This document shows, one piece after another, positions 1 to 64,000 of a DNA stretch of 64,000 bases. The notes under the pieces are model-generated. The model did no database searches and was not told the DNA's origin. It worked only from the letters and a program-made list of their open reading frames with translations. Numbering within the stretch: the first letter of the stretch is position 1; each line of letters opens with the position of its first letter. This DNA comes from a plasmid. The stretch lies in the sequence record NZ_CP123987.1; one strand, written 5' to 3'. The translations under genes were made by a program, and so were the position numbers.

Positions 1-11
1 GCTTAAATAAT

Positions 12-797
12 GTGGCTAATTTACAATTAGATAGCAATGGTGATTACCAAGTCTACACTAATAATAAAGACTTTAGTGTATCTGGAGAAGCTACTGATAA
101 TTTGGACGGATATTGTTTCTTCTTCAATGGAGATAATGATTATCGCGAATTCCACAATTCTGGTGTGAACTTTGTTACTGAAGCACATCAAGATGGAAGC
201 ACAGTAACTAATCCATATCCAGCATATAAGTTTAGCAAGACATTTAATTTAGCTGATACAACTGGCGAAACAACACACGTATATACATTGAGTGTAGTTG
301 ACTTGACAGGTAATACTGTAACTAGGAAGTTCTATGTTCACTATCAACCAGCTAGTGATACAGTTAAGACTGTAACAACTGATAAAGATGGTGCAACTAA
401 AGTACTAGTAGATTACAGTAACAATACATTGCAAGTAAAAGATAATACTGGTAGCTGGGTAAATGCTACTGGAGTCGAAGCTGCTAAGGATTATCGAGTA
501 GTTAATGAATACGGTAATGTAGTGTTGCTACTAAATGTTCTTGTAGATAAAGAACAAGACAATAATAAAGTACAAGTTAATGAAGTTACAAATAATAAAG
601 TAGAACAAACAGTAGTAACTAAGACTGTTTCAAATAAATCTGTAGCTAAAGTGGGCAAAAAAGCTGCAGAACCAGTAAAAGTATTACCACAAACTGGTGA
701 AAATAACAGTAAATCTACTTCTGTTCTAGGTGCAGTCTTAGCCTCAATCGCAGGATTCTTAGGTGCATTAGGCTTAAGACGTGTTAAAAAAGATTAA
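12..797 (+). CDS. LPXTG-anchored cell-surface protein, C-terminal part (5' end outside window)
   Basis: ORF starts at window edge; C-terminus has LPQTG sortase motif, hydrophobic segment and RRVKKD tail; T/V/N-rich surface-protein composition. Confidence 0.7.
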   Translation: MANLQLDSNGDYQVYTNNKDFSVSGEATDNLDGYCFFFNGDNDYREFHNSGVNFVTEAHQDGSTVTNPYPAYKFSKTFNLADTTGETTHVYTLSVVDLTGNTVTRKFYVHYQPASDTVKTVTTDKDGATKVLVDYSNNTLQVKDNTGSWVNATGVEAAKDYRVVNEYGNVVLLLNVLVDKEQDNNKVQVNEVTNNKVEQTVVTKTVSNKSVAKVGKKAAEPVKVLPQTGENNSKSTSVLGAVLASIAGFLGALGLRRVKKD

Positions 798-925
798 TAA
801 GTAATAACAAAGTGTCATTTGAGATATGAGTGAATCTCAATGGCACTTTTTTGGTTTGAGTTGAAATAATAGTTAATTGATATAAAAAGTGATATCATAA
901 TGATATCAAGAAAGAAGGTGGCGGA

Positions 926-1285
926 ATGACACAAGATGAGAAAATGACTTCGTTTTTGTTTAGATTATCAAAAGATTTGAAACAAAAATTAGAAAAAAGA
1001 GCACAGCTTGAAAATAAAAGTGTCAATGCAACTTTGCAAGAAATTGTATCGGTAACTTTAAAAGATCCACCTAAGCAAGTAGAACAGGGTTCACTTGAGC
1101 AAAGAAATTTTTTAGGTCACAAAGTAGCTGGTAAAGAAATTGATCAAATTAATGGATTAGTTAGTATTAAAGGTATTTATTATCGGTATTTGATTGAAGG
1201 AAATCAATCAGTAAATGAAAATATTGACTACATCGTAATTGAAGCAGTAGGCAATATAATAACTTTAAGACCGTTTACAACATAA
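926..1285 (+). CDS. hypothetical protein, possible ribbon-helix-helix N-terminus
   Basis: 119-aa ORF with start context GAAGGTGG-N5-ATG; no family recognised with confidence. Confidence 0.4.
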   Translation: MTQDEKMTSFLFRLSKDLKQKLEKRAQLENKSVNATLQEIVSVTLKDPPKQVEQGSLEQRNFLGHKVAGKEIDQINGLVSIKGIYYRYLIEGNQSVNENIDYIVIEAVGNIITLRPFTT

Positions 1286-1300
1286 AGAAGAGGTAATATC

Positions 1301-2113
1301 ATGTTAGGAATAAAAATTGTTCGACAAAATTGTCAAGGGTTAGTAGAAACGTTAGGAAAATATAGCCGAAGTGTTGAAGCTGGGTTACACTTTTATATTC
1401 CTTTTATTCAACGAATTCAATCAGTAGAATTAGCAATGCATCCATTAAGACTAGAAAAATATTCAGTAATAACTCAAGATAATGCGGAGATTGAAGCTAG
1501 TGTAACTTTAAATTATCATGTAACAGATGCAAAAAAGTATACTTATGAAAATACTGATTCAGTTGAGTCAATGGCACAATTAGTTAGAGGGCATTTACGT
1601 GATATCATTGGTCGAATGGATTTGAATGCAGCGTTAGGATCTACTTCAAAGATTAATGCTGAATTAGCTAGTGCAATTGGTGATTTGACCAATATCTATG
1701 GTATTAATGTGGATCGTGTTAATATTGATGAATTGACTCCTTCTGTTGAAATACAAAAAGCAATGGATAAACAATTGACAGCTGATAGGGAAAGAGTGGC
1801 AGTAATTGCGAAAGCTGAGGGTGAGGCTAGAAACATTAAATTAACAACAGATGCAAAGAATCAAGCATTAGTTGAGACTGCTCAAGCTGAAGCAGAAGCT
1901 ACAAAAAAACGTGCAGATGCTGAAAGTTACCGAATTAAAAAAATTCAGGAGGCACTGGAGTCAGTATCAGATAATTACTTTAAAGATCAGAGTATTGTAG
2001 CATTTACTAAGCTAGCTCAATCAGATACTAATTTAGTAGTTATGTCAAAAGAAGAAATTTCTGATTTAGGTAATATTCCTGTGATTGAAAAAATGTTAGA
2101 AATGAAAAAATAG
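1301..2113 (+). CDS. SPFH/band-7 (stomatin/prohibitin-like) domain protein
   Basis: 270 aa, coiled-coil A/E/K-rich C-terminal half and SPFH-like core; RBS GAAGAGG upstream. Confidence 0.7.
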   Translation: MLGIKIVRQNCQGLVETLGKYSRSVEAGLHFYIPFIQRIQSVELAMHPLRLEKYSVITQDNAEIEASVTLNYHVTDAKKYTYENTDSVESMAQLVRGHLRDIIGRMDLNAALGSTSKINAELASAIGDLTNIYGINVDRVNIDELTPSVEIQKAMDKQLTADRERVAVIAKAEGEARNIKLTTDAKNQALVETAQAEAEATKKRADAESYRIKKIQEALESVSDNYFKDQSIVAFTKLAQSDTNLVVMSKEEISDLGNIPVIEKMLEMKK

Positions 2114-2166
2114 TATAATTCACCATGGTATAGATGAGATTGGATTATATAAGGAAGGTAAAGAGT

Positions 2167-2502
2167 ATGGCGAAAAATGATTATTATGTGATTGTATATC
2201 GGGTTTTAATGTATTTGTATAATTGTTTAAGACAAGATGAGGTAGTCGATATGCAAAAACTAACACCTGAATACCTTCATATTAATTAAAGATACTTTGA
2301 GTATATTTTTGATACTTTAAATGATGAAGGATTAATTCTTAATAAAGCACATTACGAAGATATGCTTGGAAAACATTTAGAATCTGATATTATGATCAGT
2401 CCTAAAGGAATTTCATTTTTACATGAAAATAGCACTATTGATAAAGTCAAGAAGTCAGTTAAGGGAATTGCTGTTATTATTAGTGATATTCCTGGATTAT
2501 AA
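2167..2502 (+). pseudogene. small hypothetical gene (about 111 codons) interrupted by in-frame TAA at 2287-2289
   Basis: ATG at 2167 reads 40 codons to TAA; the same frame continues for a further 70 sense codons to TAA at 2500-2502; coding-like composition throughout. Confidence 0.35.
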
Positions 2503-2651
2503 TATATCAACCTGAGCAAGTCGATAGTATGCTCTTTTTATGAACGAGAAAAACGATGAGATCAATAGTATAGTTGATTTTAAAAAGACTAGAAAATTAT
2601 TATAATCTTAAGGCAATATATTTGATAAAATGTTAAAAGTTAAATAAAATA

Positions 2652-3383
2652 ATGTTGTACATAACTCTATGGAAAGAAGATGATATCATGGCAGAAGAAT
2701 TACCAAGCTACAAGACAGAATTAATTTCAATCGAAAATTTGGAAAAAGACTACTATGAAATAAAGATTAAAAAACCTAATGATATGAATTGGGTGGCAGG
2801 TCAATACATGAGACTAGGCTTACCTACTAAAGAAATTACAGAAAAGAAAAAGTTACGTGCATTATCATTTGCTTCCTTACCTGAAGATGATGTAATCTTG
2901 CTAGGTACAAGAACAGGTAAAGAAATCAGTAACTTTAAACAAAATCTTTTAACTGTACAACCAGGTGAAGAAGTAGAAGTTAAGGGTCCATTGGGCCAAT
3001 TTACACTTCCTGAAGACGGAAATCAAACTTTAGTATTTTTTGCTGGTGGGGTAGGTGTTACACCTATTAGAGCATTACTTGAAAAACTAGCTAAAGATAA
3101 GAGTGAACGTACGATTAAATTTGTATATTCATCTTTGGATTATTATTTCTACAAGGAAGACTTTGCTGAATTTAAGAAATCATTACCAAATGCAGAATTT
3201 ATTTTTGTTCGCGATGAAAATGATGTAGATAGAGAATTAACAAAGTTGACAAGCGAACTAGCTAATGATGCGTTATATTATGTATCTTCTTCAGAAAAGA
3301 TTGTAGAAGCTGTAAGTCAATCGTTACAAGATAAGGGAATTGATGCTGAAAACATTAAGCACGATATCTTATACGGATACTAA
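2652..3383 (+). CDS. FAD/NAD(P)-binding oxidoreductase (flavin reductase / ferredoxin-NADP reductase-like fold)
   Basis: 243 aa; FAD-binding RxxS-like segment (RALSFAS) then GGVGVTP NAD(P)-binding glycine motif. Confidence 0.55.
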   Translation: MLYITLWKEDDIMAEELPSYKTELISIENLEKDYYEIKIKKPNDMNWVAGQYMRLGLPTKEITEKKKLRALSFASLPEDDVILLGTRTGKEISNFKQNLLTVQPGEEVEVKGPLGQFTLPEDGNQTLVFFAGGVGVTPIRALLEKLAKDKSERTIKFVYSSLDYYFYKEDFAEFKKSLPNAEFIFVRDENDVDRELTKLTSELANDALYYVSSSEKIVEAVSQSLQDKGIDAENIKHDILYGY

Positions 3384-3400
3384 AATTATATAGATACGCA

Positions 3401-3441
3401 AAAATCTCTAAATATACAATGTGTATACTTAGAGATTTTTT
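3401..3441 (+). terminator. rho-independent terminator after oxidoreductase gene
   Basis: perfect 11-bp inverted repeat aaaatctctaa/ttagagatttt around a 17-nt loop, followed by T-run. Confidence 0.6.
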
Positions 3442-3540
3442 CTATATTTTTTTAGAAATTGGTAATTTAATGACAATTTGGCGGAAATCTCCTTACTTTA
3501 GTGAGGGGATGGATAGCCTAAGCCTAGGACTCGTAGAGTC

Positions 3541-3972
3541 CTATTTTTTATATGCATTATATTTTTGGTCGTTAATATATCTCTCAACAACATCTTTACT
3601 CATGCTACCTAGAGAGCCTAGATAATAGCTAGAAGACCATAAATGACCGCCCCAATATTGTTTTTGTCTAATTTCTGGATGTGTTTGTAAGAATAGGAAT
3701 GCACTTCTGCCTTTTAGTGCTTTGATTACGTCTATTGCTGATTTTCTTGGTGGAAATGAAATAAGCATATGTACATGGTCTGGCATTACTTCCATTTTTT
3801 CAATGACTATTTCATTGTCGTCAGCTACTCTTTGTAGAATATCTTTCATTTCGTTAGATAACTTTTCATTTGTAAAAGTCTTATTTCTGTATTTTGTACA
3901 CCAAATTAAGTGAAAATGTAAATTATACACATAACGTTTTGTGTATATTGCGTCTTTTATTTTATTAGTCAT
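3541..3972 (-). CDS. tnpA: IS200/IS605 family transposase TnpA (Y1 HUH)
   Basis: 143 aa with HVHMLISFPP (HuH) motif and conserved Tyr-containing C-terminus typical of IS200 TnpA. Confidence 0.85.
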   Translation of the reverse strand: MTNKIKDAIYTKRYVYNLHFHLIWCTKYRNKTFTNEKLSNEMKDILQRVADDNEIVIEKMEVMPDHVHMLISFPPRKSAIDVIKALKGRSAFLFLQTHPEIRQKQYWGGHLWSSSYYLGSLGSMSKDVVERYINDQKYNAYKK

Positions 3973-4071
3973 TGTATAGTCTCCTTTACCTTATAAAATT
4001 AACGATTTCTCTTGATACAAGCTAATACATTGATTATAATTATAGTATAAACTTAAAGGAGGTGAAATACA

Positions 4072-5349
4072 ATGAAGAAGATGAGTGATTTAGAGTATCA
4101 TTATGGATTGAAAATGCGTATTTATCCAAGCACTAACCAAAAGAAGATTATTAAAATCAATGGTAACATTGCTAGAACTGTTTATAATAAAATGGTTGCT
4201 ATTGACCAAGAATTATACAAGTTAAAACAAGTTAAGTTACCTATTGATATTGTTAAGGAACGTATTAAAGAATTAAAAAGTCGTAAAAACGCTAGAAATT
4301 TGTCTAATCATTATCAGTACATGCAAGATAAGAATATTGATAGTTTAGCTAAAGCTAACGCTATTCAAAATTATCAAAAAGCGTGGAAGATGTTTAGAAA
4401 AGTACATTTATCTGGTACACCTAAGTTCCATAAAAAGAGTTACCGTTTGAGTTATCAAACTAATGCTCAATATGGTAAAGATGCTAAAATGGACGTTTAT
4501 TCTGCTAGCGTAAAATTTCTTGATAAGAATCATATTAGTTTGCCTAAATTAGGTAGATTAAGAGTATCTGGTTCTCACCGTCGTATTATTGACAATAAAG
4601 ATGATATTAGAATCGGTACTGTTACTATCTCTAAAGATACAGCTGATAGATATTTCGTATCAATGCAATTAGGCTCTGATACACCATTTGTAAAGAAATT
4701 AGCTAAAACTAATTCTCAAGTTGGTGTTGATTTGAATACAGAGAATTTTTTGACCGATAGTTTTGGTAAAGTGGTAGCTAATCCGCGTTATTACCGTACT
4801 ATTAAAGGTAAAATAGCTAAAGCTCAAAAAGTATTATCTAGAAGGCAAAGAAGAGCTAAAAAAGAAAAACGTTCTTTACGTGATAGTAAAAATTATCAAA
4901 AACAAAGAGTTTTAGTAGCTAAGCTCCATGACAGAGTGCGCAATCAACGTAATAACTTTTTGAATCATGTTACTACTGCACTTATCAATAACCACGATTT
5001 GGTGGTAGTAGAAAATTTGAGAAGTAAAAATATGCTCAAGAATCATGCTTTAGCTATGTCTATATCCGATGTTGGCTGGAGAAGCTTTTTACAGAAATTG
5101 GATTATAAAGCTAATTTGTATAACAGAACAGTTATATCAGTTAATCCTAAAAATACAACACAGACTTGTTATGCTTGTGGCTTTATAATGGGAACAAATG
5201 GAACTGATAAGTTGAATCTCAAGGATAGAGAATGGACTTGTCCTAATTGTCATGAACACCATATTAGAGATTGGAATGCAGCTAAAAATATTCTAGCTAA
5301 AGGATTAGACAAGTTAGAAAAACCAAAAAACTTAGCTAAAGCTAAGTAA
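4072..5349 (+). CDS. tnpB: IS605/IS1341-type TnpB (OrfB) RNA-guided nuclease-like protein
   Basis: 425 aa; RuvC-like core with C-terminal zinc finger CYACG..CPNCHEHHIRDWNAAKNI. Confidence 0.85.
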   Translation: MKKMSDLEYHYGLKMRIYPSTNQKKIIKINGNIARTVYNKMVAIDQELYKLKQVKLPIDIVKERIKELKSRKNARNLSNHYQYMQDKNIDSLAKANAIQNYQKAWKMFRKVHLSGTPKFHKKSYRLSYQTNAQYGKDAKMDVYSASVKFLDKNHISLPKLGRLRVSGSHRRIIDNKDDIRIGTVTISKDTADRYFVSMQLGSDTPFVKKLAKTNSQVGVDLNTENFLTDSFGKVVANPRYYRTIKGKIAKAQKVLSRRQRRAKKEKRSLRDSKNYQKQRVLVAKLHDRVRNQRNNFLNHVTTALINNHDLVVVENLRSKNMLKNHALAMSISDVGWRSFLQKLDYKANLYNRTVISVNPKNTTQTCYACGFIMGTNGTDKLNLKDREWTCPNCHEHHIRDWNAAKNILAKGLDKLEKPKNLAKAK

Positions 5350-5560
5350 AGGGTGCGTTTGGCAGCTCGCGCCACCCGTATATTATTGTATACAAAGTGC
5401 TGTGGTAAATTGATGTGTAAGATGTAAGTATCTTTTTTTGGATATTTATGCTGTATTTTACCCACGGAAGAGTGTGTTAGTAGAGCCGAAAGGCTTGAAC
5501 ACTCACAAGCTCCATGTCTTTAGACTGGAGTGAGTTGACTAGAGAAGCCTGGCGTCTATT
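5250..5560 (+). ncRNA. candidate omega-RNA (right-end guide RNA scaffold of TnpB); boundaries guessed
   Basis: structured GC-richer segment overlapping the tnpB 3' end and extending to the putative right end; stems gggtgcg..cgccaccc and gagtgtgttagtagagccgaaaggcttgaacactc. Confidence 0.3.
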
Positions 5561-5689
5561 AAGAAATACTTTTCTTGATGAGCGTCAATTTTTTTAACGG
5601 AAATCTATCCTATACTAAATTCAGTAAAGAAAAAGGAGGAATCAAAGAAAGCTATTTTAAACAAACCAAAATTATAGGAGGAATAAATC

Positions 5690-6262
5690 ATGACTGAAAA
5701 TAAAGCTACTCAAGAAAGAACACCCCAAGAAAGATTGCAAGAAGAACAAGAACACAAGGAACATGTTCATCATACGAAAATTAATGCAGCGGCCATTGCA
5801 GATCATCTTTTAGGCAACATGCATACATTACATGTGAAACTGCACCAATATCACTGGTATGTAAAAGGAGCCAATTTCTTTACGTTGCATGAAAAATTTG
5901 AAGAGTTGTATAACGAAAATGAAAAATGGTTCGACAAACTTGCGGAGCGTCTAATTACTTCTGGGCATAAACCTGCTTCGACAACGGTTGAATTTGAAAA
6001 ATATTCGATACTTTCGGAAGATGCAGTTAATAAATACTCTAAAGCAGAAGACATGGTTGAAAATATTATCGAGGACTTCAGAAGCACTCGTGACCTAACT
6101 ATTCGCGCGATTCGTTTAGCTCAAGACGAGGGTGACGATGCTTTAGAAGATACATTGATTGCTTTTAAAAATGACTTAGACAAGAACATTTGGATGCTGC
6201 AAGCGTTCATTGGTAAAGAAGCATTAGAAGATGATGACGCTCTTGATGAGGATGGAGATTAA
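5690..6262 (+). CDS. dps: Dps family DNA-protection/ferritin-like protein
   Basis: 190 aa; HWYVKGANFFTLHEKFEELY ferroxidase-centre motif typical of Dps; acidic C-terminal tail. Confidence 0.85.
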   Translation: MTENKATQERTPQERLQEEQEHKEHVHHTKINAAAIADHLLGNMHTLHVKLHQYHWYVKGANFFTLHEKFEELYNENEKWFDKLAERLITSGHKPASTTVEFEKYSILSEDAVNKYSKAEDMVENIIEDFRSTRDLTIRAIRLAQDEGDDALEDTLIAFKNDLDKNIWMLQAFIGKEALEDDDALDEDGD

Positions 6263-6406
6263 GGTAAAAGTAGAAGCTGATTTAGGGATTGGAATTCTTT
6301 CCAGTCCTTTTTCCATTTTCTTGATGTGCATCAATTTTTTTGTAGTAAGAGACTTATATAATAAAAGCAGCGAATATAAACAAAATAAATAAAGGGGGAG
6401 AATGAA

Positions 6407-7110
6407 TTGACTAAACATACCCATCATGAAATTGGCGACCACGCAGCCTGTATCCGCTTGGTTCCAATATTCAATCACTTAGAGGATAGCGCGATGAATT
6501 ACATTGCTGAAAAAGCCCACACGAAACAGTATCAAAAAGGAGAGTTTCTGTTTCGTTCACAAGAAAAAGAGGATACTTTATATATTATCAATCGTGGGAA
6601 AATCCGTATTTATCGATTGGCAGACTCTGGCAAAGAGCAGCTAGTGCGGATCTTGAACCCTGGTGATTTCACCGGAGAATGGACCTTGTTCAACCCGGAT
6701 GCAGTACACGAGGAATATGCCGAAGCAATCCGAGATACCGTTGTCTGTACAATTCAGCGAAAAGATGTCCAAGATTTTTTGGAACAATACCCAGCTATTT
6801 CTTTAAAACTATTGGCGGAAATGTCTAAACGGTTAGAAAGTTCAGAACGTCAAACGACACAAGTAGCCTTGGAGAGTGTCATTACCCGTTTAGTTTTGTT
6901 TTTGGCAGAAAATGTGGAACCTGAAATGGGCAACTCTCCCACCATCACCCTGCCGATGGGAAAAAAGACATTGCTTCCTATTTAGGAACGACACCTGAGA
7001 CCATCAGTCGCAAATTTGGAGAATTGGAGGACGAGGGATTGATTCAACAGCTGTCTGGGAAAAGGATCAAGATTCTGGATTTAGATGATTTATTGCTTTA
7101 CAGCGAATAA
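6407..7110 (+). pseudogene. Crp/Fnr-family (FNR-like protein) regulator with -1 frameshift in an A6 run at 6961-6966
   Basis: cNMP-binding domain ORF stops at 6985; the HTH part (DIASYLGTTPETISRKFGELEDEGLIQQLSGKRIKIL) is encoded in the other frame through to TAA at 7108-7110; one extra A would restore the frame. Confidence 0.7.
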
Positions 7111-7261
7111 TCGGACACACTTTTTTCTACACGTTGGTGTTCTGTTGCTCTTCATTAACAACGGAACAGAACTCAGTGCTTTTGCTTCCATCTGTCCGTT
7201 TTTAGCTTTTTTAAGACAGAACGACCTTCATTCATTGGGAAAATAAAAGCACAAACATGAT

Positions 7262-7743
7262 ATGGAGTGACCCCTGTCAAGTAGACAATTAAATATGTAA
7301 AATTTTATGCGGCCTGATTTCGGCATTCTGCTGGAGTCAGGCTTTTTAGTTTCCATTGATAACGCTCATTGTTGTAATAATTAATATATCCAGCGATCCC
7401 GGACACTAATTCTTCATAAGTTATAAAAGTATGATCATAGTAGTACTCATCTTTAAAATGACTCCAGAAACTTTCCATTGGTGCGTTATCAATACAGCGT
7501 CCGACTCGTGACATACTACGTGTAATTCCTGCTTTTGAAACTTCACGAACATATTCTTTTGATGTATATTGAAAGCTACGATCACTGTGTAAAATTAGAG
7601 TTACTCCTGGATTAGCTTCAATAGCTGCCTTAATTGTTTTCATAACTAAAGGATTGTCGTTAGTTTTACTTACCACCCAACTTATAATCTCTCCAGTATA
7701 AAGATCCTTTACAGCACTCAAGTAGGCCTTATATTCATGATTT
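7262..7743 (-). mobile_element. IS3-family element remnant (orfB C-terminal fragment, 7305..7721) truncated by the adjacent IS6
   Basis: 138-aa ORF with DDE-integrase C-terminal motifs (HSDRSFQYTS, MESFWSHFK); no orfA or N-terminal part; possible terminal sequence tgacccctgtcaag near 7268. Confidence 0.65.
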
Positions 7744-8547
7744 GGTTCTGTTGCAAAGTTTTAAATAAAGAATAAAATCCCTTACGGTATCTATGATTTA
7801 AGCTGGGATTCTCAATAATACCTTGATTTCAGTACAGACCGAAAACCCGAAGAGAGTGCCTTCTTTTTGGGTTTTCTTATATAATCCTCGGATGGCTTCC
7901 ATGCCTTTAATCGTGGTAGAGGCAGTGCGTAAACTTCGATAGAATTTATTGCGTCTCTTTACTGGACGATGGTCTTGTTCAATCAAATTATTCAGGTATT
8001 TAATGGTACGATGTTCTGTCCCTTGATAAAAGCCGTATTCTTTTAGTTTCTTAAAGACACTTGTAATAGAGGGGCTTTATCTGTGATTACAACCTTCGGT
8101 TCATCAAACTGCTTCACTAACCGCTTAAGAAAAGCATAGGCTGCTTGTGTGTCCCGTTTTTTACGTAACCAAATATCCAAGGTTAAACCATCTGCATCGA
8201 TGGCTCGATACAAATAATGCCATTTTCCTTTAATTTTGATGTACGTTTCATCTATTTTCCATGAATAAAAGGATTTTTTATTTTTCTTTTTCCAAATTTG
8301 ATAGAGTAGTTTGCCATATTCTTGCACCCAACGATAAATCGTCGTATGAGAAATGTTAATGCCACGATCATATAAGATTGAACTTCACGATAGCTAAGGT
8401 TATAACGAAGATAGTAGCCCACGGCTACAATAATCACGTCCTGCTGAAATTGCTTTCCTTTAAAATGATTCATCGCCATTCCTCCTGCTATCTTTTTCTA
8501 TTATTCTACCTTATTTGATAGTAGATTTAAAACTTTGCAACAGAACC
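7744..8547 (-). mobile_element. IS6-family IS (IS1216/ISS1-like), 804 bp, transposase gene decayed
   Basis: 18-bp terminal inverted repeats ggttctgttgcaaagttt (7744-7761) and aaactttgcaacagaacc (8530-8547); internal ORF fragments jointly match an IS1216-type transposase but in three frames. Confidence 0.8.
7798..8479 (-). pseudogene. IS6-family transposase, multiply frameshifted
   Basis: ORFs 8252..8479, 8043..8327 and 7798..7986 give MNHFKGKQFQQDVIIVAVGYY..., ...KGKWHYLYRAIDADGLTLDIWLRKKRDTQAAY... and ...IEQDHRPVKRRNKFY... in different frames. Confidence 0.75.
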
Positions 8548-8689
8548 AAAAGAAGTGCAAAACTTGATATGCGTCAATTTTCGTCTGCTAAAAGTGAGCT
8601 ATACTACAGTTGTAAAGAGGAAAAGGAAGTGTTCATTAATCTGCAATCTGCTGCGGATAAAATAAAAACACATAAAGGAGATAGGAATT

Positions 8690-8923
8690 ATGGAAAAAGC
8701 TATATTGCAATTAGAAACGTTGTCTTGTCCAAGTTGTATGCAAAAAATTGAAGGTGCCTTGAAATCAGTTAACGGTATTGATAAAGACAGCATTAAAGTA
8801 TTATTCAACTCTAGCAAAGTCAAAATCAATTTTGATTCAGCTGTCACTTCGATTGAAGAGATTCAAAAAGCTATTGAAAACGTAGGCTATCCGGTCCTCA
8901 AAGCAAAAGTCAAGGCCGCTTAA
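8690..8923 (+). CDS. copZ: heavy-metal-associated (HMA) domain metallochaperone, CopZ-like
   Basis: 77 aa with CPSC metal-binding motif in a ferredoxin-like HMA fold. Confidence 0.75.
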   Translation: MEKAILQLETLSCPSCMQKIEGALKSVNGIDKDSIKVLFNSSKVKINFDSAVTSIEEIQKAIENVGYPVLKAKVKAA

Positions 8924-9226
8924 CAGATTAAATAAACTAGGCAATTCTGGAAGAAAAGCTATTTTTCCGGGATTGCTTTTTTGTTGCAATCCGATTCGAG
9001 GTGCTTAGAAACGATAAAAGAGAACTTTCTAAACTTGATAGCCATAAATTTTTATTCGATAAAAAGAGGGTATCGTTATAACTGTAAAGAGGAATAAGTG
9101 TCATTGAGGCTGTTAGATAAAAAAATAGTGAGAAGGGACACGTATTTTTTCAAAACTTGATGTCAGTCAATTAATTACTTAGGCAATTATCTTATACTGT
9201 ATTTATTAATAAAAGAGAAATTAAAT

Positions 9227-11146
9227 TTGGAGGGAAAAAGTATGCAACGATATATATTAAGCAAGAAAAATGTTATCACCGTCATCAGTGGCTTGTTAAT
9301 CGCACTCGGTTTCTTCAGTCACTTTGTTTTAGAAAACGTAGGACTTTCAGAGTGGTCTTTGATCATTGCCTCTGTCTTTGGGATTACGCCAATTGCCATT
9401 CAAGCATTTCAAGCAATGAAAGTCAAAGTCATCAGTATTGATGTCTTAGTCAGTATTGCAGCGATTGGTGCGCTTTTTATTCAAGATTATGAAGAATCGG
9501 CTATTGTCACGTTCTTATTCTTATTCGGACACTACTTGGAACAACGAACATTGAACCAAACGCGATCTGCTATCAAAGAATTGACTGAAATGGCACCCGA
9601 AAGCGCCTTGAAACAAATGGATAATGGCAAATTTGAAGAAGTAGAAGTGGATGATGTAGATGAAGGGGATATCTTGCTCGTTAAAACGGGTGCGAAAGTT
9701 CCAGTAGATGGCACAGTCCTTACGGGCGAAGGGCATATCAATGAAGCTAGCATTACAGGGGAAGCTGTTCCGGTCAACAAGCTAGCTGATGCAGAAGTTT
9801 TTGCAGGAACCATTTTAGAAAACGGAACGATTCAAATCAGAGCTGACCGAGTTGGTGAGGACACCACATTTGGAAAAATTATTGAACTCGTGGAAGAAGC
9901 ACAAGATTCTAAATCCGAAGCGGAACGGTTCATTGATCGCTTTTCTAAATACTATACACCAGCTGTCTTGGTTCTGGCAATTGTTGTATGGGCGTTCAGT
10001 CAAAATATTGAGTTAGCAATCACCATCTTGGTTCTAGGTTGCCCAGGCGCATTAGTTATCGGAGTGCCTGTCTCAAACGTTGCCGGTATCGGGAATGGTG
10101 CTCGTAACGGTGTTCTTTTAAAAGGGAGTGAAGTCATTCAAGACTTCAGCAATGTGGATACAATTGTATTTGATAAGACAGGTACTTTAACTGTCGGAAA
10201 CCCAACCGTTGCAGCGACTGAACTGTATGAAAAAGATTCTGCTGAAACGCTTGGCTATCTGGCCAGTGTGGAACGGGAATCAGATCATCCATTAGCAAAA
10301 GCAGTCTTAAACCAAATTGGAGAAACAAATTTTTATCCTGTTGAAGGAACTGAAGTCGTGAAAGGCGGCGGAATCGTTTCAAGCGTAGCTGGACATAGAG
10401 TGGCTGTTGGGAATGTGGCCTTGATGGAAAAAGAAAATGTCACTCTCAGCAAAAAAGTGCAAAAAGATGTCAAACGGTTTGAACAACAAGGGAACTCTCT
10501 CGTTTTGACAGCGGTCGATGGTGAATTAAAAGTACTGATGGGCATTCGCGATCAAGTCCGTCCGGGTGTGAAAGCTAATTTGCAGGAATTAAAAGACTTG
10601 GGCGTGAAAAATCTAGTCGTTCTTTCAGGAGATAACCAAGGAACCGTTGATGTGGTCGCCGGCGAACTTGGTTTGACCGAAGCTCACGGCCACATGTTGC
10701 CGGAAGACAAAGCGGCTTATATCGGAAAACTACAACAACGTGGTCAAATTGTAGCCTTTGTTGGAGATGGCGTTAACGATAGTCCGTCCTTAGCTTTAGC
10801 AGACATTGGAATCGCAATGGGAAGCGGAACGGACGTAGCGATTGAAACATCCGATGTCGTTTTAATGAACTCGAACTTCAGCAACTTGCCTCACGCATTA
10901 GGATTAGTAAAAGCCACCGTAAATAATATGAAACAAAATATCGTGATTTCAATTGGAGTAGTGTTGGTCTTGTTGACCAGCGTCTTCTTCAGCGAATGGA
11001 TGAATATGTCTATCGGAATGTTGGTTCATGAAGGTAGTATCTTGGTGGTAATTTTCAATGGCATGAGATTAACGAAGTATAAGTTGAAAGGTCGAAAAGA
11101 ACAAAAAGAAGTATCAACACCTGCAGAGAAAGTAAAAATATCTTAA
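9227..11146 (+). CDS. heavy-metal-translocating P1B-type ATPase (no N-terminal HMA domain; specificity unclear)
   Basis: 639 aa; DKTGTLT phosphorylation motif, GDGVNDSPSLA, TGES-like actuator region, CPG in TM6; GC-richer than surroundings. Confidence 0.85.
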   Translation: MEGKSMQRYILSKKNVITVISGLLIALGFFSHFVLENVGLSEWSLIIASVFGITPIAIQAFQAMKVKVISIDVLVSIAAIGALFIQDYEESAIVTFLFLFGHYLEQRTLNQTRSAIKELTEMAPESALKQMDNGKFEEVEVDDVDEGDILLVKTGAKVPVDGTVLTGEGHINEASITGEAVPVNKLADAEVFAGTILENGTIQIRADRVGEDTTFGKIIELVEEAQDSKSEAERFIDRFSKYYTPAVLVLAIVVWAFSQNIELAITILVLGCPGALVIGVPVSNVAGIGNGARNGVLLKGSEVIQDFSNVDTIVFDKTGTLTVGNPTVAATELYEKDSAETLGYLASVERESDHPLAKAVLNQIGETNFYPVEGTEVVKGGGIVSSVAGHRVAVGNVALMEKENVTLSKKVQKDVKRFEQQGNSLVLTAVDGELKVLMGIRDQVRPGVKANLQELKDLGVKNLVVLSGDNQGTVDVVAGELGLTEAHGHMLPEDKAAYIGKLQQRGQIVAFVGDGVNDSPSLALADIGIAMGSGTDVAIETSDVVLMNSNFSNLPHALGLVKATVNNMKQNIVISIGVVLVLLTSVFFSEWMNMSIGMLVHEGSILVVIFNGMRLTKYKLKGRKEQKEVSTPAEKVKIS

Positions 11147-11238
11147 GAATAAATTAGAGGATGAACATAGGCACTGATTGTCCCTTATTCAAAAAATAGT
11201 TTTTTGCGTATTGGGAAAAGTCTTTAATGGGGTCAGAA

Positions 11239-11310
11239 ACTTAAAGGAAAATGGCATTATTTGTATCGAGCCATCGATGCAGATGGTTTAACCTTGGATA
11301 TTTGAAGGTA
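11239..11310 (+). pseudogene. IS6-family transposase internal fragment, inverted relative to the 7744..8547 copy
   Basis: translates to KGKWHYLYRAIDADGLTLDI, identical to the segment in the upstream IS6 copy; truncated where the IS3 element begins. Confidence 0.6.
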
Positions 11311-11385
11311 GAATAAAATTGGGACAAGTTAAATGTGATAGAATCATGTATAATAATTAAATAATTTTATTGAGGAGGACATTAT

Positions 11386-11667
11386 ATGCCCAAGAAAACA
11401 TATACTGATGAATTTAAAACAGATGCCGTAAACTATTATTATGATAGTGGACTTTCTATTAATACCACTGCTAAAAAACTAGGAGTAAGCATCAGTGCAT
11501 TAAGAAAATGGATTAAATTATCAAAAAAAGATGGATCAGTGATAACTAGAGGAAGTGGAAATTATTCTAGCGATAAAGATAAAGAGATTGTAAGATTAAA
11601 AAGACAATTAAGAGACGCAGAAGGAGCGATTGAAGTACTAAAAAAAGCAATAAGCATTCTGGGATAG
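11386..11667 (+). CDS. IS3-family transposase OrfA (HTH)
   Basis: 93 aa; HTH then leucine-zipper-like C-terminus typical of IS3 OrfA. Confidence 0.8.
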   Translation: MPKKTYTDEFKTDAVNYYYDSGLSINTTAKKLGVSISALRKWIKLSKKDGSVITRGSGNYSSDKDKEIVRLKRQLRDAEGAIEVLKKAISILG

Positions 11668-12569
11668 TAACAACGGAAGAAATTTATAAGAATATAAAAG
11701 AAGTAAGTGAAAATTCTAAACAAAAGCCTACTGTAGCTGGAATGCTTAAACGTATAGGATTATCAAAATCAGGATATTATAGACATAAGTCTAAAGGATT
11801 GAGTAAATCAAAAGAACGTCAGCTAAAAATCAAGGATCTTATCATGGAAATATGGGAAGAAAGTCAGCACCTTTATGGTGCACCCAAAATTACAGCTAAA
11901 CTAAGAAAAATGGGCATACAAATTTCTGAACGTACTGTTGGAAAATATATGAAAGAACTAAAAATACGTGCAAAGTACTGTAAACCCTTTACTGTAACTA
12001 CTAGAGATTCCAACCTTAATAATAAATTGAAAAACACCCTAGATGAACAATTTAATCCTGAAGCACCTGATACGATTTGGTGCATTGATACAACTTATAT
12101 TCCAACTAAAGAAGGATTTGTATATCTAACTAGTATCATGGATTTGTTTTCACGGCGTATAATTTCTTGGGATTTATCAACTACATTGGAGACCACAAAT
12201 ATAATATCTCTTATAAATAAAGTGAAAGCTACTCGTAAGAGTAATCCAAAAATTATTCATAGTGATAGAGGTAGTCAATTCACCTCTAAAGAGTATTGCG
12301 AAATAACAGCTGGAATAACAAGAAGTTATTCAAAGAAAGCTTATCCGTGGGATAATGCTTGTATTGAGTCTTTTCACGCTATAATTAAGCGTGAATGCTT
12401 AAATGAATATAATATCAGTTCATATAATAAAGCTAGACGATTAGTATTTTCATATATAGATGGTTTTTATAATACGGTGAGAATTCATAGCCATTGTGGC
12501 TACATATCACCATTAGAATTTGAACAGACATACTTTGATAAAGTACAAAAAGTAAATAAAGCAGCTTAA
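11634..12569 (+). CDS. IS3-family transposase OrfB (DDE integrase), made as OrfAB fusion by -1 frameshift
   Basis: reading frame opens at 11634 overlapping orfA; A6G slippery motif; DDE core (WCIDTTYI, HSDRGSQFTS, ESFHAIIKRE). Confidence 0.8.
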   Translation, partial: STKKSNKHSGIVTTEEIYKNIKEVSENSKQKPTVAGMLKRIGLSKSGYYRHKSKGLSKSKERQLKIKDLIMEIWEESQHLYGAPKITAKLRKMGIQISERTVGKYMKELKIRAKYCKPFTVTTRDSNLNNKLKNTLDEQFNPEAPDTIWCIDTTYIPTKEGFVYLTSIMDLFSRRIISWDLSTTLETTNIISLINKVKATRKSNPKIIHSDRGSQFTSKEYCEITAGITRSYSKKAYPWDNACIESFHAIIKRECLNEYNISSYNKARRLVFSYIDGFYNTVRIHSHCGYISPLEFEQTYFDKVQKVNKAA

Positions 12570-13007
12570 AAGATGATGATTTAAGATTATTTTCCTTGCC
12601 AACAAAGGATTAGAATCATTATTTTTGTCAAGGGTTTCCCGTATGGGCTTGCCCTTGATAGAAATAATGATTCTAATAAAATTTTTATAAGGAAAATTAT
12701 CTTTGTTCTATTTAACTTATCCATTTTCTTGACATAGTACCATGGCGAAATAGGTATGGAATTGATAATGCAAAATTTGGAAAAATTATATAATGGCTAC
12801 TTCACGCTTAACTTACCTTCGATAAAATAAAAAAACAATAAGCAATTTTCGAATATTGAAAATCACTTATTGTTTTTCAGGAAGATAGGTATTTTGTCCC
12901 ATCCTCTAGGACTTACATCCATTTGTAATAAAAAAGGCTAAAAAATGCCACTAGATCAATAGTTTTGATAACTATGATTTAGTGGTATTTTTGTACTAAT
13001 AATTCAA

Positions 13008-14270
13008 TTATTTAACATCAAATTTACGACTACGTTGAATAAGTAGAAGTGTTACAACAACAGTGATGATAGTATCGACTGCTGTAATCCAGAATACACT
13101 TAGTACACTTGCTGCAGTGTCACTAATTACGAAACTGGATAACAAAGGTCCTAAGAAGTATGTCAAGGAAGCCATGAAACTATAGTAACTTGTCAACTTA
13201 CCATGACCAGTAGGAAAGTAACTTGTTAATACAGATAGACCAACTTGCCAGATACCACCAGCACCGAAGAAACCAACTGCGATACTACCGATACGTGCAG
13301 TCATTAGAGATGGTGAAAGTACCATCAATAATAAGCCAAGTGCTGATAATGTTGAGTAAAGTAAGATTAAAGTTAAACGCTTAACTTTTGTAACAACAAT
13401 AGCAGTCACAAAAACAGAAATCATAGATGACATTGCGTACCAAGATAATAGAGTTTTAGCAGTTGCAGGTGCAACACCTAATACGTTGATTCCAAAGTTT
13501 GGAATATATTGTGAGAATACGTAGAAAGTGAAACAAATTGTAAAACCTAGAGCGATGATTAGGGAACCATCAATTGCCATTTTTGGTTGGTTAGCTGATG
13601 AAACAGTTGTTGTTTCTTGCTTAACTTCAGCCTTTGGTTCAGTCTTTTTGCTTTCATCATGAGGAGCAAATGGTGTCCACATAACAAGTAAAATATCTAA
13701 GAATAATGCGACAGCTAAAATAATTGCAGTTAATCTAGCATTTGAAACAGAAGCTACCCAGAATGGGAACAAGAATTGACACAATGACATAGCAGCTTTA
13801 ACCAATGAATTCATTGTAGCTGATTTTTCTGGGAAAGCATCTGTTAAGGCTGGGTAACAAGCTGAATCACCAAAGGAGTTAGTAACACCAAAGAATAAAG
13901 CAGCAACACAAGCCATAAAGAGATTATGAGCAAATGCAGCACCTAATAAGAAAATAATATCGGAAGTGATTGCGATAATCATGGTTTTTTTACGGCCAAT
14001 TTTATCTGAAATAACACCGGCAAATAAGATTGTTAAGATACGGCCGATACCAACAACTGAAAGTACAGTTGAGATACCTTTAACATCAGTATTCCACGCT
14101 TTTTGGAAATAAGAACTGTATTGTGAAATGATGATTGTTGCCATACCAACTAAAGCAAAGTTGATATAAACACTGGCAGCGACGCCAGCATAATTTTGTT
14201 TTTTCATGACTTTCCACCCACCTAATTGTGATTTTTTTATCAATCTATTTACATTTTTAATATAAGTCAT
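13008..14270 (-). CDS. MFS transporter (candidate quinate/shikimate or aromatic acid permease)
   Basis: 420 aa, 12 predicted TM, MFS loop motif DKIGRKKT; paralogous to the divergently oriented neighbour. Confidence 0.75.
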   Translation of the reverse strand: MTYIKNVNRLIKKSQLGGWKVMKKQNYAGVAASVYINFALVGMATIIISQYSSYFQKAWNTDVKGISTVLSVVGIGRILTILFAGVISDKIGRKKTMIIAITSDIIFLLGAAFAHNLFMACVAALFFGVTNSFGDSACYPALTDAFPEKSATMNSLVKAAMSLCQFLFPFWVASVSNARLTAIILAVALFLDILLVMWTPFAPHDESKKTEPKAEVKQETTTVSSANQPKMAIDGSLIIALGFTICFTFYVFSQYIPNFGINVLGVAPATAKTLLSWYAMSSMISVFVTAIVVTKVKRLTLILLYSTLSALGLLLMVLSPSLMTARIGSIAVGFFGAGGIWQVGLSVLTSYFPTGHGKLTSYYSFMASLTYFLGPLLSSFVISDTAASVLSVFWITAVDTIITVVVTLLLIQRSRKFDVK

Positions 14271-14519
14271 CTATTGAGTATTGTCTAATTGATATATTTT
14301 AAGTTAATCATATAAATATTCTATAGGATCTAATTATTTATAAATGCTTTAGTAACCGTAACCAATATTAATTTTATAGCATATAAAATATAAAATAATT
14401 ATACATATAGATAAAATTGAAAATTAAAATAAATAAAGTCTATTGGAATTTTTTAAAAATAATAGATAAAATTAACGTGTAATAAATGTGAAAAAGATAA
14501 CAAGTTAGGAGGGGACGGA

Positions 14520-15740
14520 ATGGAATTCCCTATTATGTGTAAGAAAAATCAATCTAAAGCTAAAAGATCAGTATTAGCCTTCTATGTATACTTTAATTAT
14601 TTCGTCTGGGGATCATCAATCATTCTGGTTTCTCAATTCCATAGTTGGTTCATGGAATTATGGCATACAGATCTAAAAGGAATTTCAATTGTTATTTCTA
14701 TGTTAGGTTTAGGACATTTGATTACTGTTTTATTAGCGGGTTGGTTTTCGGATAAATTTGGTAGAAAAAATACTATAATTATCGGAACAATTTCCAACAT
14801 CATATTTTTGATAGGTTTATTAATAAGTAGAAATATTTGGATGGCGTCAATTTGTAGTTTATTTTTAGGCAATGCCAATTCATTTAATGATTCTGGTAGC
14901 TATCCTTTATTAACGGAAAAATTTCCAGAGAAACCTGCTAGTATGAATGCCTTAGTAAAAGCTTCAATGTCATTATCGCAAACGATCTTACCGTTAGTAA
15001 TTGCAGCAGTACACAGTGCATACATCATTATTCCAGCTATGGCAGTGATGCCAGGATTACTTCTATTAAAAGTAAGTGTAACTAATTTTGGTAAAAATGG
15101 ATCAATAGTTAAAGAAACAGTTAGTGAACAAAAAGAAATCTTGGAAACTTCTACAAATAAGCCTTCTGTTTTGATTGATGGGGTAGGAATGGTAATATTA
15201 GGATTTACTTTATCATTTATATTTTATATGTACTCACAATATGCACCAGTATTTGCAGAAAAAGTTATTGGATCAACACCAGTTTTTTCTAAAACGTTGA
15301 TTTCATGGTATGCTATTTCTTCTTTAATCTCGGTATTTATCACATCGACTGTAGTTAGAAAGGTACATCCATTTAAAGTGTTATTGACATATTCAATTGT
15401 TGCTGCAGCGATGTTAGCTGTGATGGTTGTTCATCCAACTCCAACAATTGCACGTTTGACAAGTATAGCAATTGGTTTCTTTGCGGCAGGCGGTATTTGG
15501 CAAGTTGGTCTAACAATTTTATCTCGTTATTTTCCACGAGAAAAAGGGAGAGTTACAGGATACTATAGTTTTGCGGCTGCTTTAACATATTTTGTGGGTC
15601 CGATTGTGTCTACCTTTATCCTAGATGATACAGCAGCCAGTTTAGTTCATGTATTTGTTTTAGATGTAGCTGTCTCAGTGTTAGGGATAATCGTAATGAT
15701 AATTTTAGCAGTACGTTGCTTCAAGTATAAATTCATCTAA
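14520..15740 (+). CDS. MFS transporter, paralog of 13008..14270
   Basis: 406 aa; clear paralogy to the neighbour (WHTDLKGISIVISMLGLGHLITVLLAGWFSDKFGRKNT vs WNTDVKGISTVLSVVGIGRILTILFAGVISDKIGRKKT). Confidence 0.75.
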   Translation: MEFPIMCKKNQSKAKRSVLAFYVYFNYFVWGSSIILVSQFHSWFMELWHTDLKGISIVISMLGLGHLITVLLAGWFSDKFGRKNTIIIGTISNIIFLIGLLISRNIWMASICSLFLGNANSFNDSGSYPLLTEKFPEKPASMNALVKASMSLSQTILPLVIAAVHSAYIIIPAMAVMPGLLLLKVSVTNFGKNGSIVKETVSEQKEILETSTNKPSVLIDGVGMVILGFTLSFIFYMYSQYAPVFAEKVIGSTPVFSKTLISWYAISSLISVFITSTVVRKVHPFKVLLTYSIVAAAMLAVMVVHPTPTIARLTSIAIGFFAAGGIWQVGLTILSRYFPREKGRVTGYYSFAAALTYFVGPIVSTFILDDTAASLVHVFVLDVAVSVLGIIVMIILAVRCFKYKFI

Positions 15741-15791
15741 AAAAAGAATCACTAGAACGAATTAATTAAAATTCAATTCTAGTGATTTTTA

Positions 15792-16706
15792 TTATTTTCC
15801 AGCATCGGAATTTTGTTTAATAAAATTGATGAAATCTAAAGCAGCTGGAGATTGGTAATGACGCTTAAGAGTAGCCATGTAGATGAAGCGATGCCATTTA
15901 GGAAACTCAATTGGGATTTGTTTAACATCTAATGTTCTAAGAATTGGCATTTCTGGGACAATTCCTACACCAAAGTTAGCCGCAACCATACCAGCTACGG
16001 TTTCATCTTCGTCAACTTCGAAGACACTATCAGGGGTGCCACCGCAAATTGAAAATAGTTGTTCAGTTTCCGCACATAAACCAGTATTAGAAGAATAAGT
16101 AATATATTTAAAATCTAAAGTATCTTTCAAATTAATTTTATTTTTATTAGCTAAGGGATGATCTAGTGGAGTTATGAATTTTAATTTTTGTTCATATACA
16201 GGGAAATAATCAACATCATCCAAGTTATCAATCTTTGAACAGAATGCAACGTCTACTTTTTCTTCTCTTAATTCATCTAAGATTGAGTGTGAAAAACCGA
16301 TACCACTTTCAAATTCAAAGGAAGGTTGTTTTTCTTCAGGAATATCATCTAAAAATTTTCGAATAGTAGTTGGTAACCAGTGAGAACTAATAGAACGTAG
16401 CATTGAAATTTTAATAACTTCTTTGTTATTTTCGGATTTCTTGGCTCTTTCAATAGCACGATTGAGTGATTCGATAGCAGCTAAGCTTTCTTCAACAAAG
16501 ATTTTCCCACTACGAGTTAACTTAATGTTTCGACCGGATTTTTCGAATAATTTGATATTAACTTGACTCTCTAAGGAACTAATCGCGTAACTTAAAGAAG
16601 GTTGTGTAATATGTAACATTTCAGCAGCCTGTGTATAATTCTCAGTCTGAGCTAAGACATGAAGATATTGTAATTGTTGTAAATTCATAAAAGGCCCTCT
16701 TTTCAA
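15792..16706 (-). CDS. LysR-family transcriptional regulator, divergent from the hydroaromatic operon
   Basis: 304 aa; N-terminal HTH (LQQLQYLHVLAQTENYTQAAEMLHITQPSLS) and LysR substrate-binding domain. Confidence 0.85.
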   Translation of the reverse strand: MKRGPFMNLQQLQYLHVLAQTENYTQAAEMLHITQPSLSYAISSLESQVNIKLFEKSGRNIKLTRSGKIFVEESLAAIESLNRAIERAKKSENNKEVIKISMLRSISSHWLPTTIRKFLDDIPEEKQPSFEFESGIGFSHSILDELREEKVDVAFCSKIDNLDDVDYFPVYEQKLKFITPLDHPLANKNKINLKDTLDFKYITYSSNTGLCAETEQLFSICGGTPDSVFEVDEDETVAGMVAANFGVGIVPEMPILRTLDVKQIPIEFPKWHRFIYMATLKRHYQSPAALDFINFIKQNSDAGK

Positions 16707-16724
16707 TTTTTGATAACGATTGCA

Positions 16725-16790
16725 ACGTATAGAAATATTATATCAATTATAGAAAAAATATCAATTAGACGTATAGAAATTATTGATATA
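16725..16790. promoter_or_regulatory. candidate LysR operator / divergent promoter region
   Basis: two direct copies of acgtatagaaat (16725-16736, 16769-16780) interleaved with atatcaatta, atatcaatta and inverted tattgatat, in the 140-bp gap between the LysR gene and the operon. Confidence 0.4.
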
Positions 16791-16846
16791 TATTAAAAGT
16801 GTAAAAATTAATTAAATAAATCACAAACTCTGGGGAGGGTTTTATT

Positions 16847-17683
16847 ATGAGTAAGAAAAATCCTATTACTATAAGTTCTTGGACATTGGGAGACAAGTGT
16901 ACATTTGAACAACGCTGTAAAGCTGCTGCTGAAGCTGGCTATGATGGTATCGGTTTAAGAGCCGAAACATATGTAGATGCTTTAAATGAAGGGCTTACAG
17001 ATAAAGATATTATAGATATTTTAAATAAATACAATATTACTTGTACAGAAGTAGAATACATCGTTCAATGGTGCGAAGAACCTCGCTCATATGAACAAAA
17101 GTATAAGGAACAAATGTGCTTCCATATGTGTGAACTATTTGGTGTAAAGCATATTAATACAGGTTTAATGGAAGATTATCCTGTAGACTATACCGCACAA
17201 AAACTTAGAGAGTTATGTGATAGAGCCGGAGATTTAATTATTGCCCTTGAACCAATGCCATATAGTGGTTTACCAAACTTAGATAAGACATGGAAAGTAT
17301 TGCAAAAAGCTGATTGTGATAACGCAATGATGCTATTGGATACATGGCACTGGGTTCGTGCTAACCAACCATATGACTTATTGACAAAAGAACAAGCTAA
17401 GAAAGTTATTTCTATCCAAATTGATGATGCTTATGAAAGACCATATGCAGATTCAATCTTGAGAGACGAATCAATGCATGATCGTTTAGCTCCAGGTGTG
17501 GGACAAGCTGACACAGTAGCATTCTTAAAGATGATCAAGGAAGCAGGTATCGATCCAAAAGTTGTTGGGGTTGAAGTTATTTCTGATAACTATATGTCCA
17601 AAGGTATTGATTGGGTAGCTGATTATACTTATAAGAATACAGAAAAAGTTTTGAAAGAAGCTTGGCCAGAAATTTTAGACTAA
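16847..17683 (+). CDS. xylose-isomerase-like TIM-barrel (sugar phosphate isomerase/epimerase fold) protein; putative 3-dehydroshikimate dehydratase
   Basis: 278 aa; this fold is used by AsbF/QuiC-type dehydroshikimate dehydratases; operon context with aroE-like and aroD genes. Confidence 0.5.
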   Translation: MSKKNPITISSWTLGDKCTFEQRCKAAAEAGYDGIGLRAETYVDALNEGLTDKDIIDILNKYNITCTEVEYIVQWCEEPRSYEQKYKEQMCFHMCELFGVKHINTGLMEDYPVDYTAQKLRELCDRAGDLIIALEPMPYSGLPNLDKTWKVLQKADCDNAMMLLDTWHWVRANQPYDLLTKEQAKKVISIQIDDAYERPYADSILRDESMHDRLAPGVGQADTVAFLKMIKEAGIDPKVVGVEVISDNYMSKGIDWVADYTYKNTEKVLKEAWPEILD

Positions 17684-17711
17684 TTGAATTGAAGAAAAGA
17701 GGTTAATATTT

Positions 17712-18539
17712 ATGACTGAATGGTTAGGATTAAGAGATAAAGTTGTTGTAATTACAGGTGCTGCTGGTGGTATGGGAACAAAGTTTTCTCATGACTTTGC
17801 TGAACAAGGCGCTAAATTAGTATTGATGGATATCGCTGAAGAACGTGTTGAAAAATTAAGTAAAGAATTAGCTGATGAATTTAAAGTAGAAACACTTGCA
17901 GTTGTATGTAATTCTACAGATGAACATGATGTAGATGAAGCTGTAAAGAAGGTAGTTGATAAATTTGGTCGTGTTGACGTATTGGTTAACACAGCAGCAA
18001 TTCTTCGTTTCTCACCATTAGAAGATTTAACATTTGATGAATGGAAACAACAAATTAATATTAACATTAATGGTTATTTCTTAACTTCTCAACGATTTGG
18101 TCGTCAAATGATTAAACAAAAGAAAGGTACAATGGTTCATATTTCAACAGTTGCTTCTCATTTCCCAGAAACATACTCTGGTGCATATAGTACAACCAAA
18201 GCTGCTGTAAACATGATTTCTAAACAAATAGCAGCCGAATGGGGACAATTTGGTGTACGTAGTAACTGTGTACTTCCTTGCTTAGTTAAGACTCCATTAT
18301 CAAAAGACTTCTACAAAGATAAGGAAGTTGAAGATGGACGTAGTCGTTTAGTAGCAAGCAAGCGTATTGGTGAATTAAAGGATATTTCTAATACTGTACT
18401 ATTCTTAGCAAGTGATCGTTCAGATTATACAAATGGTGATGAAATCAATGTTGATGGTGGTATCGGTATTATGATGCAAGATATGATTCCAAAGCCAGGT
18501 GGACGTCGTCAATATGCAATTGACCACCACAAGAAGTAA
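17712..18539 (+). CDS. short-chain dehydrogenase/reductase (SDR)
   Basis: 275 aa; TGAAGGMG Rossmann motif and YSTTK catalytic YxxxK. Confidence 0.8.
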   Translation: MTEWLGLRDKVVVITGAAGGMGTKFSHDFAEQGAKLVLMDIAEERVEKLSKELADEFKVETLAVVCNSTDEHDVDEAVKKVVDKFGRVDVLVNTAAILRFSPLEDLTFDEWKQQINININGYFLTSQRFGRQMIKQKKGTMVHISTVASHFPETYSGAYSTTKAAVNMISKQIAAEWGQFGVRSNCVLPCLVKTPLSKDFYKDKEVEDGRSRLVASKRIGELKDISNTVLFLASDRSDYTNGDEINVDGGIGIMMQDMIPKPGGRRQYAIDHHKK

Positions 18540-18558
18540 TTTAGTGGAGTGAAAAAAT

Positions 18559-20274
18559 ATGACTGAAAAGAAAGTAATTACTGCTCAAGCTCAAGGGCAT
18601 AACGGACCAATTGATTTGGAAATTGGAGTTGAAAATCAAGAAATTGTAAATGTTGATGTAAAGAAACATTCTGAAACAAAAGGTATTTTTAATCAAGTTT
18701 TCTCAAAACTAAGAAATGATATTCTTGATAATCAAAGTTTTGATATCGATGCAATTAGTGGCGCTACTGTCATGAGTGATGCAATTTTGAAATCAGCTAA
18801 AGATGCGGTGGAAGAAGCAGAAGTAAAGATTGATTCTAAGAAAAAAGATATTCCTCATGTAACTGAAGAATTGCATACAGATGTTGTTGTTATCGGTGGT
18901 GGGGAAGCTGGTTTAGTTGCTGGATGTCGCGCCTTAAAATTAGGAAAGAAAGTAATTTTAGTAGAAAAAAATGGTTACCTAGGTGGAGCTACAATCCTAA
19001 ATGGTTCTAATGTAACTGCAACAGGATCTAAAGTTGCTAAGAATATTTTTGGTGATGAAGCGAATAATGATACACCAGAAAAATTAGCAGATGATGTTAG
19101 ACGTGAATCAAAAGATACTAATGTTCCTGAGTTAACTAATTTAATGGCAAATAACATTGGTGATGCAATTGATTTTATTTCTGAATTTGCTGGCTTAGAA
19201 TATCGAAAAGCTCAAACTCAAACACCAGAACATTCAGTTGAACGTCAAGTTGAATTACCAACATCAAGTAGTTATGAATTTATCACTAAAGTTGCTAAAG
19301 CTTTTGAAGAAAAAGGTGGTCAAATCTTACTTGATAGTCGAGTAGAAGAAGTTATAATTGACGGTGATAAGATTACAGGTATTGTGACTGAAGGAAAGCA
19401 TAAAACAACCAAGATTTTTGCTTCAGCAGTAGTCCTAGCTTCCGGTGGTTATGGTGCTAATACAAAGATGCGTGGACCGGAAAGTCAAGGTTTATACTAT
19501 TATGGACCAATGACATCAACTGGCGATGCTTATCAATTCTTAGCTCCATTACAATTGAAGACAAGAAACTTAGGCTGGTATAAAGTATATCCTCATGGGG
19601 TAGAAACTGAACCAGGAATTGCTAAGTTAACAACATATGCATCTAAACTTGCTACTGATATGGGAGCAATTTATGTTAATACAGATGGTAAACGAATCGT
19701 TAATGAATCTGATGTATATGCTGAATTAAGGGATGCAGTCTTAAAACAAAAAGACAGAGTGGCATTCTTAGTAATGGATAAGCGAACATGGGATGAATTC
19801 TACAAATTGTTAGTCTTACATGACTTTAGTGAAAGTGAAATCGCTGATTACTTTGCAAAAGACGGAAAGAGTAATCCAATTCTTGTGAAGGGTAGTTTAC
19901 AAGAGGTTGCACAAAAAGCAGGTATTGATGTAGCTGGTTTAAGTGAAACTGTTCAAAAATACAATGACTATGCTAAACAAGGAAAAGATGAAGAATTTGG
20001 CCGAGATAGTAAATTCTTACATGAATATGAAGGCGATGAATTTTACATCATTGAACAACGTGATCGTTTTGCAACCACATTAGGTGGATTTGTAACAGAT
20101 GCAGATCTACATCTACAATTTGAAAATGGTAATAAATTGGCTAATGTAGTTGCTGCAGGTGAAGTAATCGGTGGAGCAAATGGACATGATTCTATGCCAA
20201 GTATGATGAACTCATGGGGCATTTCTTCCGGATTTGTAGCAGGAAAAGAAGCAGCTGAAATAAGTGAAAATTAA
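18559..20274 (+). CDS. flavoprotein reductase: N-terminal FMN-binding domain plus FAD-binding fumarate-reductase/urocanate-reductase-like domain
   Basis: 571 aa; FMN_bind-like N-terminus (ISGATVMSDAIL), GxGxxG FAD motif VVIGGGEAGLVAG, C-terminal GGANGHDS region typical of fumarate reductase flavoproteins. Confidence 0.75.
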   Translation: MTEKKVITAQAQGHNGPIDLEIGVENQEIVNVDVKKHSETKGIFNQVFSKLRNDILDNQSFDIDAISGATVMSDAILKSAKDAVEEAEVKIDSKKKDIPHVTEELHTDVVVIGGGEAGLVAGCRALKLGKKVILVEKNGYLGGATILNGSNVTATGSKVAKNIFGDEANNDTPEKLADDVRRESKDTNVPELTNLMANNIGDAIDFISEFAGLEYRKAQTQTPEHSVERQVELPTSSSYEFITKVAKAFEEKGGQILLDSRVEEVIIDGDKITGIVTEGKHKTTKIFASAVVLASGGYGANTKMRGPESQGLYYYGPMTSTGDAYQFLAPLQLKTRNLGWYKVYPHGVETEPGIAKLTTYASKLATDMGAIYVNTDGKRIVNESDVYAELRDAVLKQKDRVAFLVMDKRTWDEFYKLLVLHDFSESEIADYFAKDGKSNPILVKGSLQEVAQKAGIDVAGLSETVQKYNDYAKQGKDEEFGRDSKFLHEYEGDEFYIIEQRDRFATTLGGFVTDADLHLQFENGNKLANVVAAGEVIGGANGHDSMPSMMNSWGISSGFVAGKEAAEISEN

Positions 20275-20294
20275 TTTTAAAGGGGATAATTAAA

Positions 20295-21170
20295 ATGGAA
20301 CGTATCGATGGACATACTTTATTAATTGGTTTGATGGCATATCCTATTAGACATTCTATGTCACCAACAATGCATAACAATGCTTTTGCTAAATTAGGTT
20401 TAAACTATGCATATTTAGCATTTGAAATTGATAATGATAAACTAGAAAAAGCTGTAGATGCAATTAGAACTTTAGATATGCGTGGATCTAACGTATCTAT
20501 GCCAAATAAGCAAAAGATTATTCCTTATTTGGATAAATTAGATCCAGCAGCTAAAATGGCTGGTGCTGTAAATACAGTTGTAAACGATAATGGTGTATTG
20601 ACTGGATATACAACTGACGGAACAGGTTTCATGAAGTCACTAGCTGATGAAGGCTTAGATATTCGTGGTAAGAAGATGACATTAGCAGGTGCAGGTGGTG
20701 CTGGTACTCCAATTGCAATTCAAGCAGCACTTGATGGGGTAAAGGAAATTTCTATCTTCAATTTAGATGATGCTCAATGGGAACAAGCTGAAAAGAACGT
20801 TGAAATCATCAATCGTGAAACAGATTGTAAAGCAACACTACATCACCTAGAAGATAAAGAAGACTTTAAGAAGGAAATTGCTTCAAGTTATATCTATTGC
20901 GATGCTACAGGTGTAGGTATGAAACCATTAGAAGACATGACATTAGTTGAAGATCCTAGTTGGTTCCACAAAGATATGATTGTTTTCGATACAGTCTATG
21001 CACCAAGAGAAACAAAATTAATGAAAGTTGCTAAAGAAGCTGGCGTAGATCATGTTCTTAATGGTTTAGGTATGATGTTAGAACAAGGTGCAGAAGCATT
21101 CAAGTTATGGACAGGTGAAGATATGCCTGTAGACTACATCAGAGAATTATTATTTAGCGAAGATAACTAG
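20295..21170 (+). CDS. aroE: shikimate/quinate 5-dehydrogenase (AroE family)
   Basis: 291 aa; substrate-binding SMPNK motif and GAGGAG NAD(P) motif. Confidence 0.8.
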   Translation: MERIDGHTLLIGLMAYPIRHSMSPTMHNNAFAKLGLNYAYLAFEIDNDKLEKAVDAIRTLDMRGSNVSMPNKQKIIPYLDKLDPAAKMAGAVNTVVNDNGVLTGYTTDGTGFMKSLADEGLDIRGKKMTLAGAGGAGTPIAIQAALDGVKEISIFNLDDAQWEQAEKNVEIINRETDCKATLHHLEDKEDFKKEIASSYIYCDATGVGMKPLEDMTLVEDPSWFHKDMIVFDTVYAPRETKLMKVAKEAGVDHVLNGLGMMLEQGAEAFKLWTGEDMPVDYIRELLFSEDN

Positions 21171-21173
21171 GCG

Positions 21174-21941
21174 GTGAATTTGATGAGGATAGTCAAAGTA
21201 AGAAATGTTGAATTCGGTACGGACCGTCCTAAAATAGCTGTTCCAATTACCGGAAAATCAAGTGATGATATTATAAAGCAAGCCGAAACAATTATGTCTA
21301 GTGATAACGCTGATTTAATTGAATGGAGAATAGATTTCTTTGATCAAGTTGAAGATGCTGAAAAGTTGGTTGAAACAGCCAAAAAGCTACGCCAAGTTAT
21401 GGGTGAAATGCCTTTATTAACTACATTTAGAACTCATTTCGAAGGTGGAGTTAAAGAATTATCAGAAGAAGAATATTTCGATATTTGTCGCGTATTGATT
21501 AAAGAAAAGGCAACAGATTTGTTAGACTTAGAATTGTTCAGAAAAACAAGTAAGCTAAAGGAAATTATCGCCGAAGCTCATGAAAATAATATCTATATTA
21601 TCATGAGTAATCATGATTTCGATAAGACTCCTGCAACTTCTGAATTAGAAAGACGACTAACTTTGATGAAGACTTACGGTGCTGATATTGCTAAGATCGC
21701 AGTAATGCCTAATAGTGCACGTGATGTCCTAAATCTATTACTAGCTACAGATAATATGAAGTACAAATTAAATTGTCCATTAATTACAATGGCGATGGGA
21801 GACTTAGGTAAAGTAACCAGAATAAGTGGTGAAGTCTTTGGTTCTTGCTTAACATTTGGTACAGTAGGCGATGCTTCTGCACCAGGACAAATTGAAAGTA
21901 CTAACTTAAAAGGAATCTTAAATACATTAAAGTTTGACTAA
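21174..21941 (+). CDS. aroD: type I 3-dehydroquinate dehydratase
   Basis: 255 aa; type I DHQase fold with the lysine-containing AKIAVMP region. Confidence 0.8.
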   Translation: MNLMRIVKVRNVEFGTDRPKIAVPITGKSSDDIIKQAETIMSSDNADLIEWRIDFFDQVEDAEKLVETAKKLRQVMGEMPLLTTFRTHFEGGVKELSEEEYFDICRVLIKEKATDLLDLELFRKTSKLKEIIAEAHENNIYIIMSNHDFDKTPATSELERRLTLMKTYGADIAKIAVMPNSARDVLNLLLATDNMKYKLNCPLITMAMGDLGKVTRISGEVFGSCLTFGTVGDASAPGQIESTNLKGILNTLKFD

Positions 21942-21944
21942 GCA

Positions 21945-21983
21945 AAAAGAAGTTGAATCAAATTTGGTTCAACTTCTTTTTTT
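21945..21983. terminator. bidirectional rho-independent terminator between aroD and the integrase gene
   Basis: 13-bp stem aaaagaagttgaa/ttcaacttctttt with A-run before and T-run after. Confidence 0.7.
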
Positions 21984-21988
21984 GTGTA

Positions 21989-23107
21989 CTATAAAGAATT
22001 CAATGCATCCGTAGTTTCATCATTATCAATATGAGTATAAAGAGTAGTTGTAGCAGTTGAGCTATGTCCTAATTGTTGTGCAGTTAAAACAAGGTTATTA
22101 GTTTGTTTATACAATCTAGTAGCTAAAGTGTGTCTCAACTTATGAGGAGTAACTCTGACTTTGAAACCTTTAGAGTATTTGGAAACCATTTTTTCAATAG
22201 CAGAGCCAGTAATGCGTTTGGAACCACCACGACTAATAGCTAAGAAGAATGCTTTTTCATATTTATCTGCACGATAACGACTAGCACGGATATCACGATA
22301 ATTAGCTAGATATTCCATTGCAAAAGCGGCAATTCTAACAGAATCTTTTTTATTTCCTTTTCTAAGTACAGCAACTCGATTGTTTTCGAAATCTAAATCT
22401 TCAATATTGATATTAACAACTTCAGATAAACGGAGACCGGATCCTAACATTAAAGCATTGATAGCTAAATCTCTTTCAACATCGCGATTGTAGAATTTTT
22501 TAGCTTGAGTAGATAATGACTGAGGATAAACTTCTTTGATATATTGCAGATATTCATCAGTTTCATCATCTAAAAATAACTTTTCTTCTAAGGCATCAGC
22601 TCTAGCTTGTAGCGTTTGCTTATCAGCCACATTATCAATACTTTGCATAACGTCGTGTGTTAAAAAAGGTTTTTCTTGAGAGTTATTAGCACTTCTGCTT
22701 AAGAACTTAAATATCACCTTTAAAGCAGTGATATTGCGCTGAATAGTTACTTTAGATAGAGTCTCAGTAGATTCTTCTTTATGACCATTTTTATCAAGAG
22801 CTTTTTTATTTTGCTTTTTTCGGCGTAAAAGATAAGATTTGTATTCAGTAGCAGTACGAACTGTAAGCTTATCAAGCGATTCTGGGGCGATGTCACTAGT
22901 TTTATTTTCGTTAATATAATGATTTTCAATCAACCAAATCAAAAATTGATGGAAATTCTTCAAGTATTCAAGAATAGTATTAGGAGAATATTCATCAGCG
23001 GTTTTTACAATAACAAAATCATTCATATAATAAGGGAGCTCATGTAGCAACTCATCGATTTTTTTATTTGCAACTTCTTTTTGCATAGTTATCCTCCGAA
23101 CATTCAT
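21989..23107 (-). CDS. tyrosine-type site-specific recombinase/integrase
   Basis: 372 aa; C-terminal catalytic motifs HKLRHTLATRL...LGHSSTATTTLYTHI (R-H-R-Y family); long N-terminal SAM-like domain. Confidence 0.8.
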   Translation of the reverse strand: MNVRRITMQKEVANKKIDELLHELPYYMNDFVIVKTADEYSPNTILEYLKNFHQFLIWLIENHYINENKTSDIAPESLDKLTVRTATEYKSYLLRRKKQNKKALDKNGHKEESTETLSKVTIQRNITALKVIFKFLSRSANNSQEKPFLTHDVMQSIDNVADKQTLQARADALEEKLFLDDETDEYLQYIKEVYPQSLSTQAKKFYNRDVERDLAINALMLGSGLRLSEVVNINIEDLDFENNRVAVLRKGNKKDSVRIAAFAMEYLANYRDIRASRYRADKYEKAFFLAISRGGSKRITGSAIEKMVSKYSKGFKVRVTPHKLRHTLATRLYKQTNNLVLTAQQLGHSSTATTTLYTHIDNDETTDALNSL

Positions 23108-23464
23108 TTGATAATAGTATTATACCATGAAATTTAAGTTTCGTGTTAAATATAACTTATACTTTGTGTTAATTCACAATGTAAATATATATGTTAAGTG
23201 GTAAATGGTAATGAAATGAGTCTTACTTAAGAGTAGAAGTAAGACTTTTGATTAAGGAATACAGATGTATTATAAAAAAGAGGGGAATGTAGACAAATTA
23301 CGTGTGAGATAAAGTAATCTTTTTTGAATTAAACTACTGTACGAAAATAATCTTATCAATAAAGAAAATAGTATAATAAAATATAAGTAGAGTATAGTAA
23401 TGTACCTGTACAAAGGTGAATCTAATCATAATGTTATTTCTGTGAACAAAGGAGATGTTCAAAA

Positions 23465-23722
23465 ATGAAAATTACAACTCAAATTAGTCTTGATGATGTT
23501 TTGGATAATTTTGAAAGATTATGGACTATCGTTCATATGAAAGATGGACGAATATTAAATTTATATATCGTTGATGTTGATGATGAGTTCCAGAGAAATG
23601 ATGAAGAAGATGAACCAGAGTTAAAAGCTATCGTTTATAACACTACAGGTAGTAATTCGTATGGAAATGGGATTGCTTTTGATGATATTGACAGTATTGA
23701 ACTAGATCCTGACAAAAATTAA
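23465..23722 (+). CDS. small hypothetical protein, tandem paralog 1
   Basis: 85 aa; shares ILNLYIVDVDDEF...YNTTGSNSYGNGIAFDDIDSIEL with the next ORF. Confidence 0.5.
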   Translation: MKITTQISLDDVLDNFERLWTIVHMKDGRILNLYIVDVDDEFQRNDEEDEPELKAIVYNTTGSNSYGNGIAFDDIDSIELDPDKN

Positions 23723-23771
23723 TTAAAAAGCTGTCATACAATTTAAACTTTACTGGAGGAGTTGAGAATTA

Positions 23772-24005
23772 ATGAAAATAAATAAAGAAACTAAACTTTG
23801 GGACGTTATAAAAGCTTTTAATTGGAAATGGTGTGTAGTTACTTTAAAGAATGGTAAAAGAATAAAATTATATATTGTAGATGTAGATTATGAAGCATTT
23901 GGGTATAATATTATAGTTTATAATTATACTGGTAGTAATTCTTATGGTAATGATATTCCATTTAGCGATATAGATGAAATTGAATTATATAAGAGTGAGG
24001 AGTAA
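23772..24005 (+). CDS. small hypothetical protein, tandem paralog 2
   Basis: 77 aa; KLYIVDVDYEAF...YNYTGSNSYGNDIPFSDIDEIEL. Confidence 0.5.
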   Translation: MKINKETKLWDVIKAFNWKWCVVTLKNGKRIKLYIVDVDYEAFGYNIIVYNYTGSNSYGNDIPFSDIDEIELYKSEE

Positions 24006-24050
24006 TATTGATCTAGATTTAAGTAGTCTCAAGAGATTGGAGAGATACTA

Positions 24051-24275
24051 ATGAAAGCTATAGATGTTCTTTATTTAGAAAGTGAAGATATTTCATGTAT
24101 TACTATACAAAGAACGGATATTGTGGCAGGTCAAAAGATAATTGATAAAAATGACACAACATTTGAAGTATATGGTCTTGTTCCTAATGGCCGTGGATTG
24201 CTTAATGGAATTTCTAGTTTATTAGTCCATGGAAAATTCGAAGGAAATATTGTGAATTTGGTAGATGAAGAATAG
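24051..24275 (+). CDS. small hypothetical protein
   Basis: 74-aa ORF co-oriented with the paralog pair. Confidence 0.35.
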   Translation: MKAIDVLYLESEDISCITIQRTDIVAGQKIIDKNDTTFEVYGLVPNGRGLLNGISSLLVHGKFEGNIVNLVDEE

Positions 24276-24357
24276 ATAATAGCTATTAAACTGCTTTTTA
24301 CAATTAAAAACTACTAGTAATTATTAGTTTAAAAAGGTATTGATACTTTTATAGGAA

Positions 24358-25179
24358 GTGATAGAAATGTGTACAGCAATTACTTTAAATGGTAATAGTA
24401 ATTACTTTGGAAGAAACTTAGATTTAGATTTTTCATATGGTGAGGAGGTAATCATTACTCCGGCTGAATATGAGTTTAAATTTAGAAAGGAAAAAGCTAT
24501 AAAGAATCATAAATCATTAATAGGTGTTGGAATTGTCGCTAATGATTATCCACTGTATTTTGATGCTATTAATGAGGATGGACTAGGAATGGCAGGATTG
24601 AATTTTCCTGGAAATGCATATTATAGCGATGCTTTAGAGAATGATAAAGATAATATTACGCCGTTCGAGTTTATTCCATGGATTCTGGGACAGTGTAGCG
24701 ATGTTAATGAAGTAAGAAATTTAGTTGAAAGAATAAATCTCATTAATCTTAGTTTTAGCGAACAGTTACCTTTAGCAGGATTACATTGGTTAATTGCTGA
24801 TAGAGAAAAATCCATCGTAGTAGAAGTAACTAAATCTGGAGTACATATTTATGATAATCCAATTGGAGTATTGACTAATAATCCAGAATTTAATTATCAG
24901 ATGTACAATCTGAATAAATATCGCAATTTATCTATCAGTACACCACAAAATACATTCTCAGATAGCGTGGATTTAAAGGTAGACGGTACTGGTTTTGGTG
25001 GTATTGGCTTACCAGGCGATGTATCTCCCAAATCTCGTTTTGTGAGAGTTGCTTTTAGTAAGTTAAATTCAAGTAAAGGGACGACCGTAGAAGAAGATAT
25101 TACTCAGTTTTTCCATATACTAGGGACAGTAGAACAGATAAAGGGCGTTAATAAGACAGTTAGTTACATATCCATTTGA
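24358..25179 (+). CDS. choloylglycine hydrolase / linear amide C-N hydrolase (Ntn, Cys2 nucleophile) family protein, apparently C-terminally truncated
   Basis: starts MCTAITLNGNSNYFGRNLD (Cys2 N-terminal nucleophile, as in bile-salt hydrolase / penicillin V acylase); 273 aa vs about 320-330 for family members. Confidence 0.65.
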   Translation: MIEMCTAITLNGNSNYFGRNLDLDFSYGEEVIITPAEYEFKFRKEKAIKNHKSLIGVGIVANDYPLYFDAINEDGLGMAGLNFPGNAYYSDALENDKDNITPFEFIPWILGQCSDVNEVRNLVERINLINLSFSEQLPLAGLHWLIADREKSIVVEVTKSGVHIYDNPIGVLTNNPEFNYQMYNLNKYRNLSISTPQNTFSDSVDLKVDGTGFGGIGLPGDVSPKSRFVRVAFSKLNSSKGTTVEEDITQFFHILGTVEQIKGVNKTVSYISI

Positions 25180-25331
25180 AAGGAAACAAATAATAAATAA
25201 GTTGAATTAAGCAAAATAACTGGTATCATAGTAGGGTACCAGTTTTATTTATTGTGATAAATATAGAAATTACATTGCAACTATAAGCATTTTAAAACAA
25301 AAAAAGCTGAACTTAATTCAGCCATTAAGTA

Positions 25332-26129
25332 TTATTTGTCTGTCAAGTATATCTTTCTTAAATCTGAAACTTCTTGTTCATTCAACTTCAATTCTGTATG
25401 CAAATAATTATTTATCCCACCAAAGTTATCTTTCATCAATTGCAAAGCATGATTTAAATAAGCTTCATTAACTTCAAATAGGGCCTTAATATTCGCGGAC
25501 ATCACTGGACCCATTCCACTTACATCAGCTATTTTCTTTGCTCGAACAGTTTCTGTATAAACGTTAGATGCTAAGTAATCTTGATGAATTATTTTACTAT
25601 CTACACCTAGTGCAGTTAACAAATAAACAGCTCCCATACCAGTTCTATCTTTACCAGCTGTACAATGGAACAATAGAGCTTCATTTTCTTTATCATTAGC
25701 TAACAATAAATCGAAGAATTGGCGATATGCTTTTTTAGCTCCATCTGTAAGTACAATATCTTTATATGCTTTCAACATATCCTCAAAACCAGCATTTTTA
25801 ATCTTGCTGTAGGTCTTATATCTAGTCTCTTGATCTTTCTTAGTACTACGAGTCTCATCCTCTGAAAAAACTGGATTAAAATGATAATGAACATTATTGC
25901 TAATCCGATCAGGTTCAACTTCCTTTTCAGATATTGAACGAAAATCTACGTCATATCTAAGACCATAGTCATCTAAATAGTTAACATCTCGTTCAGACAA
26001 ATATGCCAAATTAGCAGAACGCAGAATTTTATGCTTTTTAATCTTACGTCCATCTAATGTTTTATAACTGCCTAAATCACGAAAATTAAATCCATGTTTT
26101 ATATCTAGTAATAGTAGTTTTTGTTCCAT
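25332..26129 (-). CDS. tyrosine-protein phosphatase (CX5R family)
   Basis: 265 aa with HCTAGKDRTG P-loop. Confidence 0.7.
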   Translation of the reverse strand: MEQKLLLLDIKHGFNFRDLGSYKTLDGRKIKKHKILRSANLAYLSERDVNYLDDYGLRYDVDFRSISEKEVEPDRISNNVHYHFNPVFSEDETRSTKKDQETRYKTYSKIKNAGFEDMLKAYKDIVLTDGAKKAYRQFFDLLLANDKENEALLFHCTAGKDRTGMGAVYLLTALGVDSKIIHQDYLASNVYTETVRAKKIADVSGMGPVMSANIKALFEVNEAYLNHALQLMKDNFGGINNYLHTELKLNEQEVSDLRKIYLTDK

Positions 26130-26201
26130 ATAATCCCTCCATGGAGTGTGGCTTTAAATATGATTTTAACAAAAAATAAGCCTATTACCAAATATAAGTT
26201 A

Positions 26202-26807
26202 TTATATCCAGTTTCGTTTTTCAGCTAAATTTACAGCTTCTAAGCGCGAACGTGTTCCTGTCTTACTGAGAATAGAGGAGATATAATTTCTAATAGTACC
26301 TTCAGACAAGAAAAATTTTTGTGCCAATTCTTTAGTTGAAGCACAAGTTTTTAAAGCAGCCAGAATTTCTTGCTCGCGATTTGTTAGGGGATTATCAACA
26401 GTGTTCAAAACACTAGTAACAAGTTTAGGATCAAATACTGCATCACCATTCATTATCATTTTTATTGCATTAACCAAAGAATCACTTGGACTATCTTTTA
26501 ATAAATATCCATTAACCCTTGCTGCAAGGGCGTCTTTGAAATATTTGCTACGTGCAAATGTAGTTAAAATTATGATTTTTATATCTAATTTCATTAGCCG
26601 AAGTTGCTTGGCAATTTCTAATCCAGAAAGTCCTGGCATTTCAATATCCAGAATAGCGACATCTGGTTTTAGCGTAATAACTTTTTCCAATGCTGCCTGA
26701 CCATCTGTTTCAGTTCCGACTACCGAAAAATCATCTTCTAAATCAAGTAACATCGCCAAAGCACTATTTAACATTTGCTGATCTTCAGCCAAAAATATAC
26801 TGACCAT
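26202..26807 (-). CDS. response regulator, NarL/LuxR type
   Basis: REC domain with LDIEMPG and C-terminal LuxR HTH (LTNREQEILAA...). Confidence 0.85.
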   Translation of the reverse strand: MVSIFLAEDQQMLNSALAMLLDLEDDFSVVGTETDGQAALEKVITLKPDVAILDIEMPGLSGLEIAKQLRLMKLDIKIIILTTFARSKYFKDALAARVNGYLLKDSPSDSLVNAIKMIMNGDAVFDPKLVTSVLNTVDNPLTNREQEILAALKTCASTKELAQKFFLSEGTIRNYISSILSKTGTRSRLEAVNLAEKRNWI

Positions 26808-26809
26808 TC

Positions 26810-27931
26810 TTAATCACCCTTTACAATAGGAATACTTATATCTATTTTAGCACCATTGTCATTATCAAAATTAACATTACCATCTAGATAATCAATTCTC
26901 TTTTTTATTCCAGATAAACCAAATGATTTTTTGTAAGATATATTTTTATCAAAACCAATCCCATTATCATGTACAGTTATTAAATATTGATTTTTGTTCT
27001 GACTAAAAGTAACACTAAAGAGATTTCCATGACTGTAGCGAATAGCATTAGTAACCAACTCAGTAATAATTTGACTTATTGTATTTTGAATATCCTTATT
27101 CCAATCTACTGTAATCTCTTCGTTTTTTGTATGTAGCATTATACCAGATTTATCCAGATTAGATTGTTGTATATCCAAAGTTTGTAGTATTGTAGAATGT
27201 TTCATATCTGCTACAATTTCTCTAACCAAGTCTAAATTTTGACGAGAAGCCGCTGCAATGTCTTTTAATTGTTGTTTAGCCAATACTGGATCTTTCTCCA
27301 GTAATTTCTCAGCTAATTCAGCTTTTAGGGCAAGCATAGAAAAGGATTGTCCCAAATTATCATGTAATTGTTGAGCTATTCTATCACGTTCACTGTGCCT
27401 AGTTATTAATTCTAAACGATTATTTTGTTTTCCTAAACGATAGCTCTTTGATAAAGAATTTGAAGCTGGAATTGTTCCAAAAATGAATAAATAATTGATA
27501 ATAGCTGCTGGTACATCTCCCACTGCCATACTGGGTAATGGATAAGCTAGATATAAACTTATCGTAGATAAAACATAATAAGGAACAATCACTAATTTGG
27601 CGTTTTTCATATTAATACTAAAGGTTCCAATAATAAAGCCCGTATAAATATATAAAAATGGATATCTTGCAAAGAAAGAGAGTGTAGCCGCCAAAATTAA
27701 TTGACAAAAGATATTAATAACTACTCCTTTATCTCTGGCTAAAAAACAATCTCTGTAAACTTTGACAAAAATAATTAGTAAAATTAACGTTATATTACGC
27801 ATAATAGTGGGCAATGTAAGTAACACACTTACTGCTGGAAATAACCATAGTAACCAGAAATAAGGAGCTAGTCCTACGTAACTTGGAAATAATACGTGCT
27901 TTTTTAGAAACTTCTTCATTAGTTTTTCCAA
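26810..27931 (-). CDS. sensor histidine kinase (HisKA_3 type), membrane bound
   Basis: multi-TM N-terminus; ERDRIAQQLHDNLGQS H-box; HATPase region. Confidence 0.8.
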   Translation of the reverse strand: MEKLMKKFLKKHVLFPSYVGLAPYFWLLWLFPAVSVLLTLPTIMRNITLILLIIFVKVYRDCFLARDKGVVINIFCQLILAATLSFFARYPFLYIYTGFIIGTFSINMKNAKLVIVPYYVLSTISLYLAYPLPSMAVGDVPAAIINYLFIFGTIPASNSLSKSYRLGKQNNRLELITRHSERDRIAQQLHDNLGQSFSMLALKAELAEKLLEKDPVLAKQQLKDIAAASRQNLDLVREIVADMKHSTILQTLDIQQSNLDKSGIMLHTKNEEITVDWNKDIQNTISQIITELVTNAIRYSHGNLFSVTFSQNKNQYLITVHDNGIGFDKNISYKKSFGLSGIKKRIDYLDGNVNFDNDNGAKIDISIPIVKGD

Positions 27932-28671
27932 TCCTTTTTTGAAGTAAATATATAACTAATTCCTAGAGCTAAGACTAACACAACAAACCAAATTATTAAA
28001 CCTACAAGCGAATTATAGTTGATGCTATTTCCATGTAAAATGTTATTAGACAAATTTGAAATGTAGTATGTTGGTGTTACTTTACCAATTTTTTGTAGCC
28101 ATTGTGGAAGTACACTAAGCGGCCACCATAAGCCACTACAAATTGCCATAGGAAAAACTAAGATGTTGGCTAAGGCATTGATAACATTACTATCTTTAAA
28201 TGATGAAATCAAAATTCCTAATAAAACGAGAGGCAAACTCATAATAGGAATTAGAATTAATAAAAGTATCCAGACCTTTGTCGGTAATGTGAGATTATTA
28301 ACTAAAATACCGGCTAAACCAATTCCTACAAGACAAAGTAAGTTTAATACTTCAAAAATAATGATCATTTCAATATAATACATAAATTTAGGGAAAGGGC
28401 TTAAATCTATAAATAGTGTAAATTTGCGGTCTATATCGGAACTTAGTGTATGTGCAACAGTCATAATAGATCCAAGTAGAATTCCGTAAATCGCCATACT
28501 TACTAAATAATCTACCTTCCATTGCATTGTATTACTATAATGTGGTAAGGCTTTTGTAAAAAGTAAATAAAAAGTCAAAGGCATTGCTAAATCAAACATG
28601 AAGAATGCCGGATTTCTTAAGATTATGCGTTTAAAATCAATTTCAAGTTGATATAAAAAATTGGTCATCAT
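27919..28671 (-). CDS. ABC-2 type transporter permease
   Basis: 250 aa, 6 TM, overlaps the start of the HK and end of the ATPase genes. Confidence 0.7.
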   Translation of the reverse strand: MMTNFLYQLEIDFKRIILRNPAFFMFDLAMPLTFYLLFTKALPHYSNTMQWKVDYLVSMAIYGILLGSIMTVAHTLSSDIDRKFTLFIDLSPFPKFMYYIEMIIIFEVLNLLCLVGIGLAGILVNNLTLPTKVWILLLILIPIMSLPLVLLGILISSFKDSNVINALANILVFPMAICSGLWWPLSVLPQWLQKIGKVTPTYYISNLSNNILHGNSINYNSLVGLIIWFVVLVLALGISYIFTSKKDWKN

Positions 28672-29546
28672 TATTCCTCGTTTCTAATTAAAGAGTCCAT
28701 TAATGTGTCTAAGTTTTGTTGTCTAATTTCTAAATTATCAATTGCTGATAAATAGGGGACTAACTGAGTTATTAATCTATTAACATCACTTGTAATAAGT
28801 GTATAATGGTGGTTCAATTCACTTACTCTAAGTACAGCTGGTAATTTATTAAAAATATCTTCTATCAACTCACTATTGAAGGTTACTTGAACCTTTTTTA
28901 ACTGCTTTCCCATTTCATTTAAACTACCATCAAAAATAATCTTTTGATTATGCAGAAAAATAAACCTATTAGCAACTTTTTCTAATTCTTCTAAATAATG
29001 ACTAGTAATTAAAAATGTTTTCCCTTGTTTCTTTAACTCATCGACATGCTTCCAAAATTTAGTGCGACTTTCTGCATCCATTCCTACAGTAGGTTCGTCT
29101 AAGAAAATTAAATCTGGATTCCCGGCTAAAGTAAGAGCGAACTGTAGCTTTCTTTTTTGACCTCCAGATAATTTATCCATAGGATGGTTTGTATAATTTT
29201 GCAACTCTGATAAAGCTAATATCGCTTGATAAGACATAGGATTACGATAATATGTTCTAGTTAATTTAATTATTTCTTTCACTGTTATTCGATCTAAGGA
29301 GATATTTTCTTGCATCATTACTCCAATTAAATTTTTATCAAATTTTTCTTTCTCAAAAATCTTGCTTTGTCCACTATCTTGTTGAATTAACTTCGTAATA
29401 ATATTGATCAAAGTAGATTTCCCAGCACCATTTTTACCAATTAAGGCAACAATTTCTCCAGATTGAATTGAAAAATTAATATCATTTAAAACAACTTTAT
29501 TTTTATATTTTTTATTGATATTTTTTACTTCAAGTGCGGTGGTCAT
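28671..29546 (-). CDS. ABC transporter ATP-binding protein
   Basis: Walker A GKNGAGKST, signature LSGGQKRKL, Walker B LIFLDEPT. Confidence 0.85.
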   Translation of the reverse strand: MTTALEVKNINKKYKNKVVLNDINFSIQSGEIVALIGKNGAGKSTLINIITKLIQQDSGQSKIFEKEKFDKNLIGVMMQENISLDRITVKEIIKLTRTYYRNPMSYQAILALSELQNYTNHPMDKLSGGQKRKLQFALTLAGNPDLIFLDEPTVGMDAESRTKFWKHVDELKKQGKTFLITSHYLEELEKVANRFIFLHNQKIIFDGSLNEMGKQLKKVQVTFNSELIEDIFNKLPAVLRVSELNHHYTLITSDVNRLITQLVPYLSAIDNLEIRQQNLDTLMDSLIRNEE

Positions 29547-30073
29547 AATTTATCATCCTTCCCTGTATTACATCTTCAATATAAACAAAATCAGTTAAGG
29601 TTAATAGAATTGAAAGTCATTACTCTTCGTGACAATTGTCATAAGATGTATGGAATTAATACTATTAAATAAATAATTTCGAATTATGGTGATTTTTATA
29701 AATAACTTGTAATTATGTAAAAATACAGACCTAACTCAGAGCCTAAAATAAATCTATACAAGCCCTTTACATTGCTAAGGAGTTTTTTATGTTGCTTATT
29801 TTATCGCGATGAGTTGAACGTTATATTGATGTATAATAAAATTTTTGATAATATTATTAAGTCAAATTTATTATTGTCAGAGGAGAGCAAAGAAATTAGT
29901 TACGACTAATTTTCATAACACACACAATAATACAGAATTGCGTTTTTATTTTTAAAGGAGGAAGTTATCAAGCTATAAGGAAGATAATTTCATAAAATAT
30001 AAAGAAGGATTAAAATACCAAAGCACCGAACAAGCGGTGTGTATAATACATATTGTAGTTACAAGGGTGAAAC

Positions 30074-31453
30074 ATGATGACAAAACTTTTAATTACTAAC
30101 TATGAGCGGAATGTTTTGATTAATAGCTATCTTTTAAAAAATACACCTGAATTGGATGATATCAGAAGATTGCTTGTACATAATAAACATATCAGTGAAA
30201 ATGATGTGTCAACTGAAATGGCTAGAAGGATCAAGAAGCATAAAGCTGATTGGTTAAGAGTTACATATTTGGACTTAACAAAAGATAAAAGTAGGAGTTC
30301 GTATTATGTAAAAAATGGTGAAAAATTTACGTGCTATTTTTGTAATAAACCTTTGACATCAAAAGCTTATTTTGTTACTGATAAGGATGACAAAGTTTTT
30401 CAGGTTGGTTCAGAATGTGTAAAAAAAATAGCCAATCCAGAATTTATGATTAATTCACAATTGGCTAAAAACTCTAGAGAGCAAAAACGGTTAGAAAAAT
30501 TACAAGCAAATTATCCAGAAGCTATTGAAGTAGCAAAATATAATGTGTTAGCTATTAGATATATGTTCAAATTGGTTTTAAGCAAGAAAGAGTTGGATAA
30601 ATTACAAAATATAGTTAAGAAATGTCACAATATAGTCCGTAGGTATATTAGTGGAAAAGGTAGTGGAACAGGGGATTTGAGTCTTTACACAAAGGAGTTC
30701 AATAGATATAAAAATTGGTTGATGAATTATCACACAGATAATCTAGATACACCATCGAGATTTCCCACTTCTATACTAACAAACATGATTATTACAGGTC
30801 AAAAAGATGAAGCAAATAAGATATATGATAATGTTAGTAAAAGTGATGGAATTATTACTAATGATATAGCTATTAAAATTAAAAATGAAGAATTTTTAAA
30901 TTGGTGTCTATCAAATATGCTAAGATTTGATGGATATGAAAAACATAAGATAACGGTATCGAAGTTTGGTGAATTTAATATGGTAGTTGGTAAAAGACGC
31001 AATAATTATTGGTATAAAGTTGATTCTTCTATCATGTTAAGGATGGCAAATTATCCCAAAATAAAGCCATTGTCAGTCGAACGATTATCATTATTAAAAG
31101 ATGGAATGATTCCAACTCCTGAAACACGTAAAAAATTGATAGCAGATTTCATATTGTTATTAAACAATAATAAATTCCACATATACCATCCAAATTTAAA
31201 AAGGTTATCTGACAGAAATTACAGAAAATATTCTAATAATATATATGTATATTCGAATAAAGGAGATTTAGCGATTTTTAGTATTGATGATATTTTAAAT
31301 AAAATAATGTTAGATTATATTACTACACCAAATTCTGTTAAATTAAACATACACAACCTCGTAGATAATGCGAATAAAATTACTGTAAAAGAATTGACAC
31401 AACAAATTGAAAAAGATATACAAATTGACCAATCAATAAAGGAATTATTTTAA
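30074..31453 (+). CDS. hypothetical protein (459 aa), Lys/Asn-rich, contains CYFCN...ECVKK Cys pairs
   Basis: long ORF with RBS; flanked by over 500 bp of AT-rich non-coding DNA; no family recognised. Confidence 0.4.
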   Translation: MMTKLLITNYERNVLINSYLLKNTPELDDIRRLLVHNKHISENDVSTEMARRIKKHKADWLRVTYLDLTKDKSRSSYYVKNGEKFTCYFCNKPLTSKAYFVTDKDDKVFQVGSECVKKIANPEFMINSQLAKNSREQKRLEKLQANYPEAIEVAKYNVLAIRYMFKLVLSKKELDKLQNIVKKCHNIVRRYISGKGSGTGDLSLYTKEFNRYKNWLMNYHTDNLDTPSRFPTSILTNMIITGQKDEANKIYDNVSKSDGIITNDIAIKIKNEEFLNWCLSNMLRFDGYEKHKITVSKFGEFNMVVGKRRNNYWYKVDSSIMLRMANYPKIKPLSVERLSLLKDGMIPTPETRKKLIADFILLLNNNKFHIYHPNLKRLSDRNYRKYSNNIYVYSNKGDLAIFSIDDILNKIMLDYITTPNSVKLNIHNLVDNANKITVKELTQQIEKDIQIDQSIKELF

Positions 31454-31466
31454 AAGGAGATAAAAT

Positions 31467-32042
31467 ATGTTTTGTACTAAATGCGGAGCAAAGAACCCAG
31501 AAGATGCAACTTTTTGTTATAAATGTGGAAATGAAATGTACACAGATAAAACAAGAACTATGGTAGATGATACTACTGATACTACTGACGAAATTGTAGC
31601 AGAAGAAGTTAATCCCCTAATTGATTTTTGGACTAATATTGTTAATTTTGAAGGTAAAATGAATAGACATAACTTCTGGGTTGCTGTGTTCATAATGGCA
31701 CTTATTAACATAGTAATTGTAGCGATATCATATGGTACAGAAGCTATGATATTATGGTATCTTTACGACCTATTCTTCCTTATTGCAACACTATCTGCTT
31801 CCGTGAGAAGATTACACGATATAAATAAAAGCGGTGCATATGTATTACTTAATCTTATACCGCTTGTTGGACAAGTAGCATTGCTGATTATGTTGTTGCA
31901 AGAAAACGAAGTAGATAAAAAGAAGGTCGTAGACGACCCTATAAATAATATGGATGACAAAGGTTTTTATCTTACAGCTGCTGTTTTTATAGGCATTATC
32001 TTAGTAATACTTTTGCCATTATTACTCAATGGTACTTTATAA
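31467..32042 (+). CDS. zinc-ribbon plus DUF805-type membrane protein
   Basis: N-terminal CTKCG...CYKCG zinc ribbon; C-terminal TM region with RLHDINKSGAYVLLNLIPLVG typical of DUF805. Confidence 0.6.
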   Translation: MFCTKCGAKNPEDATFCYKCGNEMYTDKTRTMVDDTTDTTDEIVAEEVNPLIDFWTNIVNFEGKMNRHNFWVAVFIMALINIVIVAISYGTEAMILWYLYDLFFLIATLSASVRRLHDINKSGAYVLLNLIPLVGQVALLIMLLQENEVDKKKVVDDPINNMDDKGFYLTAAVFIGIILVILLPLLLNGTL

Positions 32043-33080
32043 TTAATATTTAAGCCCTAGTAATTAGGCTTTTATATATCGCCAATATGTGATCGCTTAC
32101 TAATAAAATAATAAGATGTTTTTGAAATGATTGGCTAGTCAAAACTTAAACATAAAAGTTAAGCTAGACTTTGACGAGTCGAACTTAAAGAGTTTAAACC
32201 TAGGTACAGTAAGGGTAGAATCAGATGTAAATCACTTTAAGAGTAAGTTAAGGTCAGTTTTGAATAGTAATTTTAAGATTACTCCAAAGATAAACACAAA
32301 AGGTATATCTAACCGACTAAGCAACATCAAGAATGATATGAGGGAATTTAGAAACGCTGCTCCTATCAAAATTAATTTTGAGTTAATAAAGATGTATTTA
32401 GTGATATAGCTGTTGTATTAAGACAATTAGAGAAGATACATCGCGGTGAATTAAGATTATATTAGTATTGTATAGAGTGTTTTCAAGTACTACAATAATC
32501 ATAGTAAGTTAGAAAGTACGAGTTTCTAACTCACTATGATTGGATACTAATGTTCATGCTTATCAACTAAGCGTTTTAAAGCTTTAACATTAGCAAAATA
32601 TATCTTTCAACATCGGATACAATGCACTAACTAAAGTACAATAAAATGTAACCGTGTTGACGTCAACATTTTTCATAGAATACCACTATCTTGTTAAAAT
32701 TGATTGTATAAATCTACTTAGTAAGAAGGTGGTATTTTTTGTATTCTTATATGTTTATTGCTACTTGGGGTACTTTATAGTTACCCCTTAACATTGGAAT
32801 TATAACGAGGAAACTCAAGGGTTACCTTGTTCAATACGTCGCGATGACTATTATATAATTAACTAGAATGATGAGAGCTTACAGATGCTTTGTATTCAAA
32901 GTACAAGCAGTCTTAACAAAAGTATACCTTTATTGTTAAAGAGTTTACACGTGATTATATTAAGTATGTGGTTATTGCTATAAACTTTGATATAATAACG
33001 TTTGTACGGTATAATAAAAACCAGAAACTTACGTGTGTTTCTACTAAATATATACAAAATCAAAAGGACGATATTATTAT

Positions 33081-33413
33081 ATGTTATACAATGAAAAATT
33101 GGTGCTTAACAATATTAGAAAACTAAGAAAAGAAAAGAAGTTAACACAAGATGAAGTATCTAAATTTTTAGGTATTGCTCGTGGGTCTTATGCAAAAACA
33201 GAAAACGGCATTAATAAAATAACCCTTGATATAGTTTTAAAATTAAGCAGATTGTACAATACAAGTATTGAGGGTTTATTATGTCTATCTAATGATAACA
33301 ATGAATTAGATACCGTATTAAAAGAAGGTGTTACATACAATGGCAAAACACTTTCAAGTACTGATATAATCGCGCTCAAAGCCTTTTTACAGGGTCTAAT
33401 AGCTAATAAGTAA
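33081..33413 (+). CDS. XRE-family HTH transcriptional regulator
   Basis: 110 aa; HTH_3-like LTQDEVSKFLGIARGSYAKTENG. Confidence 0.7.
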   Translation: MLYNEKLVLNNIRKLRKEKKLTQDEVSKFLGIARGSYAKTENGINKITLDIVLKLSRLYNTSIEGLLCLSNDNNELDTVLKEGVTYNGKTLSSTDIIALKAFLQGLIANK

Positions 33414-33730
33414 ATTATAAAATAGTGTAAGAGTAGCTAGACAATATCTCCAAAGCAAGTAGGGGACTTTATGTTATTTGTAATGCTGTTGCTTATCCTT
33501 ATAACATCGGCAATGATTTAAGGCGTTTATATTAACATATGTAATGGAATAACTACCGTAATTATAAATACGCTTGTTGTTAATTGTTAAAAGAACTATT
33601 AAGATGCTTGGAATTAATACTATTAAGTAAATAATTAGAATAATTTTGAAAATACTTACTATTCATGGTGCCGGAACTATACTAATTGTTGTATAATTTA
33701 GGTATGCGATGTTTGAAAGGGGTATAATTA

Positions 33731-34414
33731 ATGAACCAAGATGAATTAAAGCAATTAGTAGGTACAAAGGCAGTTGAATGGATTAAAGATGGCATGATTG
33801 TCGGTCTAGGAACAGGTTCAACTGTTAAATACATGGTTGATGCACTTGGAAAACGTGTAAACGAAGAAGGTCTAAACATTGTTGGTGTTACAACTTCTAT
33901 TAGAACAGCTGAACAAGCTAAGTCTTTGGGCATTGTTATCAAAGATATTGATGAAGTTGATCATATTGATTTAACAATCGATGGTGCTGACGAAATTTCT
34001 TCTGACTTCCAAGGAATTAAAGGTGGCGGTGCAGCTTTACTATATGAAAAGATTGTTGCAACTAAATCTAATAAGAATATGTGGATTGTCGATGAAAGTA
34101 AAATGGTCGATGATCTAGGACAATTCCCATTACCAGTTGAAGTTATCCCTTATGGTAGTGGTACTGTCTTTAAACGCTTTGAAGAAAAAGGATTAAATCC
34201 AGAATTTAGAAAAAATGAAGATGGCAGTTTACTTCATACAGACTCTGATAACTATATTATCGATCTTCACTTAGGTAAAATTGAAAATCCTAAAGAACTT
34301 GGAGATTACCTAATTAATCAAGTAGGAGTTGTCGAACACGGATTATTCTTAGACATCGTAAATACTGTTATTGTTGGGCGTCAAGATGGCCCTGAGGTTC
34401 TTGAAGCCAGATAA
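33731..34414 (+). CDS. rpiA: ribose-5-phosphate isomerase A
   Basis: 227 aa; GLGTGST and DGADE motifs. Confidence 0.9.
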
Positions 34415-34430
34415 TTCGAGGTGAATTTAT

Positions 34431-35078
34431 ATGAAAATAGCTCCTTCTATTCTTAGCGCTGATATGTTAAATCTAGGTGCTGATGTACAAAAGGTAGAAG
34501 ATGCCGGTGCTGAATATCTCCATATTGATATTATGGACGGAAATTTTGTTCCCAATCTGTCTTTTGGTGCTAATGTAGTTAAAGCATTAAGACCACAAAG
34601 TAAAATGGTGTTTGACGTTCATTTGATGGTGAATAACCCTGAAAATTGGGTAGAAGACTTCATAAAAGCTGGTGCAGACATTGTAGGTGTTCATTATGAA
34701 GCTACACCACACATTCATCGTGCATTAGATTTAATCAAGAAAAACAATGCTAAGGCTGAAGTAGTAATTAATCCAGGAACACCAGTTAGTGCAATTGAAA
34801 GTGTTCTATCAATTGTTGATCAAGTACTTGTTATGACAGTTGATCCTGGATTTGGTGGACAAAAATTCATACCAGAAACATTAGAAAAGATTCGCCAACT
34901 ACATCAAATAAAAGAAGAAAGAAATCTTAACTTTGATATAGAAGTTGATGGTGGAATTAACGAAGAAACCGTTAAGTTATGTCGAGAAGCTGGCGCAACA
35001 GTTGCGGTTGCCGGATCATACGTTTTTAATTCTGGTAATGAAACTCATGCTGAAAGAATAAATAAATTACGTAATTAA
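34431..35078 (+). CDS. rpe: ribulose-phosphate 3-epimerase
   Basis: 215 aa; PSILSAD...HIDIMDG...HLMV motifs. Confidence 0.9.
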   Translation: MKIAPSILSADMLNLGADVQKVEDAGAEYLHIDIMDGNFVPNLSFGANVVKALRPQSKMVFDVHLMVNNPENWVEDFIKAGADIVGVHYEATPHIHRALDLIKKNNAKAEVVINPGTPVSAIESVLSIVDQVLVMTVDPGFGGQKFIPETLEKIRQLHQIKEERNLNFDIEVDGGINEETVKLCREAGATVAVAGSYVFNSGNETHAERINKLRN

Positions 35079-35096
35079 TATATAGAAGATACTACT

Positions 35097-35672
35097 GTGA
35101 TTAGTGGTATCTTCTATTTTTATATATTGATGAAAGCGTGGGGAAAAATGACTATACATGATTCGAATGTTCGGGAAAAATTACTTCAATTAGGAAGTCA
35201 AAAACGGTACAATTTTACAGCTGAATATGCAAGGTGTGGTTACAAAGTTACATATAGGCGTGGATTAGATAGAGATAAATTAGCTCCAACAATTATGTTC
35301 AAAAATGTTAAGATAAATAACAATCTAGTTACAGACCATCTGTGGTTCAACTACACAAAAGGCTTTGCTGAGTTGGGAAAACTAATTGTTGGGGATGTTA
35401 TTAGTTTTAATGCAAGAGTTGCTAGCTATGAGAAATTAGGACATAAAATAGATTATAAATTAGAACGTCCAACAAAAGTTAAATTAGTTCCCCATAAAAA
35501 TGGTAAAGATGCTTTGCCTATACCTAACACTACAAAAGGTAAAAATGAGTTGTTGGGATACATTATGCTAGAGAATAAAAAATTTTATCAAGAAAATAAT
35601 CGTCCATATTACCCATGGTATGTTGAAAAGTATAAAAAATTCTTAGATCAAAGATCTTCTAACACTGTTTAA
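35097..35672 (+). CDS. hypothetical protein (true start probably an internal Met, e.g. near 35148)
   Basis: ORF co-oriented after rpe; no family recognised. Confidence 0.35.
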   Translation: MISGIFYFYILMKAWGKMTIHDSNVREKLLQLGSQKRYNFTAEYARCGYKVTYRRGLDRDKLAPTIMFKNVKINNNLVTDHLWFNYTKGFAELGKLIVGDVISFNARVASYEKLGHKIDYKLERPTKVKLVPHKNGKDALPIPNTTKGKNELLGYIMLENKKFYQENNRPYYPWYVEKYKKFLDQRSSNTV

Positions 35673-36197
35673 CAATAGATACACTTTAAAGTCTCCAATT
35701 TACTATAAAGATTAGGGGGCTTTTTTGTCATGATTAATTCTTAATTCATCTTTCTAAAAAATGTACGTTTTTCATAAAGATGGATAGAGAGAAATCCAAA
35801 CAGTGTAATATAATCTCATTATAGCTTTATTGATTAATTTTGATGTTTATCAAAAATCATATTTTTTCAGAAAGTTAAAATAACTTTTTATTTTATCAAA
35901 AATTGATTTCCTAAGTTTGACTTTAATAATCTATCTACAATCTGCTATTTATAAAAAAACAAATTTGCATACTTTTAATTTGGCTATAACAACTGATTCC
36001 ATTCAATAATTCTTCATCAAAACAATTATATTAACATACCAATCCTTATATTATATTGATATTCAACTTTTTAAATAAGCAAAAACAATTATTTACTTAT
36101 ATTTTTAATTTTACCCTTGCTTTTATTCGTAAATGAGAGTAGAGTTATACTTGTAAGTTAAGGAAAGCATTTACATTTATTAAGGTGGTAATTATAT

Positions 36198-36500
36198 ATG
36201 AATAAAATTATTATTAGCAAGTTAAACAATGACGAAAATAAGATTGAATGGCGTATTTCTAACAGTGAAACTGGACATTACTTAAATATTTCAATTTCCC
36301 GTGCATTAGAAGATGCTATGAAGAAAAAGCGTAATTTATCCTTTAACCGCTTTGAATCTGAACAAATTAACAATTTGTCTCACTTAGTTACAAACATTCA
36401 AGAAGACTACGTTCTTAATATTGATGAATCAAATATTAGTTCTAGTTATTTACCATTAAAGGGTATCGACGCATTATCATATATGAAAACCGTCGAATAA
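36198..36500 (+). CDS. hypothetical small protein
   Basis: 100-aa ORF with RBS AAGGTGG. Confidence 0.35.
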   Translation: MNKIIISKLNNDENKIEWRISNSETGHYLNISISRALEDAMKKKRNLSFNRFESEQINNLSHLVTNIQEDYVLNIDESNISSSYLPLKGIDALSYMKTVE

Positions 36501-36757
36501 GTGATTATAAGCATTAAATTAAGTTGTTATTTTAATACTTATCTTGGATATACTTAAGTATTCTTAATTGATTAAAGATTTATCTGTCAACAGCCTCTAT
36601 TTTAATGATAGAGGTTGTTTTTTTGTTAAATATTTTACAGTTGCATTGTTTTTGACTAATTAAATATTTAAATTCTCTTATTATTCCTTTGTATTCTTGC
36701 TATCTCTACTTTTTAGGTTTATATTAATTCTAGTTATTTTTCGAAAGGAATGGTTAC

Positions 36758-37636
36758 ATGTATTACAATGCAGCTCTAGTTTTAGAAGGTGGTGCAATGC
36801 GTGGCCTCTATACTTCTGGCGTTCTAGATACATTTTTGGAACATGATATTCAATTTGATTGTGTTATTGGAGTTTCTGCAGGGTCTCTAAATGGCGCTAA
36901 TTTCGTTTCAAAACAATATCAAAGAACTTATAATGTAAATGTTAAATACCGTAAAGATCATGACTATATCTCCTTAGCACGCCCTTTTAAGCATGAAAGT
37001 ATTATTAACTTAGATTTCTTATTTGATGATCATGGATTAGATTGGCATAATTTCGATAATAAAGCCTATTTAAAGTCTGAAACTGATTTTATTGTTGTAG
37101 CTACTTCTCTAGAAAGCGGAAAAGCTGTAACGCTACGTAATCCCCAACCTGGTCAAGATTTAATTGATGCCTTAGAAGCTTCTTCATCTATGCCTTTCAT
37201 CTCAAAGCCACATAATACTTCTAAAGGACTTTGTCTAGATGGTGGTATTGCTAACTCTATCCCTTTTGATATCGCTCAAAAAATGGGTTTTCAAAAAATT
37301 ATAGTTGTTCGTACTCGCCCACGTGATTATCGCAAAAAGCCTACTAGTTTTGCTTTAAAACGCCTCTACAGTAATAGCTTCAAGGAATACCCAGAATTCG
37401 TTAAAACGGCTATCAGACGTCCTGAAATGTATAACCATTCTGTTGAAGTTTTAAATAAACTTGAACACAACGACAAAATTTTTTGTTTAGCACCCAATGA
37501 TCCAGTTAAAGTTGGTAGGCTTGAACACAATACTAAAAAGATGACTGAACTCTATAATATAGGTAGAAATGATGCTGAAAGTAATCTTGAAGCAATGCTT
37601 AACTATCTTCAAAAAAGTGAACCCCTATATGACTAA
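36758..37636 (+). CDS. patatin-like phospholipase
   Basis: GGAMRG oxyanion motif and GVSAG (GxSxG) nucleophile elbow. Confidence 0.8.
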   Translation: MYYNAALVLEGGAMRGLYTSGVLDTFLEHDIQFDCVIGVSAGSLNGANFVSKQYQRTYNVNVKYRKDHDYISLARPFKHESIINLDFLFDDHGLDWHNFDNKAYLKSETDFIVVATSLESGKAVTLRNPQPGQDLIDALEASSSMPFISKPHNTSKGLCLDGGIANSIPFDIAQKMGFQKIIVVRTRPRDYRKKPTSFALKRLYSNSFKEYPEFVKTAIRRPEMYNHSVEVLNKLEHNDKIFCLAPNDPVKVGRLEHNTKKMTELYNIGRNDAESNLEAMLNYLQKSEPLYD

Positions 37637-37721
37637 AAATACATTTTAAAACCAAAAAACATGGTATCTACTTAGCAAAACTAAGCGATACCATGTTTTT
37701 ATTTTATATTTGCCAATTTAG

Positions 37722-38567
37722 CTAGCTTGGTTGTTGATCCAAAGTATTAATGCCTGGATACCAATCTTTATATCCTTGATATCTATCTACTTCTAGCAGT
37801 TTTTCAGCATTTTTTACTCTTTCTGGCGTAGGAGGCTCAACACCTTCAAGACGATATCTGATACCCATTTCCTGATACTTATGAACGCCCATTGTATGAT
37901 AAGGTAATACTTCAAATTTTTCGACATTATGAAGATTTTCCTTAACATACTCGCCCAATTGTTTCAAGTATTCATCATTATCCGTGATGCCTGGGATAAG
38001 GACATGACGAATCCAAACAGGTTTCCCTATACTAGAAAGATATTCGCACATATCCAAAATATTATCATTTGGGAATCCGGTTAATCTCTTATGTTCGTCC
38101 GAATTAATATGCTTGATATCAACTAATAAAATGTCGGTATAGTCCATTAACTCATTGAACTTACTAAACCAAGGTTCTCTTCTTGTAAATGGCTGTCCAC
38201 AAGTGTCCAAACAAGTGCTAATACCTTCTTCCTTGCACATCTTGAATAACTCTAGTGCAAAATCTATTTGCAATAGAATTTCACCACCTGATAAAGTTAT
38301 TCCACCTTTGTCGCCCCAAAAGCTGCGATAAGGAAGTGCCTTGTTTAGAACTTCTTCAGTCGTCATTTGTGAACCTACCCTTGTTTTCCAAGTGTCCGGA
38401 TTGTGACAGAACTTACACCTCATATGGCAACCTTGCATAAAAGCGACAAAACGTATACCTGGTCCATCAACAGCTCCAAAAGTTTCCAAAGAGTGTACAT
38501 ATCCTACGACATGACCGTCTTTAGTTGGAACTGGATTCAATAAAGGATTAGCACTCATTCTCTCCAC
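37722..38567 (-). CDS. pflA: pyruvate formate-lyase activating enzyme (radical SAM)
   Basis: CHMRCKFCHN radical-SAM cluster motif; directly downstream of pflB. Confidence 0.9.
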   Translation of the reverse strand: MERMSANPLLNPVPTKDGHVVGYVHSLETFGAVDGPGIRFVAFMQGCHMRCKFCHNPDTWKTRVGSQMTTEEVLNKALPYRSFWGDKGGITLSGGEILLQIDFALELFKMCKEEGISTCLDTCGQPFTRREPWFSKFNELMDYTDILLVDIKHINSDEHKRLTGFPNDNILDMCEYLSSIGKPVWIRHVLIPGITDNDEYLKQLGEYVKENLHNVEKFEVLPYHTMGVHKYQEMGIRYRLEGVEPPTPERVKNAEKLLEVDRYQGYKDWYPGINTLDQQPS

Positions 38568-38584
38568 CTACTCTCTTCTAATTA

Positions 38585-40858
38585 TTACATTGAAGCATGG
38601 AAGGTTCTTGCAATAACGTCATCTTGTTGTTCTTTAGTTAAATCAGCAAAGTATACACAGTAACCTGAAACACGAATTGTTAATGTTGGATACTTCTCTG
38701 GATGTGCTTGAGCATCTAATAAAGTATCTCTGTTGAATACATTAATATTCAAATGATGACCATCTTTTCTCATATAGCCTCCGATCATGTTTACCAATGT
38801 ATCTTCTTGCATCTTTTCATCATGACCCAATGTTGTTGGTGTTACAGCAAATGTATTAGAAATACCATCTGTAGCATACTTGTATGGTAATTTAGCAACG
38901 GATAATAGTGATGCTAAAGCACCTGTTGTATCTGCTCCGTATGCTGGGTTAGCACCTGGTGCAAATGGTTCACCCTTTTGACGACCATTTGGAGTAGTAC
39001 CTGTGTTCTTACCATAAACAACATTTGAAGTAATTGTAAGAACGGATGTTGTTAACTTAGCTCCACGATATAGATGATGCTTGCTCATCTTAGTAAATAG
39101 TTCCTTAACAAGCCATGCAGCAATATCGTCAACACGATCATCATCGTTACCATAACGAGGGAAGTCATGATCTGCCTTGAAGTCAACAGCAATACCATCT
39201 TCGTCACGAATTACTTTAACATGTCCGTACTTGATAGCTGAAATTGAGTCAGCAGCAACAGACAATCCAGAGATACCTGTAGCAAAGCTACGATCTACCA
39301 ATGTATCTTTCAATGCCATTTGTGCTGATTCATAGTAATACTTGTCATGCATGTAATGAATTGTGTTCAAAGCATTTACGTAAATATCAGCAATCCATTC
39401 CATCATGTCATCGAATTTCTTCATGAATTCATCGTAGTCAATGTATTCTGAGCTAATTGGTTCGTATGCAGGACCTACTTGTTGTTTTGTAAGTTCATCC
39501 TTACCACCATTGATAGCATACAATACAGCCTTAGCTAGATTTGCACGAGCTCCGAAGAATTGCATACCATTTGCAATTGGTTGTGCAGATACACAGCAAG
39601 CAATGCCATAGTAGTCTGTTCCCCATGTCTTCATCATTAAGTCATCGTTTTCGTATTGAATTGTAGAACTTGCAATAGATACACTTGCAGCATAGTGCTT
39701 AAATGATTCAGGCAAACGATCAGACCAAAGTAATGTAATATTTGGTTCTGGTGCGGCACCCATATTATGCAATGTATTTAAGAAACGATATGATGTCTTA
39801 GTTACATGGTGACGTCCATCTAAGCCCATACCAGCAATTGATAATGTTGCCCAGATAGGGTTACCTGAGAATAGTGAGTTGTAAGCTGGTGTACGAATGA
39901 AGCATACCATTCTCAATTTCATTGTGAATTGGTCAATTAATTCTTGTGCTTCTTTTTCAGTTAAAATACCACGCTTCATATCACGTTCAATGTAAATATC
40001 GATGAATGAATCGATACGACCAATAGACATAGCAGCACCATTTTGTTGCTTGATAGATGCTAAGTAACCAAAGTATAGCCATTGAATTGCTTCTTTAGCT
40101 GTTGTAGCTGGTTTAGAAATGTCATAGCCATAGGATTCAGCCATAATCTTCATATCGTTTAAGGCTTTGATTTGGTCAGAAATTTCTTCACGCATTTGGA
40201 TTACGTCGTTAGTCATTTCACCATCGCCGCAATTTTCCAAATCCTTCTTCTTTCCTTCGATCAAACGATCAATACCGTATAATGCAATACGTGGGAAGTC
40301 TCCAATCAAACGGCCACGACCATATGCATCTGGTAGTCCAGTGATAATCTTGTTGTGGCGAGCTTTCATGATTTCGCTTGTGTATGCATCAAATACACCT
40401 TGGTTATGCGTCTTAGATAGATTTTCAAATACGAAGTCTGTTTCTGGATCAATCTTGAATCCATAAGCTTCCAAAGCACCTTTAGCCATTCTGATACCAC
40501 CATATGGCATAAGTGCACGTTTCATAGGTTTATCTGTTTGTAAACCAACAATCTTTTCTAATGACTTGTCTAAATAACCTGGTTTATGAGATGTAATTGT
40601 TGATACTACTTTTGTATCAGCTTCAAGAGGTCCACCATGTGCACGTTCTTTTAATTTTAAGTCGATTAATTTATCGTTTAACTTCGTTGTAGCTTCGGTT
40701 GGTCCTTCAAGGAAAGATTGATCTCCATCATATGGAGTGAAGTTATCTTGAATAAATTCACGAATATCAATTTCTTCTTTCCATTCTTTTCCTCTAAATC
40801 CTTCCCAAGCATCTTTTACATCAACGTTTTGCATTTGAGTCTTTTCAACCATACTCAA
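38585..40858 (-). CDS. pflB: formate C-acetyltransferase (pyruvate formate-lyase)
   Basis: 757 aa; glycyl-radical motif RVSGY near C-terminus; catalytic CC (GIACCVS). Confidence 0.9.
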
Positions 40859-41163
40859 AGCCTCCTTTGTGATTTTTAAGAAAACGCTTTCTACACTGTT
40901 AATACTACACCTTAGTTAAATTAAATTCAATGAAAAATCGTTCACAATGTTTTTTATTTTCAAAAAATCTTATAAACGCTATCATTTATTTTAATCATTA
41001 TAAATGTTAATATGACAATATTTTTGACAACAGTTTATAAACTTTAAAAATGTGATTTATGTATCAAAATATAAATTTCATTAATTTTATTTTAGAATTT
41101 CTTAAAATTACAAAAAAAGACCCTATATCCAAAAAAATTTAGATATAGAGTCTTTAAAAGTAT

Positions 41164-41751
41164 TTATACTGATGCCCCTAAAATAAAGGTAACTAACGTC
41201 GTTAACAATCCAGTTATAACATTTCGTAAAATTGTTTTGCTAGTTGAAACTTCGGAGTTGTGTGTACAAACTATCGCATTAATTGATAATGAGGCAATCA
41301 TCGCAATTAATGTAAATACCACGCGATGTTCTGGCCTTGCTAGGATCATCGTCAATAATGGAATCATTGCCCCAATTATAAATGAACAGAAAGAACTGGC
41401 TGCAGCATGAAATGGCATTAAGATATCGTTCTTTTGCAATTTTATCGGACAATTTTCACAGTCTTCATTTTCCAACTGTCTTTCCATTGTTTTTTCTTGA
41501 ATATCTCTTTGAGTACTTACAGATATCCATTCTCCACCAGCCATTGAACAAGCTCCAGCTAGCATGCCAGACAAACCACTGATTAAAAGGGTCTTACTAT
41601 CAAGATTAGCCCCTGCAGCACCTAACACGATTCCAGATACTGAAATAATCCCATCATTGGCCCCTAAAATACTAGCCCTTATAACATTTAAACTATCCCA
41701 AAAAAAATTAGTCTTAACTTTCAATACATGCGTAACTTTCAATTTGTACAC
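41164..41751 (-). CDS. VIT1/CCC1-family membrane protein (putative Fe/Mn transporter)
   Basis: GANDGIISVSGIVLG and GMLAGACSMAGGEWISVSTQRD segments typical of the VIT family. Confidence 0.55.
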   Translation of the reverse strand: MYKLKVTHVLKVKTNFFWDSLNVIRASILGANDGIISVSGIVLGAAGANLDSKTLLISGLSGMLAGACSMAGGEWISVSTQRDIQEKTMERQLENEDCENCPIKLQKNDILMPFHAAASSFCSFIIGAMIPLLTMILARPEHRVVFTLIAMIASLSINAIVCTHNSEVSTSKTILRNVITGLLTTLVTFILGASV

Positions 41752-41934
41752 TTCCTCACGAAATATAAAAATAATACCGTTTTTATATATATATTTAAAT
41801 TATATAAATCGCTTTTATCACGATTAAATTATACATCATATGAGTAATTAGTACTAATTTAGCAAAATTTATAATTATATACACGTTTCACAATAATATA
41901 AAAAAGCATACTTAAAAAGTATGCTTTTTTATAA

Positions 41935-43368
41935 TTAACCTACACTACCATCCATTTGATACTCAATCAATCTATTCAATTCGACTGCATATTCCATTGG
42001 TAGTTCTTTAGTAAATGGTTCAACAAATCCCATAATAATCATTTCAGTAGCCTTTTCTTCAGAAATACCTCTACTCATCAAATAGTAAAGCTGATCTTCT
42101 GAAATTTTCGAAACTTTAGCTTCATGTTCCATTGATACATTACTATTTAATACTTCATTAAATGGAATTGTATCACTTGAAGACTCATCATCCATAATGA
42201 TAGTGTCACATTCAACGTGCGCAAACGAACCATCACTATCTCTATTAAACCTTACATACCCACGATAGTCAGCAATTCCTCCATCTTTACAGAGAGATTT
42301 TGATACAGTTGACGAATATGTATTCTTAGCATTATGAATCATTCTTGCACCAGTATCAGAGTCAATACCTTTGCCCGCAAATGCAATAGATAACATATTT
42401 CCATGTGCCCCTTCGCCATCTAAATAGATACTTGGATATTTCATAGTTACCTTGGAACCAAGATTCCCATCTACCCATTCCATAGTAGCATTTTCCAAAG
42501 CTCTGGCACGTTTTGTTTCCAAACTATATACGTTGTTGGACCAGTTTTGGATTGTTGTATAACGGCAATAAGCATCCCTCAAAACATTTACTTCAACAAC
42601 TGCCGCATGTAAGGAATCTTGTGAATAATTAGGAGCTGTACAACCTTCTACATAGTTAACACTAGCACCTTCATCGACAATGATTAGTGTTCTTTCAAAT
42701 TGTCCTGAATTTCCGGCATTAATTCGGAAGTAACTTTGAATAGGTGTTTCAACCTTTACTCCCTTAGGTACATAAATAAATGTTCCCCCAGACCAAACAG
42801 CTGTATTAAGAGCTGCCATTTTATTATCATCTGCTGGGATTAACTTTCCAAAATATTTCTTTACTAATTCTGGATATTCTTGAACTGCAGAATCTGTATC
42901 CATAAATATGATACCTTTTTTGGCAAAGTCTTCTTTCATATTATGGTAAACAACTTCTGATTCATATTGAGCAGAAGAACCAGCTAAATATTTACGTTCA
43001 GCTTCTGGTACACCCAAACGATCAAATGTATCTTTAATTTCTTGTGGTACATCTTCCCACTTTCTAGCTACCGTATCAGTATCACGTCTAAAATAATTAA
43101 TATGATCTAAGTCCAACTCTGACAAATCTGGTCCAAAATTAGCCATCTTCAAAGTCTTGTACTTTTCATAAGCAGCCAATCTAATATCTAGCATCCATTC
43201 AGGTTCATTTTTAGCTTTAGAAATATTTCTTACAACTTCTTCACTAAGACCTTCACCAGTTGTATAAATTGGTTCAATGTCATCTTTAAAGCCATATTTA
43301 TATTGGCCACCAATGTCTTTTATATCTTCACTAATCATTCTTTTCACCCTTTCCTTCATACTTCTCAA
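41935..43368 (-). CDS. sufB: Fe-S cluster assembly protein SufB
   Basis: 477 aa, SufB/SufD fold; last gene of sufCDSUB on this strand. Confidence 0.9.
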
Positions 43369-43780
43369 TAAGTTGATAAATTGCCTTCCATGATAACATT
43401 GCGCATTTAATTCGAGCTGGGAATTGTTTAACCCCTTCTAAAATTATTGCCTCACCTAAAACTTTTCTATCAGGTTTTACTTCTTTTGTAATCATATCGG
43501 AAAATGACAATACCATGTTTTTTATTGTATCGAAGTCTTTATTTAATACTTCATTTGTCATAATACTTGCGGATGATTGAGAAATTGTGCAACCATAGCC
43601 ATCAAAAGCAATATCTTTTATCTTATTATCCTCAATTAATGCAGTTAAGGTAATAACATCCCCACAAGTCGGATTTCTCAATTCAACTTCAACACTTTTA
43701 TTTTCCAACTTACCTTTATGTCGTGGATGGTTAGCTTCTTCTAAAATTGCTTGTCGATATAAATTATTTAAATTACTCAT
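43331..43780 (-). CDS. sufU: SUF-system NifU-like Fe-S scaffold SufU
   Basis: 149 aa; NPTCGD...GYGCTIS motifs. Confidence 0.85.
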
Positions 43781-45006
43781 ATTTGGAAAAATTCCTCTAC
43801 TTTCTTTAGAGAATCTACTAATTTGTCGATTTCTTCATAAGTATTATAAAAATAGAAACTTGCTCTCAAAGTAGCACTAACACCTAACCAATCCATAAGT
43901 GGTTGTGCACAATGGTGACCAGCTCTAACTGCAATTCCATCAGCATCCAAAAAGGTTGCTACATCATGAGGATGAATACCTTTCAAATTAAAGGATACTA
44001 CTCCACATCTTTGATTAGGATCTTTAGGACCATAAAATTCAATAGACTTGATATTAGCTAACTTTTCGAGTGCATACTTTTGTAAGTCCTCATCGTTTCG
44101 AGCCACATTTTCCATTCCGATTTCTTCTAAATAATCAATCGCAGCACCAAGACCTAGTACGCCTTCAATATTTTGTGTTCCACCTTCAAAATTCCAAGGA
44201 ATCTCTTTGAATGTTGATTTTTCAGTTGTTACACTGTCAATCATTTCTCCACCATATTCTAAAGGATGCATTTTTTCTAAGAGTTCATACTTTCCCCAGA
44301 GAACACCAATTCCAGTAGGTCCTAGCATCTTATGGCCAGAAAATACATAAAAGTCTGCTTCTAAATCTTGCATATCTACTGGTAAATGTGGCACAGATTG
44401 AGCACCATCAACTACTAAAATTGCATTACTTTGATGAACAATAGCTGCAATTTCTTTAATTGGATTAATTGTTCCTAAAACGTTAGAAACATGAGTAACT
44501 GCTACAATCTTTGTTTTATCAGTAATCTTTTGCTTTAAATCATCTAAATCAAGTTTACCTTCTTCAGTTAAAGTTACATACTTTACCTTTAGATTCTTTT
44601 CTTGTGCAATTGCTTGCCATGGAACAATATTACTGTGATGCTCCATATAGGTGGTAACAATTTCATCGCCTTCATGCAAGTTATATCTAACATAACCTTG
44701 TGCTATCCAGTTCAAACTTTGAGTTGTTCCCTTGGTAAAAAGTACTTCCTCATCGCGATAAGCATTAATAAACTTTGCCACTTTATGTCTTACATTTTCA
44801 TATTTATCAGTTGTTTTGACTGCTAAATTGTAGACACCGCGATGAATATTGCTATTGTATTTATTATAGTAGTCTGCAATTTCGTCAATTACTTGCTTAG
44901 GCTTTTGCGAAGTAGCTGCACTATCTAAGTAAGTTAAAGGCTGATCGTTCATTTTAGTTTCTAAAAGAGGAAAATCTTTTCTTAAATCACTAGTTTTCTT
45001 CATCAT
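43777..45006 (-). CDS. sufS: cysteine desulfurase SufS
   Basis: 409 aa; PLP Lys in SGHKMLGPTG; catalytic Cys in RAGHHCAQP. Confidence 0.9.
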   Translation of the reverse strand: MMKKTSDLRKDFPLLETKMNDQPLTYLDSAATSQKPKQVIDEIADYYNKYNSNIHRGVYNLAVKTTDKYENVRHKVAKFINAYRDEEVLFTKGTTQSLNWIAQGYVRYNLHEGDEIVTTYMEHHSNIVPWQAIAQEKNLKVKYVTLTEEGKLDLDDLKQKITDKTKIVAVTHVSNVLGTINPIKEIAAIVHQSNAILVVDGAQSVPHLPVDMQDLEADFYVFSGHKMLGPTGIGVLWGKYELLEKMHPLEYGGEMIDSVTTEKSTFKEIPWNFEGGTQNIEGVLGLGAAIDYLEEIGMENVARNDEDLQKYALEKLANIKSIEFYGPKDPNQRCGVVSFNLKGIHPHDVATFLDADGIAVRAGHHCAQPLMDWLGVSATLRASFYFYNTYEEIDKLVDSLKKVEEFFQI

Positions 45007-46240
45007 AACTTACCTTTCTTTCAATCAATTCACTAAACTCATTGCGAATTTCTTTCAAAGGTATTTCATCTAAAACAGGAGCTAGGAAACCTCTAATTAC
45101 TAATTTTTCAGCTAAACGTTTTTGTAAGCCACGACTCATTAAGTAGTACAATTGTTCAGGATTTACACGACCAATACTTGCCGCATGTCCTGCAGTAACA
45201 TCATTATCATCAATTAGTAAGATTGGATTAGCATCCCCTCTAGCTTGTGGAGATAACATTAAAATACGACTTTCTTGTTGTGCATCAGAACCTTTACTTC
45301 TCTTCATTACATGTCCAATGCCGTTGAAAGTTAGTTCGGATGCATCTAAAGCAACACCATGTTGTAAGATATGGCCGATCGTATTCTTTCCAATATTTGT
45401 AACTCGTGTATCGATTCCTTGAATTTGATCACTTGTTGAAATACCTACGACTTTTAATTCAGCATGAGAGCCATCGCCAACTAAATCAGAATCAAAATCA
45501 CCGATTGTTAAACCAGAATTCATCATACCCATTGCCCAGTCAATCTTAGAGTCTCTTTGTAAGTATCCACGACGATTCATATAGGCAGTTGTGTTCTTAC
45601 TTAAATTATCAACACTAGCAAAGTGAATGCGACTTCCATTACCGGCAATAACTTCAACTACAATATTGGCTGTATTACTCTTATCACCATCAGTTTTTAA
45701 ACGTTCTACATAAGATAGCGAACTATTTGCTTCCGTAACAATTAATACATGATGAACATAATCTCCTTCAACTCGTGAATTTTGGATATATTCACAAATT
45801 AATGGTGTTTCTAAATCTACATTTTTAGGTACATAGACTAAAACACCACTTTGAAGATTTGCTACATGTTCTGCTAATAGACGATTATCGTCCATTTTTA
45901 GTCCTTTTTCCATAAAGTATTTCTTCATAATATCTTCATGGTTAACCAGAGCATCCTCAAAATCTTCAACAATTACTCCCTTATCAAGAAATTCTTGTGG
46001 TAGTTTAATTTGTGCTTTGTCACTTGCATATTGATAAACATCAGCATTGGTATCAAATTCAGGTTGATTATCAATTGCAGTTGTTCCATCAACATTTATG
46101 TTCCAATCATGATATTTAATCTTTTGGAAACTAGGTAATTTAGTAGTTTCAATTAGTTGCTTAGCTTCATTTCGCTTAGCTTTAAACCATTCGGGCTCTT
46201 TTCGAAGTTCAATTAATTCATCTATGGATAGTTGTTTCAT
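44990..46240 (-). CDS. sufD: Fe-S cluster assembly protein SufD
   Basis: 416 aa SufBD-family, between sufC and sufS. Confidence 0.85.
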   Translation of the reverse strand: MKQLSIDELIELRKEPEWFKAKRNEAKQLIETTKLPSFQKIKYHDWNINVDGTTAIDNQPEFDTNADVYQYASDKAQIKLPQEFLDKGVIVEDFEDALVNHEDIMKKYFMEKGLKMDDNRLLAEHVANLQSGVLVYVPKNVDLETPLICEYIQNSRVEGDYVHHVLIVTEANSSLSYVERLKTDGDKSNTANIVVEVIAGNGSRIHFASVDNLSKNTTAYMNRRGYLQRDSKIDWAMGMMNSGLTIGDFDSDLVGDGSHAELKVVGISTSDQIQGIDTRVTNIGKNTIGHILQHGVALDASELTFNGIGHVMKRSKGSDAQQESRILMLSPQARGDANPILLIDDNDVTAGHAASIGRVNPEQLYYLMSRGLQKRLAEKLVIRGFLAPVLDEIPLKEIRNEFSELIERKVSYDEEN

Positions 46241-46252
46241 TGTACAAGCCCC

Positions 46253-47032
46253 CTAAGCATTTTCATCAACTAATTTAATATCTAAACCAAGTTCATCACG
46301 AAGTTTTGCATATCCTTCTTTTTCCAAACGGATTGCCAAATCTGGACCACCAGTTTTAACAAGACGACCGTCCATCATAACATGTACATAATCTGGAATA
46401 ATATAGTTTAAAAGTCTTTGATAGTGAGTAATGATCAAGGATCCAAAATTATCGCCACGCATTTGGTTAACCCCACGAGAAACAACCTTAAGAGCATCAA
46501 TATCTAGTCCAGAGTCGATTTCATCTAAAATTGCGAATTCAGGTCTGATCATCATCATTTGCATAATTTCATTACGTTTCTTTTCACCACCAGAAAAGCC
46601 TTCATTCAAATATCTGTCAGCCATTTCTTCAGACATATCCAATGTTTCTAAAGTTTCATCCAAACGTTTGATGAAGTCCATTAAAGGAATTGGATCATCT
46701 TTAGGACGACGAGCATTAATTGCACTCTTAACAAATTCTGCATTAGTTACTCCTGGAATTTCTTGTGGATATTGCATTGCTAAAAATAGTCCCATTCTAG
46801 CACGTTCATCAACCGGTAAATCAATAATGCTTTTACCATTTAACAAAATATCCCCTTTAGTAATCTTATAAGCAGGATCGCCCATAATAGTTGAAGAAAG
46901 TGTTGATTTCCCGGTACCGTTTGGACCCATGATTGCATGAATCTCACCAGTTGACATCTTCAAATTAACACCTTTCAATATTTTCTTTCCTTCAACAGTT
47001 ACATGTAAATCTTTAACTTCTAATACTGACAT
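46253..47032 (-). CDS. sufC: Fe-S cluster assembly ATPase SufC
   Basis: Walker A GPNGTGKST, signature FSGGEKKR. Confidence 0.9.
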   Translation of the reverse strand: MSVLEVKDLHVTVEGKKILKGVNLKMSTGEIHAIMGPNGTGKSTLSSTIMGDPAYKITKGDILLNGKSIIDLPVDERARMGLFLAMQYPQEIPGVTNAEFVKSAINARRPKDDPIPLMDFIKRLDETLETLDMSEEMADRYLNEGFSGGEKKRNEIMQMMMIRPEFAILDEIDSGLDIDALKVVSRGVNQMRGDNFGSLIITHYQRLLNYIIPDYVHVMMDGRLVKTGGPDLAIRLEKEGYAKLRDELGLDIKLVDENA

Positions 47033-47256
47033 TTAAATCACCACTATAAAATAGTTACCTTTCCTGGAATTTTCTTATCAATAATAATTATAAGACAAAT
47101 TACTCAACATAACGATTAGATTTAAGTATTTTTACAATATATATCCTTAAATTTATTTGTAATTAAGTAATAATCTTTATAATAAGTTTACAAATATAGA
47201 ATAACGCTTACATACAACATAATCAATACTCTTATGCAAATTATTTAGCACAACTT

Positions 47257-47289
47257 AAAAACTCGCCTAGAAATCATTCTAGACGAGTT
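47257..47289 (-). terminator. rho-independent terminator of the oppA-like gene
   Basis: stem aactcgtctag..ctaggcgagtt followed by T5 on the minus strand. Confidence 0.65.
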
Positions 47290-47294
47290 CTTAC

Positions 47295-48929
47295 CTATTT
47301 AATATAAGCGTATTTGTAGTTCCATTGTGTACCTGCAGTATTTTGAATAATACCCTTTACTTTGGTATTTTGCATATAAGATGTTGTTTGTTGATATAGA
47401 GGTGTTACCCCTTGATCAGCATTAAAGAGTCGAGCAGCTTTAACTAAATCTTCCCAACGTTTATTAGCATCATTGGCATCTTCATTTTGTGCTTTTTCAA
47501 TTAAAGCATCGTACTCTTTATTAGAGTACTTTCCATAATTGTATGAAGTTCCTGTAACTGGAATTTGCATGAAAGTGATTGGATCTTTAAAGTCTCCACT
47601 CCAACCAGATACATAAATGTCATAGTTACCTTTACGAGCTTTAGATAATGCGCTATTTCCAGGAATATTTTGTACGGAAACCTTAATTCCTGGCAATACC
47701 TTTGTATATTGTGATTGTAGATATTGAGTTAAAGCATCATTATTAGCCATTTCATTGGAAGCTAGAATTGTGAAATTCAAATTCTTTTCACCAATTTCTT
47801 GTAATCCTTTTTTCCAATATTCTCTAGCTAATTTCTCATTGTAATCAACTGTATTATCTACTTTTTGTTCTGCAGCGAAATCTTTACCTGTTTTTGGATT
47901 AGTAGCTAAATCAGATGCTACAAAACCAGTTGGTACATTAGATCCATCGCCGAAAACTTTCTTTGTAAGTGTCTTTCTGTCAATCGCTAATGATAAAGCT
48001 AATCTAATATTTTTATTATTTAGTGCCTTACGATTTACTTCATTAGAATCATTAAAGTTATAGTCTAAATATGCAACGTAAGAATAAGAGTATTGCTTGA
48101 ATTCTGGCTTGTTATGTAGATTCTTAACTTGTTCACTAGATAATGGTGTTAAATCTAACTTACCTTGTTGGAATAATTGATAACCTGTATTGGTATTTTT
48201 AACTACTTGATAGTTAATCTTTTGTAGTTTTACCACTTTTTTATCCCAATATTGATTATTCTTTACAAATGACCACTTATCCGAAGTACCATTCCAGTCT
48301 TTAACTTTAAATGGTCCTGAGTACACCATGTATTTAGAATTAGTTCCATATTTCTTACCATACTTTTGTACCACTTTTTCACTTTGTGGTCCAAATAATG
48401 GATATGTCATTAAGACTTTAAAATATGATATAGGTCTATCTAACGTAATAACAACCTTATTATCACCTTCAGCCTTTATTCCTAATTTATCAGCTGACAT
48501 TTTACCTTCATTGATAGCTTGGGCATTCTTTACATCATAGAACAAATAAGCATATGGTGAAGCTGTCTTAGGATCAATTGTTCTTTTCCAAGAATATACA
48601 AAATCTTGAGCAGTAATCTTATCTCCATTACTCCACTTTGCATCTCTCAAAGTAAAAGTCCATGTTTTGCCATCTTGTGAAACTTGACCACTTTTAGCTA
48701 ATCCAGGAGTTACCTTGCCATCTTTACCTAAACGATAAAAACTTTCAAAAACATTCCCAGTTTGACCATAACCTGTAGACTTAGAAATATCAATGGTATC
48801 CAATGGTCCAGTTGTACTTAGATTTAAAACTTGTTTAGAATTTTCACCAGTTGATTTACCACATGCAACTAACAAAATTGCGGTTAAGCTTATAAATATT
48901 CCAGTAATAATTGCTTTAATTCTTTTCAT
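47295..48929 (-). CDS. oppA: oligopeptide ABC transporter substrate-binding lipoprotein (OppA-like, family 5 SBP)
   Basis: 544 aa; signal peptide with LVACGK lipobox; family-5 SBP features. Confidence 0.85.
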   Translation of the reverse strand: MKRIKAIITGIFISLTAILLVACGKSTGENSKQVLNLSTTGPLDTIDISKSTGYGQTGNVFESFYRLGKDGKVTPGLAKSGQVSQDGKTWTFTLRDAKWSNGDKITAQDFVYSWKRTIDPKTASPYAYLFYDVKNAQAINEGKMSADKLGIKAEGDNKVVITLDRPISYFKVLMTYPLFGPQSEKVVQKYGKKYGTNSKYMVYSGPFKVKDWNGTSDKWSFVKNNQYWDKKVVKLQKINYQVVKNTNTGYQLFQQGKLDLTPLSSEQVKNLHNKPEFKQYSYSYVAYLDYNFNDSNEVNRKALNNKNIRLALSLAIDRKTLTKKVFGDGSNVPTGFVASDLATNPKTGKDFAAEQKVDNTVDYNEKLAREYWKKGLQEIGEKNLNFTILASNEMANNDALTQYLQSQYTKVLPGIKVSVQNIPGNSALSKARKGNYDIYVSGWSGDFKDPITFMQIPVTGTSYNYGKYSNKEYDALIEKAQNEDANDANKRWEDLVKAARLFNADQGVTPLYQQTTSYMQNTKVKGIIQNTAGTQWNYKYAYIK

Positions 48930-49115
48930 CTTTATTTTCCCCTTTATGTAAAATATGTTTTTTAATCTATAAACAGTTCATCATCCATCCTTCCAAATAA
49001 ACAAAAAGGACTTGCAACTCCAAAAAATTAGAATCGCAAGTCCAGTTATTATTATCTCATATAATCTAACTGATTAAATTAATCTGCATCGGTACCGATA
49101 ATAAATATATACAGT

Positions 49116-49226
49116 TTAATCCAATCTTGGAAGTGTGAATCTAATTTTCTGCATGCCAAAACCCATGTTTCCTACTGGACAACATGTTACCAAACAACAG
49201 CATTGTGTATTGATAAAGTTTGACAT
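49116..49226 (-). CDS. candidate small Cys-rich peptide (36 aa: MSNFINTQCCCLVTCCPVGNMGFGMQKIRFTLPRLD)
   Basis: own translation; AGGAG RBS 11 nt upstream; hairpin plus T-run terminator (about 48995-49043) downstream on the same strand. Confidence 0.3.
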   Translation of the reverse strand: MSNFINTQCCCLVTCCPVGNMGFGMQKIRFTLPRLD

Positions 49227-49337
49227 AGTGATTCACACTCCTCTCATTTCTTTAACCAAATCATATAACCTTACTATACTTTTGTCAATAAATTTTAATT
49301 ATAAGTTTGTATTTTCTAATTTTTGGTAAAAATAATA

Positions 49338-49526
49338 TTACTTATTTAATAAACTCTCTAATTCAGCTAAATTGCTTGCTCGTTCTAATTTAGAATCATT
49401 TAAATCATCTATCATCTCTAAGATAGAATAATTTATCCTAGAAGAAGGGGCCCTCCAATCTAATCTACGCACAACTAAAGCTTTTTTAGATTCTATCTTA
49501 ATCTTATTAACTCTACTTTTTTTCAT
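49338..49526 (-). CDS. small hypothetical protein downstream of HicB-like gene
   Basis: 62-aa ORF co-oriented with the two upstream small genes. Confidence 0.3.
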   Translation of the reverse strand: MKKSRVNKIKIESKKALVVRRLDWRAPSSRINYSILEMIDDLNDSKLERASNLAELESLLNK

Positions 49527-49643
49527 AATACATCACTTTCCATAAAAGTATACATCCTATTTGTCGACCAAATTTCTAATCGCTCTATTTATACTGTCAG
49601 AAATATCTTCATCACGAAGTTCAGAATATAAATATAATTTTTC

Positions 49644-49910
49644 TTACAAATCTGGTTCTAAGTTAATTACAATGTTCTGCTTGTAAGGTTTTTCAGGAGT
49701 CATATTGTGATTTTTGCAACACTCAAAATAATCATCAATTGTATCTTCAAAATCATCTTTCAATTCTTGTAATGTATTTCCTTCATAGGATAATAAACTT
49801 CTAATCCCCAAAACTTCGCCATGTAAAATATTATCCTCTAAAGAATACTCTATTGTTCCTTTGTAACCTCTATAGCTCATGACTTCTTGCATTTTTATGT
49901 TTCCTTTCAA
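49644..49910 (-). CDS. hicB: HicB-family antitoxin-like protein
   Basis: 88 aa; YSLEDNILHGEVLGI...GNTLQELKDDFEDTIDDYFE pattern typical of HicB. Confidence 0.55.
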   Translation of the reverse strand: MKGNIKMQEVMSYRGYKGTIEYSLEDNILHGEVLGIRSLLSYEGNTLQELKDDFEDTIDDYFECCKNHNMTPEKPYKQNIVINLEPDL

Positions 49911-49913
49911 TTA

Positions 49914-50195
49914 TTATCTATTTAACTGTATAGTCCAAGTTAAATTGAATAAAAAAACAACATCCCCGTCAACAACGAGGATGTCTTCGATTGTGGTATG
50001 TAGAACCTTACTGAGAATGACTAAGTTATCCAAACTAGGTAGTGATCTACCAGATAACCATTTATAAATGGATTGTGGGTTCTCAAATCCCATAACTGAT
50101 TGAATATCACGTACACTGTACCCATTATTTTTGAATAAACTTTTTAGATTAGCACCAGTTTTTTCTGAATTTATCGAAACATACATTGGCTTCAT
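49914..50195 (-). CDS. small XRE-like HTH regulator
   Basis: 93 aa; HTH-like LKSLFKNNGYSVRDIQSVMGF..IYKWLSGRSLPSLDNLVILSKVL; 3-bp gap to the HicB-like gene. Confidence 0.5.
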   Translation of the reverse strand: MKPMYVSINSEKTGANLKSLFKNNGYSVRDIQSVMGFENPQSIYKWLSGRSLPSLDNLVILSKVLHTTIEDILVVDGDVVFLFNLTWTIQLNR

Positions 50196-50972
50196 GAAAT
50201 CACCTCAATTTAATTATACATACCTCGAACATTTAATACCAAAAATAGCCAACGCAAAATTTGCATTGACTAAAAATTATGTAAACCGACGCGTATTGGC
50301 TTACGTGGGATACTCTTGTATCTGGACTTATTAGACTACTGAATCAGACTAGCACATCATGGCTAGCAACTTCCATGACCTAGTCCGCATTTCAAGTTCA
50401 GGGCATAGACCTTTTCCTATCCAATTTTCACCAAACATGTGCAATGTTCCAGTTAATGTAATATTGTCGATTTTGGCTACTCAAACCTTACTCGTCAGTT
50501 ATAGCTGTGTCACCACAACTTCACGACACGAATTCTTAGTTGATATTCTTCTTTGGTTCCTAAGGTAATCAGCCTTAATTAACTGAAGATGGCATATTGC
50601 GAATCCCTGACGGCAAGTGTCTTAGTTTCAGATATGAGTCCCCTTGCTTCTCTCTACACAACTTTTTTTCGTTGCTCCCAATTAGTACATTAGAAAAAAT
50701 AAACGTATCCGTATATTTCGTCATAGTAGTTATTAAGAGACGTATGGCTAGGCGGCTTGTCACACCTCATCCACTAGCTTCATCGGTACACTTATATACT
50801 AACAAAGCTTAGGTCATTAAACTATAAACTGTTAGGTTAATTTGGGCGATTTCGACATAGGACCAATTTCTTAATTTATGCAAAATAAACTTTGATATCG
50901 CTTTATTTGCATAAATTTTAGAATTTCTCCTGTGTCTAATATTCAAAATTAGCTTTTCATCACCCCAAAATA

Positions 50973-51626
50973 TCAGTCTATTCTTTCTAATTCTATACTT
51001 CTAAAGATGAAATAATCTAAAATTGTTAATATCAAAATCCACATTGCACTAAAATAAAGTTTACTATTATCTGCATGAATCAAATAGTTAATAGGCCATG
51101 CTACGAAACACCAATAGGCTGACATTAAAGTTTTATTACTAGCAAAAATAATAAATAAAATCTCTACTAATGAAAATACTAAATTTATATATTTATTAGT
51201 AACCATATATAAAAACATGTGACTATGATTAAGTAATACTATCAATAGCCACATTGCTATTCCGCTGATTATCCCTAATTTAACTTGGGCTATGGAATAA
51301 CTTATTATCCACCATACAAAAAATGAAATCCACCATAATAATAAGTCTAAGATTAACGTTTTTATTGTAAGTAATTTCACTTGACTATACTTACGAACTT
51401 CTTGAAAATTATTTGCTTCTCTTTCTTGTTCAAAGCATATATTAGTTATCACAGAAATTAAAGATGGATAAGCTAGAGCAAATGCCAGTACAATATTTTT
51501 ATAAGTTAGTAAATTTCGATGCCAATACAAATACCCGTAGGCTGATGCAATTTCAAAAATAGTGAAACTTACTAATAGGTATATAGTAGGACTACTTTTT
51601 AATTTTAATAATTCACTTCTAATCAT
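50973..51626 (-). CDS. nisG: lantibiotic immunity ABC transporter permease, NisG homologue
   Basis: 217 aa, 6 TM; last gene of a nisFEG-like triplet. Confidence 0.75.
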   Translation of the reverse strand: MIRSELLKLKSSPTIYLLVSFTIFEIASAYGYLYWHRNLLTYKNIVLAFALAYPSLISVITNICFEQEREANNFQEVRKYSQVKLLTIKTLILDLLLWWISFFVWWIISYSIAQVKLGIISGIAMWLLIVLLNHSHMFLYMVTNKYINLVFSLVEILFIIFASNKTLMSAYWCFVAWPINYLIHADNSKLYFSAMWILILTILDYFIFRSIELERID

Positions 51627-52335
51627 TTGATTTACCCCATCTTGTAAAATATATTAAAAGTAAAGATATCAATAATGAAAGTAATACAGGACTCATAACA
51701 TCAAAAAGTTGTAAATTTATAATTTTAAAAATTCCTGAGGGCTGTACCCCTAATAGATACTGTGATATTTTATAATGGTACGAGTATGGAAATGCAAACC
51801 ACCATTGTGTTTGAGAAATGATAGATCCAAATAATAAACATACTAACGTATTAACTGCTATAAGCAAATAGCCATTTATAAAATTAGCTAAAAAATATAA
51901 CCACGGTATATTCCAAAATACAGATAACAATAACAGAAATATACTTAGTATACTTTTACTTAGTAATAATTCTGTATAACCACTAAAAAACTTATTTAAG
52001 ACAATTACTAGTATTATAAAAAAAAGACTTGATATTGCAACTCGTACAAAGATTAAGAAAATTTTTGCCAAATAAATTTGGAAACTCCACAAATTATACT
52101 TAACATTTTGAAAGTTTCCTGCTTTTTTCTCCATATTAAAATCCATTAAAAATAATAATCCTATTAGTAGGTATAAAAAAACAGATTCCCACCAATATAT
52201 GGCAAAAGGAGAAAAAATAATTACTCCCCCTACTAAAAAAGCAATTAAACCCGTTAATAAAGGGATGATCCATAAAAGTTTGTTTATTCTAACTTTTTTT
52301 AATTTCAATATTTCAGAAAACAAAGCTTTTATCAT
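51619..52335 (-). CDS. nisE: lantibiotic immunity ABC transporter permease, NisE homologue
   Basis: 238 aa multi-TM, overlapping F and G genes. Confidence 0.75.
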   Translation of the reverse strand: MIKALFSEILKLKKVRINKLLWIIPLLTGLIAFLVGGVIIFSPFAIYWWESVFLYLLIGLLFLMDFNMEKKAGNFQNVKYNLWSFQIYLAKIFLIFVRVAISSLFFIILVIVLNKFFSGYTELLLSKSILSIFLLLLSVFWNIPWLYFLANFINGYLLIAVNTLVCLLFGSIISQTQWWFAFPYSYHYKISQYLLGVQPSGIFKIINLQLFDVMSPVLLSLLISLLLIYFTRWGKSND

Positions 52336-53024
52336 ATGAAACTCTCTCCCTTCATAACATTAAAGAAAATCTCTTCAATATCTTTATAATTACTTTGAAT
52401 TTTATCATATACAACATGTCCTTTATCTAAAATGATAACTTGATCGACGATTCTTCCAATTTCATGTAGCTGGTGACTTGATATCAAAATAGTTACACCT
52501 TGTTTTTTTAATGACTTTAGTAAATCTAAAAATTCAATAACCCCATCAGGATCTAATCCGTTAATTGGTTCATCGAGAATTATAAATTTAGGTTGTGTTA
52601 AAATAGCCATTCCGATCCCCAATCTTTGTTTCATGCCAACTGAAAATTTACCTGCATGTTTTTTATCCGTGCTATCTAAACCAACTCTTTTTAAAACATC
52701 TTTAATTTGATTATTTGGAATATCATATAAAAGTGCTTTAGTTTTTAAATTATCAAAAGCTGATAAATTCGAATAAATTGGTGGTTGTTCAATCAAAGCA
52801 CCAATGTTACTAGTTTTTCCGTGACCTTCAAATAGTACTTGTCCTTTATCTGGTATTTCAATCCCATAAATAATTTTCATTAAAGTTGATTTTCCAACAC
52901 CATTCATCCCAAATAAACCACAAATAGTACCTTTTTCAATCGTAAAGCTTACATCCTTTAATACTTCTCTATCCTGGTATTTCTTAGAAATATTTTTCAC
53001 TTCAATTTTCATCTTATATATCAC
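52332..53024 (-). CDS. nisF: lantibiotic immunity ABC transporter ATPase, NisF homologue
   Basis: Walker A GMNGVGKST, signature SVGMKQRLGIGMAIL; high similarity to recalled NisF (ALIEQPPIYSNLSAFDNLKTKALL). Confidence 0.85.
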   Translation of the reverse strand: MIYKMKIEVKNISKKYQDREVLKDVSFTIEKGTICGLFGMNGVGKSTLMKIIYGIEIPDKGQVLFEGHGKTSNIGALIEQPPIYSNLSAFDNLKTKALLYDIPNNQIKDVLKRVGLDSTDKKHAGKFSVGMKQRLGIGMAILTQPKFIILDEPINGLDPDGVIEFLDLLKSLKKQGVTILISSHQLHEIGRIVDQVIILDKGHVVYDKIQSNYKDIEEIFFNVMKGESFI

Positions 53025-53075
53025 CTTATCTTTAATTATTCGGTAATAGTATAAGTAATTAAATTCATAATTAGA

Positions 53076-54242
53076 TCAGAATTTCTGGATTCCTAACTTT
53101 ACACTCACCCCATCATTTACTAGATTTGTAATTATCATGGTACCACCATGTCTGACTGCAACCGCTTGTGCAAAAGATAGTCCAATTCCATAATGCTTTC
53201 CACTACGGCCTTTATCTTCAGTAAAAAATAACTTTTGCGCATTAACTTGTGCTTCTTCTGAAAATGGTGCCCCATTATTCCATATTTCAAACCATAAAAA
53301 TTTTAAATCTTCAGTTACAGTAACCGATACTTGGGGATTACTTTTATCCGCATACTGACACGCATTAAGAAAAATGTTGATTAGTGCTCGTTTTAGAGCT
53401 GGAACATTAGCATGAAATTTCTTTAAATTAGTTTTTACCTTTAATCGATTATTCGTTTTGTTGACTATGGCAATATCTGTTAGTTCAAGAAAAAGTTCTT
53501 TAATAAATTCATTTAAATTTATTTCTTCGCTTATTGAATTTAAATTTAGTAACTTAGTATAATTAATCATTGTATTAAAATAATTTTCTAAAGTTTGAAT
53601 ACTGTTTTTCATAGATTCCATAAATTCTAATTGTCTCTTATCAGGATTAGTCAGTTCCAACAACTCTATATTTCCTTTTAATACAGTAAGTGGTGTTTTT
53701 ATATCATGAGATAATGCTGCTACCTGAAATGATAAATCTTCTTTTTCTATCCGTTCAGTCTCAATTAAAGTTGATAACTCATTACTTTTTTGATAGAGTT
53801 GCTTTAATACAGTATCAAATTCTTTAATTTTCGACTTAGGATAATCTTTAGTAACCTTATTCCCCATATTTAAAGCAATCTTTTGAATAGCTGTAAAATT
53901 TTTTGAAATCTCATGAATTAGTTTATAAATTGCAATAATGATTATTAATGATTCGTATATAATCAAAAATATATATGATATTTGATTATACGAAAACTTT
54001 CTCAAGACTGGATTAGTAAATTCCGGAACACTATTTTGTCTAATCACTAAGCTATATAACTTATTAGAAGATATAGTATAACTTGTAGTCCCATTTATAT
54101 AACTTTTATTCTTTACTTTAGCTAAGTAGTAATTATCTTTATCATTTTTTTGATATCTACTTGCTACAATTTTTCCTGTTCTCCTATCGAATACAATAAA
54201 GTCATAAGGATATTTTTTCATCGTTTGCCTAATATCCGTCAA
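53076..54242 (-). CDS. nisK: sensor histidine kinase, NisK homologue
   Basis: 388 aa; H-box LSHDIKTPLT and HATPase domain; paired with a NisR-like regulator. Confidence 0.8.
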   Translation of the reverse strand: MTDIRQTMKKYPYDFIVFDRRTGKIVASRYQKNDKDNYYLAKVKNKSYINGTTSYTISSNKLYSLVIRQNSVPEFTNPVLRKFSYNQISYIFLIIYESLIIIIAIYKLIHEISKNFTAIQKIALNMGNKVTKDYPKSKIKEFDTVLKQLYQKSNELSTLIETERIEKEDLSFQVAALSHDIKTPLTVLKGNIELLELTNPDKRQLEFMESMKNSIQTLENYFNTMINYTKLLNLNSISEEINLNEFIKELFLELTDIAIVNKTNNRLKVKTNLKKFHANVPALKRALINIFLNACQYADKSNPQVSVTVTEDLKFLWFEIWNNGAPFSEEAQVNAQKLFFTEDKGRSGKHYGIGLSFAQAVAVRHGGTMIITNLVNDGVSVKLGIQKF

Positions 54243-54265
54243 AGTAGTTTTATTAGAATCTAATA

Positions 54266-54895
54266 CTAAATAAACTTTATTCGGATTTGATATATATATT
54301 CGGAAATAGATCCAAATAAAGTTTCTGCATATTCGTCATATACATTATTATAAATGTCTTCACGACTATAAATATGAGAAGTCCTTCGTGAGAGCAATTC
54401 TAAAATATCATATTCACGACTAGTCAAAGGAATATCTTGACTATTAACGCATACCCTTCGTTCTTCCAAATAAAAAGTTATTTTCCCCATATCACGCTTA
54501 ACTTCTGCGAAATCCCGAACTGCTTGACGACTACGTTCTTCTCGTTTAATATTTGCATCAATTTTAGCTAATAACTGTTTCAAACTAAAAGGTTTGGTTA
54601 TATAATCATCACCACCAATTTTTAAACCATATAAAATATCTTCTTCATCATCTTTAGCACTTATAAAAATAATTGGCGTTGAAATCTTAGAACGAATCTG
54701 ATAACAAATTTCAGTTCCTGATATCTTTGACATCATAATATCTAATAAAATTAAATTAAAACCCTCAAAATCTGATAATTTTAACGGAACATGAACATTT
54801 TGGCAAGTTACAACCTCATAATTTTTCATTTCTAATGCTGTTTTCATAAGTTTTAAAATTTCTACATCATCATCTATAACTAAGATTCTATACAT
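54266..54895 (-). CDS. nisR: OmpR-type response regulator, close NisR homologue, C-terminus about 20 aa shorter than NisR
   Basis: MYRILVIDDDVEILKLMKTALEMKNYEV...ITKPFSLKQLLAKIDANIKREER...YLEERRVCVNSQDIPLTSREYDILELLS..ISEYIYQIRIKFI matches recalled NisR nearly colinearly; stops right after IRIKFI whereas NisR continues into the winged-helix wing. Confidence 0.8.
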   Translation of the reverse strand: MYRILVIDDDVEILKLMKTALEMKNYEVVTCQNVHVPLKLSDFEGFNLILLDIMMSKISGTEICYQIRSKISTPIIFISAKDDEEDILYGLKIGGDDYITKPFSLKQLLAKIDANIKREERSRQAVRDFAEVKRDMGKITFYLEERRVCVNSQDIPLTSREYDILELLSRRTSHIYSREDIYNNVYDEYAETLFGSISEYIYQIRIKFI

Positions 54896-54931
54896 ACGTC
54901 CTCTTCCTTATAATAATTTTTATAACTACAG

Positions 54932-56152
54932 TTAAAAATCATCAAATAACATTAATGATTTCATCCATTGCGTTTTCCCTTTATTTGAAAAACACTCATT
55001 TAAAGTTAAAATAATACCCGTTGTTCCCTCAAGAAAGCCTAAATTTCGAATATCTTTGTCAAAAATACTTTCTATTTCATCAGTATAGTTATTTATAAAT
55101 GTATCAAATTTTCTCGTTTTTGTAAGTTTCCTAAATAAAATGCATATCGAAACTATCCCTGACTTGCCATGACAAATCATGTTGGAATCTACATTCCGCA
55201 TTTCCTTAGTAGCTCTATATAGTATTTCTATTGCTTTTTTTATAAGGTATGAATTATCTTGAATTAGTCCAATATATAAATATAAAACACTTATTCCTGG
55301 ACTACCGTAACACCATGCGTCTCTTATAAATAAATCATTATCTTTTAAAATTGTTCTATTATTAACCAATTCATTATAATCTATTCCATCTTTCCAATGA
55401 AATTTATTCTTATCAACTAATTCAAATTTTTCATAAATCTGAATAATCCTTTCTAATCCGTGTAATATTTCCTTTTTCATAAAGCCCTTTTTATACGCAT
55501 AAGCCAATACACTTCCTACACCAGCAAGTCCATGTGACATACCTGTATTTAGACAACCATTAGGATAAATTTCGTTTTCTGCCTCTGACATTTGGTTACC
55601 TGTTTTAATATACATCGCTATCAATGAATCATTATCATCTAATAAGGTTAATAAAAAAATAATAATTTTTGTCACTAATTTGATATCTATATTATCTATT
55701 AAAAGCAGATACATGAGAATTCCTGATAATCCTTCAATCACATCATAATTAGGTGGAGTAACATTTCCAATATTAAACTCTCCAATTTCTTTGTCTACAT
55801 AATAACTAATGTAATCATTTAGACTTGCAATTAAATTTTGAAATCTCAAATCTTTTTTGAGTGGTAATAAACTTAATGCAATCCCAGCTGCACCTGAATA
55901 TAGAGAACCTGTTAAAAGTCCATATTTTGATAACTTTCCATATAAATAGTCACAATACTAATCAATTTTGGACTTATATGTCCTATCTAAATCTTCCATC
56001 TCTAATAACAGTAAAATAACCCCTGGTAATCCCGAAGAAAGCGTGAATTCTTCGAAATTGTATCGATAAGCATTCTGTTCAATTCTCCTGTCCCATTCTA
56101 ATATCACTCTGCCAAATTTATTTTTTAAAATTTTTCTTTTTATTTCTTCCAT
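54932..56152 (-). pseudogene. nisC: nisC-like lanthionine cyclase (LanC) interrupted by in-frame TAG at 55958-55960
   Basis: ORFs 55958..56152 (N-terminal 64 aa) and 54932..55849 (WCYGSPG and CHGKSG zinc-ligand motifs) are in the same frame, separated only by an amber codon (+ strand cta at 55958-55960); the combined length of about 406 codons matches LanC. Confidence 0.65.
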
Positions 56153-57938
56153 ATTTTTCTGCCCAATATAGTTCTTGATAGAAACTACAATCTTTTAAAA
56201 GTTCTTCATGAGTTCCAATACCTACTACTCTTCCTTTATTCATAACAATTATTTTTGATGCCTTACGAGCTACATTTAAATCATGTGAGATAAAAATAGA
56301 TATATTATCTTTGGATAGATTTACAAAATAATCAAATATTTCTTTTTCTGAAATTGGATCTAGCGCTGCACTTGGTTCATCTAATATATATACAGAAGCA
56401 TTTTTAAAAAAAGCTCTAGCCAAAGCTATTTTTTGCCACTGACCACCTGATAATTGCCTCCCATTTTGGAACCAAGTTCCTAATTGTAAATTTAAATTAT
56501 ATTCTCCATTCTCTTTTAAAAAATTTAACCTTAATTTATCCATAATATGTATAATCTTATTATCATCCCACTTCTCTGCAATATTACCAAGACCAATATT
56601 TTCCCTTAAAGTTAGCTCATATTTAACAAAATCTTGGAATAATATCGATATATTCTTTTGATAAAAATCTGTCGATATATGCTTATCTTCAATACCGTTA
56701 TAATATATATGACCTTTAGATGGTGTGTATAACTCTGAGATTAACTTTACTAGAGTACTTTTACCAGATCCATTTTCCCCTATTATCGCAATTAGTTCCC
56801 CTGTATGCATAGAAAAGTTTATTTTTTCTAAAGCATTGACAGAAGAGTTAGGATACTTATATTCAACATCTATTAGATCTATCCTTTTTATTCTGTTCTC
56901 ATCACCTATCCCTATGTTTTCACGATAATCACTTTGATTTTCTATTTTCAAAAAATTAAGTAATTGCTCCATAAACAAACTAGTATTATAAATAATATAA
57001 ATATTTTGTATGATTGTTTGTGAATAGCCATTTATCTTTGTAATTGCTTGCATAAGACTAACTAAATTTCCTATTAATATTCTTCCAGCTTGTACAGATA
57101 CTATAATAGTGCATATAACAAAAATATTGATAAAGTCTAATAAAATTTGAAGTCCCGAATTAAAATATGCTTTCTTTCTAGCAATAAGCAAATCTTGTAA
57201 TATAAAATCTTTTTTTAATTTCTTATACTCTTCCACAAAATAATCACTTAAATTATTTAATTTAATTTCCTTAAAAGAAAAGTCATGTGTCAATAAATAA
57301 ACTATATACCACGACTTTCTTTCTGCACTCGCTCTTTTCCATTGTATTAAAAATTCAAGTTGACCTACTTTTAAAAATATAATTAAAGATAACATAGGAG
57401 TTACTAATAACAGCAATCCTATCCATATGTTCCACGCCGCAACAAAAATCAAACTAGTCAGTAAAGATATAAAAGCAGCCAGCATAGTAATAACAGCATT
57501 AAAAAGTTGAAATGGTTTATACGTACTATCCTGTGTTATTTTCTCAATAAGATTATACATATCTGATTGTTCATAATCTGTCAACTTTAAGGAGGTTGTT
57601 TTTTTTATCAATTTTAAATTAATATTGTAAGAAAGCCACATATTAAATTTTCCGTTTATATAATTTTCTAATTGAGATAATATTACCGTAAATATTTGTA
57701 GTATTAAAAAATAAATAATATTATATACAAGCTGCATTCCTCGACTAAATATACTATTGATCAGATTTTGATAAACTATTAAATTTAATAGCGGAATTAA
57801 TGCCGTTACTATATTTAAGCACATTAAGTATGTTGCATATTTTCTTTCTAATTGAAAAATTAACTTAATCGTATCTGGAAGTGTTAATAATGTCTTAAAA
57901 AAATTTTTTGATGTTAGTTTTTTTATTTCATCCATCAT
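56118..57938 (-). CDS. nisT: lantibiotic ABC exporter without peptidase domain, NisT homologue
   Basis: 606 aa; 6-TM domain plus C-terminal ABC (GENGSGKST, LSGGQWQKIALARAF); overlaps nisB stop and nisC start. Confidence 0.85.
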   Translation of the reverse strand: MMDEIKKLTSKNFFKTLLTLPDTIKLIFQLERKYATYLMCLNIVTALIPLLNLIVYQNLINSIFSRGMQLVYNIIYFLILQIFTVILSQLENYINGKFNMWLSYNINLKLIKKTTSLKLTDYEQSDMYNLIEKITQDSTYKPFQLFNAVITMLAAFISLLTSLIFVAAWNIWIGLLLLVTPMLSLIIFLKVGQLEFLIQWKRASAERKSWYIVYLLTHDFSFKEIKLNNLSDYFVEEYKKLKKDFILQDLLIARKKAYFNSGLQILLDFINIFVICTIIVSVQAGRILIGNLVSLMQAITKINGYSQTIIQNIYIIYNTSLFMEQLLNFLKIENQSDYRENIGIGDENRIKRIDLIDVEYKYPNSSVNALEKINFSMHTGELIAIIGENGSGKSTLVKLISELYTPSKGHIYYNGIEDKHISTDFYQKNISILFQDFVKYELTLRENIGLGNIAEKWDDNKIIHIMDKLRLNFLKENGEYNLNLQLGTWFQNGRQLSGGQWQKIALARAFFKNASVYILDEPSAALDPISEKEIFDYFVNLSKDNISIFISHDLNVARKASKIIVMNKGRVVGIGTHEELLKDCSFYQELYWAEKYGRNKKKNFKK

Positions 57939-60898
57939 TATTTCCCTTTCAAAATATATTTTTCAGACATAATCATTTTTTTTACAATAAAATACAGATT
58001 TTGTTCCCTAACCCTATTAATTCCAAATAACCTATTATTATGTACATGTATAATACTATCCATAATAGTGTCAGCATTTTTTTTATCAATTATTAATTTT
58101 AGTTTTTTAATCTCTTCCTTAAGTCTATTAAAGTTGTATTTGTCAATCTCATATATGTCAGTTAACTGATTAAATACTACACTTTTATAGTATTGTATTT
58201 TAGACCTTACATTTTTATCTACCTTATTGGGACAGACTTTATCTAGAAAACATAAAATGTCTTCATTTGTTTTATAAAATATTTTTAAATAAAAATAAAT
58301 CATTGCAACTGCAATATCATCAAGTTTATCTTCCATGTTCTTTTCTTTTATAAATTTCAAATACTTTATTACAAGTTTAGAATCTTCACAGAAAATATTT
58401 TCAGCTATATCTATTGCATTAACTCCTCCATATCTCTCAATTTCGCGATCATATGTAGAAATATCAAAAGTCGATAAAATACCATTTCTATGACCTTGCT
58501 CCAAATCTTTTTTAATAACTTCATATATTTTATATAAATTATTACCACTTATCCTTATCCTTATTTGTGGTACTGGATCCATATAACGTAAGAAAAATAG
58601 TTTTCCGTCTAATTTTTCTACCTTTTTTTGAATCAGAGGTATGTAAACTCGTATAAACTCTTCTTGTCTCCTAGTCGACATATACACTTTTAGATATAAC
58701 CAATCATTGAATGGCAATTTCTCTCGAACATGTTTGGAGATTCTCTGTTGTTTTTCCTTGTTTACTTTTTTAACATCGAATTTACTATTAATAACTGGAA
58801 CCACTATCTCTGATATTTTTCCTTCACTATCTTTATATATCATGTCTTTATTATTAAAATATTCTTGTATAATGGCATGACCATTCTTTTCTATATTTCT
58901 TTTTATTTCTGACATAAACAGTTCAACATCAAGTGAATTTTTACGATTAATATATAGTTTGTTATCACCGTCAACAATATAAATTTCATTCGGTATATTT
59001 CTCTGCTTTATAATCGACTCTATTGCTATATTACTTAATTCAAATTTAAATATTCTCCATGTCTTAGGACTGACTACTATATCCTCAAACATAATTCGTG
59101 GAATAAAATTCATATCTTTATAGATTAAATCCCATGGTACATATCCAAAATTATTATTTATTGAAATTTCACATAAAAATCTTAGTTCATTACTAAATAA
59201 TGTCTTGTTATACATGCTTGTTACATAAAACTTCATTTTTTCTTGAGTAGACACATCATACGCATAAAAATTTTCATTTTCATCTAATCCAATATAAATA
59301 TTAGTTAGCCTTACTTCAGATTGATCAGTACTTGAGAAAATAGGAAGAACTTTTTCTCTTACAAAAGATGTTCGCATTATATTAGCGTGTCGTATATTTT
59401 CAGGAAGAAAAACTATTTCACAAGACGTCACCCCTTCTTCAATATTTGCAGCTTTCACTTGTTTAAGTGTCTTCATGTGATAATCCCTTAATTTATCTGA
59501 TAATAATGAGAACCTTCCAGAGGATCCCCCTATATTATTACTGCCTATAATATTGCTTAATGCTAAAGTTTTCTTCTTATTAATTTGGACCATATGAAAA
59601 AATAATTCTATTCCTTGTATTGAGGTACTTTCTTTGGAATTCAGATTTCTATAATAATTAGAAAAGCATTTCAAATTAATTTCCTCTCTATTTAATAAAG
59701 CTTCTATATATTTATTAATATACATTTCTTTTTCATCATGGGAATAATATGACGTTGGAGGCTCTAATTCAAAAACTTCATTCTGAGGATGCGTATAATC
59801 ATACGGTGCGCCAATTCCTTTTATTGGATCAAATAGTTCTATTAACTGCACATCTTGATCAATACCATATTTTTCAATGAATTTATCTTTATAGTCATCA
59901 AAATAAGTCCTAGTTACTGATTTAACAGTATTAGTTATAAAATTTGAAAATTTCTCTATTCTTTGTTTATTACTATTATCAATATATATATTCCCATCAT
60001 TATATAAATCTACTTGAATATAATTATCACTTTTATTAAGTCTAGCCATTTGGTGATATATTTCAATTAATTTATCAGAACCCGAACCTATTTCAATATG
60101 TGTATATTCTTCAATTAACTCTTGTATCTTTGTTAATATTTCTACATATTTTTTACTAACATCTATTTCCCTAACTTTCATTATGAAGTCTGACATAGAA
60201 AAATTAATTAGTATATTTTCTTGTAAATTTGATATTAGATAATGATTCTCTACTAAATCATTAATATATTCTTTTGTTAAATTTAAGTATTCATTACCAT
60301 ATATTGTTATAACCTTTTCTATGATTTCACTATATGTCTTATAAGTTTGGCTACACTCTTCTGATATAATTCGATAAACTTTAGAGTTATTAATACTAAC
60401 TTCCTCTAAATCTTGATCATTTATTGAATATAATTGCATAACACGATTTCCACTAATGTAATTTCCATTATTAGATATGAAAGATAAGTTTGATTGATAG
60501 TCCTTTTCTAATTTAAAAATTACATCTGTTAACCATTTAATATCTATAAAAACTACTTTGTGTGTTTTCCCTAATTCTTTCTTATCACCCTTAACGGTAA
60601 ATTTACCATTAGAAGTTTCACTAAATAGTCCAAAAGGAGTTGCTCGATAATAGCTCCTTTTATAATATTTATATATTGATTCAAAAAAATTTTTTTCTTT
60701 CTTTTTCTTTAGTTTTCCTGCATTATACTTTTTAAGCATTCCATACAGCTTAGGATTAGCCAATAATATTTGTTCAAGAAAAATATTATCATTTTTAATA
60801 ATTTCAATAAATTCCTTATAATTATTGAAATTTTGACTTTTTTCATATGTTTGAATTGTATTACGTATCATTACATCACTAACATTGAAATTATTCAT
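57938..60898 (-). CDS. nisB: class I lantibiotic dehydratase, NisB homologue
   Basis: 986 aa; N-terminal FLEQILLANPKLY, FESIYKYYKRSYYRATPFGLFSETS, EIVFLPENIRHANIM and C-terminal HVHNNRLFGI segments colinear with recalled NisB. Confidence 0.9.
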   Translation of the reverse strand: MNNFNVSDVMIRNTIQTYEKSQNFNNYKEFIEIIKNDNIFLEQILLANPKLYGMLKKYNAGKLKKKKEKNFFESIYKYYKRSYYRATPFGLFSETSNGKFTVKGDKKELGKTHKVVFIDIKWLTDVIFKLEKDYQSNLSFISNNGNYISGNRVMQLYSINDQDLEEVSINNSKVYRIISEECSQTYKTYSEIIEKVITIYGNEYLNLTKEYINDLVENHYLISNLQENILINFSMSDFIMKVREIDVSKKYVEILTKIQELIEEYTHIEIGSGSDKLIEIYHQMARLNKSDNYIQVDLYNDGNIYIDNSNKQRIEKFSNFITNTVKSVTRTYFDDYKDKFIEKYGIDQDVQLIELFDPIKGIGAPYDYTHPQNEVFELEPPTSYYSHDEKEMYINKYIEALLNREEINLKCFSNYYRNLNSKESTSIQGIELFFHMVQINKKKTLALSNIIGSNNIGGSSGRFSLLSDKLRDYHMKTLKQVKAANIEEGVTSCEIVFLPENIRHANIMRTSFVREKVLPIFSSTDQSEVRLTNIYIGLDENENFYAYDVSTQEKMKFYVTSMYNKTLFSNELRFLCEISINNNFGYVPWDLIYKDMNFIPRIMFEDIVVSPKTWRIFKFELSNIAIESIIKQRNIPNEIYIVDGDNKLYINRKNSLDVELFMSEIKRNIEKNGHAIIQEYFNNKDMIYKDSEGKISEIVVPVINSKFDVKKVNKEKQQRISKHVREKLPFNDWLYLKVYMSTRRQEEFIRVYIPLIQKKVEKLDGKLFFLRYMDPVPQIRIRISGNNLYKIYEVIKKDLEQGHRNGILSTFDISTYDREIERYGGVNAIDIAENIFCEDSKLVIKYLKFIKEKNMEDKLDDIAVAMIYFYLKIFYKTNEDILCFLDKVCPNKVDKNVRSKIQYYKSVVFNQLTDIYEIDKYNFNRLKEEIKKLKLIIDKKNADTIMDSIIHVHNNRLFGINRVREQNLYFIVKKMIMSEKYILKGK

Positions 60899-60977
60899 TT
60901 TTTCAAGCCCCTTTCACCTATTAAAAAAATGGGATAGCAAATCATCAAATTGATCTACGCTATCCCTTACTTTCTTA

Positions 60978-61157
60978 CTATTTACTTATATGTACATGAC
61001 AACCACATGATGCAGTTTTCATTGTACATCCCATTAGTGCACCTGTTTTGCAACCTGGGGTACAAAGTGAGTAGCTTGTAATTTTAACTGAATAATTTGA
61101 ATTTGTACTTTCCTTTGATACTTTTACTAAATCCAATTTAAAATCATTAACACTCAT
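60978..61157 (-). CDS. nisA: nisin-family class I lantibiotic precursor peptide (59 aa), not in the supplied ORF track
   Basis: own translation of the reverse strand: MSVNDFKLDLVKVSKESTNSNYSVK-ITSYSLCTPGCKTGALMGCTMKTASCGCHVHISK; GGAGG RBS 8 nt upstream; FNLD-type leader box (FKLDL); all nisin ring-forming Ser/Thr/Cys conserved; directly upstream of nisB. Confidence 0.85.
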   Translation of the reverse strand: MSVNDFKLDLVKVSKESTNSNYSVKITSYSLCTPGCKTGALMGCTMKTASCGCHVHISK

Positions 61158-61221
61158 TTAGAAAACCTCCTAATAACCCTTTAATTGTTTGTTCTAGAAC
61201 GTCACTATAATATGTTATTAT

Positions 61222-61239
61222 TTTCAGATTTTGTTCAGA
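61222..61239 (-). promoter_or_regulatory. NisR-type direct-repeat operator (TCTGA-N6-TCTGA) in the precursor-gene promoter
   Basis: minus strand reads TCTGAACAAAATCTGAAAA followed by a -10-like TATTATAGT about 45-60 nt upstream of the lanA ATG; same TCT-N8-TCT spacing as the nisA promoter. Confidence 0.6.
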
Positions 61240-61382
61240 ATACATATTATTTAAACTGATAATTTTAAAACCATGGAAAAATCTTTAAAATAAAAAATGC
61301 CAAAGATTAACATTTCAGCAATGTAACCTTCAGCATTTTCTTAACTTAAACTATTTTTAATTAGATTCAATTCTAATATTTT

Positions 61383-62489
61383 CTAACCTAAAAATTCAAA
61401 AACATCTTTGCGGTCATATAACTTAAATACTTTTTCAAATAAGAATTGACCGACAAGTGACGCAATAACTGGAATAACTAACCATGCTAGCAATGCTGCG
61501 ACAACGCCTAAGCCTTTTTCAATTGATGCTAATGGTCCTACTAAACCTACTAAACCAAAACCACCGGAAGCAGGAGAACCTGAAATTGACATCAAAGCTA
61601 CAGGAACTGCAGAAATTATTGCTGTAAAGAAACATGGTACTAAGATAATTGGACGTCTAAATAAGTTAGGCATCATCATCTTCATCGCACCTAAGGCAAT
61701 CGCAATTGTTACCCCTGGCTTGTTAACTTTCCATGAGTTTACTACAAGTACAAGTGTTGTTGCAGCAACTCCCATTGCAGCAGCACCAGCAGCCAAGCCG
61801 TTAACTTGGATAGCCATTGCAATCGCTACTGTTGAAATTGGAGAGATAATTAACACTGCAAAAGAGCAGGCAATTAAAATACACATTAAAACTGGTTGTA
61901 ATTCTGTAAATGTGTTAATCACATTACCAATTGCGGAAGTTATCGCTGTAACATATGGATACATATAGAATCCAATTAAGCCAGCACCTGTTCCTACTAC
62001 AATTGGTGTTAAAACAATTGCTACTGATCCAAATTTATCGCCTATCAACAGAATTAATCCAACTGCAATCGATGCTGTTAACATGGTATTAATAATATCC
62101 CCTGTTCCAGCACCTACATAGGCACCTGTTTTATTCAACGCTGGGAAGTATTTAATTACGCCAGAACCTACAAATGCGGCTCCACCAACTACGGTCATCT
62201 TCATGCCATCAAAGCCAAACTTTTGAGCAATCAATGTACCAATAATTAAAGGTGTTCCTAATTGGAAAATAATTGCTGCTTGTCCTAAATGTACGGCAAA
62301 AGGATTAGTGCCGAACATCTTGAGGATAGCGGCAAGAACAGCATTAGGAATTAAACCAACTATAATCCCGATGGCAGTACCGCCTAAAACACGATCAATG
62401 AAAACTTTGGGTGTAATCTTTGTTGTTTCCAAATTCGTCACCTTCTTTATATAAAATATACACATTATTATAAGTGAGATTGTGAGCAA
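61383..62489 (-). CDS. polytopic membrane protein, putative permease (PTS EIIC-like / sugar permease family uncertain)
   Basis: 368 aa, about 10 TM, Gly/Ala-rich helices; no soluble domain. Confidence 0.45.
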   Translation of the reverse strand: MLTISLIIMCIFYIKKVTNLETTKITPKVFIDRVLGGTAIGIIVGLIPNAVLAAILKMFGTNPFAVHLGQAAIIFQLGTPLIIGTLIAQKFGFDGMKMTVVGGAAFVGSGVIKYFPALNKTGAYVGAGTGDIINTMLTASIAVGLILLIGDKFGSVAIVLTPIVVGTGAGLIGFYMYPYVTAITSAIGNVINTFTELQPVLMCILIACSFAVLIISPISTVAIAMAIQVNGLAAGAAAMGVAATTLVLVVNSWKVNKPGVTIAIALGAMKMMMPNLFRRPIILVPCFFTAIISAVPVALMSISGSPASGGFGLVGLVGPLASIEKGLGVVAALLAWLVIPVIASLVGQFLFEKVFKLYDRKDVFEFLG

Positions 62490-62638
62490 TGTAAATATAT
62501 TTTTCTTTAGTTTCTTTCTTTTATTAGAAAAAAACGTAAAAAATTAATTAAATTTAACACTTATATTTAAGTATTCTGTTATAATGATGATATAATATAT
62601 ATTGTAAAGGTTATCATTTATATGAGGAGGAATTTTTA

Positions 62639-63634
62639 ATGGTTTCAATCAAAATGTTTGGTGTTCGTGATGAAGAACGTCCAATGGCTGAAAACTGGGC
62701 AAAGGAACACAACGTTAAAATTGATATGACTAGTGACATCCTTACATCTGATACTATCGATGAAGTTAAGGGTTTTGACGGTCTAACTTTAATGCAAGTA
62801 GCAGAAGTTACAGATGACTTATATCCTAAATTGAAAGAATTTGGTATCAAACAAATCGCACAACGTAGTGCTGGTTATGATATGTACAATTTAGATGCTG
62901 CTAAAGAAAATGGCATTATTATTACTAATGTGCCTAGCTACTCCCCAGAATCAATTGCTGAATATACTGTAACTACAGCATTGAACTTAGTACGTAAATT
63001 CCCACTAATTGAAAAACGTGTTAAGGAACATAATTTCTCATGGGAACCTGAAATCAGAGGTCGTGTTATCGGTGACATGACAGTTGCTGTTATCGGAACT
63101 GGCCGTATTGGTTACCATGTAGCTAAAATCTTCCATGGTTTTGGTGCTAAAGTTGTCGGATATGATCTATATCCTAGTGACAAATTAGACGGTATCTTGG
63201 AATATCGTGATTCTGTAGAAGATGCAATCCGCGATGCAGACATTATTTCTTTACATATGCCTGCTTTCAAGGAAAACCACCACATGTTTAACTACGAAAT
63301 GTTCAAGAAATTCAAATCTGACGCTGTATTAGTTAACATGGCTCGTGGTGCTTTAATTGATACAGAAGATTTATTGAAAGCTTTAGATGATGGCCTTTTG
63401 GCTGGAGCTGGTCTTGACGTTTACGAACACGAAGGTCCATTAGTTCCTATTGACCTAACTGGAAAAGATATTGAAGACGAAACATTCAAGAAAGTACTTG
63501 AATCTGATAAGATTATCTACTCACCACACGTAGCATACTACACTGATGAAGCTGTTAGAAACTTAGTTGAAGGTGGCTTAAATGCTACTTTGGAAGTATT
63601 GGAAACTGGCGATGCTTCAACACGTGTAAACTAA
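62639..63634 (+). CDS. ldhD: D-lactate dehydrogenase (D-isomer-specific 2-hydroxyacid dehydrogenase)
   Basis: 331 aa; NAD motif GTGRIGYHVA, catalytic-domain R/E/H pattern, overall Lactobacillus D-LDH-like. Confidence 0.85.
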   Translation: MVSIKMFGVRDEERPMAENWAKEHNVKIDMTSDILTSDTIDEVKGFDGLTLMQVAEVTDDLYPKLKEFGIKQIAQRSAGYDMYNLDAAKENGIIITNVPSYSPESIAEYTVTTALNLVRKFPLIEKRVKEHNFSWEPEIRGRVIGDMTVAVIGTGRIGYHVAKIFHGFGAKVVGYDLYPSDKLDGILEYRDSVEDAIRDADIISLHMPAFKENHHMFNYEMFKKFKSDAVLVNMARGALIDTEDLLKALDDGLLAGAGLDVYEHEGPLVPIDLTGKDIEDETFKKVLESDKIIYSPHVAYYTDEAVRNLVEGGLNATLEVLETGDASTRVN

Positions 63635-63650
63635 TTAGTTTAATCCTAAT

Positions 63651-63686
63651 AAAAGCCTCTGAGAATCCATCTCAGAGGTTTTTTGT
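63651..63686 (+). terminator. rho-independent terminator after ldhD
   Basis: stem cctctgaga/tctcagagg followed by T6. Confidence 0.7.
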
Positions 63687-63696
63687 TATATACTTA

Positions 63697-63987
63697 CTAT
63701 AAGTTATTTATATTTTTATCACCGTATAGACTTTCCCAGTCATTTCTAAAATCTGCCACAGCTTGAGAAATAGACGGCATCTTAAAAGCAGATGCTACAA
63801 TATCAGGACCAACTGTTACAGCTTGAGCACCATTACTTAATGCTTCATTTACTTGTGCTACATTATGGAAACTTGCAGCTAAAATTTTAGTATTGCTATT
63901 ATCTAAATTAATTCTTTTAGATAGATTTCTAATAACTTCAGCTGAATTAATATTTTGATTTAACATTCTATTATAGTAAGGAGCCAA
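63697..63987 (-). CDS. transaldolase / fructose-6-phosphate aldolase family protein, C-terminal part (5' end beyond window)
   Basis: partial ORF reaching the window edge; C-terminal region consistent with the TalC/FSA family. Confidence 0.55.
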
Positions 63988-64000
63988 GTAGTCAGCACCA

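What the first reader, a model, noticed from the sequence alone, without database searches (positions are those of the whole stretch)
50973..61239. Nisin-type cluster lacks nisI and nisP and has a non-canonical leader cleavage site
Gene order is A-B-T-C-R-K-F-E-G on the minus strand. The gap between the nisC-like stop (54932) and the nisR-like start (54895) is only about 36 bp, so no immunity lipoprotein (NisI) or leader protease (NisP) gene sits where the Lactococcus nis operon has them. No subtilisin-like ORF occurs anywhere in the window. The leader ends ...NYSVK directly before ITS instead of the NisP site ASPR before ITS, which implies leader removal by a different, unlinked protease. Self-protection would rest on the FEG transporter alone.
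Basis: partly seen in the sequence, partly recalled or inferred. Interest (0 to 1): 0.65.

Follow-up and report, generated by a model that had tools for sequence, protein, structure and literature searches.

The report
Decayed copy of nisin S cluster
This is the already published nisin S lantibiotic gene cluster of the gut bacterium Ligilactobacillus salivarius, which is known to lack the nisin immunity and leader-protease genes, and the copy in this window is also broken in three of its nine genes.

Summary
The gene order A-B-T-C-R-K-F-E-G on the minus strand, the 36-bp C-R gap, the absence of nisI and nisP and the leader ending NYSVK|ITS are all real. None of it is new. The 59-aa precursor is identical to nisin S of Ligilactobacillus salivarius P1CEA3. 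The 2023 description of that cluster already reports nssABTCRKFEG, no nisI, no nisP, Lys at -1, an unlinked protease and FEG-only immunity (PMC10095417).

The whole 64-kb window is about 99.97% identical to L. salivarius megaplasmid pLS2102-15_1.

- nssC carries an in-frame TAG (Gln65 to stop, 55958-55960).
- A 203-bp deletion between two 26-bp direct repeats (junction 54272-54297) removes the DNA-binding wing of NssR and the first transmembrane helix of NssK.

[quoted passage not shown] This strain therefore most likely makes no active nisin S.

One nuance on the protease claim. Window 3-797 is the LPQTG-anchored tail of a conserved megaplasmid S8 cell-envelope proteinase. Its catalytic domain lies just outside the window. 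It is an untested candidate leader protease.

Verdict: already known, low interest.

The parts
50949..61350 (-). Nisin S island: 10,402 bp here and 10,605 bp when intact. GC is 26.6% against 32.8% for the rest of the window. It sits between an HTH/HicB region and a PTS EIIC gene of the megaplasmid.
   Evidence: Comparison with the empty site in pHN3 of L. salivarius CECT 5713 (L012): window 49948-50948 and 61351-64000 are contiguous there apart from 46 bp. No terminal repeats or transposase genes were found.
61207..61239 (-). Putative NssR-dependent nssA promoter: nis-box-like TCTGA-N6-TCTGAA, 13 nt from the second TCT, then a -10 TATTAT.
   Evidence: Sequence. The same architecture occurs only here and upstream of nssF (the pattern was defined post hoc). 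The resemblance to lactococcal PnisA (TCT-N8-TCT) is from my own knowledge and was not tested.
60978..61157 (-). nssA, the 59-aa precursor: 25-aa leader ending NYSVK and a 34-aa core ITSYSLCTPGCKTGALMGCTMKTASCGCHVHISK.
   Evidence: Pfam Gallidermin and TIGR03731. Leader and core are identical to published nisin S. 27/34 residues match nisin A.
60923..60966 (-). Stem-loop GGGATAGC...GCTATCCC followed by a T-run, between nssA and nssB. Likely a leaky terminator or attenuator.
   Evidence: Read directly from the sequence. Not picked up by the simple terminator scan because the loop is longer than 8 nt.
57938..60898 (-). nssB, lanthipeptide dehydratase, 986 aa, intact.
   Evidence: Lant_dehydr_N and Lant_dehydr_C. 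50% identical to lactococcal NisB. The exact protein is listed in 535 blocks of the public assembly collection.
56118..57938 (-). nssT, ABC exporter, 606 aa, intact. It has no peptidase domain.
   Evidence: ABC_tran. 62% identical to lactococcal NisT.
54932..56152 (-). nssC, LanC cyclase, a pseudogene here: CAG(Gln65) to TAG at 55958-55960.
   Evidence: In-frame stop seen. It is the only difference from the intact 406-aa NssC of pLS2102-15_1. The same 64 + 305 aa split appears in independent run assemblies L004 and L006.
54266..54895 (-). nssR, OmpR-type response regulator, truncated to 209 aa from 229. It lacks the C-terminal wing ...APFKLNPVQTIRGVGYKWYEE.
   Evidence: Trans_reg_C matched only positions 2-56 of 77. 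Aligned with the intact protein.
54272..54297 (.). Junction of the 203-bp deletion. One hybrid copy remains of a 26-bp direct repeat AAACTTT[A/G]TTCGGATTTGATATATAT, which lies in nssR and in nssK in intact alleles.
   Evidence: BLAST pieces overlap by 26 bp. The repeat copies are at L003 7272-7297 and 7475-7500.
53076..54242 (-). nssK, histidine kinase remnant, at most 388 aa against 447. The first ~59 residues, including transmembrane helix 1, are missing.
   Evidence: HisKA and HATPase_c are retained. The N-terminus is compared with the intact protein.
53048..53080 (-). Putative nssF promoter with the same architecture as PnssA (TCTGA-N6-TATGAA-N10-TATACT). It overlaps the nssK stop codon.
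52332..53024 (-). nssF, ATPase of the LanFEG immunity transporter. The likely start is the ATG at 53012, giving 226 aa.
   Evidence: TIGR03740 at 252 bits, below the 310-bit cutoff. 59% identical to lactococcal NisF. Gene callers use the 226-aa form.
51619..52335 (-). nssE, LanFEG permease, 238 aa.
   Evidence: TIGR03732 MutE/EpiE family at 93 bits, below the cutoff. 44% identical to lactococcal NisE.
50973..51626 (-). nssG, second LanFEG permease, 217 aa. Assigned by position and hydrophobic sequence only.
   Evidence: No Pfam or NCBIfam hit. Its position and overlapping start match nisG in the nisin-type operon.

Best explanation
The region is the nisin S biosynthetic island (nssABTCRKFEG) carried on the repA-type megaplasmid of Ligilactobacillus salivarius.

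How intact alleles work. Steps 1-3 follow from homology to the nisin system; step 5 rests partly on the published mass.
1. NssB dehydrates Ser and Thr in the NssA core.
2. NssC closes five thioether rings.
3. NssT exports the modified precursor.
4. A protease that is not part of the island cuts after Lys-1.
5. The mature 3347-Da peptide presumably signals through NssK and NssR to nis-box-like promoters upstream of nssA and nssF.
6. NssFEG alone supplies partial self-immunity.

The island never contained nisI or nisP in any allele seen.

The copy in this window is a decayed allele. A nonsense codon truncates NssC after 64 residues. A 203-bp deletion by recombination between repeats removes the DNA-binding wing of NssR and the first transmembrane helix of NssK. 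This strain is therefore most likely a non-producer with a silent or uninducible cluster. Non-production is inferred and was not measured.
For: - The precursor is identical in leader and core to published nisin S.
- Domain content of all genes fits.
- The window is collinear with pLS2102-15_1 at about 99.97% identity over its whole length.
- Intact references have NssC of 406 aa, NssR of 229 aa and NssK of 440-447 aa. The window has Q65* and the 203-bp deletion.
- The same lesions occur in 8 independent run assemblies.
- The literature reports nssABTCRKFEG without nisI and nisP, Lys at -1, a 3347-Da product and a producer partly sensitive to nisin S (PMC10095417). [quoted passage not shown]
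- The computed core mass minus 8 H2O is 3347.04 Da.
- tblastn finds no NisI or NisP homologue in the window.
- Island borders were mapped against an empty site.
- Paired promoter motifs lie upstream of nssA and nssF.
Against: - Non-production by this strain is inferred from sequence only.
- Reinitiation downstream of the TAG (the TTG at 55849 would give a 305-aa fragment lacking the N-terminal quarter of the LanC fold) cannot be formally excluded. Neither can spontaneous, non-enzymatic cyclisation.
- NssR-dependence of the two promoters is inferred from resemblance to lactococcal nis-boxes, recalled from memory.
- I could not confirm that the window is p612A itself, because that record is not in the searchable collections.
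Confidence: 0.9

Rival explanations
1. The cluster in this window is a working nisin S producer: an unlinked protease removes the leader and FEG gives immunity.
For: nssA, nssB, nssT and nssFEG are intact. Near-identical intact clusters produce nisin S in P1CEA3.
Against: NssC stops at codon 65. NssR lacks its wing and NssK lacks transmembrane helix 1. The authors of PMC10778751 mark the equivalent genes in p612A as putatively non-functional.
Confidence: 0.05
2. The stop codon and the deletion are sequencing or assembly artefacts, and the real genome carries the intact cluster.
For: There is only a single-base difference in nssC. The deletion lies between repeats, a place where assemblers can collapse sequence.
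Against: The exact truncated 209-aa NssR is on 9 contigs, and the 8 read back come from separately assembled runs of one series. They are 99.98-100% identical to the window (6 of 8 at 100%), and the two that cover nssC codon 65 also show the 64 + 305 aa split. A 26-bp repeat is far shorter than typical read lengths. An independent paper reports the same lesions in a complete plasmid.
Confidence: 0.03
3. For intact alleles, the 'missing' leader protease is the conserved megaplasmid-borne, LPXTG-anchored S8 cell-envelope proteinase whose tail is at window 3-797. The protease would then be unlinked to the island but on the same replicon.
For: The protein has Peptidase_S8, fn3_5 and an LPXTG anchor, with a KxYKxGKxW signal peptide. 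It is present on 30 of 31 L. salivarius megaplasmids. It is extracellular and wall-anchored like NisP. Subtilin is matured by non-dedicated S8 proteases (cited in PMC10095417).
Against: It is a C5a-peptidase/SpyCEP/lactocepin-type enzyme. NisP does not appear among its listed PDB matches, and lactococcal NisP aligns to it only at E = 0.004. In 2102-15, the only complete plasmid here with an intact nisin S cluster, the gene is split by an in-frame TAA between signal peptide and catalytic domain. There are no cleavage data. For nisin O, all genome-mined candidate proteases failed and only trypsin worked (PMC11811420).
Confidence: 0.15
4. For intact alleles, the leader is removed in the gut mainly by host trypsin acting at Lys-1, as proposed for nisin O. 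No bacterial protease would then be dedicated to it.
For: Lys at -1 is shared only with nisin O1-3 among nisin variants, and both clusters lack a protease. Trypsin activates pre-nisin O. L. salivarius is a gut organism.
Against: P1CEA3 releases the mature 3347-Da peptide in pure culture on TSB, with no added protease. At least one bacterial activity therefore cuts at this site.
Confidence: 0.1

Closest known systems
Nisin S cluster nssABTCRKFEG of Ligilactobacillus salivarius P1CEA3 (megaplasmid pMP1CEA3; PMC10095417) and of strain 2102-15/LS7247 (pLS2102-15_1, NZ_CP090412.1)
   Same: The 59-aa precursor is identical. Gene order and megaplasmid context are the same, and nisI and nisP are absent. 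The window is 99.97% identical in nucleotides to pLS2102-15_1.
   Different: The window carries nssC Q65* and a 203-bp nssR-nssK deletion. It spans 10,185 bp from A to G, against about 10,385-10,388 bp when intact.
Nisin S cluster on p612A of L. salivarius AR612 (PMC10778751)
   Same: [quoted passage not shown]
   Different: Identity with the window could not be checked at sequence level, because p612A is not in the searchable collections.
Lactococcus lactis nisin A/Z/Q cluster nisABTCIPRKFEG
   Same: The order of shared genes is the same. The core is 27/34 identical to nisin A. The FNLD-type leader box (here FKLD) and the CTPGC motif are present. There is a two-component system plus FEG, and the promoters are nis-box-like.
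   Different: There is no nisI and no nisP. The leader ends SVK instead of ASPR/ASTR. The proteins are only 44-76% identical: B 50, T 62, C 48, R 74-76, K 53, F 59 and E 44. The cluster is on a Ligilactobacillus megaplasmid and not a conjugative transposon.
Nisin O cluster of Blautia obeum A2-162
   Same: It has no protease gene in the cluster and Lys at -1 of the leader. Maturation by an external protease is proposed.
   Different: Nisin O has four structural genes and two RK systems. Only trypsin has been shown to mature it, whereas nisin S is matured in pure culture.
Nisin H, J, G and kunkecin A clusters
   Same: They lack a nisI homologue and rely on LanFEG for immunity.
   Different: Their listed gene orders each include a LanP-type gene, and their gene orders differ.

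Membership tests
Nisin-type class I lanthipeptide gene cluster (gallidermin/nisin family) | LanA precursor of the gallidermin/nisin family, with an F(N/K)LD leader box and the ring A/B lipid II-binding motif CTPGC | tested here: met
   Pfam PF02052 and TIGR03731 match above their cutoffs. DFKLDL and SLCTPGC are visible in the sequence. The best PDB match is nisin.
Nisin-type class I lanthipeptide gene cluster (gallidermin/nisin family) | LanB dehydratase and LanT exporter | tested here: met
   Lant_dehydr_N/C at 986 aa and ABC_tran at 606 aa. They are 50% and 62% identical to lactococcal NisB and NisT.
Nisin-type class I lanthipeptide gene cluster (gallidermin/nisin family) | Intact LanC cyclase | tested here: not met
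   The LANC_like domain is present, but the gene is interrupted by TAG at codon 65 in this window. It is intact (406 aa) in pLS2102-15_1 and in metagenome contigs.
Nisin-type class I lanthipeptide gene cluster (gallidermin/nisin family) | Dedicated S8 leader peptidase LanP in the cluster (present in the canonical nisin A cluster, not universal) | tested here: not met
   No Peptidase_S8 in any window ORF of at least 150 aa. tblastn with NisP finds no hit in the window. The island borders leave no room for it.
Nisin-type class I lanthipeptide gene cluster (gallidermin/nisin family) | LanI immunity lipoprotein (present in the canonical cluster, not universal) | tested here: not met
   tblastn with lactococcal NisI (Spa1_C family) finds no hit in the window or anywhere on pLS2102-15_1.
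Nisin-type class I lanthipeptide gene cluster (gallidermin/nisin family) | LanFEG ABC immunity transporter | tested here: met
   F matches TIGR03740 and E matches TIGR03732, both below the curated cutoffs. They are 59% and 44% identical to NisF and NisE. G is assigned by position only.
Nisin-type class I lanthipeptide gene cluster (gallidermin/nisin family) | Functional LanRK two-component regulator | tested here: not met
   Both genes are present, but a 203-bp deletion truncates them: NssR loses its wing and NssK loses transmembrane helix 1. Both are intact in reference alleles.
Nisin S (nss) cluster of L. salivarius | Precursor identical to NssA, with core ITSYSLCTPGCKTGALMGCTMKTASCGCHVHISK carrying the unique T20 and S25 | tested here: met
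   59/59 residues match the published leader and core.
Nisin S (nss) cluster of L. salivarius | Order ABTCRKFEG on the repA-type megaplasmid | tested here: met
   PMC10778751.
Nisin S (nss) cluster of L. salivarius | Production of the 3347-Da peptide | not testable with these tools
   Shown only for P1CEA3. Predicted to be absent for this allele.

The most novel reading that the evidence does not exclude
The nisin S island could dispense with nisP because the L. salivarius megaplasmid it landed on already encodes a wall-anchored S8 cell-envelope proteinase (tail at window 3-797) that matures the Lys-1 leader. Protease and lantibiotic would then be functionally coupled on one replicon without being clustered.
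Probability: 0.12. Interest if true: 0.35.

Novelty: already known. Interest (0 to 1): 0.1.

Why it matters
It matters little beyond correct annotation. Nisin S, its compact nisI- and nisP-less cluster and its Lys-1 leader were published in 2023. The broken allele seen here was reported the same year.

The practical points are these:
- A genome-mining hit for nssA in L. salivarius does not imply a producer. nssC, nssR and nssK must be checked for the Q65* codon and the 203-bp repeat-mediated deletion.
- At least one other public contig (L002) carries an independent break, in nssT.
- The identity of the protease that matures nisin S remains open. The conserved megaplasmid S8 proteinase is a cheap candidate to test.

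Tried and rejected
- I suspected the 750-bp non-coding stretch downstream of nssG (50200-50948) might hold nisP or nisI remnants. This was rejected: it is native megaplasmid DNA, present at 98% identity in pHN3, which lacks the island.
- I looked for terminal direct or inverted repeats, or mobility genes, at the island ends. None were convincing.
- A scan of GTDB representative genomes with NssB found only one chicken-gut MAG contig at 99% nucleotide identity. It is binned as 'Candidatus Coprovivens', probably a mis-binned L. salivarius contig. No donor lineage emerged.
- A protein search for NssB relatives found the nearest non-self homologue at only 50% identity (lactococcal nisin Q type). 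The origin of the island stays unknown.
- Pfam and NCBIfam gave nothing for NssG.
- The simple terminator scan missed the nssA-nssB stem-loop, which I read by eye.
- I could not retrieve p612A or pMP1CEA3. Neither appeared in the plasmid-collection search.
Full report
**What is there**

The minus strand of window 50973-61157 carries nine co-directional genes. Their products match these families:
- Gallidermin/nisin precursor (nssA, 60978-61157)
- Lant_dehydr_N and Lant_dehydr_C (nssB, 57938-60898)
- An ABC exporter (nssT, 56118-57938)
- LANC_like (nssC, 54932-56152)
- Response_reg plus Trans_reg_C (nssR, 54266-54895)
- HisKA plus HATPase_c (nssK, 53076-54242)
- A lantibiotic-protection ABC ATPase (nssF, 52332-53024)
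- A MutE/EpiE-type permease (nssE, 51619-52335)
- A second hydrophobic protein with no family hit (nssG, 50973-51626)

The nssC stop and the nssR start are 36 nt apart. The precursor reads MSVNDFKLDLVKVSKESTNSNYSVK|ITSYSLCTPGCKTGALMGCTMKTASCGCHVHISK.

**It is nisin S, and the finding is already published**

Leader and core are identical, residue for residue, to nisin S of Ligilactobacillus salivarius P1CEA3 (PMC10095417). That paper already makes these points:
- The 10,385-bp cluster has the order ABTCRKFEG.
- Nisin S and nisin O1-3 are the only variants with Lys instead of Arg at -1.
- A protease encoded elsewhere must remove the leader.
- FEG-only immunity is weaker, because purified nisin S partly inhibits its own producer.

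The strain secretes a 3347.15-Da peptide in pure culture. I compute 3347.04 Da for the 34-aa core minus eight waters. Cleavage after Lys-1 is thus experimentally supported. A 2026 review repeats all of this.

**Genomic context**

The whole window is collinear with megaplasmid pLS2102-15_1 of L. salivarius 2102-15 (NZ_CP090412.1) at about 99.97% identity and wraps across the record origin. Thirty other L. salivarius megaplasmids match only the flanks.

In pHN3 of strain CECT 5713, window 49948-50948 and 61351-64000 are adjacent apart from 46 bp. The island is therefore exactly 50949-61350. It is 10,402 bp long and has 26.6% GC, against 32.8% for the rest of the window. It has no terminal repeats and no mobility genes. 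Nothing else belongs to it, so there is no room for a hidden nisI or nisP.

**Direct tests for nisI and nisP**

Pfam scans of all 47 ORFs of at least 150 aa gave no Peptidase_S8 and no NisI-type (Spa1_C) family. I fetched a lactococcal nisin Q-type cluster (B-T-C-I-P-R-K-F-E-G, locus L017) and ran its proteins by tblastn against the window and the complete reference plasmid.
- NisI gave no hit anywhere.
- NisP gave no hit in the window.
- The shared proteins are 44-76% identical: B 50, T 62, C 48, R 74-76, K 53, F 59 and E 44.

A search of the large protein collection shows that the nearest non-self NssB relative is only 50% identical. The donor of the island is unknown.

1. nssC has an in-frame TAG at 55958-55960. 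The reference has CAG, so this is Gln65 to stop. It is the only difference from the intact 406-aa protein.
2. Relative to the reference, 203 bp are missing at 54272-54297. In intact alleles a 26-bp sequence, AAACTTT[A/G]TTCGGATTTGATATATAT, occurs once near the 3' end of nssR and once in the 5' part of nssK, in different reading frames. The window keeps a single hybrid copy, the signature of a repeat-mediated deletion.

As a result:
- NssR ends at ...YIYQIRIKFI and loses its last 22 residues, including the wing TIRGVGYKW of the winged helix. Trans_reg_C is matched only over positions 2-56 of 77.
- NssK loses about 59 N-terminal residues, including its first transmembrane helix.

These lesions are not artefacts. 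The exact truncated 209-aa NssR is on 9 public contigs. The eight read back come from separately assembled runs of one series (SRR26908824-38) and are 99.98-100% identical to the window (six of the eight at 100%). The two that cover nssC codon 65 show the same 64 + 305 aa split. By contrast, the intact NssB protein is listed in 535 blocks of the assembly collection.

This allele is published too. [quoted passage not shown] The window is very probably that plasmid or a close relative.

**How it works**

For intact alleles the homology-based pathway is as follows:
1. NssB dehydrates the core.
2. NssC cyclises it.
3. NssT exports it.
4. An external protease cuts after Lys-1.
5. The mature peptide presumably signals through NssK and NssR.

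Two sites share the architecture TCTGA-N6-T(C/A)TGAA-N10-TAT(T/A)(A/C)T. One lies upstream of nssA (61207-61239) and one upstream of nssF (53048-53080). That pattern, defined post hoc, occurs nowhere else in the window. From my own knowledge it resembles the TCT-N8-TCT nis-boxes of lactococcal PnisA and PnisF. A stem-loop with a T-run follows nssA (60923-60966).

In this window a wingless NssR and an NssK lacking transmembrane helix 1 should leave both promoters uninduced. NssC truncated at residue 64 cannot form rings. The most likely phenotype is therefore no active nisin S and little FEG expression. This is inferred and was not measured.

**A nuance on 'no subtilisin-like ORF in the window'**

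The ORF at the left edge (3-797, plus strand) has an LPQTG anchor. It is the C-terminal 265 aa of a protein of about 1,500 aa annotated on pLS2102-15_1 as an S8 family serine peptidase.
- It carries Peptidase_S8, fn3_5 and Gram_pos_anchor domains, preceded by a KxYKxGKxW signal peptide.
- Its closest solved relatives are C5a peptidase, SpyCEP and cell-envelope proteinases. NisP is not among the listed matches.
- It is conserved on 30 of 31 L. salivarius megaplasmids.

It is only a lead. In 2102-15 an in-frame TAA separates the signal peptide from the catalytic part. There are no cleavage data. For nisin O, all mined candidate proteases failed and only trypsin worked (PMC11811420).

**Verdict**

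Both the architecture and the decay are already in the literature. Novelty: already known. Interest: low.

Noticed in passing
window 3-797 (+): This is the C-terminal 265 aa, with an LPQTG sortase anchor, of a ~1,500-aa S8 cell-envelope proteinase whose catalytic domain lies just left of the window. The gene is conserved on 30 of 31 L. salivarius megaplasmids. In pLS2102-15_1 an in-frame TAA after the KxYKxGKxW signal peptide splits it. It is an untested candidate for the unlinked nisin S leader protease.
   Followed up: partly
L003 7272-7297 and 7475-7500 (window junction 54272-54297): In intact alleles the same 26-bp sequence occurs in nssR (encoding YIYQIRTKF) and in nssK (encoding YISNPNKV), in different reading frames and 203 bp apart. 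It forms a built-in deletion hotspot that inactivates both regulators at once.
   Followed up: partly
L002 12961-14776: Another public contig (SRR22112528) has NssB identical to the window's, but its nssT is split into 226 + 387 aa. This is an independent decay event in the same cluster.
   Followed up: no
window 49304-61350 compared with L012 and hits H3-H12: The interval between the oppA-like gene and the PTS EIIC gene varies among L. salivarius megaplasmids. It holds a chloride channel in pHN3, DUF3800 plus HTH in badger isolates, a type I restriction system in a swine isolate, and HicB/HTH plus the nisin S island here.
   Followed up: partly
window 24358-25179 (+): The choloylglycine (bile salt) hydrolase ORF is only 273 aa and matches profile positions 1-267 of 316. 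The corresponding stretch has no listed gene in pLS2102-15_1. It is probably a truncated bsh pseudogene.
   Followed up: no
window 26202-29546 (-): A four-gene module: ABC ATPase, ABC-2 permease, HisKA_3 kinase and a LuxR-type response regulator. It resembles peptide-antibiotic sensing and efflux modules and could contribute to lantibiotic tolerance independently of FEG.
   Followed up: no
window 4072-5349 (+), 11742-12569 (+), 21989-23107 (-): Mobile-element genes on the megaplasmid backbone: an IS605-family TnpB/OrfB, an IS3-family transposase and a XerS-type tyrosine recombinase. None is adjacent to the nisin island.
   Followed up: no
window 30074-31453 (+), 35097-35672 (+), 2652-3383 (+): Three ORFs of 459, 191 and 243 aa have no Pfam family at E <= 1e-5. 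The last is annotated on the reference plasmid as an FAD-dependent oxidoreductase.
   Followed up: no

Follow-up and report, generated by a model that had tools for sequence, protein, structure and literature searches.

The nisin S cluster of Ligilactobacillus salivarius, a class I lanthipeptide cluster of the nisin group, has been published with the gene order nssABTCRKFEG and without counterparts of nisP and nisI (PMC10095417, PMC13032696). The strain P1CEA3, which carries it on the megaplasmid pMP1CEA3, is a demonstrated nisin S producer (Sevillano et al. 2023, PMC10095417). The clusters of pMP1CEA3 and of the plasmid pLS2102-15_1 have been described as complete, and that of p612A, from L. 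salivarius AR612, as having a truncated nssC together with deletions in nssR and nssK (PMC10778751, Foods 2023, section 3.3, Fig. 3b). What the loss of a cyclase means for this type of pathway is known from Lactococcus lactis, in which deletion of nisC leads to the secretion of a dehydrated, ring-less NisA with a 2.2-fold lower yield (PMC7378552).

The DNA analysed here, referred to as the window, is a stretch of 64,000 nucleotides from a plasmid (NZ_CP123987.1), and it holds a nisin S cluster whose cyclase gene, nssC, is interrupted by an in-frame amber codon. The explanation preferred in this work, which we regard as very likely, is a genuine loss of function of nssC (Q65 amber) followed by a later deletion in nssR and nssK, leaving a decaying and silent remnant of the nisin S cluster.

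Both the precursor and the gene content identify the cluster. The gene nssA (60978..61157, minus strand; PF02052, the gallidermin/nisin family) encodes a precursor with the leader MSVNDFKLDLVKVSKESTNSNYSVK and the core ITSYSLCTPGCKTGALMGCTMKTASCGCHVHISK, which correspond to those of published nisin S, including its unique T20 and S25 (as given in Table S3 of PMC10095417 and in the table of PMC13032696). The lantibiotic dehydratase gene nssB (57938..60898, minus strand; PF04738, PF14028) is intact, with a product of 986 aa found in exactly this sequence on 271 contigs. Equally intact, as judged from its ORF and Pfam matches, is the ABC exporter gene nssT (56118..57938, minus strand; 606 aa), whose 3' end overlaps the start of nssC by 35 bp. 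The genes of the ABC-type immunity transporter, nssFEG (50973..53024, minus strand; nssF at 52332-53024, nssE at 51619-52335, and nssG at 50973-51626), are all intact according to their ORFs, Pfam matches, and comparison with pLS2102-15_1. Taken together, ORFs and Pfam matches give the order ABTCRKFEG, without nisP or nisI, which is colinear with the annotated cluster of pLS2102-15_1.

This colinearity extends far beyond the cluster. Over about 62 kb, the window is 99.96-99.98% identical to pLS2102-15_1 from L. salivarius 2102-15 (NZ_CP090412.1), the differences amounting to 15 SNPs, an A-indel, and a deletion; the same plasmid was the sole match when the copy of PLSDB was searched with the cluster. 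A concentration of mutations within the cluster was considered and rejected, as the amber is the only SNP of the cluster and the deletion its only other difference, the remaining 14 SNPs and the A-indel being outside it, which represents no enrichment. Directly downstream of nssG lie genes (49879-50850, minus strand) for an HTH regulator and for a HicB-family antitoxin, beside which no HicA toxin is annotated in pLS2102-15_1. Positions 1-797 (plus strand) encode the C-terminal portion of a large serine peptidase of the S8 family, whose gene extends beyond the start of the window and measures 4212 bp in pLS2102-15_1 (WP_234057885.1); the nisin S cluster being devoid of nisP, this could conceivably be a leader peptidase, although this is pure speculation. 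Two mobile elements annotated in pLS2102-15_1 are also present, namely an IS200/IS605 element with a 425-aa TnpB (4072-5349, plus strand) and an adjacent tnpA (around 3540-3970), and an IS3-family transposase pair (around 11386-12569).

The cyclase gene occupies positions 54932-56152 on the minus strand, which translate as a single frame of 407 codons, interrupted only once, by a stop at codon 65. The stop is a TAG (55958..55960, minus strand; cta on the plus strand), at which the window has a T and pLS2102-15_1 a C. A comparison with orthologous clusters of related strains, put forward as a check by the first-pass annotation, could be made with this plasmid, in which nssC is intact, encodes 406 aa (WP_143455545.1), and has CAG (Gln) at codon 65. 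The lesion is therefore a single C-to-T transition, at position 55960 on the minus strand, that converts Gln65 into an amber codon. When the two parts are joined with an X at codon 65, the resulting NssC matches the Pfam family PF05147 (LANC_like) over residues 34-396 with 191.5 bits (E = 2e-56), for a cut-off of 23.2, and aligns end to end with NisC from L. lactis (PDB 2G02; E = 5e-123; residues 7-406 of the query with 2-405 of the chain). In the latter alignment, the stop falls opposite the Asn of KKIDNYIEY in NisC, and homology picks up again at the codon directly following the TAG. Since the homology to both NisC and LANC_like is continuous across the TAG, the locus represents one gene with one nonsense codon, that is, a LanC/NisC-type lanthionine cyclase gene of 406 sense codons broken at codon 65, rather than two chance ORFs.

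This result bears on two claims of the first-pass annotation. The observation that a 64-aa ORF (55958-56152) and a 305-aa ORF (54932-55849) share a common frame, with the TAG between them, holds, but the start of the longer ORF has no meaning as a gene feature: it is simply the first TTG past the stop, a product of ORF listing, and homology to NisC resumes well before it. The suggestion that the cyclase had been inactivated by a nonsense mutation is borne out by the CAG of the near-identical plasmid and by the uninterrupted homology. The predicted product of the gene is an N-terminal stub of 64 aa (55958..56152, minus strand), whose overlap with the LANC_like domain comprises only about 31 residues and which contains none of the catalytic residues.

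The zinc ligands of NisC are Cys284, Cys330, and His331, and its catalytic residues His212, Asp141, Arg280, and Tyr285 (NisC numbering). In the alignment with 2G02, the motifs YDVIEG, SHGLAG, RDAWCYG, and MICHG are kept in NssC, all of them downstream of the stop. Hence, the match to the family (PF05147) and the motifs with the zinc ligands and catalytic residues are present, but the uninterrupted reading frame is not, owing to the TAG at a codon that is CAG in the orthologue. Judged from its reading frame, nssC is a pseudogene of a LanC family member and not a functional member. More precisely, it has the properties of a point-nonsense pseudogene, with an intact and near-identical orthologue, a lesion that is reproducible in independent data, and no start codon able to rescue it. 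The intact catalytic motifs downstream of the stop fit a recent lesion. The same can be said of the undamaged remainder of nssC and of the other biosynthetic genes, a state that, taken alone, is also compatible with continued expression of the gene. The supplementary data of PMC10095417 give no size for NssC.

The amber codon is not restricted to the window. In exact-sequence look-ups, 59 contigs (in 106 index blocks) were found to encode the 64-aa stub, with JGI, ENA, and numerous unrelated Logan runs as their sources. The intact 406-aa NssC was found on 574 contigs (1030 blocks), and NssA on at least 1000 contigs. The amber is a real segregating minority allele, which makes up roughly 1 in 10 (~10%) of the public occurrences. 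The C-to-T change is the same in all ten amber loci fetched, each from a different accession. In nine, it is accompanied by one or more private changes (base substitutions or insertions of a single base), and since none of these occurs in two loci, the ten are not copies of one assembly. Altogether, the TAG is common to 13 loci compared. It is regarded as the derived state, because CAG is the majority state and is also found in pLS2102-15_1, a plasmid with a complete cluster (PMC10778751); for this argument, codon 65 was read in pLS2102-15_1, and P1CEA3 is known as a complete cluster from the same publication. No variant linked to either TAG or CAG was found within about 12 kb, and the haplotypes form a star, a shape that fits a single origin of the amber as well as its recurrence.

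The private changes of the amber loci (L002-L011) were determined by comparison with the intact equivalent L001. Among 26 private SNPs, 19 are G-to-A or C-to-T. A hotspot of 5-methylcytosine deamination, conceivable for a mutated C within GATC, found no support, as the contexts of the 26 SNPs share no motif and reveal only a general GC-to-AT bias. The private coding substitutions (n=23) consist of 18 replacement or nonsense changes and five silent ones, a ratio compatible with little or no constraint but also expected among very close relatives, and the amino-acid replacements extend to nssR, nssK, and nssF. Further damage includes stop codons in nssB at Q155 (L008) and R725 (L010), and single-A insertions in nssT and nssC (L004) or in nssC alone (L009), although these insertions could be assembly errors. 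The genes nssR, nssK, and nssFEG are full length in all ten of these loci, which lie outside the lineage of the window. Besides the amber loci, a frameshifted nssB next to an intact nssC was observed in NCBI isolates (L022 and L023; examples are GCA_009866185.1 and GCA_048452405.1), and a truncated NssT of 488 aa on 36 contigs.

The second lesion of the window affects the regulatory genes. With respect to pLS2102-15_1, 203 bp are missing at nssR/nssK. The intact cluster contains two copies, 203 bp apart, of a 26-bp direct repeat, ATATATATCAAATCCGAA[C/T]AAAGTTT, the first situated towards the end of nssR, the second 123 bp into nssK (10856-11084 in the intact equivalent L001). In the window, a lone copy of the repeat remains at the deletion junction (54272..54297, minus strand, as defined against pLS2102-15_1), and the same junction is found in the loci L012-L019. 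This arrangement is the signature of direct repeats between which DNA was deleted by recombination or slippage. The shortened NisR-like regulator reported by the first-pass annotation is thus real, and the start of the kinase gene has been lost with it, a loss that this annotation had missed. The truncated response regulator gene, nssR' (54266..54895, minus strand), encodes 209 aa instead of 229, the missing part being APFKLNPVQTIRGVGYKWYEE at the C-terminus of the winged-helix DNA-binding domain, and its match to the Trans_reg_C profile covers only positions 2-56 of 77. The remnant of the sensor histidine kinase gene, 'nssK (53076..54271, minus strand), has lost the start codon together with the first 49 codons. 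The wild-type NssK begins with MKNKIHSMKWRIWKTAFEIFIETFLGLGLLLAITFIL, and the loss includes its first predicted transmembrane helix, the hydrophobic stretch AFEIFIETFLGLGLLLAITFIL; the 388-aa nssK ORF with a TTG start is a product of ORF listing.

The distribution of this deletion is very different from that of the amber. The 209-aa NssR was found on only 9 contigs, compared with 709 for the 229-aa form, and these come from one NCBI record (WGT61182.1, on a contig of 191,673 bp) and from the consecutive runs SRR26908824-38. The two loci that reach far enough downstream (L012 and L013) share the private SNPs of the window, and the two of the deletion lineage that cover nssC (L012 and L014) both carry the amber codon. 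Because the deletion is always accompanied by a split nssC where this gene is covered, and the amber is widespread, the amber came first, followed by a private deletion in nssR/nssK. The deletion was found only in the lineage of the window and is nested within the amber allele. In L012-L019, it is represented only by short contigs (1-10 kb), and the fifteen consecutive run accessions apparently stem from one project. These runs could be transcriptome or low-coverage data of the strain of the window and, should they be RNA-seq, the broken cluster would be transcribed.

Putative control elements of the cluster include a NisR-box-like direct repeat, TCTGAACAAAATCTGAA (61223..61239, minus strand), located 66 bp upstream of the ATG of nssA, which would represent an NssR-dependent promoter element, and a similar repeat, TCTGATCTAATTATGAA (53064..53080, minus strand), just upstream of nssF. 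Their common pattern, TCTGA-N6-T(C/A)TGAA, resembles the nis-box (NisR box) of PnisA from L. lactis. It has two matches in 64 kb, where 0.29 would be expected, a figure to be read with the fact that the pattern was written after seeing both sites, and the repeats may therefore serve as a lead rather than as a test. A scan of the cluster for sigma-70 promoters gave 81 matches, compared with 82.6 in shuffled sequence, and a terminator scan gave four sites, compared with 1.9 in shuffles, which were not used for any conclusion.

From the two lesions, the following consequences can be proposed. Translation of nssC would stop after 64 residues, upstream of all the catalytic and zinc-binding residues, so that no cyclase would be made. 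Following the example of the nisC deletion in L. lactis, NssA, if expressed, would probably be dehydrated by NssB and exported by NssT at reduced yield, without thioether rings and inactive. According to the nisin literature, such a ring-less NssA would also be unable to act as an autoinducer. The deletion, in turn, would deprive NssR of the wing of its DNA-binding domain and NssK of its start and first membrane helix, and the NisR-box promoters of nssA and nssF should stay off without these two proteins. A cluster in this state would be not only defective but silent, and the inducible immunity conferred by FEG may be lost too. An absence of nisin S production in the strain of the window is predicted from the amber and the nssR/nssK deletion. 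The leaning of the first-pass annotation towards a non-functional cluster is supported by the same two lesions, which have been reported for p612A (PMC10778751). The amber alone may be slightly leaky, given that low-level misreading of UAG by tRNA-Gln could restore the wild-type Gln.

Several other explanations of the interrupted frame have to be weighed against the genuine loss of nssC. A sequencing or assembly error, with CAG as the true codon and an intact cyclase, was among the options listed by the first-pass annotation, and it is in keeping with this option that only one base separates nssC from that of the nearest relative. This option is contradicted by the recurrence of the same TAG on dozens of contigs (the 59 mentioned above) from separate JGI, ENA, and Logan accessions with differing private changes, and by its presence in the runs that share the deletion (L012 and L014). 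In addition, the substitution lies outside any homopolymer, which is atypical of systematic error, and the published analysis of p612A reports the truncation of nssC (PMC10778751), leaving an artefact hardly credible. The readthrough option of the same annotation, extended here to any decoding of the TAG (programmed readthrough, a suppressor tRNA, or an alternative code) that would provide a useful level of full-length cyclase, fares little better and is considered very improbable. UAG is near-cognate to tRNA-Gln, whose misreading would bring back Gln65 as in the wild type, the frame remains open past the stop with none of the catalytic motifs lost, and in six of the ten fetched amber-only loci (L002-L011) the remaining cluster is undamaged. 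Nevertheless, this replicon uses TAG for ordinary termination: 11 of the 46 long ORFs in the window end with it, among them nssE, an oligopeptide-binding protein gene, sufC, and sufD, and the ends of nssE and of the suf genes agree with the RefSeq annotation. Efficient termination is favoured in E. coli when the stop is followed by T, as is the case in nssC. ARAGORN detected no tRNA gene within the window, and around 90% of the occurrences of the site are plain CAG, so that it does not behave as a conserved site of programmed recoding. The amber lineage has moreover gathered further lesions (the nonsense mutations in nssB and the nssR/nssK deletion), as would be expected of a dead gene.

The remaining two explanations accept the stop but not its consequences. 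A split or re-initiated cyclase, in which the stub together with the downstream fragment, or the fragment alone, would still be active, is made conceivable by the location of the zinc ligands and catalytic residues, all in the C-terminal part, by the prediction of a 305-aa ORF with a LANC_like match by gene callers, and by the precedent of a working split NisB (PMC8546558). Such a fragment would need a start, and the first one in frame is the TTG at codon 102, 37 codons past the stop and devoid of a Shine-Dalgarno sequence, with later candidates being no better. The product started there would miss about 100 residues, approximately a quarter of the alpha/alpha-toroid of NisC, as deduced from the 2G02 alignment and the published fold. 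We know of no natural split LanC, nor did one turn up in this analysis, and the chance of an active split enzyme appears very slim. The other explanation sees in the amber a maintained morph, an immune non-producer or cheater that keeps nssRK-FEG in order to sense and resist the nisin S of its neighbours. In a broader version, this morph would exploit producing kin while retaining traces of cyclase through misreading by tRNA-Gln, and the knock-outs of nssB and nssT would represent parallel routes to the same state. Compatible with this idea are the share of the allele in public data (~10% of the occurrences, in many separate accessions), the full-length nssR, nssK, and nssFEG of all ten fetched amber loci outside the lineage of the window, the NisR-box-like sites before both nssA and nssF, and the repeated occurrence of nssB and nssT alleles that have likewise lost their function, in clusters with intact FEG genes. 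Against it, there are no linked variants by which selection could be told from one successful clone or from sampling, the private replacements in the amber loci strike nssR, nssK, and nssF too, and the strain of the window lacks nssRK, which is at odds with maintained sensing. Both the simple and the broader version are therefore judged unlikely, and the decay of a nisin S cluster through the loss of nssC and, subsequently, of nssR/nssK is the explanation retained.

In this sense, the truncation of nssC in a nisin S cluster is an already known, ordinary nonsense pseudogene that has been noted in print, and the amber nssC reveals no new mechanism or system. What is added here is an account of both lesions at the level of single bases, the order in which they occurred, the exclusion of sequencing error, the frequency of the amber (~10%), and the recurrence of other nssB and nssT knock-outs in public isolates. 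The variety of independent disruptions of nssB, nssT, and nssC next to full-length nssFEG suggests a repeated loss of production in L. salivarius. This has practical implications, as genome mining that scores this plasmid as "nisin S positive" would mispredict its phenotype. Strains of L. salivarius are being promoted as probiotics that produce nisin S; the amber is present in about one public cluster in ten, and others show breaks in nssB or nssT. The base at position 55960 (C or T in GAT[C/T]AG) offers a cheap, one-base screen for the amber non-producer allele.

The closest described systems differ from the window to very different degrees. As the prototype of class I lanthipeptide cyclases, NisC from L. 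lactis (2G02/2G0D) shares with NssC an alignment over the full length and the motifs YDVIEG, (A/S)HG, RDAWCYG, and CHG. In contrast to NisC, the reading frame of nssC is interrupted, and the expected phenotype would be that of a nisC deletion, that is, a dehydrated, uncyclised, and inactive peptide. The nisin S cluster of P1CEA3 (pMP1CEA3; PMC10095417) has the same gene order as the window and a corresponding NssA leader and core. The reference clusters and the window also have their surroundings in common, with PTS/sorbitol genes on one side and HTH/HicB/suf genes on the other, and all lie on a megaplasmid of the repA type. Whereas the clusters of P1CEA3 and pLS2102-15_1 are complete, that of the window has the Gln65 amber and the 203-bp deletion. 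The cluster of p612A shows the same pair of lesions as the window, and there is probably no difference between them: as indicated by the matching lesions and by the NCBI accession of the 209-aa NssR, the window very probably is p612A itself. The published description of this plasmid (PMC10778751) does not include the lesions at the level of bases, namely the Q65 amber and the loss of 203 bp between 26-bp repeats, or the frequency of the amber in the population, which the present analysis provides.

What the first reader, a model, noticed from the sequence alone, without database searches (positions are those of the whole stretch)
60978..61239. Unannotated nisin-family precursor gene with a variant core peptide
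A 180-nt reverse-strand ORF below the ORF-track length cutoff sits directly upstream of the LanB gene and encodes MSVNDFKLDLVKVSKESTNSNYSVK-ITSYSLCTPGCKTGALMGCTMKTASCGCHVHISK. The 34-aa core aligns with nisin A (ITSISLCTPGCKTGALMGCNMKTATCHCSIHVSK) with 7 substitutions: I4Y, N20T, T25S, H27G, S29H, I30V, V32I. Every Ser/Thr/Cys needed for the five nisin rings is retained, but T25S would make ring E a lanthionine instead of a methyllanthionine. The C-terminal CGCHVHISK resembles the salivaricin D / kunkecin-type tail rather than nisin A. I cannot tell from the sequence alone whether this exact core is a published natural nisin variant.
Basis: partly seen in the sequence, partly recalled or inferred. 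Interest (0 to 1): 0.9.

Follow-up and report, generated by a model that had tools for sequence, protein, structure and literature searches.

The report
Known nisin S gene, broken cluster
The small gene is real, but it is the already published and already annotated precursor of the lantibiotic nisin S on a Ligilactobacillus salivarius megaplasmid, and in this copy the surrounding gene cluster carries two previously reported inactivating mutations, so this strain probably cannot make the antibiotic.

Summary
The 59-aa reverse-strand ORF at 60978..61157 exists exactly as described, 79 nt upstream of a LanB gene. All seven substitutions versus nisin A are confirmed. It is not new. The core and the whole precursor, leader included, are 100% identical to nisin S (nssA) of Ligilactobacillus salivarius P1CEA3, published in 2023 with MS and activity data. 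RefSeq already annotates the gene as a "gallidermin/nisin family lantibiotic". The exact protein occurs on at least 1000 public contigs.

The window is a pMP118-type L. salivarius megaplasmid. It carries the 10.4-kb low-GC island nssABTCRKFEG, with NisRK-type promoters upstream of nssA and nssF and an attenuator hairpin after nssA.

nssC has a CAG→TAG nonsense codon (Q65*). A 203-bp deletion between two 26-bp direct repeats truncates the NssR DNA-binding domain and removes the start and first transmembrane helix of NssK. Both alleles recur in independent assemblies. The same pattern is already published for plasmid p612A of strain AR612.

Verdict: a real feature, correctly recognised as nisin-family, but already known and probably non-producing here. 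Interest is low.

The parts
60978..61157 (-). nssA, the nisin S structural gene. Leader codons are 61083..61157 (25 aa, FKLD variant of the FNLD box, Lys at -1). Core codons are 60981..61082 (34 aa). The TAG stop is 60978..60980.
   Evidence: sequence and ORF; PF02052; 100% identical to the published nisin S core, leader and full precursor; P0001, 100% identity and coverage.
61207..61239 (-). PnssA, a NisRK-type inducible promoter. TCT-N8-TCT (TCTGAACAAAATCT) is at 61226..61239, the -35 CTGAAC at 61233..61238, a 20-nt spacer follows, and the -10 TATTAT is at 61207..61212.
   Evidence: the motif occurs once in the window. The architecture matches the published PnisA consensus CTGAAC-N20-TACAAT within TCT-N8-TCT (PMC9958725). 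Function is inferred, not tested.
61166..61171 (-). Ribosome-binding site AGGAGG, 8 nt upstream of the nssA ATG.
   Evidence: read directly from the sequence.
60923..60966 (-). Hairpin (GGGATAGC...GCTATCCC) followed by T7, between nssA and nssB. It is a likely partial terminator or attenuator that sets the nssA:nssBTC transcript ratio.
   Evidence: MFE -22.3 kcal/mol, z=-3.92, 0 of 200 shuffles fold as well. The role is inferred by analogy with the nisA-nisB inverted repeat (established knowledge).
57938..60898 (-). nssB, the LanB dehydratase, 986 aa, intact.
   Evidence: Lant_dehydr_N E=1.7e-85, Lant_dehydr_C E=1.1e-40; identical to the pLS2102-15_1 protein.
56118..57938 (-). nssT, the ABC exporter, 605/606 aa, intact.
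54932..56152 (-). nssC, the LanC cyclase, present as a pseudogene. CAG→TAG (Q65*) lies at 55958..55960 (window 55960 is A where the reference has G). What remains is a 64-aa N-terminal ORF and a 305-aa ORF starting at a TTG.
   Evidence: Pfam LANC_like match begins at profile position 77/350. Intact NssC aligns end to end with NisC 2G02/2G0D, E=5e-123. The same allele is in GCA_009865925.1 and in 106 index blocks.
54266..54895 (-). nssR, the OmpR/PhoB-type response regulator, truncated to 209 aa from 229. It carries T206I, residues 209-229 are replaced by one Ile, and the wing hairpin (TIRGVGYK) is lost.
   Evidence: Trans_reg_C matched only to profile position 56/77; alignment to RegX3 2OQR.
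54272..54297 (.). Junction of the 203-bp deletion. It is the single surviving copy of a 26-bp direct repeat, AAACTTT[A/G]TTCGGATTTGATATATAT, which is present twice (203 bp apart) in intact clusters.
   Evidence: Absent from 9 of 9 other loci compared. Present in 9 Logan contigs from two SRA series.
53076..54296 (-). nssK, the histidine kinase, as a remnant. Codons 42-447 remain, but the start codon, RBS and first transmembrane helix are gone. The longest residual ORF is 388 aa from a TTG.
   Evidence: HisKA and HATPase_c domains retained.
53048..53080 (-). PnssF. The TCTGA box is at 53076..53080, the -35 TGATCT at 53073..53078, a 19-nt spacer follows, and the -10 TATACT is at 53048..53053.
   Evidence: Matches the published PnisF consensus TGAACA-N19-TATACT.
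50973..53012 (-). nssFEG, the ABC-type immunity transporter: F 52332..53012, E 51619..52335, G 50973..51626. All three are intact.
   Evidence: F is ABC_tran; all three identical to pLS2102-15_1.
50949..61350 (.). The nisin S island: 10,402 bp here, about 10,605 bp when intact. GC is 26.6% against 32.8% for the rest of the window. It replaces 46 bp in the cluster-less megaplasmid pHN3.

Best explanation
The ORF is nssA, the structural gene of the class I lantibiotic nisin S. It lies in the nssABTCRKFEG island of a pMP118-type Ligilactobacillus salivarius megaplasmid.

In an intact cluster the pathway runs as follows. NssK senses external nisin S and phosphorylates NssR. NssR activates the two non-canonical promoters PnssA and PnssF. 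The 59-aa precursor is recognised through its FKLD leader box. NssB dehydrates it (eight dehydrations observed in the producer strain). NssC cyclises it into five thioether rings, with ring E a lanthionine because residue 25 is Ser. NssT exports it. A protease not encoded in the island removes the leader after Lys-1. NssFEG protects the producer. The mature 3347-Da peptide kills Gram-positive bacteria in the nisin manner, by lipid II binding through rings A/B followed by pore formation.

In this window nssA, nssB, nssT, nssFEG and both promoters are intact, but nssC is a pseudogene (Q65*). A 203-bp repeat-mediated deletion also removes the DNA-binding wing of NssR and the 5' end of nssK. This copy is therefore most likely silent and unable to make mature nisin S. 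The lesion pattern matches the one published for plasmid p612A of strain AR612.

Shown here: sequence identity, gene content, the lesions and their recurrence. Shown in the literature: production, mass and activity of nisin S in strain P1CEA3. Inferred: the ring topology, the regulation, and the non-producer phenotype of this copy.
For: The ORF and its translation are confirmed. The published nisin S core ITSYSLCTPGCKTGALMGCTMKTASCGCHVHISK (PMC10095417 Table 2; review PMC13032696), the leader (Table S3) and the full 59-aa precursor (PMC11594732 Table 4) are all 100% identical. The computed mass, 3491.16 Da minus 8 H2O, is 3347.04 Da, against the published 3347.15 Da.

Pfam assignments cover all cluster genes. 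The window is about 99.97-100% identical to and collinear with L. salivarius plasmid pLS2102-15_1, where the gene is annotated as 'gallidermin/nisin family lantibiotic'. The exact protein is on at least 1000 contigs. Promoter architecture matches the published PnisA and PnisF consensus. A hairpin follows nssA.

The lesions are a G→A change at 55960 giving Q65* in nssC, and a 203-bp deletion between 26-bp repeats. Q65* is also present in GCA_009865925.1 and in 106 index blocks. The deletion allele is in 9 contigs from two SRA series, in at least two of them together with the nssC split. [quoted passage not shown] NssC is homologous to NisC over its full length. The NssR truncation removes the conserved C-terminal hairpin.
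Against: No expression or peptide data exist for the strain behind this window. The non-producer call is an inference from the sequence. A chromosomal LanC or a cross-talking response regulator cannot be excluded from a 64-kb window. The 305-aa nssC remnant keeps the motifs that align with the NisC zinc and active-site residues, so residual activity from an internal start is unlikely but untested. The source replicon could not be named directly, because p612A was not among the plasmid-collection hits. The nis-box motif count is not statistically significant on its own (1 found, 0.79 expected with up to one mismatch); its weight comes from position and architecture.
Confidence: 0.95

Rival explanations
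1. The ORF encodes a new, undescribed natural nisin variant.
For: It differs from nisin A at 7 of 34 positions. T20 and S25 are unusual among named variants.
Against: It is 100% identical over core, leader and full precursor to nisin S, published in 2023 and listed in a 2026 review. It is already named in NCBI/UniRef.
Confidence: 0.01
2. Despite the lesions, the strain still produces active nisin S. This could happen through a second LanC elsewhere in the genome, translation of the 305-aa nssC remnant, or activation of PnssA by another regulator or by basal transcription.
For: nssA, nssB, nssT, nssFEG and both promoters are intact and identical to the complete cluster. The nssC remnant keeps the motifs that align with the NisC catalytic residues. 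Only 64 kb of the genome is visible.
Against: The remnant lacks the first ~100 residues of a single-domain fold (Pfam match starts at 77/350). No other LanC or lanthipeptide gene is in the window. PnisA-type promoters have a non-canonical -35 and a 20-nt spacer and depend on the cognate regulator, and NssR here lacks its DNA-binding wing. Two independent hits in one pathway fit decay after loss of function. The authors of PMC10778751 marked these p612A ORFs as putatively non-functional.
Confidence: 0.07
3. The nonsense codon and the 203-bp deletion are assembly or sequencing artefacts of this record, and the real cluster is intact.
For: The deletion lies between two 26-bp direct repeats, a configuration that can confuse assemblers. 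Other loci show 1-nt changes in A8 runs that could be errors.
Against: Q65* is a substitution, not a homopolymer error. It is found in an independent NCBI genome and in 106 index blocks from unrelated projects. The deletion allele was assembled independently in 9 contigs from two SRA series. The same lesions are reported in the literature for p612A.
Confidence: 0.02

Closest known systems
Nisin S (nssA; L. salivarius P1CEA3, megaplasmid pMP1CEA3; Sevillano et al. 2023, PMC10095417 and PMC10778751)
   Same: The 59-aa precursor is identical (25-aa leader plus 34-aa core). The gene order is the same, nssABTCRKFEG, with no nisI or nisP. It sits on the same kind of replicon, an L. salivarius megaplasmid.
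   Different: The window's cluster is 203 bp shorter (10,185 bp from nssA start to nssG end, against the published 10,385 bp) and carries nssC Q65*. It matches the defective p612A/AR612 version described in PMC10778751, not the producer version.
pLS2102-15_1 (NZ_CP090412.1), L. salivarius 2102-15, complete nisin S cluster
   Same: About 99.97-100% nucleotide identity and collinearity across the whole 64-kb window. NssA, B, T, F, E and G are identical.
   Different: It has intact nssC (406 aa), nssR (229 aa) and nssK (447 aa). It differs from the window by the 203-bp segment and a few SNPs.
Nisin F / nisin A (Lactococcus lactis)
   Same: Same 34-aa length, same five-ring Ser/Thr/Cys scaffold, same ABTC...RKFEG order, and NisRK-type promoters. 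Core identity is 28/34 with nisin F and 27/34 with nisin A.
   Different: The core differs at I4Y, N20T, T25S, H/N27G, S29H, (I30V) and V32I. The leader has FKLD instead of FNLD and Lys instead of Arg at -1. There is no nisI or nisP. The cluster is plasmid-borne in Ligilactobacillus rather than on a lactococcal conjugative transposon.
Unnamed Leuconostoc gasicomitatum gallidermin/nisin-family precursor (P0003)
   Same: The core ITSVSLCTPGCKTGALMGCNMKTASCGCHVHVSK is 31/34 identical to nisin S. It shares Ser25 and the CGCHVH tail.
   Different: It has a nisin A-like leader (FNLD box, ASPR cleavage site) and differs at Y4V, T20N and I32V. This sequence string was not found in the literature library.
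Salivaricin D (Streptococcus salivarius 5M6c)
   Same: The C-terminal ...HIHISK resembles the nisin S ...HVHISK (6/9 over residues 26-34).
   Different: Overall identity is only 21/34. It lacks Cys28 and therefore ring E, whereas nisin S keeps all five rings.

Membership tests
Nisin S (exact identity) | Core peptide ITSYSLCTPGCKTGALMGCTMKTASCGCHVHISK and leader MSVNDFKLDLVKVSKESTNSNYSVK | tested here: met
   34/34 and 59/59 identical to the published sequences.
Nisin S (exact identity) | Gene cluster nssABTCRKFEG without nisI or nisP, on an L. salivarius megaplasmid | tested here: met
   Gene order and Pfam content. The island 50949..61350 is fully occupied by these nine genes. Megaplasmid backbone confirmed.
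Nisin S (exact identity) | Production of a 3347-Da, eight-fold dehydrated, antimicrobial peptide | not testable with these tools
   Published for P1CEA3. The computed mass agrees. For this window's strain, production is predicted to be absent because of the nssC, nssR and nssK lesions.
Nisin family / class I lanthipeptide precursor (Pfam PF02052 Gallidermin) | Significant match to the gallidermin/nisin precursor profile | tested here: met
   33.3 bits against a gathering cutoff of 21, E=6.3e-8.
Nisin family / class I lanthipeptide precursor (Pfam PF02052 Gallidermin) | FNLD-type box in the leader for LanB/LanC recognition | tested here: met
   F6-K-L-D9 aligns with the FNLD of nisin A (N→K). 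Read from the sequence and compared with Table S3.
Nisin family / class I lanthipeptide precursor (Pfam PF02052 Gallidermin) | Ser/Thr and Cys at all five nisin ring positions (3-7, 8-11, 13-19, 23-26, 25-28) and a conserved lipid II-binding N-terminus | tested here: met
   All positions are retained. Residues 1-19 differ from nisin A only at position 4. The actual ring topology has not been determined experimentally, even in the literature.
Functional class I lanthipeptide biosynthetic cluster | Intact LanB dehydratase and LanT exporter adjacent to the precursor gene | tested here: met
   NssB (986 aa) and NssT (605/606 aa) are full length and identical to the complete reference cluster.
Functional class I lanthipeptide biosynthetic cluster | Intact LanC cyclase | tested here: not met
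   Q65* nonsense codon at 55958..55960. The remaining ORF starts at LANC_like profile position 77/350.
Functional class I lanthipeptide biosynthetic cluster | Intact NisRK-type two-component regulator with cognate TCT-N8-TCT promoters | tested here: not met
   The promoters are present. NssR lacks its C-terminal wing, and NssK lacks its start codon and first transmembrane helix, because of the 203-bp deletion.

The most novel reading that the evidence does not exclude
The nisin S island may be decaying repeatedly and independently across L. salivarius lineages while nssA itself stays invariant. Of the 10 sequenced copies compared here (the window, L001 and L002-L009), only 2 have every gene intact. 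The others carry different lesions: nssB frameshifts in A8 runs, an nssT frameshift, an nssF stop, nssC Q65*, and the nssRK deletion. Q65* accounts for roughly 5% of the index blocks that carry nssA. This would suggest selection against production in the gut, or a shift towards non-producing lineages. The window shows a two-hit stage of that process: Q65* is shared with other lineages, and the repeat-mediated nssRK deletion is known only on Q65*-bearing copies.
Probability: 0.3. Interest if true: 0.3.

Novelty: already known. Interest (0 to 1): 0.08.

Why it matters
Nothing new would be learned about nisin diversity. The peptide, its cluster, its megaplasmid location and this defective allele are all published. 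The practical value is for annotation and strain screening. A genome-mining hit on an intact nssA gene, as BAGEL or antiSMASH would give, would wrongly flag this strain as a nisin S producer or probiotic candidate. Reading the neighbouring genes shows that the cyclase and the regulatory pair are broken. The case also illustrates that short RiPP precursor genes fall below ORF-length cutoffs and need dedicated detection.

Tried and rejected
1. The consensus terminator scan found no site at 60800..61450. Folding nevertheless shows a strong hairpin plus T7 after nssA. The scan's 3-8 nt loop rule probably excludes it, so I rely on the fold.

2. The nis-box pattern count alone is not significant (1 hit, 0.79 expected). 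I therefore used position, spacer length and -10 agreement with the published consensus instead.

3. I could not name the window's source. The plasmid collection held only one cluster-bearing record, pLS2102-15_1 with an intact cluster. Exact look-ups of the truncated NssR returned only anonymous SRA-derived contigs. The p612A/AR612 assignment therefore rests on the lesion pattern described in PMC10778751.

4. A term search of the nisin S supplement for Nss protein names returned nothing. Reading the file gave the leader table but no protein sizes.

5. A search for target-site duplications or inverted repeats at the island ends gave only a 9-bp AT-rich direct repeat, TCTAATATT at 50935 and 61372, and no mobility gene. 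This is not convincing evidence for a transposition mechanism.

6. I considered a spurious short ORF, a second structural gene in the island, and a nisI or nisP homologue in the island. All were rejected, because the nine genes fill the island and no other Cys-rich small ORF is present.

7. Literature searches for the Leuconostoc relative gave no description of it.

Full report
**Observation.** The reverse strand of window 60978..61157 carries an ATG-initiated ORF of 59 codons ending in TAG. A 986-aa ORF starts 79 nt downstream on the same strand and matches both lantibiotic dehydratase domains (Lant_dehydr_N E=1.7e-85, Lant_dehydr_C E=1.1e-40). The short ORF passes the Pfam Gallidermin/nisin model (PF02052, 33.3 bits against a cutoff of 21). 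Recomputing the comparison with nisin A gives 27/34 identities and exactly the seven listed substitutions, with all ring-forming Ser/Thr/Cys residues retained.

**Identity.** A full-text search for the first 19 core residues found three papers.
- The nisin S paper (Sevillano et al. 2023, PMC10095417) gives the NisS sequence ITSYSLCTPGCKTGALMGCTMKTASCGCHVHISK, identical at 34/34 positions. A 2026 review lists the same sequence under accession CP116812 with cluster NssABTCRKFEG.
- Supplementary Table S3 gives the leader MSVNDFKLDLVKVSKESTNSNYSVK. A 2024 paper prints the full 59-aa precursor (PMC11594732 Table 4). Both are identical to the window.
- The unmodified mass I computed (3491.16 Da) minus eight waters is 3347.04 Da, matching the published 3347.15 Da.
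- The nisin S authors had already noted T20 and S25 as unusual, the predicted lanthionine ring E, the Lys at -1, and the absence of nisP and nisI.

The gene is therefore nssA. It is not unannotated in public records. On the near-identical plasmid pLS2102-15_1 (NZ_CP090412.1), RefSeq calls it 'gallidermin/nisin family lantibiotic', WP_081539212.1. The exact protein is on at least 1000 contigs in the large protein collection and carries NCBI/UniRef names.

**Context.**
- The whole window is collinear with pLS2102-15_1, a 140.8-kb L. salivarius megaplasmid, at about 100% identity.
- Downstream of nssA lie nssB, nssT, nssC, nssR, nssK and nssFEG, with the expected Pfam domains.
- Comparison with the cluster-less megaplasmid pHN3 defines the island as window 50949..61350. 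That is 10,402 bp where pHN3 has 46 bp. The island has 26.6% GC against 32.8% for the rest of the window, with no mobility genes and only a weak 9-bp flanking repeat.

**Regulatory anatomy.**
- Upstream of nssA there is a TCT-N8-TCT repeat at 61226..61239. Its CTGAAC acts as the -35, a 20-nt spacer follows, and TATTAT is the -10 (61207..61212). AGGAGG lies 8 nt before the ATG.
- Upstream of nssF there is TCTGA, then TGATCT, a 19-nt spacer and TATACT.
- These match the published consensus for NisRK-dependent promoters: PnisA is CTGAAC-N20-TACAAT within TCT-N8-TCT, and PnisF is TGAACA-N19-TATACT (PMC9958725).
- Immediately after the nssA stop codon, a hairpin followed by T7 folds at -22.3 kcal/mol (z=-3.9). 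This is consistent with a partial terminator between the structural gene and the modification genes.
- These functions are inferred from architecture, not tested.

The LanC ORF is too short. A base-by-base comparison with pLS2102-15_1 shows two lesions.
- Window 55960 is A where the reference has G. On the coding strand this turns CAG (Gln65) into TAG and splits nssC into a 64-aa fragment and a 305-aa remnant that starts at LANC_like profile position 77/350. Intact NssC aligns end to end with NisC (2G02/2G0D, E=5e-123). The stop therefore removes about 84% of the protein, or about 25% if the downstream TTG were used.
- A 203-bp segment is missing at 54272..54297, exactly between two 26-bp direct repeats that are both present in the intact cluster. 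This is the signature of slipped-strand or repeat-mediated deletion. NssR becomes 209 aa: T206I, with residues 209-229 replaced by a single Ile. It loses the end of the recognition helix region and the conserved C-terminal hairpin TIRGVGYK (Trans_reg_C matched only to 56/77; alignment to RegX3). NssK loses its start codon, RBS and first transmembrane helix.
- NssA, B, T, F, E and G are identical to the reference.

**Are the lesions real?**
- Q65* is also present in the independent NCBI assembly GCA_009865925.1. The 64-aa fragment is indexed in 106 blocks from unrelated projects, against 2025 blocks for NssA.
- The truncated 209-aa NssR occurs on 9 contigs from two SRA series. At least two of these show the same split nssC.
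- None of the nine other sequenced copies compared has the deletion. The likely order is therefore Q65* first, then the deletion.
[quoted passage not shown] That is exactly the pattern seen here. The window is probably p612A or the same lineage, and even the defect is already on record.

**Mechanism.** In an intact cluster the system should work as nisin does.
- NssK/NssR autoinduction acts at PnssA and PnssF.
- Leader-guided dehydration by NssB and cyclisation by NssC follow, then export by NssT.
- An unlinked protease cleaves the leader after Lys-1.
- NssFEG provides immunity.
- The mature peptide kills by lipid II binding and pore formation.

Production, mass and activity are shown in the literature for P1CEA3. 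Ring topology and regulation are inferred. In this window the cyclase is null and the regulator pair is disabled, so nssA is most likely silent and mature nisin S cannot be made. I put about 0.85 on that sub-claim. A second cyclase or regulatory cross-talk elsewhere in the genome cannot be excluded.

**Comparison and novelty.**
- The closest named variant other than nisin S itself is nisin F (28/34), followed by nisin A and Z (27/34).
- The tail is best described as a nisin U/P/E/O-type CGCH ring E followed by a VHISK end similar to nisin F (VHVSK) and salivaricin D (IHISK). Resemblance to kunkecin A is poor, at 3/9.
- An unnamed Leuconostoc gasicomitatum precursor is 31/34 identical in the core and also has Ser25. 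The published statement that S25 is unique therefore holds only among named variants.

Everything about the flagged feature is already known. Interest is low.

**Side observation.** Among the other copies fetched, several carry different lesions:
- 1-nt deletions in A8 runs of nssB (L003, L005, L006, L009);
- a split nssB in L007;
- a split nssT and an altered nssE in L004;
- an nssF stop in L003 and L009;
- frameshifted nssA variants P0002 and P0004.

Some of these may be assembly errors. Together they hint that the island decays often. This is the most novel reading left open, and it is only modestly interesting.

Noticed in passing
window 55958..55960 and 54272..54297: nssC carries a Q65* nonsense codon. 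A 203-bp deletion between two 26-bp direct repeats truncates nssR and nssK. The cluster around the flagged gene is therefore defective. The same pattern is published for p612A of strain AR612.
   Followed up: yes
L003-L009 and L016-L021 (other nssA-bearing contigs): Different copies of the nisin S cluster carry different lesions. There are A8→A7 frameshifts near the 3' end of nssB (L003, L005, L006, L009), a split nssB (L007, L017), a split nssT (L004, L019), an nssF internal stop (L003, L009) and an altered nssE (L004). This may be recurrent decay, or partly assembly error.
   Followed up: partly
P0003 (Leuconostoc gasicomitatum, 57 aa; on 8 contigs): This is a nisin-family precursor with a nisin A-like leader and the core ITSVSLCTPGCKTGALMGCNMKTASCGCHVHVSK. 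It is 31/34 identical to nisin S and 29/34 to nisin A, and it also has Ser25. The core string was not found in the literature library, so it may be an unnamed natural variant.
   Followed up: partly
P0002 and P0004 (database relatives of NssA): These are an L. salivarius nssA allele with an altered N-terminus (MILNWILVKVSK...) that lacks the FKLD box, and a 40-aa version frameshifted within the core. They show that the structural gene itself is also broken in some copies.
   Followed up: no
window 1..797 (+), continuing beyond the window start: This is the 3' end of a large (about 1403 aa) S8-family serine peptidase gene, as annotated on the reference megaplasmid. NisP is also an S8 protease and the nisin S island lacks nisP, so this is a speculative candidate for the unknown leader peptidase.
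   Followed up: no
window 50949..61350: The nisin S island is a clean 10.4-kb replacement of 46 bp relative to pHN3. Its GC is 26.6% against 32.8% for the flanks. It has no integrase or transposase, and only a 9-bp AT-rich direct repeat (TCTAATATT at 50935 and 61372). How it was acquired is unclear.
   Followed up: partly
window 49644..50195 (-) and about 3500..5400: An HTH regulator plus HicB-family antitoxin pair lies just outside the island's nssG end. An IS200/IS605 tnpA plus TnpB (RNA-guided endonuclease family) element and IS3 transposase genes lie elsewhere in the window, according to the reference plasmid's annotation.
   Followed up: no
window 50663: There is a one-base length difference in a T run (T7 in the window, T6 in pLS2102-15_1) in the intergenic region just outside the island. 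Further SNPs against that plasmid are at 49542, 54279 and 63759.
   Followed up: no
PMC10095417 text versus sequence: The nisin S paper, and the review that copies it, describes the precursor as 58 aa with a 25-aa leader and a 34-aa core. The sequence is 59 aa (25+34). This is a minor inconsistency in the literature.
   Followed up: yes
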